A stretch of DNA of 24,000 nucleotides from [Ruminococcus] faecis JCM 15917 (GCA_001312505.1 BBDW01000008.1:18173-42172), one strand, 5' to 3'; shown: positions 1 through 24,000, counted from the stretch's first letter. The notes: generated by a model from the sequence alone, not told the origin. Made by a program: numbers and translations.

Positions 1-80
1 TATTATACATAAAAAATCAAGGAAAAACAGTATTTTAGTAATAAAAAGCAAAAAACATAACAAACCGAGCAACAAAGAAA

Positions 81-109
81 TTGATAGCGTTTGTCGAAAT
101 TGTTATACT
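81..109 (+). promoter_or_regulatory. Sigma-A type promoter candidate for the GH112 locus
   Basis: TTGATA (81-86), a 17-nt spacer, then TATACT (104-109), with TG at 101-102 giving an extended -10. It lies in an AT-rich region about 55 nt upstream of ATG 163. Confidence 0.45.
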
Positions 110-162
110 TTAGCCATCAAATAGAAGACAATATAAAAGTTATTTGGGGGGGAATCATATTG

Positions 163-2320
163 ATGACAGGAAGATTGACGCTGCCGACAGATGCAGATGT
201 TATTGACGAGACATTACGATTAAAGAATCTCTTGGGAGCAGATGCGTTGAGAGATTGTGACGGAACAGAGATGCCAAAAGAACTTCTGTCAGAGCCGGTT
301 AAGAAATATGCAACTTATTATACAACAAGAAAAGATAATGAGTGGGCGAGCGCGAATCCGGAAGAGATCCAGCAGGAATATTTGATCAGTAACCGTGTGA
401 CAGCAAGAGGCGAAACACTTCGTATTCGCTTAATGGAAGGATTTCACACAGAGCAGCTGAAAGTAAATACGTTAGATGATCCAAAACGTTGGTGGGAAGT
501 GATCGACCGTACAACAGGAGAGATTGTTCCTACAGATAAATGGGAGTTTGATGAAGCTTCAGGAGAGGTTGAGATTCAGACAAAACCGTATCATGAGTAT
601 ACAGTAAGTTTCCTGGCATTCCTTATCTGGGATCCGGTACATATGTATAATTTCATTACAAATGATTGGCAGGATACACCACATCAGTTGACATATGATG
701 TAAGACAGCCGAAGACACAGAAGTATGTAAAGGAAAAGCTGAAAAGATGGTGTGAAGAGAATCCGAATATAGATGTTGTTCGATTTACAACATTTTTCCA
801 TCAGTTTACATTAACTTTTGATGATCAGAAGAGAGAGAAGTACGTTGAGTGGTTCGGATACAGTGCAAGTGTAAGCCCATATATTTTAGAGAAGTTTGAG
901 AAATGGGCAGGATATAAATTCCGTCCGGAATTTATCGTAGATCAGGATATCACAACAGTATGTTCCGCGTACCGAGCAAAGAGTTCCGTGATTTTATTGA
1001 ATTCCAGCAGATTGAAGTTTGTGCACTTGCGAAAGAGCTGGTTGATATTGTTCATTCTTATGGAAAAGAAGCTATGATGTTCCTTGGAGATCACTGGATC
1101 GGAACAGAGCCTTATGGTAAATACTTTGCAAGCATCGGGTTGGATGCAGTTGTAGGTTCTGTCGGAAGTGGTGTGACACTTCGTATGATTTCTGATATCA
1201 AGGGCGTTGATTATACAGAGGGCCGTCTCTTACCATACTTCTTCCCGGATGTATTCTGCGAAGGCGGAGATCCGATCGGGGGGGAAGCGAGAGACAATTG
1301 GAGAAAGGCAAGACGTGCACTTCTTCGTTCACCATTAGACAGAATTGGATACGGCGGATACTTAAAACTCGCGAGCAACTGGCCGGGATTCATTGATGAG
1401 ATCCAGAATGTTGTTACAGAGTTCCGTCAGATTCATGAGAATATGCAGGGAACGCCTTCCTATGTAGCACCATTTAAGGTTGCGATCCTCAACTGTTGGG
1501 GGGGAGGACTGAGAAAGTGGATGTCCAATCAGGTACATCACGCAATTTGGCACAGAGAGACTTATTCAGCAGAGGGTGTGCTTGAGTGCTTAAGTGGTAT
1601 GCCATTCGAAGTTGAATTTATTTCCTTTGATGACGTGAAGAAAGGTATTCCGGAAGACATTGGAGTAATCATCAATGTAGGTGATGCATATACAGCATTT
1701 AGTGGAGCTGAAAACTGGATCGATGAAGAAGTTGTAACAAATATTCGTCGCTTTGTTGACGAGGGAGGCGGATTCATCGGAGTTGGTGAACCGACAGCAT
1801 ACCAGCATCAGGAAGATTCTTCCAGCTATCAGATGTACTTGGCGTAGATCGTGAGATGTGCTTCTCACTTAATACAGATAAGTATAATGAATTAGATGCA
1901 AACCACTTTATTTTAGAGGATATTGAAGGAGAAATAGATTTTGGTGAGGGAACAAGCCGTGTCTATGCACAGGGCAAGAATTATCAGATCCTTGCAATGG
2001 ATGGAGAGTACAGCCAGATGGTTGTTAATGAATATGGAAAAGGGCATAGCGTATACTTTGCAGGTCTTCCATATTCTCCACAGAACTGTAGAATTCTTCT
2101 TCGTGCTATTTACTATGCAGCAGGCATGGAAAAAGAGATGAAGCATTACTATGTAACAAATGTTGATACAGAAGTAACTGTATTCCCGAAGAGTAAGAAG
2201 ATCGCAGTTATTAATAACTCATCAGAAGCGCGACACACAGATGTATATATCAATGGCAACTGTGTATATGAACTGGATTTAGAGCCAGGCGAGATGCGTT
2301 GGGTAGATGATGTTGAATAA
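163..2320 (+). pseudogene. gnpA: GH112 1,3-beta-galactosyl-N-acetylhexosamine (lacto-N-biose/galacto-N-biose) phosphorylase, split by two -1 frameshifts (possibly assembly errors)
   Basis: ORF-track pieces 91..1077, 960..1847 and 1856..2320 join into one 719-aa protein if one base is restored at two sites. At ~944-946 the junction is FIVDQ|GYHNSMFRVPSKEF (CAGGAT seen, CAGGGAT needed). At ~1810-1812 it is AYQHQ|GRFFQLSDVLGVDRE (CAGGAA seen, CAGGGAA needed). Length and sequence fit my recollection of GH112 phosphorylases. The real start is ATG 163 (MTGRLTLP); the 91-162 extension is upstream read-through. Confidence 0.9.
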
Positions 2321-2399
2321 AGATAACTTATGAAACGCAAGGAATGCATTTCATATTTTATAAAGCAGTACTTTTAAATGTATAAGGAGGACAAAAACT

Positions 2400-3707
2400 A
2401 TGAAAAAGAAAGTATTGAGCGCACTTTTAGTAGCAGCAATGTCAGTATCTGTACTTGCAGGATGCGGAAGCAAATCTGACAACAACACTGATGCAAAGAA
2501 TGATGCATCACAGGAAAACACACTGAGCGTATGGTGCTGGGATCCTAACTTCAACGTTTATGCAATGAAACAGGCAGAGGCAATCTACCAGAAAGATCAC
2601 CCGGATTTCAAACTGGATATTCAGGAAAAAGTATATTCAGATATTGAGACAGCTCTGATCACAGCAGCTGAAGCTGATGATTACAGCACATTACCGGACA
2701 TCTTCCTGATGCAGGATTATTCCTTCCATAAGAACGTAGCAAACTATCCTGGAATCTTTACAGAACTTACAGATTCAGGAATCACTTTCTCAGATTTCTC
2801 TGCAGGAAAGTTAGCTGACTCTACAGTAGACGGAAAGAACTATGGCGTTCCATTTGATAACGGTGCTACAATCATGGCAATCCGTAAAGACATGGTTGAG
2901 GCAGCCGGACTTACAGTAGATGATTTCAAAGACACAACATGGTCAGATTTCATGGAAAAAGCTAAAAAAGTAGTTGAGACAAACAACGTTCCAATGCTTA
3001 CAAGCTCAGGCGGATCTGAGATTATCATTGAGATGCTTCAGTCAGCAGGTGCTTCTCCGATGGTAGACGGAAAAGTTGACTTAGTTAATAACAAAGCTCT
3101 CAAGAAAGCAATCGAGACATACAAACAGCTCATTGATGAAGGAATCATGGTTGATTATACTGACTGGGATCAGTACATTGCTTCTATGAACAAGGGAACA
3201 GCAGCTGGTGTTATCCAGGGATGCTGGATCATGTCTTCTATCCAGGCAGCTGATGATCAGGCTGGAAACTGGTCTATCGTAAACATGCCTAAACTTGATG
3301 ATGTTGATGGTGCTACAAACTACGCAAACTGTGGTGGAGCAAGCTGGGCAGTATCTTCTAACTGCAAGAACACAGACCTTGCATATGACTTCCTTAAGAC
3401 AACATTCGGCGGAAGCGTAGAGTTATATGATGACCTTCTTCCAAACGCTGGAGCAATCGCAAGTTACTTACCGGCGGCTGAGTCAGATGTTTACAATGAG
3501 ACATCTGATTTCTACGCTGGACAGGCTGTATACAAAGACATCGTAGACTTCGCTGGAAAGGTTCCTGGAATCGATTATGGCGCATACTACTCAGATGTCA
3601 GAAGTGCATTAACAGATGCAATCACTAATGTTGTTCAGAATGGCGCTGATATTGACAGCGAGATCAAGAAAGCTCAGGATACAGTAGAATTTAATATTGG
3701 TGAGTAA
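2400..3707 (+). CDS. Sugar ABC transporter substrate-binding lipoprotein (family 1 extracellular solute-binding protein)
   Basis: The 435-aa protein has RBS AAGGAGG just upstream. Its signal peptide carries the lipobox VLAGC (MKKKVLSALLVAAMSVSVLAGCGSK). It is followed by two MalF/MalG-type permease genes. Confidence 0.9.
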   Translation: MKKKVLSALLVAAMSVSVLAGCGSKSDNNTDAKNDASQENTLSVWCWDPNFNVYAMKQAEAIYQKDHPDFKLDIQEKVYSDIETALITAAEADDYSTLPDIFLMQDYSFHKNVANYPGIFTELTDSGITFSDFSAGKLADSTVDGKNYGVPFDNGATIMAIRKDMVEAAGLTVDDFKDTTWSDFMEKAKKVVETNNVPMLTSSGGSEIIIEMLQSAGASPMVDGKVDLVNNKALKKAIETYKQLIDEGIMVDYTDWDQYIASMNKGTAAGVIQGCWIMSSIQAADDQAGNWSIVNMPKLDDVDGATNYANCGGASWAVSSNCKNTDLAYDFLKTTFGGSVELYDDLLPNAGAIASYLPAAESDVYNETSDFYAGQAVYKDIVDFAGKVPGIDYGAYYSDVRSALTDAITNVVQNGADIDSEIKKAQDTVEFNIGE

Positions 3708-3720
3708 TCATCAAAGATTA

Positions 3721-3768
3721 AAAACAGGACGTACCGGGAGTGCAGTATTGCGTTCCCGGTTCTGTTTT
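3721..3768 (+). terminator. Intercistronic stem-loop / partial terminator between the binding-protein and permease genes
   Basis: The inner stem pairs ACCGGGA (3733-3739) with TCCCGGT (3754-3760). The outer stem pairs AAAACAG (3721-3727) with CTGTTTT (3762-3768) and ends in a U-rich tail. Confidence 0.45.
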
Positions 3769-3779
3769 AGGAGAATAAT

Positions 3780-4660
3780 ATGGAAAAAAGAAAACAAAAT
3801 TAACTTTAGAGAAAAAGCATAATCTTACCGGATGGGTTTTTCTTCTTCCGGCAGCGATTTTAATATTCGTATTTTGTTTTTATCCAATGGCACAGGCACT
3901 TCTGTTGTCTTTTAGAAAGACAGGAGGAACATTTACCGGTTTATCAAATTATGCCAGAGTTTTCCAGGATAAAACATTTCAGCAATGCTTATTTAATACG
4001 TTCTTTTACTTTTTGATCCAGGTTCCGATCATGCTTGTTTTAGCACTAATCCTGGCACAGCTTTTGAATAGCCCAAAGATCAGAGGTAAAGGTATTTTTC
4101 GTACTTTGATTTTCCTTCCGTGTGCAACATCTCTTGTATCTTATTCTATGATATTTAAATCCTTGTTTGCTCCGGACGGAGTTGTGAACAGAGTACTTAC
4201 AGGAATTGGTTTATCTTCTGTTGACTGGTTTCAGAGTACATGGCCGGCACGCTGGGTAATCGTTATCGCCCTGATCTGGAGATGGACAGGATACAATATG
4301 GTATTCTATCTTGCAGGATTACAGAATATTGATTATTCCGTATATGAGGCAAGTTATATCGACGGGGGGGCAACACCATTTAAACAGTTTACAAAAATTA
4401 CGATTCCGCTTCTAAAGCCGACGATCCTTATGACAGCGATTATGTCAACTTCAGGAACACTGCAGTTGTTTGATGAGTCTATGAACCTGACTGCCGGAGG
4501 ACCTGGTAAGTCAACAATGACATTGGCACATTACATTTACAATATCTCCTTTGTGGAGACACCGAAATTTAATTATGCAGCAGCATTGTCTGTATGTATT
4601 CTTGTAATGGTAGCAATTCTGTCTGCAATTCAGATGAAAGTAGGTGACAAACGTGACTAA
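3780..4660 (+). pseudogene. Sugar ABC transporter permease (MalF/UgpA-type), with the start separated from the body by a -1 frameshift
   Basis: ATG 3780 follows RBS AGGAGA (3769-3774) but stops after 7 codons. The frame of ORF 3887..4660 is open from 3779 and already encodes the expected N-terminal TM segment (KLTLEKKHNLTGWVFLLPAAILIFVF) without any start codon. One missing base in 3782-3800 (the GG or an A run) rejoins them, giving 293 aa. The EAA loop reads YEASYIDGGATPFKQFTKITIP. Confidence 0.85.
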
Positions 4661-5459
4661 AATGAAATCAATAGTTTCCTATGCAGTTTTAATTATTGCA
4701 AGTTTTCTCTCTGCATTCCCACTGTACTACATGCTTTGTGGAGCAACAAATACAAGTATTGATGTTGTAAGGGGAAGACTGTATCCGGGTACTTATCTGG
4801 CAGAGAACTTTAAGACGCTGGTAGGCATGCAGAATCTTGGACTGGCAATGTTCAATTCATTCCGTAATGCAATTATTATTACATTTGTAGCATTACTCGT
4901 GTGTTCAATCGCCGGATACGGATTCGAGATTTATCACGATAAAGGGAAAGACATTTTAATGAATATTTTGCTTCTTGCATGATGCTTCCTTTTGTAGCGA
5001 TTATGATTCCATTGTTTAAGATGTTTACATCATGGGGGATTGGTTAATACATGGATCGCGCTTGCACTTCCAACTATTTCAACACCATTTATGATCATGC
5101 TGTTCAGACAGGCAGCCCGTTCTTTTCCACATGATATTATTGAAGCGGCAAGACTTGAGGGATTAAGTGAAGTGCAGATTTTCTTTAAGATGTTTATTCC
5201 TGTCATGAAATCTACTTATGGAGCAGCAATGACAGTAACTTTTATGAATGCATGGAACAATTACTTATGGCCAACGATCATTTTACAGGACAGCAAAGCA
5301 ATCACTATGCCGATGCTTGTAGCGAACCTGAAGAGTGGTTATAGTGTTGACTATGGTATGCTGATGCTTGGTGTATTGATTTGTACACTTCCGACTGCAA
5401 TCATCTTCCTGTGCTTACAGAAGAGCTTTGCAAACGGAATTACAGGAGCGGTAAAATAA
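4644..5459 (+). pseudogene. Sugar ABC transporter permease (MalG-type), with two compensating frameshifts about 57 nt apart
   Basis: ORFs 4644..4982 and 5040..5459 are in the same frame. The segment between them reads correctly only in another frame (MMLPFVAIMIPLFKMFTSWG). One base is missing near 4975-4979 and the G5 run at 5034-5038 has the wrong length. The EAA loop IIEAARLEGLSEVQIFFKMFIPV has canonical spacing. The likely true start is ATG 4662 (MKSIVSY) or GTG 4653. Confidence 0.85.
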
Positions 5460-5920
5460 TGCAGCAAAAGTATTGTATAAAACAGGAATGTTTAAGGAAG
5501 GCGCAAGGTGCCTTCCTTTTAGCACATAAAATGGGATTGCTTGAGGATCCTTCTATGGAGGGACTTGAAGCAAGAAGACAGAATCATAATGAAAAGCTGA
5601 AGATGATGGAGCAGGAGGAGAAGCTGTTCTATGGACCACGTTATTTTTCAGCACCAGCGTATTTGCAGTATGAGCTGACAAGACTGAAACTGGATTTTGT
5701 CCAGCCAAGTGAGGCGGTTCGAAGCACAGGTCTGTGTCCGGATGTCACAGAGCAGGAGAAGAAAGAATTTTACGAAAAAAATATGGATTTATTCGGTCGA
5801 TATTTCGGAGATCTCTTTACTTATGAAGAGGTAGAACAGATTATTGAAAAAAGATTACGGGAGGATGCATATGACAAGCTTATCGAAGACGTATTACGTG
5901 AGTTCGAAGACAGGAAATGA
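5459..5920 (+). CDS. Hypothetical 153-aa Glu/Lys/Leu-rich (probably helical) cytoplasmic protein
   Basis: Its ATG 5459 overlaps the permease stop (TAATG at 5457-5461). I recognise no family. Its last 50 nt overlap the next gene. I take the 5381-5458 part of the track ORF to be read-through inside the permease gene. Confidence 0.5.
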   Translation: MQQKYCIKQECLRKAQGAFLLAHKMGLLEDPSMEGLEARRQNHNEKLKMMEQEEKLFYGPRYFSAPAYLQYELTRLKLDFVQPSEAVRSTGLCPDVTEQEKKEFYEKNMDLFGRYFGDLFTYEEVEQIIEKRLREDAYDKLIEDVLREFEDRK

Positions 5921-7160
5921 TTCGAACGATGGACTGACAAGCGAAAGTGCATTCGCAAGTCTTTTTGCAATCAATCAGAGAAGTCTGCAGCCGGGAGATC
6001 ATGTATTACTTGAGCGTGGGAGCGTCTTTTGCGGACAGTATCTTCAGGTAACAGATAGCGGAAGAGAAGATGCACCGATCGTGATCGGTGCTTACGGAGA
6101 AGGCGATGCGCCGCGTATTGAGGCTTGTGGGCAGGGAATCTGGTATCAGAATTATGGAGCCCCCCCATTAGATTCACCAACTCATGTATATCGCGGGTAT
6201 GTATCTTCCGCAGTTCTACTGTATGATGCAGAATATATCATCGTAGAAGATCTGGAGATCACAAACGAAGCAGACAAAATTATCGGCGAGTACTATTCCC
6301 TTGGAGATAAGATGAATCGCACAGGTGTTGCTGTTGTAGCAAAAGACAAAGGTGTACGACACGGTATCACACTGCGTAATCTGCTGATCCATGATGTGAA
6401 TGGTAATGTGTACGATAAGCATATGAATAACGGTGGTATCTATATGACAGCACTTCAGCCGGAAGATGAAGAGATTACAGGAGTTGCCCATTATAAAGAT
6501 GTCACGGTTGAAGGATGCTTTGTGTATCAGGTGAGCCGTTGGGGAATTGCTGTCGGTTACACTTATGCACATGAGAAGTTCCAGGGAGCAGAACTGGACG
6601 AGGAGATCTTCTTGAAGTACGGACATGAGAAGATACGAATCTGCGATAATTATGTAAAGGCAGCAGGTGGTGACGGTATTACAGCCATGTATGCACTTCG
6701 TCCACTGGTGGAACATAATATGACAGATTCGATTGCCTGTGAGATAAATGATCGTATTTACTGTGAGCCGGGTAATCGATTGGGTAAGGTGGCAGCGGCT
6801 ATCTGGCCTTGGAAGTGTAAGGATGCACTGTTCCGGTATAATGAGAGTGTTGACACAAGACTAAATCAGGACGGTATGGCATATGATGCAGATTCCGGTG
6901 ATGGAACCGTTTATGAATATAATTACAGCAGACAGAATGAAGGTGGATGCGTGATGTTCTGCCTGCAGGAAGCAATTCATAATACGTTCCGCAATAATGT
7001 GAGTTTTGATGACCTTGGGGGAACGATCAGCCCGGCAGAGAACCCGGATGCACTGATCAAAGATAATACTTTCTATGTAAGAAAAGGCGTTCCGTTCGTT
7101 CGTAAAAATATGGACGGCGGTAATTACACGCTGGTGGACAATCAGGTTTTTGAATTATAG
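5871..7160 (+). CDS. Right-handed parallel beta-helix repeat protein, cytoplasmic, putative glycosidase (GH136-like candidate)
   Basis: RBS GGGAGGA (5859-5865) lies 5 nt before ATG 5871. There is no signal peptide. The N-terminus (YYVSSKTGNDSNDGLTSESAFASL..PGDHVLLERGSVF) is typical of beta-helix/pectate-lyase-fold proteins, with repetitive hydrophobic-Asn/Gly turns further on. It contains the C7 run at 6160-6166. Confidence 0.6.
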   Translation: MTSLSKTYYVSSKTGNDSNDGLTSESAFASLFAINQRSLQPGDHVLLERGSVFCGQYLQVTDSGREDAPIVIGAYGEGDAPRIEACGQGIWYQNYGAPPLDSPTHVYRGYVSSAVLLYDAEYIIVEDLEITNEADKIIGEYYSLGDKMNRTGVAVVAKDKGVRHGITLRNLLIHDVNGNVYDKHMNNGGIYMTALQPEDEEITGVAHYKDVTVEGCFVYQVSRWGIAVGYTYAHEKFQGAELDEEIFLKYGHEKIRICDNYVKAAGGDGITAMYALRPLVEHNMTDSIACEINDRIYCEPGNRLGKVAAAIWPWKCKDALFRYNESVDTRLNQDGMAYDADSGDGTVYEYNYSRQNEGGCVMFCLQEAIHNTFRNNVSFDDLGGTISPAENPDALIKDNTFYVRKGVPFVRKNMDGGNYTLVDNQVFEL

Positions 7161-7278
7161 AGGACTTTCAATGGACGTGATGTTTACAAACAGTTAAGTC
7201 AAACAAAAGATATCTCGGAAAATAAAAGCTTTACATTATAAAAAGTGTTATGATAAACTGAATATCAAATTGAAAATT

Positions 7279-7318
7279 TGCGGTGTAGGAGATTCCTTAC
7301 ACCGCATCTGTGTTTTAG
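7279..7318 (+). terminator. Stem-loop with a U-rich tail: either the terminator of the upstream operon or a leader attenuator of the DUF554 gene
   Basis: TGCGGTGTA (7279-7287) pairs with TACACCGCA (7298-7306) and is followed by TCTGTGTTTT. A weak promoter-like TTTACA (7230-7235) / TAAACT (7254-7259) lies just upstream, so the assignment is ambiguous. Confidence 0.35.
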
Positions 7319-7335
7319 AAAGTAGAGGAATGAAT

Positions 7336-8067
7336 ATGCCAATAGGAGTTATTATCAATGCCCTGTCGGTTGCAGCCGGCGGTGTGATCGGGGGGGCATT
7401 ATTTGGGCACAAGCTGCCTGCAAAAATTAATTCGGAACTTACCAAGATATTTGGTGTCTGCTCAATGGGAATGGGAGTTAGTTCCATTGGACTTATGAAA
7501 AATATGCCTGCTGTTATTTTTGCAGTGATAATTGGAACTGCCTTTGGTCTGGCAGTCAATCTGGGCGGAATTATTAATGGCGGAGCGACCTGCATGGAGA
7601 AACCGGTGGGAAAACTCTTCCCAAATAAGAACAAATCCATGTCCAGAGAAGAGTATATGTCAATGCTTGTGACGATCATCGTATTGTTTTGTGCCAGTGG
7701 GACAGGGATTTATGGTTCACTGGATTCCGGAATGAGCGGTGATCATACAATTTTGATTTCGAAGTCGATTCTGGATTTCTTTACTGCGATGATTTTTGGA
7801 GGAACATTAGGTATGGTGGTTGCTGCAGTTGCAATTCCGCAGTGTGTGATCTTCCTTATTATATTCGCAGCAGCAAAATTTATCTTCCCACTGACCACGC
7901 CGGATATGATTGCCGACTTCAAGGCATGTGGAGGCTTCCTGCTTCTTGCAACTGGTTTCCGGATCGCAAAGATTCACGATTTTCCAGTCGCAGACATGAT
8001 CCCAGCCATGGTGCTTGTGATGCCGGTGAGCTGGTTCTGGGTAAATATGATCGTACCGATGCTATAA
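7336..8067 (+). CDS. DUF554 family (YqgA-like) membrane protein
   Basis: The 243-aa polytopic protein starts MPIGVIINALSVAAGG. The central IIVLFCASGTGIYGSLDSGMSGDHTILISKSILDFFTAMIF and C-terminal GGFLLLATGFRI motifs match my recollection of YqgA/DUF554. RBS AGAGGA (7324-7329) favours ATG 7336 over 7330 or TTG 7270. Confidence 0.8.
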   Translation: MPIGVIINALSVAAGGVIGGALFGHKLPAKINSELTKIFGVCSMGMGVSSIGLMKNMPAVIFAVIIGTAFGLAVNLGGIINGGATCMEKPVGKLFPNKNKSMSREEYMSMLVTIIVLFCASGTGIYGSLDSGMSGDHTILISKSILDFFTAMIFGGTLGMVVAAVAIPQCVIFLIIFAAAKFIFPLTTPDMIADFKACGGFLLLATGFRIAKIHDFPVADMIPAMVLVMPVSWFWVNMIVPML

Positions 8068-8087
8068 AGTAGAAGAAATGTATCATT

Positions 8088-8975
8088 CTATATTTCAGCA
8101 TGTTCCAATATATAATTCTTAAAATTCGTAACAACAGGTGCCTGATAAACATTCTTCAAAGTTGCCATGTAGAAGAGTCTTTCCCAGGACGGAGTTGCAA
8201 TCTCTATGATTGAAACCGGTAAAGAGGAAAGAATCGGCATTCGCGGCACAACTGCGATGCCGAATCCGGCACTGACTAATCCGGCAACACCCTGATCTTC
8301 TTCCATTGAGTAAGCAATCTGAGGGTATCCGCCACATTTTTCAAATAACTTGTCAATTACATGTCTTAAACCGCTTCGCTTAGAGAAAACGATGTGCGGA
8401 TACGTAAGCGCTTCTTTTAGATCAATCGAAGTTTTCCCGTCCAAAGGATGTCCTTCCGGTACGATCAGTACAAGCTCTTGTTTTGCGACCGGAATAAACT
8501 CAACGAGCGGTTCATTGTCCATCTTGGAACAAAATGCGATGTCGTATTTTCGCTCTTTTAATCCCTGGATCATGTCGGATGTGAGTCCGGTTGAACTATG
8601 AAAATAAAAATCGATTTTTGTTAGGCGTGGAATCCAAAAAACCTTTTACAAAGTTCGGAACAACTGCACTGCTGAGCGTACGGAGTTCAACAATATCGAT
8701 GCGGCCTTCCCCCCAAATCCGGTCATCTGCAGTTTATTGATGCTTGAATCCAGCATATCCAAAGCCTGTTCCACATCGACAAGAAAAGCCTGTCCACATT
8801 TTGTGAGGACAACGTTACGTCCATCTTTTTCAAAGAGTTTTACTCCGAGCTCACTTTCCAGAGATGAGATTGCATGACTTAAGCTTGGTTGAGTGATAGA
8901 AAGAATCTCCGCAGCCTTTGTGTAGTGTTCTAGATGAGCGAGAGTAACAAAATATCTAAGATGATAGAGATTCAT
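8088..8975 (-). pseudogene. LysR-family transcriptional regulator, with two compensating frameshifts
   Basis: The N-terminal HTH reads MNLYHLRYFVTLAHLEHYTKAAEILSITQPSLSHAISSLE. ORFs 8646..8975 and 8088..8573 are in the same frame. About 31 codons between the C6 run (8709-8714) and the T5 run (8615-8619) read sensibly only in another frame (EGRIDIVELRTLSSAVVPNFVKGFLDSTPNK). The total of 295 aa is normal for an LTTR. It is divergent from the 9402-14393 operon. Confidence 0.9.
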
Positions 8976-9036
8976 AAAGTCTGGTACCTTCCTTATAAAA
9001 ATTTGTATCTTCCCATTTAATCAGGTTCATTTTATA

Positions 9037-9194
9037 TCTATTTGGTAACTGTTCAGAGCCAAGCAAAATTTCATAAAACAGATGTAAAATGCTTGCATTT
9101 TTAAGACTGTTTTTGAAATTTTATTTGGCGGATACGCCACACCGACGAAATGCGTAGCATTTTGGAGGTTGGCTCTGAACAGTTACTCTATTTG
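9037..9194. mobile_element. MITE-like non-autonomous element: 142 bp, 18-bp perfect terminal inverted repeats, 8-bp target-site duplication
   Basis: GTAACTGTTCAGAGCCAA (9045-9062) is the exact reverse complement of TTGGCTCTGAACAGTTAC (9169-9186). The element is flanked directly by TCTATTTG at 9037-9044 and 9187-9194. It has no ORF. It lies in the lysR/operon intergenic region. Confidence 0.6.
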
Positions 9195-9295
9195 AGAGAT
9201 AAATACGCAATAATGCTTATTGATAATAATATCGTAACACGAAGTGTAAATAAAATCTATAAACAAAATGCATGGATCGTGATAGAATTACCAAT

Positions 9296-9324
9296 TTGTC
9301 ATTTATTTAACAAACAGATATAAT
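9296..9324 (+). promoter_or_regulatory. Sigma-A type promoter candidate for the 9402-14393 operon
   Basis: TTGTCA (9296-9301), a 17-nt spacer, then TATAAT (9319-9324), about 75 nt upstream of ATG 9402. Confidence 0.55.
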
Positions 9325-9401
9325 AAAAATAGAAAAAAACAACAAGATTGAACAGAAAAATCCAATGGATTATATTCAATTTTTACAATGGAGGAAGAAT
9401 T

Positions 9402-10238
9402 ATGTCAAAGAAAAACCCAATCACAGTAAGTTCATGGACACTTGGAGATCAGTGCAAATTTGAAGATCGTGTAATCGCTGCAAAGGAAGCAGGATATGAA
9501 GGAATCGGTCTTCGCGCAGAGACTTATGTTGATGCATTGAATGAAGGACTTCATGATGAAGACATTCTTGCAATTCTTGACAAACATGATATGAAAGTAA
9601 CAGAGGTAGAGTACATTGTTCAGTGGTGTGAGGAACATCGTTCTTATGAGCAGAAATACAAAGAGCAGATGTGTTTCCATATGTGCGAACTCTTTGGAGT
9701 AGGCCACATCAACTGTGGACTGATGGAAAATTATTCTGTTGAGTACACAGCACAGAAATTAAAAGAACTTTGCCAGAGAGCAGGAAAATACATCATTGGT
9801 GTTGAGCCGATGCCATACAGCGGAATTCCGGATCTTAAGAAAGGTTGGGAAGTTGTAAAAGCTTCTGGATGCGACAACGCAATGCTCATTCTTGATACAT
9901 GGCACTGGGTAAGAGCAGATCAGCCATACGATATCCTTACACCGGAGATTGCCAAGAAAGTTATTTCTATCCAGATTAATGATGCTTATAAAAGACCATA
10001 TGCAGCACCTATTTTAAGAGATGAGTCTATGCATGATCGTCTTGCACCGGGAACAGGAGCAAAAGATACAGCAGGATTTGTTAAGATGATTAAAGACGCA
10101 GGAGTTGATCCGAAGGTTGTTGGTGTAGAAGTTATTTCTGATGCAATCCTTGGAAAAGGACTGAAAGAAGCAGCTGCTTATACATATGAAAACACAGAGA
10201 AAGTATTAAAAGAAGTTTGGCCAGAGTTGGTAGACTAA
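9402..10238 (+). CDS. Sugar phosphate isomerase/epimerase family TIM-barrel protein (xylose-isomerase-like fold; dehydratase/isomerase)
   Basis: RBS GGAGGA (9390-9395) lies 6 nt before ATG 9402. The 278-aa protein has features typical of this family: ITVSSWTLG, AGYEGIGLR and ILDTWHW (a His-containing metal-site-like motif). The 9348 TTG start in the track is unlikely. Confidence 0.65.
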   Translation: MSKKNPITVSSWTLGDQCKFEDRVIAAKEAGYEGIGLRAETYVDALNEGLHDEDILAILDKHDMKVTEVEYIVQWCEEHRSYEQKYKEQMCFHMCELFGVGHINCGLMENYSVEYTAQKLKELCQRAGKYIIGVEPMPYSGIPDLKKGWEVVKASGCDNAMLILDTWHWVRADQPYDILTPEIAKKVISIQINDAYKRPYAAPILRDESMHDRLAPGTGAKDTAGFVKMIKDAGVDPKVVGVEVISDAILGKGLKEAAAYTYENTEKVLKEVWPELVD

Positions 10239-10273
10239 TTTGAAAAACAGATGATGCCAAAGAGAGAGGTAAA

Positions 10274-12247
10274 ATGATGAAATTCAAAAATATGTTTTCT
10301 CCGATTCAGATTGGACCTATGACTGTTAAAAATCGTTTTGTGGTTCCACCGATGGGAAATAATTTCGCAAATTCAGACGGAACATGGAGTGACGAATCTG
10401 TGGCTTACTATGGTGAGCGTGCAAAAGGTCAGTTTGGTCTGATCACAATTGAAGCGACTGTAGTACATAAAGGAGCGAAGGGCGGTCCTAAGAAACCATG
10501 TCTTTATGATGACAACAGCATTGAAAGTCTGAAGAAAATCACAGATGCCTGTCATGCAGAAGGTGCAAAGGTATCTATCCAGCTTCAGAATGCAGGACCG
10601 GAAGGAAATGCAAAGAATGCAGGAGCACCGATCCAGGCAGCTACAGCAATCGCATCAGCAGATGGAAGAGACATTCCTGAAGAAGTATCTACAGAAAAAG
10701 TGTATGAGCTTGTAAAAGGATATGGTGAAGCAGCAGAACGTGCAATGAAAGGTGGAGCAGATGCAGTAGAGATCCATATGGCGCACGGCTATCTTGTAAA
10801 TTCATTTATGTCACCAAGAACAAATAAGCGTGTCGATGAGTTTGGCGGAAACTTTGAGAACAGAATGAGATTTTCACGTCTCATCATTGAAGAAGTAAAG
10901 AAGAAAACAGAAGGAAAGATTGCTGTTCTTGCACGTATTAACAGTACAGAAGACATGTTTGGCGGACTTGATAATCACGATATGTGTGCAGTTGCTTCTT
11001 ATTTAGAAGATTGCGGGATTGATGGTCTTCACGTATCCCGTGCAGTACATTTAAAAGATGAGTATATGTGGGCTCCGACAGGAATTCACGGCGGATTCTC
11101 AGCAGAGCTTGTTGCAAATATCAAGAAATGTGTTTCTATTCCGGTTATTACAGTCGGAAGATATACAGAACCACAGTTTGCAGAACAGATCATTAAAATG
11201 GGAAATGCAGATTTAGTAGCATTTGGACGTCAGTCACTTGCAGATCCGCACACACCACAGAAAGCAATGGAAGAAAGACTGGAAGATCTTACACCATGTA
11301 TCGCCTGTCTTCAGGGCTGTGTTGCTAATATGTATGCAGGTAAACCAATCTGTTGTCTTGTAAATCCAGTACTCGGACATGAAAAAGAAGGACTTCCGAA
11401 GGCTGAGAAGGCGAAAAAAGTTTACGTGATCGGTGGTGGTGTGGCAGGTATGTGTGCTGCATTTACAGCGAAGAGACGCGGACATGATGTAACATTATTT
11501 GAAGCTACAGATAAGCTTGGCGGTAATATGAGACTGGCTGCATATCCACCAGGAAAAGGTGATATCACAGGTATGATCAGAAGTTACATTGTAAAATGTG
11601 AAAAAGCCGGAGTTAATATCAAGATGAATACAAAAGTAACTGCACAGATGTTGAAAGAAGATACACCGGATGCAGTGATCCTTGCAACAGGAGCTGAGAC
11701 TTTAGTACTTCCATTTATCAAAGGTATTGAAAATCCGGATATCGTCTATGGTGTTGACTGCCTGGAAGGAACACGCTCGGTAGGACATAAAGTCTTAGTT
11801 GTTGGTGGCGGTATGGTAGGTGCAGAGACAGCAGACTTCTTAGCAGAACAGGGACATGAAGTAGCCATTATCGAAATGAGAGACGCGATCGGACCGGATG
11901 TGATCCATGAGCACAGAATGTTTCTTATGGAAGCATTTGAGAAATATGGCATCAAACAGATTACAAGTGCAGCTGTATCAGAGATCTTCTCAGATGGCGT
12001 AAGTTACAAAAATGCAGCAGATAAATCAGACGAGACGATCTACGAGGCAAGAGGATTCGACACAGTTGTTCTCTCTATGGGATTCAGCTCACGTTATACA
12101 CACCGTGATGGACAGAATGTAGTTTATGACTTTGCAGAAGAATTAAAAGACATCGTACCAGAAGTCCACATGGTAGGTGACGCAGTAAGAGCACGCCGTG
12201 CACTGGATGCCACAAAAGAAGCATATGAGGTTGCATTGAATTTATAA
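10274..12247 (+). CDS. FMN/FAD/[4Fe-4S] NADH:flavin oxidoreductase of the 2-enoate reductase / 2,4-dienoyl-CoA reductase (FadH, BaiH, FldZ-like) family
   Basis: The 657-aa protein has an OYE-type N-terminal barrel (FSPIQIGPMTVKNRFVVPPM; HMAHGYLVNSFMSPRTNKRVDEFGG). It has a Cys cluster, CIACLQGCVANMYAGKPICC. It has two dinucleotide folds, VIGGGVAGMCAA and VVGGGMVGAETA. Confidence 0.85.
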   Translation: MMKFKNMFSPIQIGPMTVKNRFVVPPMGNNFANSDGTWSDESVAYYGERAKGQFGLITIEATVVHKGAKGGPKKPCLYDDNSIESLKKITDACHAEGAKVSIQLQNAGPEGNAKNAGAPIQAATAIASADGRDIPEEVSTEKVYELVKGYGEAAERAMKGGADAVEIHMAHGYLVNSFMSPRTNKRVDEFGGNFENRMRFSRLIIEEVKKKTEGKIAVLARINSTEDMFGGLDNHDMCAVASYLEDCGIDGLHVSRAVHLKDEYMWAPTGIHGGFSAELVANIKKCVSIPVITVGRYTEPQFAEQIIKMGNADLVAFGRQSLADPHTPQKAMEERLEDLTPCIACLQGCVANMYAGKPICCLVNPVLGHEKEGLPKAEKAKKVYVIGGGVAGMCAAFTAKRRGHDVTLFEATDKLGGNMRLAAYPPGKGDITGMIRSYIVKCEKAGVNIKMNTKVTAQMLKEDTPDAVILATGAETLVLPFIKGIENPDIVYGVDCLEGTRSVGHKVLVVGGGMVGAETADFLAEQGHEVAIIEMRDAIGPDVIHEHRMFLMEAFEKYGIKQITSAAVSEIFSDGVSYKNAADKSDETIYEARGFDTVVLSMGFSSRYTHRDGQNVVYDFAEELKDIVPEVHMVGDAVRARRALDATKEAYEVALNL

Positions 12248-12275
12248 ATGAAATTATATCAGGAGGATTAGAATC

Positions 12276-13151
12276 ATGGAAAAAAGAATTTCTGGACACA
12301 CAGGCTTAATGGGATTATTTGGATCACCGGTTGGACATTCAGGATCACCGGCAATGTACAACTTCAGTTTCCAGCATGACGGATTAGATTATGCATATCT
12401 GGCATTTGATGTAACAGAGGAAGAAATGCCAAAAGCATTTGAGGCAATTCGTTTATTCAACATGCGCGCTGGTAACTTTACAATGCCATGTAAAAATATT
12501 GCAGCAAAGTTAGTTGACAAACTTTCTCCGGCAGCAGAGATCATCGGAGCATGTAACGCATTTGTAAATGATAATGGTGTGATCACAGGATACATTACAG
12601 ATGGTGTTGGATTTGTTAAAAATCTCGAGATCAATGGTGTATCTGTAAAAGATAAAAAGATTGTTGTCCTTGGTGCCGGTGGAGCCGCTACAGCTATTCA
12701 GGTTCAGTTAGCATTGGACGGAGCAAAAGAAGTTAACATTTTCAATATAAAAGATAAATTCTACGAAAGAGCAGAAGGAACAAAGGCTAAATTAGCAGAG
12801 AAGTGTCCGGACTGTGTTGTTACTGTAGAGGATCTTGCTGATAAGGCTAAACTGGAAGAAGAAATTAAAACTTGTGATATTCTTATCAATACAACGATTA
12901 TGGGAATGAAACCACACGAGGATGTAACTCTGGTTGACAAATCTTTATTCCGTAAGGATCTTGTTGTTGCAGATACTGTATACAATCCAGAGAAGACAAA
13001 GATGATCCTTGAAGCAGAAGAAGCAGGATGTAAAGCAATCGGTGGCGCAGGAATGCTTCTGCAGCAGGGGGCAGTTAACTACGAACTGTTTGTTGGAAAA
13101 GAGATGCCACTTGCTGAGTATCAGGAATTTCAGAAGGCTCAGGCAAAATAA
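12276..13151 (+). CDS. Shikimate/quinate 5-dehydrogenase family protein (AroE/YdiB-like)
   Basis: The 291-aa protein carries GSPVGHSGSPAMYN, NFTMPCK, GYITDGVGF and LGAGGAATAI, which correspond to the conserved AroE substrate and NAD(P) motifs. RBS AGGAGG lies upstream. Confidence 0.85.
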   Translation: MEKRISGHTGLMGLFGSPVGHSGSPAMYNFSFQHDGLDYAYLAFDVTEEEMPKAFEAIRLFNMRAGNFTMPCKNIAAKLVDKLSPAAEIIGACNAFVNDNGVITGYITDGVGFVKNLEINGVSVKDKKIVVLGAGGAATAIQVQLALDGAKEVNIFNIKDKFYERAEGTKAKLAEKCPDCVVTVEDLADKAKLEEEIKTCDILINTTIMGMKPHEDVTLVDKSLFRKDLVVADTVYNPEKTKMILEAEEAGCKAIGGAGMLLQQGAVNYELFVGKEMPLAEYQEFQKAQAK

Positions 13152-13178
13152 TTACATTCACAAAAGGAGAATGATGGA

Positions 13179-14393
13179 ATGAGAGCAAAGAAATATTTGT
13201 GGTCTATCCTTTGTGTATATTTTTGCTATTTAACACATGGTATCCAGGCTATCATTTTAAGTCAGAACAACGTAAACTTTGCAAAACAGTGGGGGGGATT
13301 CAATATGGCAGACCCACAGTCAGCAGCATATGCAGCAGGTCTTGCAGCGGTAAGTACAGCAGTTGCATGGACAGGCTTTGGTAAATTCGTCAGCGTCTGG
13401 ATTGGTGGAGAGATTTCGGATCATGTAGGACGTAAAAAATTAATGATCGGTGGAGCAGCATTATATATTCTATGCTTCCTTGGATTCTTATTTACAAAAA
13501 GTGCATTAGTTGCTTCTGTATGTGGATTTGTTTCAGGAGTTGCAACATCCGGTTTCTGGGATGCATCAGGATATCCGGCTGTACAGGAAGCTTATCCGGC
13601 AGCACCTGGATCTGCACTGATCGGGATCAAATTTTTTGTTTCTGTTTCCGGTATGATTTATCCATTCATGGTTGTTCATAATGCAAACAGCGGAAACTGG
13701 AAATTAAATGTTATTATCCCGCTTGTAATGTCAGTTGTTTGTCTGGTACTTGCAATTATTGCACCGTTTGCTTATGATGATCAGAAGAAAGCGTCAGAAG
13801 GAAAGAAAGACAAATCCGATAATGCAGTGCAGGCAGCAATGCTTGTAAAGCCAAATAAATTTATCGTATTTCTTGTAATGTTTTATGCGTTCCTTTGCAT
13901 GGCGATCATGTATGGCGCACAGCAGTATACAAAAGCATTTGGACTTTCCGTATGTGGACTTTCCGAGATTCAGGCAGCAGGTATGACTTCTATTTATACA
14001 ATCGGGTCTATCTGTGCAGTACTTTTCTGGGCGTTCATGATGGCAAAATTAAAATGGAACCCGTTAAAGGTTGTCCTTATTGATTCTATCTGTACAGCAG
14101 TGGCACTTGCGGGTGTACTGTTTATCCATCAGGTAGCAATCATTTACATCGCTATCGCAATGTTGGGATTCTTCGCAGCAGGAGGTGCTCTTCAGACAGG
14201 TCTTGCAGTTGTTCAGTTATTTAACCCAGGACCGAAGGGGGGGAGAAATACTGGTATTTATTACACATTTATGGGTGCGGCAAGCTACCTGATCCCAGTA
14301 GTGGCAGCACAGCTTACAAAATCATCTGGTGAGGCAAGTGCAGTATACAGCCTCATGATCATGCTGTTAGTATTTGCAATCTTGCTATTTTAA
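13179..14393 (+). CDS. MFS transporter
   Basis: The 404-aa protein has about 12 hydrophobic segments. The MFS loop 2-3 motif GGEISDHVGRKKLMI is present. RBS AAGGAGA (13164-13170). Confidence 0.85.
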   Translation: MRAKKYLWSILCVYFCYLTHGIQAIILSQNNVNFAKQWGGFNMADPQSAAYAAGLAAVSTAVAWTGFGKFVSVWIGGEISDHVGRKKLMIGGAALYILCFLGFLFTKSALVASVCGFVSGVATSGFWDASGYPAVQEAYPAAPGSALIGIKFFVSVSGMIYPFMVVHNANSGNWKLNVIIPLVMSVVCLVLAIIAPFAYDDQKKASEGKKDKSDNAVQAAMLVKPNKFIVFLVMFYAFLCMAIMYGAQQYTKAFGLSVCGLSEIQAAGMTSIYTIGSICAVLFWAFMMAKLKWNPLKVVLIDSICTAVALAGVLFIHQVAIIYIAIAMLGFFAAGGALQTGLAVVQLFNPGPKGGRNTGIYYTFMGAASYLIPVVAAQLTKSSGEASAVYSLMIMLLVFAILLF

Positions 14394-14601
14394 GTTCTCT
14401 CTACTTAGTAGCACAGCACAAAAAAATCTTCGGAAAAAGTGCATTATAGGAAGTAACATAGTAACAATCTCAATTCATACGAAAAAATGGACTGTTGTTC
14501 CAAAAGATGTTATCATCAAAAAGAATGCAGTCCTTTTTTTGAGATTAAATTGTTAAAAAATAGACACTTGTAAATCGAAAAATGAAGGAGAAGCTTAAAA
14601 G

Positions 14602-15972
14602 ATGAGTCCGAAAAGAACAAGAAAAGCCAACGAACTTCCCTATATTCCACTCGGCCCATTTCAGTGGCGTATTCCGGGAATTCATTATAAATTAGAATAT
14701 GTAGAATTTTTTCAAGGTCTGATCCTTGGCGCTACTGCGTTAAGTTCGATTCCGTATCTGACGGATAATCTTGGACTTCCGTATGAACTTGCATGGAGCT
14801 GCGTCATCATTGAAGTATTTATGTACATGCTTCATGGATGGTTAGGAGATCCGGTTGTCCCGGGATGGATCACACCGACATTACCATTTACACTGGCATA
14901 TTTAAATGGATTCCCAAAAGGACCGGAGCGTATTCAGGCAATGATTGCATTGCAGCTGCTTGTTGCATTTGTATTTATATTTATGGGAATTACCAAGCTT
15001 GCAGATAAATTCGTGAATGGTGTGCCGAATTCAATCAAAGGCGGTATTCTGATTGCAGCACCGATTACAGTATTGCAAGGACAGCTCTCAGATGGAAGCC
15101 AGCTGATGACTGCGCCAATCGCAACACTTTCCGGTACATTGTTACTTGCGTTTTTGAGTTTTTCACCGTTCTGTGAAAAGAACAGAGAAAAATATAAAAT
15201 ATTGGATATCATGGCAAAATATGGAAACTTATTCCCATATCTGATTGCTATGTTAGCAGGAGTATTGCTTGGAGAATTGTCAAAACCGGTTCTCGAACTT
15301 GGAAGACTCATCCGAATTCCTGACTTTAGTAATATTTTCCACACAGTCAGTATTTTTGCAGTCGGATTTCCACCGATTTCAAAATTTATAAGTGCAATTC
15401 CGTTGGCGTTGATCTGTTATGTACTTGCGTTTGGAGATTTTGTTACATCACAGACGTTGGTAGAGGAAGCACAGGACAGTAGAAGTGACGAATATATTGA
15501 CTTTAATTCAAGCAGATCAAACCTGATCAGTGGTCTTAGAAACCTGCTCCTTGCAATTTTTGCACCGTTCCCACCACTGGCAGGTCCGCTTTGGATTGGT
15601 ATGACCGTATCTGTTGCAATGCGTTATAAAGAAGGAAAGAAAGTGATGAAATCGCTGATCGGTGGAATGAGTTCTTTCCGTATGGCAACATTCATCAGTG
15701 TTATTTTAGTGCCGATCGTGTCATTCATGAAACCAATCATGGGCGTGGGTTCTGCGATCACTTTGTTATTCCAGGCATATGTATGTGCAAGAATCGGTAT
15801 GGATTATTGTAAGACGAGTACAGATAAAAGTATTGCCGGAGTAATGGCAGCAGTGCTTGCATTTAAAGGTTCCGGATGGGCTTTGCTTGTAGGTTTTGCA
15901 ATGAACATTTTACTGTCTAATATGGAATTTCAGAAGAGGAAATTAGAGATTTCGGAGACAGAACAAAATTAA
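14602..15972 (+). CDS. Uncharacterised polytopic membrane protein (putative permease)
   Basis: The 456-aa protein has RBS GAAGGAG (14584-14590) and at least 10 hydrophobic segments. I can name no family with confidence. It has its own terminator and a 208-nt upstream gap. Confidence 0.6.
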   Translation: MSPKRTRKANELPYIPLGPFQWRIPGIHYKLEYVEFFQGLILGATALSSIPYLTDNLGLPYELAWSCVIIEVFMYMLHGWLGDPVVPGWITPTLPFTLAYLNGFPKGPERIQAMIALQLLVAFVFIFMGITKLADKFVNGVPNSIKGGILIAAPITVLQGQLSDGSQLMTAPIATLSGTLLLAFLSFSPFCEKNREKYKILDIMAKYGNLFPYLIAMLAGVLLGELSKPVLELGRLIRIPDFSNIFHTVSIFAVGFPPISKFISAIPLALICYVLAFGDFVTSQTLVEEAQDSRSDEYIDFNSSRSNLISGLRNLLLAIFAPFPPLAGPLWIGMTVSVAMRYKEGKKVMKSLIGGMSSFRMATFISVILVPIVSFMKPIMGVGSAITLLFQAYVCARIGMDYCKTSTDKSIAGVMAAVLAFKGSGWALLVGFAMNILLSNMEFQKRKLEISETEQN

Positions 15973-15990
15973 TAAAAGAATTCAACAGGA

Positions 15991-16038
15991 GCAGTTAGTC
16001 TGGAAAATAGATTAGCTGCTTTTTGTGTAAAAAGCAGC
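15991..16038. terminator. Bidirectional intrinsic terminator between convergent genes
   Basis: On the + strand, GCAGTTAGTCT (15991-16001) pairs with AGATTAGCTGC (16009-16019), including two G-U pairs, and is followed by TTTTT. An overlapping hairpin, GCTGCTTTTT (16015-16024) with AAAAAGCAGC (16029-16038), serves the minus-strand gene that ends at 16040. Confidence 0.7.
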
Positions 16039-16039
16039 C

Positions 16040-16739
16040 TTAAACAAACGTAAGCACCGCCTCTTTAATTTTCTGATAATGTGATTCAGAAATCACTATT
16101 TTCCCATGCTCGGTTGCAATCAGTCCCTCCTCGTACAGACAGTCTAAATGTCTGTATAGCGTACGAAGCTGATGTTAAGTAGCTGAGCCAATTCTTCTTT
16201 TGTTGCTTTGACGATGACAGGAAATTTCTGATTTTCACAACATCGAAATAGATGAAGCAATAACCTGTCTTTTGTATTATTTAAAAGTAAATATTCATTT
16301 TCATTCAAAATTCGTTCAACTAATAAGGACAAATGCTTAAGGCTGAGCACTCCGAATTCAGGATCTCTTGAAAGTTGATCCAGATATGTTTGTATAGGAA
16401 TACGAATATAGGAACAATCAGAAGCACAGCGAATCGTTGCTGTGTGTCTGTTTAATGTAGGATGTACAGCTTCAAATAAGCCGTAGATTTCTATAGGTTT
16501 GCAGGCTACGGCAGTCAATAATTTTCCGGAAGGACTGTATTTTTCAGAATAACAGGCGCCTTTTAAAAGTATATAGATATATTTCGAAGGCATATCATTA
16601 TAAATAAGACAATCATTCTTGGAGGCATGCTCAATTTTTAGCCCTGCCTGATCAAGTAAATCTAAAAAAATTTAGATTCTAAACTTTTTTCTAAAAATTC
16701 TTCTGCATATTCAACAATTTTTTTTAGATCTCCGGACAT
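16040..16739 (-). pseudogene. Crp/Fnr-family transcriptional regulator, split by two -1 frameshifts
   Basis: Three frames join to give 233 aa. The N-terminal piece is MSGDLKKIVEYAEEFLEKSLESKFF, and its junction needs A8 rather than A7 at 16664-16670 (it then continues LDLLDQAGLKIEHASKNDCLIYNDM). The middle piece is track ORF 16144..16593, the cNMP-binding-like domain. After a missing base near 16161-16168 comes the C-terminal HTH, TLYRHLDCLYEEGLIATEHGKIVISESHYQKIKEAVLTFV. It is divergent from yjjI. Confidence 0.8.
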
Positions 16740-16760
16740 TTTTTGTTCCTTTCTTCTAGA

Positions 16761-16780
16761 AACATGCCAAATGGCATTTT
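16761..16780. promoter_or_regulatory. Candidate regulator-binding palindrome (5-N4-5) in the Crp/Fnr - yjjI divergent region
   Basis: ATGCC-AAAT-GGCAT (16764-16777) sits inside the imperfect 20-bp dyad AAACATGCCAAATGGCATTT. Its centre is about 31 nt upstream of a TATCAT -10-like hexamer (16801-16806), which gives roughly class-II activator geometry. Confidence 0.3.
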
Positions 16781-16873
16781 TTTAAATTCCATCCTAATGA
16801 TATCATAAAGGCCATAAGAGGACAATAAATTTCAACCGTTGTTTCAGTATTGAATTATTTGGGAGGTATTGCC

Positions 16874-18400
16874 ATGTTAAACATTACTAATTTAAAAGAA
16901 ACTGTGGAATCGATCATAACAAATAGTGCACTTACGCATGAGCAGGCTATGATCGCGTTATCGGATGTGCCATTGTCTTATGTGGAATTTTTCGAAACTA
17001 CAAATGAGTTTAGAGAATTGTGTGAGGCGGGATGTTTGTGCAGAATGGCAGAAGGAAATGTCACATATCAACCGAGATATATTCTTCCGGATTATGAAAA
17101 ATTAATGAGAGAAGGATGCAAATTCTTACGTTTGGATCCACCTAAAAATTTATTCGAAGCGATTCAGACATTGGAAATCTTTTATCGTCATGTCCCATCA
17201 GTTACACATTATCCGGTTTACCTGGGATCTGTAGATAAATTGCTGGAACCATTCATGGATGATGAGAATGCATATAAGCTGATCAAAAGCTTCCTGATCT
17301 TTTTAGACCGCTCAATTCCGGATTCTTATTGCCACATGAACTTAGGACCTGAAGCAACAAGGGCAGGTGAGATGATTGTTGAGATTGAAACAGAATTGAA
17401 AAATGCAATTCCTTCAATCACACTGCTTTATGATCCGGATATAACACCAGATGATTTTGCAGAAAAATGTGTGATCTGTGCATTGAATTGTGCGAAGCCA
17501 AGTTTTGCAAATCACAAAATGTATCGCAAGCTGTATGATGGCGCTTATGGAATTGCAAGTTGCTACAACGCTTTACCGATAGCAGGCGGCTCCTTTACAT
17601 TATCTCGTGTTGTTTTAAGTAGACTGGCAGAACGTGCAAAAGACAGCGAGCATTTCCTGGAAGAGTTATTGCCGCGCGCAGTAAAAGAACTGTGTGGATA
17701 TATTGAAAATAAAATCGAATTTTTGGTAGAAAAGAGTCATTTCTTTAAATCAAATTTCTTAGTACAAGAGGGATTTGTTAAGGTTGAAAATTTCACCGGC
17801 ATGTTTGGTGTTGTCGGTATGAATGAGTGCGTAAACACATTGATGGAAAAAGAGCATAAATCTGACCGTTATGGATATAGCGAAGATGCAGATCAGCTGG
17901 CCATCCGAATCCTGGAAAAACTTCAGGAATGTGTAAACTCTTTTGAGAGTAAATATTGTGATTGCACGGAACATCATTTTCCATTACATGCTCAGGTTGG
18001 AATAGACAGTGACTATGATATCAGTCCGGGAGCACGTATTGCGATTGGATCGGAGCTTCCGCTGCATCAGCATTTACATCACTGTGCAAAAGTACATCAT
18101 TTCTTCCCATCAGGCGTGGGTGATATTTTCCCGTTTGATGAAACCGCAAAAAGAAATCCGGATGCTATTTTAGATTTGATTAAGGGCGGATTTAAGGAAG
18201 GAATGCAGTATTTTTCAACCTATTCGTCTGATTCAGATGTTATTAGAATCACAGGATATCTGGTGAAAAAGTCGGATATTGCTAAATTAGACAATGGTAT
18301 TGCAGTTCCTCAGGCAAATGCAAAATGGGGGGGATATTACGAAGTGAAAAACAGTAAGATCTATGAAAGAAAGGTGCGGAGCTTAAATGGCGATCGTTAA
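16874..18400 (+). CDS. yjjI: YjjI-family glycine radical enzyme (DUF3029/TIGR04040-like), substrate unknown
   Basis: RBS GGGAGG (16861-16866) lies 7 nt before ATG 16874. The 508-aa product is close to E. coli YjjI at about 516 aa. A C-terminal glycyl-radical finger reads SDSDVIRITGYLVKK. The candidate thiyl Cys is in GIASCYNALPIAGG. The next gene is a dedicated activase. Confidence 0.8.
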   Translation: MLNITNLKETVESIITNSALTHEQAMIALSDVPLSYVEFFETTNEFRELCEAGCLCRMAEGNVTYQPRYILPDYEKLMREGCKFLRLDPPKNLFEAIQTLEIFYRHVPSVTHYPVYLGSVDKLLEPFMDDENAYKLIKSFLIFLDRSIPDSYCHMNLGPEATRAGEMIVEIETELKNAIPSITLLYDPDITPDDFAEKCVICALNCAKPSFANHKMYRKLYDGAYGIASCYNALPIAGGSFTLSRVVLSRLAERAKDSEHFLEELLPRAVKELCGYIENKIEFLVEKSHFFKSNFLVQEGFVKVENFTGMFGVVGMNECVNTLMEKEHKSDRYGYSEDADQLAIRILEKLQECVNSFESKYCDCTEHHFPLHAQVGIDSDYDISPGARIAIGSELPLHQHLHHCAKVHHFFPSGVGDIFPFDETAKRNPDAILDLIKGGFKEGMQYFSTYSSDSDVIRITGYLVKKSDIAKLDNGIAVPQANAKWGGYYEVKNSKIYERKVRSLNGDR

Positions 18401-19226
18401 TAAAATTATTCATAGCAGTGTTGTAGACGGACCGGGAAACAGAGCAGCTGTTTTTTTACAAAAATGTAATTTTAAGTGTTCTTACTGTCACAATCCGGAG
18501 ACAATCGGGCAGTGTGTTCAATGTGGTGCATGTGTCGAGAAGTGTCCAGCCAAAGCACTTTCCCTGAAAGACGGAAAGATTGTATGGGATGAAGATAAAT
18601 GTTGTGAATGTGATACTTGTATCCATGTATGTCCTCATATGTCTTCGCCACGAGTGAAAGATTATACAGCGGAACAGATTATGGAACAGATTGCACCGGA
18701 TCTTCCATATATAAGAGGAATTACGGTGTCAGGCGGTGAGTGTACACTGCAAAGAGATTTCCTGGCTGAGTTATTTTTATTAGCGAAGCAGCAAGGATTA
18801 TCAACATTAATTGATAGTAATGGCAGTTATGATTTTTCACAGGATGCAGAGCTTATGAATGTTTGTGATGGTGTGATGTTGGATGTTAAAGCATTTGATT
18901 GCGATGCACATAAGAAATTAACCGGTATGAGTAATGAGCAGGTTCTGAAAAATGCAGTTTACTTAGCTGAACATGGAAAGCTTGAGGAGATTCGTACAGT
19001 TATAGTACCGGATCAACTGCCGAATGAAGATACTGTTTTTCAAATCACAAAATTGCTGAAGCCGTATTTAGATAAAAAACAAATTCGATATAAAATAATC
19101 GCTTATCGTCAGTTTGGAGTTCGTTCTCCATATGATCAGATTTTCAGGACTCCATCATCCAATGAAATGATGAAATACAAAAAAATCGCGGAGGATAATG
19201 GATTTGAAAATATTATTTTGATATAG
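18387..19226 (+). CDS. yjjW: Glycyl-radical enzyme activating radical-SAM protein (YjjW family)
   Basis: It overlaps yjjI by 14 nt. It has the radical-SAM motif CNFKCSYCHNPE, two ferredoxin-type clusters (CVQCGACVEKCP and CCECDTCIHVCP) and the SAM-binding motif GITVSGGECT. Confidence 0.9.
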   Translation: MAIVNKIIHSSVVDGPGNRAAVFLQKCNFKCSYCHNPETIGQCVQCGACVEKCPAKALSLKDGKIVWDEDKCCECDTCIHVCPHMSSPRVKDYTAEQIMEQIAPDLPYIRGITVSGGECTLQRDFLAELFLLAKQQGLSTLIDSNGSYDFSQDAELMNVCDGVMLDVKAFDCDAHKKLTGMSNEQVLKNAVYLAEHGKLEEIRTVIVPDQLPNEDTVFQITKLLKPYLDKKQIRYKIIAYRQFGVRSPYDQIFRTPSSNEMMKYKKIAEDNGFENIILI

Positions 19227-19242
19227 TAAAAGGAGGGAAAAG

Positions 19243-20237
19243 ATGAAGATTTGTATTGATTGCGATCCGGGTGTAGATGATTCTTTAGCTATATTATTTG
19301 CGCTGGCAAGACCGGATGTAGAAGTTGTTGGCATTTCTACAAGTGTTGGAAACGTGACAGCAAAGCAAGGCGCTGACAATGCGTTGAGAATCTTAAAATT
19401 AGCAGGAATGGAGCATAAGATTCCGGTATGTGTCGGGGGGGCTGAACAACCGTTGAATGGAGATGAGGTTGATTTCCCGGAATTTATTCATGGGAAAAAT
19501 GGAATCGGTAATGTTGAATTACCACCATCCGATCAAAAACCTGTTGATATGGATGTATGTGATTTTCTGTATCAGATTGCTTCTGAAAATGAAGGCGAAC
19601 TGGTGTTAGTCACATTAGGACGAATGACCAATATTGCAAAAACAATCAAACGTTATCCGGATTTCGCCGGAAAGATTAAAAAGGTTGTGTCCATGGGCGG
19701 AACGGTTTTAGCTACAGGTAATGTTTCGCCTGTTGTTGAAGCTAATATCGGAGGAGATCCTGAGGCAGCCGACATAGTCGTTCAAACACCATGGGATATG
19801 ACAATGGTAGGATTGGATGTGACATTAAAGACAATCTTAAGAAAAGAAGACTTAGAATATGCAGAAAAATATTGCAGAGAAGAGTGTAAAGAGCAGATTC
19901 ATTCTTAAGAGAAGAGATGAAATGGTATATGCAGGGCGCAAGACAGCAGAATTGGATGAGAGAATGTTGTCCGCTTCACGATCCGCTGGCAATGATCGTA
20001 GCGGTAGATCCAAGTGTGGTAAAGACACACAGATGTGTTACCAGAATAGAATGTGAAGGTGCATATTGTAAAGGAATGGTCGTAACAGACTTAAGAGAAT
20101 ATCCAATTGATGGAGAATATGTAAATCATTGTATGGAAGTTGATTCCAAAAAAGTTTTAGACACTTTGTTCGCGGCGTTTTTATTAAAAAGTATTAAGAA
20201 GAAAGAAAACGTATTCTACGAGGAGGAAATAAAATGA
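19243..20237 (+). pseudogene. Inosine/uridine-preferring nucleoside hydrolase family protein, with one -1 frameshift
   Basis: It has the N-terminal Asp cluster KICIDCDPGVDDSLAI and the C-terminal CPLHDPLAM motif. ORFs 19243..19908 and 19917..20237 join if one base is added at ~19888-19894 (..YCREECK(E)|ADSFLREEMKWYMQG..), giving 331 aa. RBS AAGGAGGG lies 16 nt after the yjjW stop. Confidence 0.9.
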
Positions 20238-21292
20238 GAAAGATGAAAAAATGGTTGGCACTTATGGTAGCAGGTATGATGACAGTAGGTTTAATGGGAT
20301 GTTCAGGGTCATCAGATGAAGGAAAGAAAGAATCTGGTTCAGATAAAGCAGACATGAAAGCTGCTGTGGTTTTTGGCTTAGGCGGCCTGGGAGATCAGTC
20401 TTATAATGACCTTGCATATGAAGGTATGGAACGTGCAAAGGAAGAACTCGGCGTAGACTATGACTATGCTGAGCCAAAAGAAGTAACAGATTTTGAGACA
20501 ATTCTTCGTGCGATGAGTGATTCAAACGAATATGAAGTAATCATTGGTGTTGGCTTTGATTCTGTAGATGCGTTAGCATCAGTAGCACCGGATTATCCGG
20601 ATCAGAAATATGCTTCCATTGATTCATCTTTAGTAGGGGGGGATAATATTGTAAGTTATTCCTGCAAAGAACAGGAAGGATCGTTCCTTGTAGGAGCGTT
20701 GGCAGCATATATGAAACAGGATGCAGCTACATATGGATTAGAAGATAATCATAAATATGGATTTGTAGGTGCACTTGAGAATGATATTATCAACCATTTT
20801 GCAGCAGGATATCGTGCAGGAATCGAGTATGTTGATTCTGATGCAGATGTAGCAATCCAGTATGTAGGCGGAGATAATCCGTTTGGTGATACAACAACTG
20901 CAAAAGAAATTGCAACGACTCAGAAGGGGGGGAAAGGTTATGACATCATTTTCCATGCAGCGGGCGGATCAGGTCTTGGTGTGTTTGCAGCAGCTCAGGA
21001 ATCTGATTTCATTGCAATCGGTGCAAACTCAAATCAGAATATCATAGATCCGGATCATATCGTAGCAAGTATGTTAAAACGTGTTGATGTTGCAGCATAT
21101 GATATTGTAAAAGCAGCACTCGAAGGAGATCTTCAGGTTGGAAGCGAAAAGGTTTTAGGACTGGAAGATGAAGGAATTGGATATACATTAGATGGCAGCA
21201 ATATTAAAGTTCCGGAAGATGTAGTAGAAAAATTAGAAGAGATAAAAGAGAAAATCATTGCTGGAGAAATTCAGGTTCCGGTAGAGCTGTAG
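20234..21292 (+). CDS. BMP-family (PnrA/TmpC-like) ABC transporter substrate-binding lipoprotein, probable nucleoside binding
   Basis: An ATGA overlap links it to the hydrolase stop. RBS AGGAGGA (20221-20227). The lipobox is GLMGC (MKKWLALMVAGMMTVGLMGCSGSS). The 352-aa protein is followed by the typical fused-ATPase and two-permease set. Confidence 0.9.
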   Translation: MRKMKKWLALMVAGMMTVGLMGCSGSSDEGKKESGSDKADMKAAVVFGLGGLGDQSYNDLAYEGMERAKEELGVDYDYAEPKEVTDFETILRAMSDSNEYEVIIGVGFDSVDALASVAPDYPDQKYASIDSSLVGGDNIVSYSCKEQEGSFLVGALAAYMKQDAATYGLEDNHKYGFVGALENDIINHFAAGYRAGIEYVDSDADVAIQYVGGDNPFGDTTTAKEIATTQKGGKGYDIIFHAAGGSGLGVFAAAQESDFIAIGANSNQNIIDPDHIVASMLKRVDVAAYDIVKAALEGDLQVGSEKVLGLEDEGIGYTLDGSNIKVPEDVVEKLEEIKEKIIAGEIQVPVEL

Positions 21293-21300
21293 GAAATAAG

Positions 21301-21337
21301 AAAAGAAGATGTTTGAAGTTTAAGCATCTTCTTTTTC
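21301..21337 (+). terminator. Intercistronic stem-loop / partial terminator after the binding-protein gene
   Basis: AAAAGAAGATG (21301-21311) is perfectly complementary to CATCTTCTTTT (21325-21335), with a 13-nt loop and a T-rich 3' end. Confidence 0.5.
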
Positions 21338-21359
21338 ATAAAATATCGAGGTGGCAAAT

Positions 21360-22864
21360 ATGTATGCTGTGGAAATGAGAAAAATTACGAAGCGCTTTGG
21401 TAGTTTTACTGCAAACGATCAAATCGATTTCTTAGTAAAAAAAGGTGAAATACACTGCCTGTTAGGAGAAAACGGAGCAGGAAAAACAACATTGATGAAT
21501 GTGCTGTTCGGTTTGTACAAAGCAGACGAAGGCGAATTAAAGATAAACGGTAAAGAGATTAAAAAACATTCTGCAAGAAATGCTTTTCAATGTGGATTAG
21601 GAATGGTTCATCAGCATTTCATGTTAGTGGATGCACTTACAGTATGGGAAAATGTTGTGATCGGAAATGAACCAGGAAAGTTCAGTATCAATAAAAAAGA
21701 AGCAATAAAAAAGGTTCAGGAGTTATCAGACAAATATCATTTCGATTTGAATGCAGAGGCTAAGGTTGCAGATTTGTCAATTGGTATGAAACAAAGAGTA
21801 GAGATTTTGAAAACTCTGTACCGCGGTGCAGAAATCCTGATTTTGGACGAACCGACAGCGTATTAACTCCACAAGAAGTATTAGAGCTTTTGGATATTTT
21901 CAGAGATATCAGAAAACAGGGAAAGACGATTATCTTCATTACACATAAGCTGAATGAGACAAAAGCGGTATCGGATTCACTTACTGTATTAAGAGCCGGA
22001 AAATCGGTGTTCCAGGCAGCTACAAAGGATGTTACGGTAGAAATGCTTGCGAATGAGATGGTCGGACATGAAGTTTCTTTCCATTTGGAGCGTAAGAAAC
22101 AGGATGCAGGTGAAACGATATTATCAATCGAGAATGTAAAGTTGCTTGAAAATGCGTCCAATACAGTTTCACTTGATGTTCATGCCGGGGGGGAAATCCT
22201 TGGAATTGCAGGAGTTGAAGGGAATGGACAGATGCAGTTGGAAGAGATGATCATGGGACTGCAGAAGTGTAAAGAAGGAAAGATTTCCATCAAGGGAGAA
22301 GATATTACAGAATGTCCAACGAAAAAGCGTTTGGGACTTGGTATGAGTTATATTCCTTCTGAAAGACATCAGCGTGCAATCCTTCCAGGATTTTCAATCC
22401 TAGAAAATTATCTATTGGGAAATCAGAATGATCCGAAATATGTTCAGCATGGCTGGATTAATTTCAAGACATTATCTGAGACAACAAAAAAATTAATGGA
22501 AAAATATGATGTGCGTGCGGTGGATGAAAAGCAGAGTATAGGATCTTTGTCAGGTGGAAACCAGCAGAAGATGGTTTTGAGTCGAGAAGTAGAAAAAGAT
22601 TCTGATTTCATTCTGGTCTGCCAGCCGGTCAGAGGTCTGGATATAGGAGCAATCAATTATATTCATGAAATCTTGTTGGAACTGAGGAATCAAGGAAAAG
22701 CTATTTTACTGATTTCAGCAGAACTTACAGACATTTTCCAATTATGTGATCGTATTGCGGTTATGTACAAAGGAGAGGTCATGGCACTTGGAAAAAATGA
22801 AGAATTTACAAATGAGTCAATAGGTCTGCTAATGGCTGGTCAAAGGGGGGGCGTGGAATCATAA
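21360..22864 (+). pseudogene. ABC transporter ATP-binding protein with two fused NBDs (nucleoside/sugar type), with one -1 frameshift
   Basis: NBD1 has Walker A GENGAGKTT, signature LSIGMKQRVEIL and Walker B ILILDEPTA. The frame breaks at ~21857-21860 (GCGTATTA seen; GCGGTATTA would give the canonical DEPTAVLTPQEVLELLDIF). NBD2 has GVEGNGQ, LSGGNQQK and LVCQPVRGLD. The joined protein is 501 aa. The start is ATG 21360, after GAGGTGG. Confidence 0.9.
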
Positions 22865-23928
22865 TGGAAAAACAAACTGTAAAAAAACAAAAAGTATTTT
22901 TAAGTCTTGAACAATTATACTTATCAATATTTGCAATTATTTTATCCTTATTAATTACTGCATTGATCATGCTTGTATCAGGGGGGGAAAATCCAATCAA
23001 TGCATTTCAGGCACTGTTAGCAGGCGCTTTAGGATCTAAAACTGCGATTGCGACAACATTAGGCAAAACAGTACCGTTATTATTTGTTGGTATGGCATGT
23101 GCATTTTCTAACAAAGCAGGCTTATTTAATATCGGATGTGAAGGCCAGCTTTATATCGGAGCATTGACAGCAACAGCGACAGCGTTGGCAATGCAGGGGG
23201 GGCTTCCTAGATTTCTTGTTATTCTTGTATCATTTTTAACAGGAATGATGTCCGGAGCACTGGTTGGAGGATTCAATGGCCTTTTAAAGGCAAAGCTGAA
23301 TATTAATGAAGTACTTGTGGCAATCATGCTGAACTATATTATGAAGTTTTTCGCAAGCTACTGTGTACATGGTCCGATGAAAGATCCGAAATCCAAAGTT
23401 ATGCAATCACCTTCGATCGGTCAGGAATATATGCTTACGAAAATCCTGCCAAAATCTCAGCTGACTACAGCATTGATTCTGGGATTGATCCTGGCAGCAC
23501 TGTTATATGTATTTATCAACAAAACAGGAGCAGGTTTTGCACTTCGTGCAGTTGGAGAAAATGGTTCTGCGGCACAGGCAGCAGGAATCAGTATGGTTAA
23601 GACAGTTATTATTACGATGGCAGCCAGTGGAGCGATTGCAGCATTGACAGGAGTTACGGAAGTATTCGGAAAAACAGGAAAGTTCGTAGACGGATTTTCT
23701 CCTGGATATGGATTCACAGGAATCGCGGTTGCTGTATTAGGTAATAACCATCCGGTTGGAGTTATCTTGAGTGCACTTTTATTTGGAATTTTAGAATCAG
23801 GTGCAATGACAATGAGTTATGTGGCCGGCGTTTCAACAAGTATGATCAAAGTGATGCAAGGTCTGGTTATTCTATTCGTAGCGACTCCGGAATTAGTTGC
23901 ATTCATGAAGAGAAGGAGGGCGAAATAA
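22864..23928 (+). CDS. ABC transporter permease (BMP-system, NupB/YufP-like)
   Basis: It is translationally coupled by a TAATG overlap with the ATPase stop. The 354-aa hydrophobic polytopic protein fits the standard BMP-transporter gene order. Confidence 0.85.
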   Translation: MEKQTVKKQKVFLSLEQLYLSIFAIILSLLITALIMLVSGGENPINAFQALLAGALGSKTAIATTLGKTVPLLFVGMACAFSNKAGLFNIGCEGQLYIGALTATATALAMQGGLPRFLVILVSFLTGMMSGALVGGFNGLLKAKLNINEVLVAIMLNYIMKFFASYCVHGPMKDPKSKVMQSPSIGQEYMLTKILPKSQLTTALILGLILAALLYVFINKTGAGFALRAVGENGSAAQAAGISMVKTVIITMAASGAIAALTGVTEVFGKTGKFVDGFSPGYGFTGIAVAVLGNNHPVGVILSALLFGILESGAMTMSYVAGVSTSMIKVMQGLVILFVATPELVAFMKRRRAK

Positions 23929-24000
23929 TGGAAAATTTAGCACATCTTTTTTCTATGGATATGGTCATGGTTACTTTGCGAATGGCCATTCCCTTAATTC
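23928..24000 (+). CDS. Second ABC transporter permease of the BMP system (5' fragment, runs off the window)
   Basis: ATG 23928 overlaps the previous stop (TAATG). The N-terminus MENLAHLFSMDMVMVTLRMAIPLI is hydrophobic. Only 24 codons are visible. Confidence 0.55.
   Translation, partial: MENLAHLFSMDMVMVTLRMAIPLI

Follow-up and report, generated by a model that had tools for sequence, protein, structure and literature searches.

Does the row of genes that pairs an AroE-like dehydrogenase with a FadH-type flavoprotein in [Ruminococcus] faecis JCM 15917 serve the use of an imported hydroaromatic acid, and would that use be oxidative or reductive? A reductive route that takes shikimate and quinate to dihydroshikimate and hydroxycyclohexane-carboxylates has been described chemically for lactobacilli and faecal incubations and supplies host hippurate formation; to our knowledge, no genes have been assigned to it. 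We analysed a window of 24,000 nt, the whole stretch of DNA considered here (GCA_001312505.1 BBDW01000008.1:18173-42172), with 8,088-14,393 as the region under study. Its four closely spaced + strand genes (9402-14393) were all recovered at the positions given by an earlier, sequence-only reading, but they run in the order TIM barrel, flavoprotein, AroE-like dehydrogenase and MFS carrier, and not with the dehydrogenase first as that reading had named them. They are separated by gaps of 35, 28 and 27 nt with no terminator-like site predicted between them, and the families of all four were confirmed using Pfam and NCBIfam profile searches. With the LysR gene included, this arrangement keeps its order in the majority of 80 loci taken from other species. 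Conservation of the cassette in relatives, which the earlier reading had proposed to examine, is broad, and recurrence of the five genes far exceeds chance.

The first gene (9402-10238, + strand; PF01261; ribosome binding site GGAGG at 9390-9394) encodes a 278-aa homologue of the QuiC2-class 3-dehydroshikimate dehydratases. The protein matches PDB 2G0W (Lmo2234) at 1.2e-94 and is 56% identical to Listeria QuiC2 over 275 of its 278 residues, which places it with 3-dehydroshikimate dehydratases, as had been supposed. When compared with AsbF/QuiC enzymes and inosose dehydratases, both groups were remote, with only distant matches to QuiC1 and IolI, and Listeria QuiC2 is the close relative. A classical AsbF/QuiC1/QsuB type was rejected (NF042435, 20.7 bits where the cut-off is 1200; 5HMQ, E 0.077), as was IolE/IolI membership, with a match to 1I60 (IolI) of only E 1.4e-4 and iol genes absent from 81 loci.

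The dehydrogenase (12276-13151, + strand; 291 aa; PF08501) passes the NF009200 cut-off of 432 with 457.6 bits and is 57% identical to Listeria SdhD (Lmo2236). In a tree of 106 sequences it falls in the SdhD clade with Lmo2236 (support 98/88), outside the YdiB/Lmo0490 clade and with E. coli AroE as a distant outgroup, and its phylogenetic position is therefore neither that of YdiB nor that of AroE. Alignment to 3TNL showed the motifs HSGSP, MPCK, ITDG and LLQQG to be present. Biosynthetic AroE was rejected on the TIGR00507 score (198 bits against 200.2) and the distance from the E. coli enzyme in the tree, while YdiB was rejected on NF009390 (271 bits against 349) and placement in the sister SdhD clade. 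Since the dehydrogenase is of the SdhD type, no quinate dehydrogenase was assigned. Neither dehydroquinase nor shikimate kinase was found in the window cassette, and because a dehydroquinase is missing there, quinate use by the cassette is uncertain. The only dehydroquinase of the source genome, of type I, is solitary on another contig; among related loci a type I dehydroquinase was found in 27 of 81, often in a second module with a YdiB-clade dehydrogenase and another flavin reductase.

The last of the four genes (13179-14393, + strand; PF07690) encodes a 404-aa MFS carrier of the YdiM/YdiN family. It shares 28% of its residues with E. coli YdiM (8e-38), 33% with the carrier of a streptococcal locus and 26-27% with the pair of carriers in Listeria qui2. 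Downstream, at 14602-15972 on the + strand, lies a gene for a 456-aa polytopic membrane protein that is homologous to PDB 7TAK 'PurT' (5.7e-92) and without match in Pfam or NCBIfam. A PurT-like gene follows the carrier on the same strand in 29 of 81 loci, including those of Streptococcus, Eremococcus and Fusobacterium, and with no terminator predicted across 14393-14602 it is a possible fifth gene of the operon. A terminator-like hairpin with an 11-pair stem and a following T run marks the end of the gene row at 16014-16039 (strand not assigned).

Divergent to the row, the - strand carries a LysR-type regulator of the QuiR/QuiR2 family at 8088-8975 (PF00126 and PF03466). Its presence and orientation agree with the earlier reading, but it is not intact as a single gene, since the sequence as assembled reads as two ORFs, 8646-8975 for the helix-turn-helix part and 8088-8573 for the effector domain. 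Identity to Listeria QuiR2 (Lmo2233) is 72% in the N-terminal and 56% in the C-terminal part, and among PDB structures the effector domain matches 5TED best (Lmo0488 QuiR; 3.8e-38). Compared with a 96%-identical relative, the window is 2 bp short at 8615 and has 2 bp surplus in a C run at 8709. The source assembly has a genome-wide anomaly in G/C homopolymers, in which runs of 7 (2154) outnumber runs of 4 (1657), while the related loci have 4 runs of 7 against 1883 runs of 4, and for this reason the interruption is probably a technical artefact of assembly.

Gene for gene, the window therefore resembles qui2 of Listeria monocytogenes (lmo2233-lmo2237), with identities of 56-72%, 56%, 62%, 57% and 26%, and in the Listeria locus a LysR gene likewise stands opposite a TIM barrel, flavoprotein, dehydrogenase and two MFS genes. 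The Listeria operon makes protocatechuate from plant-derived shikimate and quinate; its QuiC2 has been characterised as a dehydroshikimate dehydratase and its SdhD as a shikimate dehydrogenase, and studies also cover the regulators QuiR and QuiR2 (bioRxiv 10.1101/2025.04.08.647683 and work cited there). Judged by these similarities, the locus is very probably the Lachnospiraceae counterpart of qui2, a shikimate/quinate operon, with substrate assignments in the window that would rest on 56-62% identity to the Listeria proteins. This gene-for-gene match supports the substrate guess of the sequence-only reading, namely an operon that serves not biosynthesis but the use of an imported hydroaromatic acid (shikimate or quinate), with its own regulator and carrier, and no inositol or bile-acid genes, which that reading had named as contrary evidence, accompany the cassette in related loci. 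Its statement that the responsible genes are undefined does not stand, given orthology to a Listeria operon of which QuiC2, SdhD and QuiR/QuiR2 are studied.

We also examined the control region between the divergent genes. A 142-bp MITE-like insertion (9045-9186, strand not assigned) is flanked by an 8-bp target duplication (9037-9044 and 9187-9194) and lies upstream of the conserved promoter elements; it is missing from the 96%-identical locus, where the flanks join with a single copy of the 8-bp site. Intergenic alignment of 17 related loci revealed a conserved box, CTATAAACAAAAT.CATGGAT (9255-9279, + strand), which precedes the -35 hexamer by about 20-40 nt, and this is a candidate binding site for the QuiR-type LysR regulator. 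The strong promoter proposed ahead of the operon was confirmed: TTGTCA-N17-TATAAT (9296-9324, + strand; sigma-70 type) agrees at 11 of 12 positions, is the top match within 8900-16200 and is kept across loci. Overlapping its -35 hexamer and spacer is a Rex-like sequence, TTGTCATTTATTTAACAA (9296-9313, + strand), with two mismatches to TTGTTAANNNNTTAACAA; as its left half is degenerate and falls on the -35 hexamer, it is a candidate operator by sequence only. The window holds 2 sites with two mismatches against 0.41 expected, and a site with up to two mismatches occurs within 160 nt upstream of the TIM-barrel gene in 37 of 83 loci, related and thus not independent counts, against ~1% of background windows. 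The source genome encodes a Rex homologue. A published study of Listeria found lmo2234-lmo2238 to be 7-23-fold up in a strain mutated in rex and predicted a Rex operator for qui2 (PMC8389512 S1 Text Tables A, B, E). Further downstream, the 5' leader contains an inverted repeat, GATTGAAC-N-ATTCAAT, and then a T run (9346-9381, + strand), conserved only in the Dorea/Mediterraneibacter/Mordavella group, and RNAalifold found no consensus structure in the leader.

The main interest of the locus is its second gene (10274-12247, + strand; PF00724 and PF07992), which encodes a 657-aa NAD(P)H-dependent FMN/[4Fe-4S]/FAD reductase of the FadH/2-enoate reductase family, an uncharacterised iron-sulfur flavin enzyme that may reduce plant acids as an electron sink. 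Motifs HMAHGY (residue 168), CIACLQGC-x11-C (342) and GxGxxG (387 and 511) give it the HxxHGY, CxxCxxxC-x(11)-C and two dinucleotide folds of that architecture. The best PDB matches are 6QKG (4.4e-87) and 1PS9 (2.2e-79), and the protein is 62% identical over 651 residues to its uncharacterised orthologue Lmo2235 at the equivalent operon position. It scores below every NCBIfam equivalog cut-off, and a BaiCD/BaiH identity was rejected (best model NF041087, 525.2 bits against 825), with bai genes absent among conserved neighbours. In a sample of 400 Lachnospiraceae genera, an orthologue of the reductase adjoins QuiC2 in 15 of 15 QuiC2 carriers, and only two weaker matches lie away from QuiC2. The reductase is present in 65 of 81 loci, the other 16 being 4 that are cut by contig ends and 12 of Streptococcus and Eremococcus, in which an SDR occupies its position and 3 of which end with a 968-aa OYE-FMN_bind-FAD_binding_2 enzyme. 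In the Coriobacteriia loci, QuiC2 and the reductase stand directly behind a NiFe hydrogenase. Such co-occurrence and adjacency speak for coupling, not chemistry, and the flavoenzyme may have some other substrate or may turn NADH back into NAD+ by means of an acceptor unrelated to the pathway.

With moderate confidence, we favour as the explanation of the whole a qui2-type operon with an added, NADH-consuming ene-reduction branch. The YdiM/YdiN-type carrier, perhaps along with the PurT-like protein, would import shikimate, and quinate could join the pathway through the single type I dehydroquinase of the genome. By orthology, the SdhD-type dehydrogenase would convert shikimate to 3-dehydroshikimate, yielding NAD(P)H, the QuiC2-type dehydratase could turn 3-dehydroshikimate into protocatechuate, and the QuiR-type regulator would govern the divergent promoter. 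The strictly co-inherited flavoenzyme may pass electrons from NAD(P)H via FAD and the [4Fe-4S] cluster to FMN and so reduce a conjugated C=C, whether in 3-dehydroshikimate, in shikimate or in an enone formed later, a step that we put forward tentatively. The hydroaromatic acid would then be an electron sink for a fermenting anaerobe, with the Rex-like operator over the -35 hexamer coupling expression to the NADH/NAD+ ratio. A bolder form of the proposal, which we consider doubtful, is that the flavoenzyme is the long-missing 3-dehydroshikimate/shikimate ene-reductase and that, with the SdhD-type dehydrogenase and QuiC2 as ring dehydratase, the operon encodes the conversion of shikimate and quinate to dihydroshikimate and hydroxycyclohexane-carboxylates. 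If the flavoenzyme is such a reductase, the protocatechuate of aerobic Listeria cultures would be overflow while an oxygen-sensitive reductase is idle.

An oxidative route only, in which shikimate and quinate are converted to protocatechuate for export and the flavoprotein is peripheral, re-oxidising SdhD-derived NADH with another acceptor, for example, or reducing protocatechuate-derived quinones, seems unlikely. It is the published Listeria model, which requires no reductase: QuiC2 and SdhD activities and accumulation of protocatechuate in cultures are reported there (bioRxiv 10.1101/2025.04.08.647683), the window proteins are 56-57% identical to those enzymes, and lmo2235 is annotated 'NADH oxidase'. 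However, an NADH-producing route to a dead-end aromatic gives strict anaerobes no evident gain, and no UbiD-type decarboxylase was found in the source genome, which is 88% complete. Nor would a generic NADH oxidase be expected beside QuiC2 in every carrier of the Lachnospiraceae sample, or to be swapped for other reductase types in Streptococcus, and Rex control, for which the window has a candidate site, suits an NADH sink.

The converse proposal, made in the sequence-only reading, is of a purely reductive route in which the TIM barrel is a non-aromatising ring dehydratase, products are of the cyclohexane-carboxylate type and protocatechuate is absent in vivo. The conserved core pair of QuiC2 and reductase would fit this, and the AsbF-type elimination of the 5-OH beside a 3-keto group could, on general knowledge, work on a saturated 3-keto ring too. 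Lactobacilli, according to work attributed to Whiting and Coggins in the 1970s, reportedly form dihydroshikimate and 3,4-dihydroxycyclohexane-carboxylate. Yet in Listeria the orthologue converts 3-dehydroshikimate to the aromatic compound and protocatechuate builds up in cultures, a saturated ketone as substrate is unsupported by the present analysis, and we judge this route improbable. The accompanying claim that ene-reduction replaces the protocatechuate branch is not supported: the gene for the aromatising dehydratase stands first in the row and is the best conserved.

Salvage of imported shikimate or quinate for aromatic amino-acid biosynthesis, with dehydratase and reductase merely removing excess, is very improbable. 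In 14 loci the LysR gene has a chorismate-mutase/shikimate-kinase gene as its neighbour, the one further shikimate dehydrogenase of the source genome is also of the SdhD clade and adjoins a shikimate kinase, and partitioning between chorismate and protocatechuate has been proposed for Listeria (bioRxiv 10.1101/2025.04.08.647683); however, the window cassette is without the kinase, and salvage requires neither the dehydratase nor the Fe-S reductase, which are the best-conserved pair. That the operon acts on substrates of another class, for example inositol-type cyclitols, bile acids/steroids or other enoates, is hardly credible, for although BaiCD is the best NCBIfam model of the flavoprotein and the TIM barrel weakly matches IolI, the former stays at 525 bits against 825, bai and iol genes are absent among the conserved neighbours, and the genes that do recur nearby encode a shikimate-family dehydrogenase and a type I dehydroquinase.

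Compared with known systems, the window shares with Listeria qui2 its gene order, orientation, divergent LysR gene, QuiC2-class dehydratase, FMN/FeS/FAD reductase, SdhD-clade dehydrogenase and YdiM/YdiN-type carrier; upstream, Listeria has a predicted Rex operator and the window a candidate one. It differs in its strictly anaerobic gut Lachnospiraceae host, in having one MFS gene, distantly related, where Listeria has two (lmo2237, lmo2238), and in the PurT-like protein after the carrier. No qui1-type module (QuiR, YdiB, AroD) lies within the window; with Listeria qui1 (QuiR lmo0488; lmo0489-lmo0491) and E. coli ydiM-ydiN-ydiB-aroD it shares the MFS subfamily, the dehydrogenases form sister clades, and many window relatives carry a dehydroquinase, a YdiB-clade dehydrogenase and another flavin reductase beside the cassette, whereas the window has an SdhD-clade enzyme and a cassette without dehydroquinase. 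AsbF, QuiC1 and QsuB of aerobes are likewise xylose-isomerase-like TIM barrels, remote in sequence, and by orthology to QuiC2 the reaction would be identical; however, unlike the aerobic qui/qsu/pca pathways, the window has no ring-cleavage (beta-ketoadipate) genes and holds a reductase where aerobes have dioxygenases. FadH (2,4-dienoyl-CoA reductase), clostridial 2-enoate reductases, 2-naphthoyl-CoA reductase, BaiCD/BaiH and BilR resemble the flavoprotein in domain architecture and cofactor motifs, with ~30% identity or less to solved members. Finally, in Eggerthella lenta and Sutterella wadsworthensis the enoate of shikimate accepts electrons in respiration and hydroshikimate is formed (Little et al., bioRxiv 10.1101/2022.12.26.521950). 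Their enzymes belong to a flavin reductase class surveyed there as secreted and respiratory-like, not cytoplasmic OYE/FeS/FAD, and have no partner dehydrogenase and dehydratase, but the type of reaction is the one that we propose for the window flavoenzyme.

The cassette comprises four plus-strand genes, which encode, in order, a 278-residue xylose-isomerase-like TIM barrel (9402-10238; PF01261), a 657-residue flavoprotein formed of an OYE-type FMN domain (PF00724) and an FAD/NAD(P)H domain (PF07992; 10274-12247), a 291-residue protein with shikimate dehydrogenase domains (12276-13151; NF009200, 457.6 bits against a cut-off of 432), and a 404-residue MFS carrier (13179-14393; PF07690). By ORF listing and translation the genes are separated by 35, 28 and 27 nt, with no predicted terminator-like site in between, and a TTGTCA-N17-TATAAT motif at 9296-9324, matching 11 of 12 positions, was the top promoter match within 8900-16200. 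The sequence-only reading had placed four plus-strand genes behind this promoter with a LysR gene divergent from them, and our ORF listing, translation and promoter scan confirmed the four genes, although the TIM barrel is encoded first and the dehydrogenase third rather than in the order it gave, and the LysR gene (8088-8975), while present, is split into two ORFs as assembled.

The nearest public relative of the window is L008, a Hadza-gut MAG labelled Mediterraneibacter with cassette DNA 96% identical, and compared with this the LysR gene has 2 bp missing at 8615 and 2 bp extra in a C run at 8709. The source genome, a Lachnospiraceae assembly of 3.26 Mb in 45 contigs that is 88% complete and whose contig C8 bears the window at 18173-42172, contains 2154 G/C runs of length 7 and 292 of length 8 but only 1657 of length 4, while the related loci (0.7 Mb) contain four of length 7 versus 1883 of length 4. 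G4 in L008 is repeatedly G7 in the window, for example at 1278, 1498, 7390, 8709, 13291 and 14241. Because this homopolymer anomaly is genome-wide and such differences occur throughout the window, the interruption of LysR and the remaining gene splits are probably assembly errors, and the anomaly probably also lowers the completeness estimate. L008 also lacks a 4.9 kb segment (2317-7176) at the same position, with contiguous flanks, that carries ABC sugar transporter genes and a lacto-N-biosidase-like beta-helix protein (NF047897, 3e-92); at this point the two close relatives seem to differ by an insertion or a deletion.

The TIM barrel matched PDB 2G0W, which is Lmo2234 of Listeria monocytogenes, with an E value of 1.2e-94. 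As our 401-genome Bacilli sample had no Listeria, the Listeria locus was found using the exact Lmo2234 protein; it has a LysR gene opposite genes for a TIM barrel, a 636-residue Oxidored_FMN/Pyr_redox_2 protein, a shikimate dehydrogenase and two MFS proteins, and Clostridioides difficile has the same gene row. Identities between the window and Listeria proteins were 56% for the TIM barrel, 62% for the flavoprotein, 57% for the dehydrogenase, 26-27% for the MFS carrier, and 72% and 56% for the N- and C-terminal parts of LysR, respectively, and the first PDB match of the LysR effector domain was the QuiR structure 5TED (3.8e-38). Likewise, the MFS carrier falls in one subfamily with the Listeria and streptococcal carriers and with E. 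coli YdiM and YdiN, whose genes flank ydiB-aroD. In a maximum-likelihood tree of 106 dehydrogenases, with E. coli AroE as a remote outgroup, two sister clades were recovered, one (support 98/88) with Listeria SdhD, the C. difficile protein and all in-operon dehydrogenases including that of the window, and the other with E. coli YdiB, Listeria Lmo0490 and every dehydroquinase-adjacent dehydrogenase. Because of the 2G0W and 5TED matches, gene order, identities, SdhD clade and MFS subfamily, the cassette is, by every sequence-level criterion of that operon, an orthologue of Listeria qui2.

In Listeria, quinate and shikimate are converted to protocatechuate via two operons, qui1 and qui2, with SdhD oxidising shikimate to dehydroshikimate (bioRxiv 10.1101/2025.04.08.647683, Christendat laboratory, 2025). 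This preprint, citing Xue et al. 2020, assigns QuiC2 (Lmo2234) to a separate class of dehydroshikimate dehydratases. QuiR (Lmo0488), co-induced by shikimate, switches on both operons, and Lmo2233 (QuiR2), divergent from qui2, is a repressor that responds to protocatechuate; both operons hold genes that the authors mark as uncharacterised, and they find it puzzling that protocatechuate is made though Listeria cannot use it (bioRxiv 10.1101/2025.04.08.647683). Orthology to qui2 thus supports the shikimate/quinate substrate class and the dehydroshikimate dehydratase role that the sequence-only reading had proposed for the TIM barrel, and corrects its view that the responsible genes were undefined.

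Other identities for these proteins were weighed. The dehydrogenase does not match YdiB and falls in the sister SdhD clade, and a biosynthetic AroE was ruled out by both the tree and model scores; its suggested placement among the AroE-like proteins therefore ends in neither the AroE nor the YdiB clade. For the TIM barrel, comparison with the AsbF/QuiC and inosose dehydratases, as had been proposed, gave only remote similarity to the classical AsbF/QuiC1 enzymes and only a remote match to IolE/IolI, with no iol genes present. A bile acid BaiCD identity for the flavoprotein is dismissed by its score (525 bits against a cut-off of 825) and the lack of bai context. The genome's only other shikimate dehydrogenase (G000:C20:21269-22814) is also of the SdhD clade, is 57% identical to that of the window and adjoins a shikimate kinase, and because of this the lineage's biosynthetic shikimate dehydrogenase seems to be SdhD-type and not canonical AroE.

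A pattern scan with one genome per GTDB species gave 324 relatives of the TIM barrel, of which the best 80 (at least 77% identity) came from Dorea, Mediterraneibacter, Mordavella, Faecalicatena, Extibacter, Blautia, Anaerobutyricum, Streptococcus, Eubacterium aggregans, Fusobacterium, Megasphaera and Coriobacteriia, although some 'cleanbin' MAG labels among the relatives look unreliable. Across 81 loci (the window and these 80), conservation of the cassette, which the sequence-only reading had wanted checked, was as follows: the divergent LysR in 70, the dehydrogenase in 69, and the flavoprotein and MFS each in 65. A type I dehydroquinase was found in 27 and a TRAP transporter in 13, and the dehydroquinase was often part of a second module together with a YdiB-clade dehydrogenase and a second flavin reductase (28-34% identity), which is the Listeria qui1 pattern. 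The other recurrent neighbours were housekeeping genes; bai and iol genes were not recurrent, so the link to inositol or bile acid pathways that would have spoken against a shikimate/quinate role was not seen. In Lachnospiraceae, sampled at one genome per genus, the QuiC2 gene occurred in 15 of 400 (~4% of genera), and a congeneric genome lacks it; this patchiness, with very high identities across phyla, suggests horizontal spread. In 29 of the 81 loci, those of Streptococcus, Eremococcus and Fusobacterium among them, the MFS gene is followed in the same orientation by a gene for a membrane protein (456 residues, 14602-15972 in the window) with no Pfam or NCBIfam family that is clearly homologous to PDB 7TAK, 'putative membrane protein PurT' (5.7e-92). 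This may be a fifth operon gene, whose product would carry a hydroaromatic or phenolic acid rather than a purine.

The flavoenzyme carries an HMAHGY motif, corresponding to the OYE substrate-binding His pair and proton-donor Tyr, a FadH-type [4Fe-4S] motif (CIACLQGC-x11-C) and two GxGxxG folds. Its closest solved relatives are 2-naphthoyl-CoA reductase (6QKG, 4.4e-87) and FadH (1PS9), and it scored below all NCBIfam equivalog cut-offs. The searchable literature assigns no function to lmo2235 or lmo0489 and no genes to the reductive pathway, and the lmo0489 reaction is still to be elucidated (PMC10269891). Each of the 15 genomes with QuiC2 in the 400-genus sample has an orthologue of the flavoenzyme directly beside that gene, and outside these carriers there were only two weaker matches, one of 53%, from a genome that is 68% complete, and the other of 43%. 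In 12 streptococcal and Eremococcus loci the flavoenzyme is absent and an SDR has the same position, with no orthologue found elsewhere in one such genome. In three of the 12 (L054:10892-11749 and 16243-19149; likewise L055 and L067) the gene order is LysR opposite QuiC2, SDR, two MFS, YdiB-clade dehydrogenase, type I dehydroquinase and, at the end of the locus, a 968-residue reductase. Pfam analysis of the L054 copy gave OYE-FMN_bind-FAD_binding_2, which we take to be the architecture of cytoplasmic NADH:enoate (acrylate, fumarate, cinnamate) reductases. Several streptococcal loci also encode an Abhydrolase_3 esterase that might liberate quinate from chlorogenate. In Coriobacteriia MAGs (L047:5141-13828; L061, L066) a NiFe hydrogenase operon, with genes for the small and large subunits, cytochrome b and HycI protease, immediately precedes the QuiC2 and flavoenzyme genes, and in L047 a second, divergent TIM-barrel gene separates the latter two.

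By orthology, the cell would take up the substrate, oxidise shikimate to 3-dehydroshikimate with the SdhD-type enzyme and dehydrate this to protocatechuate with the QuiC2-type enzyme, and with this last step the earlier proposal that ene-reduction replaces the protocatechuate branch is not borne out. None-the-less, ene-reduction by the flavoenzyme is plausible, and its role is informed by its coupling to QuiC2, its replacement by other reductases, the hydrogenase neighbour and the Rex-related observations below. NAD(P)H would feed electrons to FMN by way of FAD and the cluster, and these would saturate a conjugated C=C bond in 3-dehydroshikimate (enone and enoate), shikimate (enoate) or a later enone, and such a reductive branch would make the plant acid an electron sink for a fermenting anaerobe. 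This fits because the oxidative route alone would yield NADH and a product apparently unusable for such an organism, the latter because no UbiD protocatechuate decarboxylase was found in the 88%-complete source genome; nor was a type II dehydroquinase found there.

In Listeria, rex deletion raises expression of lmo2234-lmo2238 by 7-23-fold in stationary phase and 2-5-fold in mid-log (PMC8389512, S1 Text Tables A, B, E), likewise that of lmo0490 and lmo0491, and lmo2234 is preceded by a predicted Rex operator, TTTGTGAAAATATTATCAAA (PMC8389512, S1 Text). The source genome encodes a Rex homologue, and a Rex-like box in the window, TTGTCATTTATTTAACAA, overlaps the -35 hexamer. Rex-consensus sites with up to 2 mismatches were found within 160 nt upstream of the TIM-barrel gene in 37 of 83 loci, against ~1% of random or shuffled windows, and they differ in sequence and position between the Dorea, Blautia, Streptococcus, Anaerobutyricum, Alkalibaculum and Listeria groups. 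The evidence for Rex control of the cassette is suggestive, because kin loci cannot be counted as independent and the left half-site falls on the -35 hexamer. A 142-bp MITE-like element with an 8-bp target duplication (9045-9186) is inserted here but not in L008; it moves the lysR start farther from the conserved LysR-type box, Rex-like box and promoter, but lies upstream of all three, and therefore the operon's own control elements are intact. In the 5' leader (9346-9381) an inverted repeat, GATTGAAC...ATTCAAT, precedes a T run and is conserved in the Dorea/Mordavella group; L026 has another palindrome (ACCGGA...TCCGGT) where it would be. No consensus RNA structure was found for the repeat, which is limited to one subgroup.

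Coffee, fruit and chlorogenic acids supply the colon with grams of quinate and shikimate, and what microbes make of these, protocatechuate, cyclohexane-carboxylate and then hippurate, serves to mark diet and metabolic health. The operon is already known from Listeria, and the cassette would mark gut commensals with a Listeria-type pathway, among them Dorea, Mediterraneibacter, Faecalicatena, Blautia wexlerae and Anaerobutyricum hallii, in which an uncharacterised reductase is tightly linked to this pathway. The role of this enzyme bears on whether carriers aromatise or reduce the ring and could also explain why Listeria makes protocatechuate without using it, and as a reductase possibly under Rex control it is a concrete and cheap experimental target. 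Ene-reduction also fits the known chemistry: human faecal cultures given 13C-quinate reportedly formed protocatechuate oxidatively and cyclohexane-carboxylate reductively (Naranjo Pinta and co-workers, 2018), and lactobacilli are said by Whiting and Coggins to form dihydroshikimate and 3,4-dihydroxycyclohexane-carboxylate. E. lenta and S. wadsworthensis likewise convert shikimate to hydroshikimate, but with an enzyme of another family than the flavoenzyme.

Follow-up and report, generated by a model that had tools for sequence, protein, structure and literature searches.

By predicted fold, the glycyl-radical enzyme (GRE) closest to YjjI is class III ribonucleotide reductase (RNR, NrdD). Both proteins have their glycyl radical site at a C-terminal hairpin with the sequence G-Y-L, a single finger-loop cysteine and a match to Pfam NRDD, and both are connected to ribosyl compounds. 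The two share only 11–13% identity, and YjjI is devoid of the ATP cone, the Zn ribbon and the bottom-face cysteine (C175 in NrdD) of the reductase. Unlike the reductase, which is encoded with nrdG, YjjI is encoded in catabolic or transport operons, and its activase contains two ferredoxin-like clusters in the manner of the eliminase activases. YbiW and PflD are GREs that, like YjjI, were long-standing orphans of E. coli; they were solved by way of genomic context. These isomerases act on sugar phosphates in sugar-utilization pathways, converting 1,5-anhydroglucitol-6-phosphate or 1,5-anhydromannitol-6-phosphate to 1-deoxyfructose-6-phosphate, which is passed on to aldolases ("anhydroglycolysis", PMC13450708). 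PflD is among the Foldseek matches of YjjI, which differs from both isomerases by its size (about 505 residues), its predicted RNR-like fold and the C-Y-N sequence on its cysteine loop. The GRE 1,2-eliminases (glycerol and propanediol dehydratases, HypD, CutC and IslA) catalyze radical elimination beside a hydroxyl-bearing carbon. They resemble YjjI in having one catalytic cysteine and activases with ferredoxin-like inserts, and differ from it in the glutamate of their CXE motif, in size and in fold subclass.

The classical nucleoside operons (E. coli deoCABD, PnrA/BMP importers, RihABC, PsuK/PsuG) contain the same families of transporters, hydrolases, phosphorylases, kinases, mutases and aldolases as are found next to yjjI. 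In the literature that we searched, no radical enzyme was tied to these systems. The same search, including a June 2026 review on GREs, returned no function or substrate for YjjI, in agreement with the original prediction, which described this clade as having no assigned substrate. The prediction also placed E. coli yjjI-yjjW beside deoCABD. This adjacency is real: in strain K-12, a 257-bp spacer separates yjjW-yjjI from the divergently oriented deoCABD. Of the DeoR operators, O1 is situated within the yjjI gene and O2 in the yjjI–deoC spacer, and the yjjI promoter is located within the DeoR loop. The inducer of DeoR is deoxyribose-5-phosphate. In addition, E. coli yjjI is directly activated by FNR (PMC3688515).

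Results

The DNA analyzed here (the window) is a stretch of 24,000 nt from [Ruminococcus] faecis JCM 15917 (GCA_001312505.1 BBDW01000008.1:18173-42172), in which we studied positions 16040–24000. The source is a Lachnospiraceae gut anaerobe, and the locus is an operon for nucleoside utilization. It begins with yjjI, the gene for an oxygen-sensitive radical enzyme, and yjjW, followed by genes for a nucleoside hydrolase, a BMP lipoprotein, an ABC ATPase and two permeases, all on the plus strand, and is flanked by a divergent gene for a Crp-family regulator on the minus strand. The operon combines an importer of the BMP/PnrA type with an IU-type nucleoside hydrolase, and genes for a ribokinase and a nucleoside phosphorylase follow just past the window end.

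The position of yjjI (16874–18400) and its RITGY motif were as predicted, and the gene is equipped with a GGGAGG ribosome-binding site. It overlaps yjjW (18387–19226) by 14 nt. A 16-nt spacer containing AAAGGAGGG as a separate ribosome-binding site precedes the hydrolase ATG at 19243, again as predicted. The spacings between consecutive genes, in order, are -14, +16, +46, +58, -1 and -1 nt, and the ATPase and permease genes are coupled by the predicted TAATG stop/start overlaps at 22862–22866 and 23926–23930. A scan with a terminator consensus flagged none of these spacers. From this arrangement, the genes from yjjI through the permeases are predicted to be co-transcribed as one operon. The spacings and ribosome-binding sites agree with a single unit; the 46-nt spacer between hydrolase and BMP genes contains GAGGAGG ahead of the BMP start. 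The description of the unit as tightly coupled is slightly overstated in view of the 58-nt spacer between BMP and ATPase genes, which holds a 17-bp RNA hairpin (21300–21336, plus strand) with a folding energy of -17.7 kcal/mol (z = -4.97 relative to shuffled sequences) that is not called by a simple terminator scan. This hairpin may act as a partial terminator or may stabilize the mRNA; it could attenuate read-through, which counts against a single transcription unit.

The original prediction described the regulator, the hydrolase and the ATPase without frameshifts, yet ORF calls show all three to be interrupted in the window. The regulator gene falls into three pieces, the hydrolase gene into two ORFs (19243–19908 and 19917–20237) and the ATPase gene also into two (21351–21866 and 21890–22864). 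Alignment with a metagenome contig that is 99.3% identical (L086) revealed that every length difference is a homopolymer indel. Such errors occur throughout the overlap of the two sequences, and each GGGG run of the contig reads GGGGGGG in the window. Single-base indels account for each interruption: deletions at 16167 and 16670 in the regulator gene, a deletion at 19901 and an insertion at 20178 in the hydrolase gene, and a deletion at 21858 in the ATPase gene. In L086 and two further contigs (L087 and L088) all genes are intact, coding for a regulator of 233, a hydrolase of 313 and an ATPase of 499 residues. Because all frameshifts are homopolymer indels absent from 99.3%-identical contigs, they are, on this comparison, sequencing artefacts and not signs of gene decay. 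The insertion at 20178 also created the reported ATGA overlap between hydrolase stop and BMP start; the intact gene has no such overlap, and the true hydrolase end is near 20187. Similarly, the window encodes a YjjI of 508 residues instead of the 507 found in relatives because a GGGG run has become GGGGGGG at 18327–18329, adding one glycine.

The hydrolase (19243–20187) carries DCDPGVDD at residues 6–13, which fits the DXDXXXDD motif, and its two fragments match PF01156 over profile positions 1–203 and 220–296. Its nearest relatives are RihA, RihC and UriH, yet it scores below the cut-offs of all three. The importer set is complete: a PF02608 lipoprotein (20234–21292; 172 bits; lipobox LMGC), a two-domain ATPase (21351–22864), a first BPD_transp_2 permease (22864–23928; PF02653, 145.7 bits) and a second one (23928–24000), of which only the start lies inside the window. 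The ATPase had been described as fused. Two PF00005 domains, intact as one protein in L086, agree with this description; in the window they are spread over two ORFs. The ligand of the importer is predicted to be a nucleoside, and the solved BMP relatives include the nucleoside-binding proteins TmpC/PnrA, BmpD and S. pneumoniae PnrA. According to the gene table of L086, the second permease is followed by a ribokinase (TIGR02152, 323.4 bits with a cut-off of 299.65) and then by a uridine/purine nucleoside phosphorylase that remains below the profile cut-offs.

The divergent regulator (16040–16739) had been assigned to the Crp/Fnr family. A PF00027 match on a 149-residue fragment and the cNMP_binding and HTH_Crp_2 domains of the intact 233-residue orthologue from L086 confirm this assignment; an FNR-type cysteine cluster was not found in the translated L086 protein. 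The regulator gene adjoins yjjI in 53 of 171 loci. Between the two genes lies the palindrome ATGCCAAATGGCAT (16764–16777; consensus TG(A/C)CA-N2-TG(T/G)CA), a presumed operator whose end lies 96 nt ahead of the yjjI start codon. The same palindrome occurs upstream of yjjI in 16 loci, 15 of which contain the regulator gene. With 16 matches in 21.5 kb of yjjI-upstream DNA and 10 in 1.33 Mb elsewhere, it is about 100-fold enriched. The regulator therefore probably controls the operon by way of this palindrome.

Membership of the first protein in the YjjI family was verified by TIGR04040 (650.7 bits, cut-off 498.3, positions 2–497 of 497) and PF11230 (669.8 bits, E = 2e-201, positions 1–485 of 485). 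The family is a compact one: at 50% identity, its full-length members form about 20 clusters, and roughly 65 residues are invariant. The radical site is G461; all 46 sequences compared share R458-I-T-G461-Y462, which conforms to the glycyl-radical motif R-[VI]-x-G-[FWY]. An AlphaFold2 model (pLDDT 90.7) places G461 at a hairpin tip between strands 456–459 and 462–465, and C230, the sole invariant cysteine in the family alignment, at another tip between strands 225–228 and 232–235, the finger-loop position of a catalytic cysteine. When this model was compared with the PDB by Foldseek, the top 25 matches were class III RNRs (E down to 3e-17, TM 0.6–0.72), which makes this the closest predicted fold.

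The similarity to NrdD extends to a partial PF13597 match (residues 193–361; 32.9 bits, cut-off 26.2), but not to the equivalog level (TIGR02487, 20.6 bits vs 326.35). In an hhalign alignment with a probability of only 35%, C230 falls within three residues of NrdD C384, and in the same weak alignment C175 of NrdD faces a gap next to the sequence PRYILPDY of YjjI. The family has no other conserved cysteine, and the C-terminus of YjjI contains no cysteines at the place of the CxxC...CxxC Zn ribbon of NrdD. The invariant loop S229-C230-Y231-N232 also distinguishes YjjI from the eliminases with their CXE motif (Cys-loop motifs of eliminases and isomerases as defined in PMC13450708), and a single cysteine at 230 distinguishes it from enzymes with the adjacent CC pair of pyruvate formate-lyase.

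The second protein was confirmed as YjjW (TIGR04041, 374.9 bits, cut-off 250.2; PF04055 and Fer4 domains). It contains the radical-SAM motif CX3CX2C at residues 27–34 (C27, C31, C34) and two ferredoxin-like CX2CX2CX3C motifs. The next-best profile matches are the activases of HypD, CutC and HpsH; the score for NrdG-type activases stays below the threshold (TIGR02491, 40 bits vs 126). YjjW adjoins YjjI in 147 of 161 loci.

Unbiased clustering of the neighbors at 171 loci showed that, after YjjI and YjjW, the commonest families all belong to transport, regulation or nucleoside metabolism: ABC ATPase (98 loci), permease (63), BMP (62), Crp-type regulator (53), nucleoside phosphorylase (38), IU hydrolase (37), ribokinase (29), MtaD-like deaminase (19) and GntR (18). 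Limiting the count to loci of at least 12 kb (61 from genomes and 43 from metagenomes), we found at least one nucleoside gene in 40 and 28 of these, respectively, or about 65% of 104; when the loci were collapsed at 70% YjjI identity, 21 of the 34 resulting groups still had such a gene. Some loci share lineages, and locus counts are not fully independent. At about 35% of the long loci, among them those of Clostridium sensu stricto, Proteus and Providencia, nucleoside genes are missing within 10 kb. The pairing occurs in at least 10 gene orders and in four phyla. YjjI and YjjW can be located within the transporter operon (BMP-YjjI-YjjW-ATPase-permeases-Cdd-(Add)-DeoC/DeoB), colinear with deo genes (deoB-deoC-yjjI-yjjW) or with nupC (nupC-yjjI), after hydrolase and ribokinase (IUNH-RbsK-YjjI-YjjW in Leptotrichia and Youngiibacter), between deo genes and nupC (deoCABD<>yjjIW<nupC in Edwardsiella) or beside PsuG and a PfkB kinase. 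This enrichment across phyla, which the original prediction had anticipated, lends strong support to the proposed link between YjjI and nucleosides. The prediction survived each of its own refutation checks that was applied.

Discussion

A radical step catalyzed by YjjI on a nucleoside-derived product, whether the sugar, the base or the nucleoside as a whole, would be well motivated by this gene context. The pentose part is the preferred candidate because it is the only product common to all sets of partner enzymes, namely hydrolase and ribokinase, PsuK and PsuG, phosphorylase and DeoB, or DeoC. The tightness of the YjjI family also fits a single substrate that is kept whether the context is purine, pyrimidine or deoxy. 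In the proposed mechanism, YjjW would place the radical on G461, which would generate a thiyl radical on C230, and this thiyl radical would take a hydrogen atom from the sugar. Since YjjI seems to combine a class III RNR fold with the loss of the second, reducing cysteine, the ensuing reaction is likelier to be a redox-neutral elimination or rearrangement, resembling the first half of what the reductase does, than a reduction driven by formate. We give an even chance to the reading that the operon is under Crp-type control and that YjjI acts in nucleoside catabolism, most likely on ribose-5-phosphate or a close relative, by such redox-neutral chemistry. An objection is that ribose-5-phosphate already has a universal non-radical route, the pentose-phosphate pathway, which leaves no obvious reason for a radical enzyme.

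A more specific and, in our estimate, unlikely version is that YjjI represents a second branch of RNR-like GREs that removes the 2-hydroxyl or a 2-O-substituent from a free pentose phosphate such as ribose-5-phosphate and not from a nucleotide. If so, ribose from ribonucleosides would be converted by a radical route to a 2-deoxy or 3-keto-2-deoxy pentose phosphate, and DeoC or an equivalent would cleave that product to C2 and C3 units. Gut bacteria including E. coli would then possess an anaerobic bypass of the pentose-phosphate pathway. YjjI is among the last unassigned GREs of E. coli, and a short list of ribose-derived candidate substrates can now be tested.

Alternatively, YjjI might act on the intact nucleoside, on a modified nucleoside or sugar beyond the reach of ordinary enzymes, or on a released nucleobase. 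Candidates would be 2'-O-methyl ribonucleosides or 2-O-methylribose (by radical elimination of methanol), 5'-modified adenosines and queuosine-type compounds. A recalcitrant compound would justify a radical enzyme more easily, and several neighbors point in this direction: the amidohydrolase near YjjI is closest to MTA/SAH/5'-deoxyadenosine deaminases (4f0r, E = 2e-70), PsuG lies beside YjjI, and QueT is nearby in Clostridium loci. Furthermore, aerobic gene clusters have been reported that join a 2'-O-methyluridine hydrolase to DERA, a ribokinase and GntR, with no route assigned to the methylated sugar (PMC6278475). On the other hand, the QueT and TenA links are restricted to single lineages, and the roughly 65 invariant residues stay unchanged while the partners span purine, pyrimidine, C-nucleoside and deoxy contexts, which argues against a base-specific substrate. 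The present operon includes a true ribokinase, above the equivalog cut-off, and since ribokinase needs a free 5-OH, 5'-modified sugars are excluded in ribokinase operons. We consider this reading as a whole somewhat unlikely.

It is quite improbable that YjjI is a pared-down ribonucleotide or ribonucleoside reductase that, with formate or another reductant, makes deoxyribose compounds from imported ribonucleosides for the salvage of DNA precursors or for DeoC. The predicted fold, the PF13597 match and the resemblance of RITGYL to RVCGYLG in NrdD would agree with such a function, as would the proximity of DeoC or DeoB to YjjI in four of the 34 de-replicated groups (plus E. coli and Edwardsiella) and the yjjI promoter inside the E. 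coli DeoR loop. This reading is opposed by the failure to reach the NrdD equivalog score, by the lack of a C175 equivalent or any second conserved cysteine, of the Zn ribbon and of the ATP cone, and by an activase of the PFL2/eliminase type with ferredoxin inserts instead of the NrdG type.

Finally, we deem it very improbable that the co-localization is incidental, with YjjI serving an unrelated anaerobic process, or that this copy is decaying and non-functional: the three frameshifted genes are explained by homopolymer errors, and while about a third of the long loci have no nucleoside genes, the pairing with YjjI is retained through at least 10 rearranged architectures in four phyla, including insertion inside a transporter operon. 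A guess from 2011 that YjjI functions in nitrogen or nitrate metabolism was based on its grouping with narG in a bicluster of genes co-expressed in E. coli and Salmonella (PMC3228777), and this co-expression is accounted for by shared control by FNR (PMC3688515).

Results and Discussion

Predicted Operon Structure

Open reading frames and junction reads confirmed the plus-strand gene order of the original prediction. The gene yjjI (16874–18400), which has the ribosome-binding site GGGAGG and encodes the motif RITGY, overlaps yjjW (18387–19226) by 14 nt. The IU-type nucleoside hydrolase gene starts at 19243, 16 nt past yjjW, with AAAGGAGGG in the spacer, and is followed on the same strand by the genes for a BMP lipoprotein (20234–21292), a two-domain ABC ATPase (21351–22864, two ORFs) and two ABC permeases with TAATG junctions at 22862 and 23926. 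A Crp-family regulator (16040–16739) is encoded divergently from yjjI. The predicted family assignments hold as well: the glycyl-radical enzyme YjjI scores 650.7 bits against TIGR04040 (cut-off 498.3) and matches PF11230 with E=2e-201, its activase YjjW scores 374.9 bits against TIGR04041 (cut-off 250.2), and further matches in the operon are PF01156, PF02608, PF00005 (twice) and PF02653. On intact contigs the operon runs beyond the end of the window, where permease 2 is followed by a ribokinase (TIGR02152, 323.4 bits; cut-off 299.65) and a uridine/purine-type nucleoside phosphorylase. The locus belongs to the YjjI/YjjW family, and its neighbors are known nucleoside-system genes. A terminator scan called no consensus terminator-like site in the spacers between the operon genes. 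The BMP/ATPase spacer does contain a 17-bp hairpin (21300–21336, −17.7 kcal/mol, z −5), which may shift the ratio towards the binding protein over the membrane components.

Several genes are broken in the window, which the original prediction had missed: the hydrolase is split (19243–19908 and 19917–20237), as is the ATPase (21351–21866 and 21890–22864), and the Crp-family regulator lies in three pieces. The gene for the closest protein to YjjI (P0001, 99% identical) occurs on three metagenome contigs, and every gene on them is intact. Alignment of the window with one such contig (L086) gave 99.3% identity over 14.9 kb (window 9139–24000), and every length difference was a homopolymer event. 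Seven single-base homopolymer indels occur in this stretch; single-base indels lie at 16167, 16670, 19901, 20178 and 21858. The GGGG runs of L086 all read GGGGGGG in the window (11 sites, always +3), and one of them inserts an extra glycine into YjjI (508 instead of 507 residues). Such a pattern suggests a systematic artifact of base calling or polishing. Since the length differences are all homopolymer events, we ascribe the frameshifts to sequencing or assembly; a decaying locus was rejected because none of them occurs in the 99.3%-identical contigs. The true hydrolase gene stops at about 20187, which leaves 46 nt to the start of the BMP gene, and therefore the ATGA overlap that had been claimed for these two genes does not exist.

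Genomic Neighborhood

We collected 80 YjjI loci from species-representative genomes (the best 80 of 526 matching relatives) and 80 additional metagenome loci, for which a Treponema-type sequence served as reference. All neighboring ORFs were clustered without prior labels, and families were counted over 171 loci. Besides YjjI and YjjW, the commonest families were ABC ATPase (98 loci), permease (63), BMP (62), Crp-type regulator (53), DeoD/Udp-type phosphorylase (38), IU hydrolase (37), ribokinase (29), MtaD/DadD-like amidohydrolase (19) and GntR regulator (18), while the next unrelated family occurred in only 16 of the 171. Cytidine deaminase, adenosine deaminase, uridine kinase, DeoC, DeoB and PsuG were also found. 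Of the loci that span 12 kb or more, 40 of the 61 from genomes and 28 of the 43 from metagenomes carry at least one nucleoside gene, in line with the anticipated enrichment. When YjjI sequences were de-replicated at 70% identity, 34 groups were left, 21 of them with a nucleoside gene. Nucleoside genes account for well below 1% of a genome, and about 20 neighbors would thus seldom contain one by chance.

YjjI lies within nucleoside uptake and cleavage operons in Bacillota, Spirochaetota, Fusobacteriota and Pseudomonadota, and the gene order varies among lineages, which argues for selection and against inherited synteny. Lachnospiraceae share the colinear operon of the window. Christensenellaceae carry GntR-PNP-deaminase-ABC-BMP divergent from YjjI-YjjW, Youngiibacter and Leptotrichia carry IUNH-RbsK-YjjI-YjjW, and in spirochetes the entire set is divergent, with both regulators present. 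Metagenome loci including L127, L128, L151, L159, L160 and L170 place YjjI-YjjW after the BMP gene and before the ATPase/permease genes; loci of this insertion type also encode uridine kinase, Cdd, Add and either DeoC or DeoB, all with the same orientation, and Cdd, Add and DeoC or DeoB stand at the end. A Eubacteriales MAG has the order deoB-deoC-yjjI-yjjW. The adjacency predicted for E. coli proved correct, in that deoCABD is divergent from yjjI-yjjW; Edwardsiella shows the same arrangement plus nupC downstream, and in one further Enterobacterales genome nupC lies 70 nt 5′ of yjjI on the same strand.

Some partners were lineage-specific: a PsuG-type pseudouridine-5′-phosphate glycosidase with a PfkB kinase in a single lineage (L058 and L069), an ECF transporter with TenA, also in a single lineage (L070 and L073), and the queuosine-precursor transporter QueT in Clostridium sensu stricto (L062–L068 and L080). 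Three database proteins in which YjjI is fused to a Bmp domain, an old-yellow-enzyme-type reductase or DeoC (P0007, P0056 and P0124) were excluded as probable frameshift or misassembly chimeras because their contigs are short and unfused genes nearly identical to them exist.

Regulation

Sixteen loci, the window among them (ATGCCAAATGGCAT, 16764–16777), have the palindrome TG(A/C)CA-N2-TG(T/G)CA upstream of yjjI, and 15 of these also carry a Crp-family gene. The upstream DNA, 21.5 kb in all, gave 16 hits, versus 10 in 1.33 Mb elsewhere. The terminator scan had called this site a weak terminator, a reading that we reject given its conservation together with the regulator. The Crp-family regulator contains no FNR-type cysteine cluster, so its signal is probably a metabolite. 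In nine loci with a GntR regulator and no Crp-type regulator (L029–L043, Christensenellaceae-like) we found a second palindrome, TATAC-N2-GTATA, in the promoter region between BMP and yjjI that is common to the transporter operon and yjjI. This site is likely the GntR operator for both divergent units.

In E. coli K-12 (L001), the DeoR operator O1 is a perfect palindromic 16-mer within the yjjI coding sequence (11665–11680), and O2 lies 599 bp away in the yjjI-deoC spacer (12264–12279). Given these positions, the DeoR repression loop encloses the yjjI promoter and may affect yjjI. Published ChIP and expression data list yjjI among the genes that FNR activates directly (PMC3688515), and Yersinia yjjI is induced under anaerobic conditions (PMC3792023). 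Since our search for an FNR box in the yjjI-deoC spacer gave nothing above chance, FNR control rests on the published ChIP data. Shared FNR control also accounts for the 2011 guess that yjjI functions in "nitrogen metabolism". Rfam scans of the window and of 13 loci that have no regulator close by turned up no riboswitch 5′ of yjjI; the only matches were to cobalamin, TPP, Moco, T-box and azaaromatic elements, all of them unrelated.

Comparison with Known Glycyl-Radical Enzymes

No solved structure for YjjI is detectable from sequence. In an AF2 model (pLDDT 90.7), two hairpins carry C230 and G461 at their tips, the arrangement common to all glycyl-radical enzymes. Class III ribonucleotide reductases account for all 25 best PDB matches of this model (E down to 3e-17, TM 0.6–0.72, 11–13% identity), followed by PflD, HypD and PFL. 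Nevertheless, YjjI is not an NrdD: it does not pass TIGR02487, has neither ATP cone nor Zn ribbon, and seems to have no counterpart of C175. An hhalign comparison with a single NrdD, used cautiously at 35% probability, aligns this reducing cysteine with a gap beside the invariant PRYILPDY of YjjI. C230 is the sole invariant cysteine among 46 sequences. The surrounding Cys loop reads S-C-Y-N and differs from the CXE of eliminases and isomerases and from the CC of PFL. YjjW contains two ferredoxin-like cluster motifs and resembles the activases of eliminases, not NrdG. The family is a narrow one: clustering at 50% identity gives about 20 full-length clusters among 1.84 billion representatives. 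About 65 YjjI residues are invariant down to 38% identity; invariant positions include R68, Y69, D73, Y74, N156, R245, E299, E318, H372, Q374, D380, R388, E394, N428 and R458. This conservation fits a single substrate in every context.

Proposed Reaction

The partner enzymes of YjjI vary in base preference (purine phosphorylase, Cdd, Add, PsuG, unspecific hydrolases), and their activities would meet at pentose phosphate. Hydrolase and ribokinase would yield ribose-5-P, as would PsuK/PsuG; phosphorylase and DeoB would yield (deoxy)ribose-5-P; and DeoC would consume deoxyribose-5-P. This convergence, together with the fold of enzymes that bind ribose 5′-phosphates, leads us to favor a thiyl-radical reaction on a nucleoside-derived pentose or pentose phosphate, a proposal that, pathway assignment included, has in our estimate an even chance of being right. 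An intact or modified nucleoside, or a base, is a less likely substrate. A true reductase forming deoxy sugars would suit the ribonucleotide reductase-like architecture and is improbable with the reducing cysteine missing. Incidental linkage to nucleoside genes, or a dead locus, is very improbable given the varied gene orders and the intact contigs, even though Proteus and Providencia have no nucleoside genes near yjjI and the Enterobacterales pattern is mixed. For the favored pentose reaction, the missing cysteine makes a redox-neutral elimination or rearrangement probable.

In line with the original prediction that YjjI has no assigned substrate, our literature search found no function for it, and no paper that ties a glycyl-radical enzyme to nucleoside catabolism. 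YjjI is absent from a June 2026 review of the superfamily, where ribonucleotide reductases are the only members given for the RNR-like branch (PMC13450708). YjjI-YjjW is among the last E. coli glycyl-radical systems without a function, and in YjjI a catabolic operon has apparently taken up an RNR-like glycyl-radical enzyme. Operon context, a dedicated regulator with a predicted operator, and a reductase-like architecture without the reducing cysteine narrow the search for the function of this orphan to a few candidate substrates that can be tested. If the proposal is true, radical enzymology gains a new reaction class, and the nucleoside and RNA turnover of gut microbes, a nutrient flux that bears on host purine and urate balance, gains a new anaerobic step.

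Adjacent Genes

Directly upstream of the Crp-family regulator, a 456-residue multi-pass membrane protein (14602–15972) is encoded, with no Pfam or NCBIfam match; a bidirectional terminator-like hairpin (16014–16039) lies 3′ of its gene, and its position is kept in close relatives. A cluster farther upstream (9348–14393) encodes an MFS transporter together with three enzyme-like proteins: a sugar-phosphate isomerase/epimerase-like protein, a 657-residue OYE/2,4-dienoyl-CoA-reductase-like flavoenzyme and a shikimate-dehydrogenase-like protein. This cluster may be a catabolic unit of the quinate/shikimate type, with no apparent relation to the YjjI finding. Many other genes of the window are split too, among them, outside the stretch aligned with L086, a GH112-like gene (91–2320), a permease gene (4644–5459) and a LysR gene (8088–8975).
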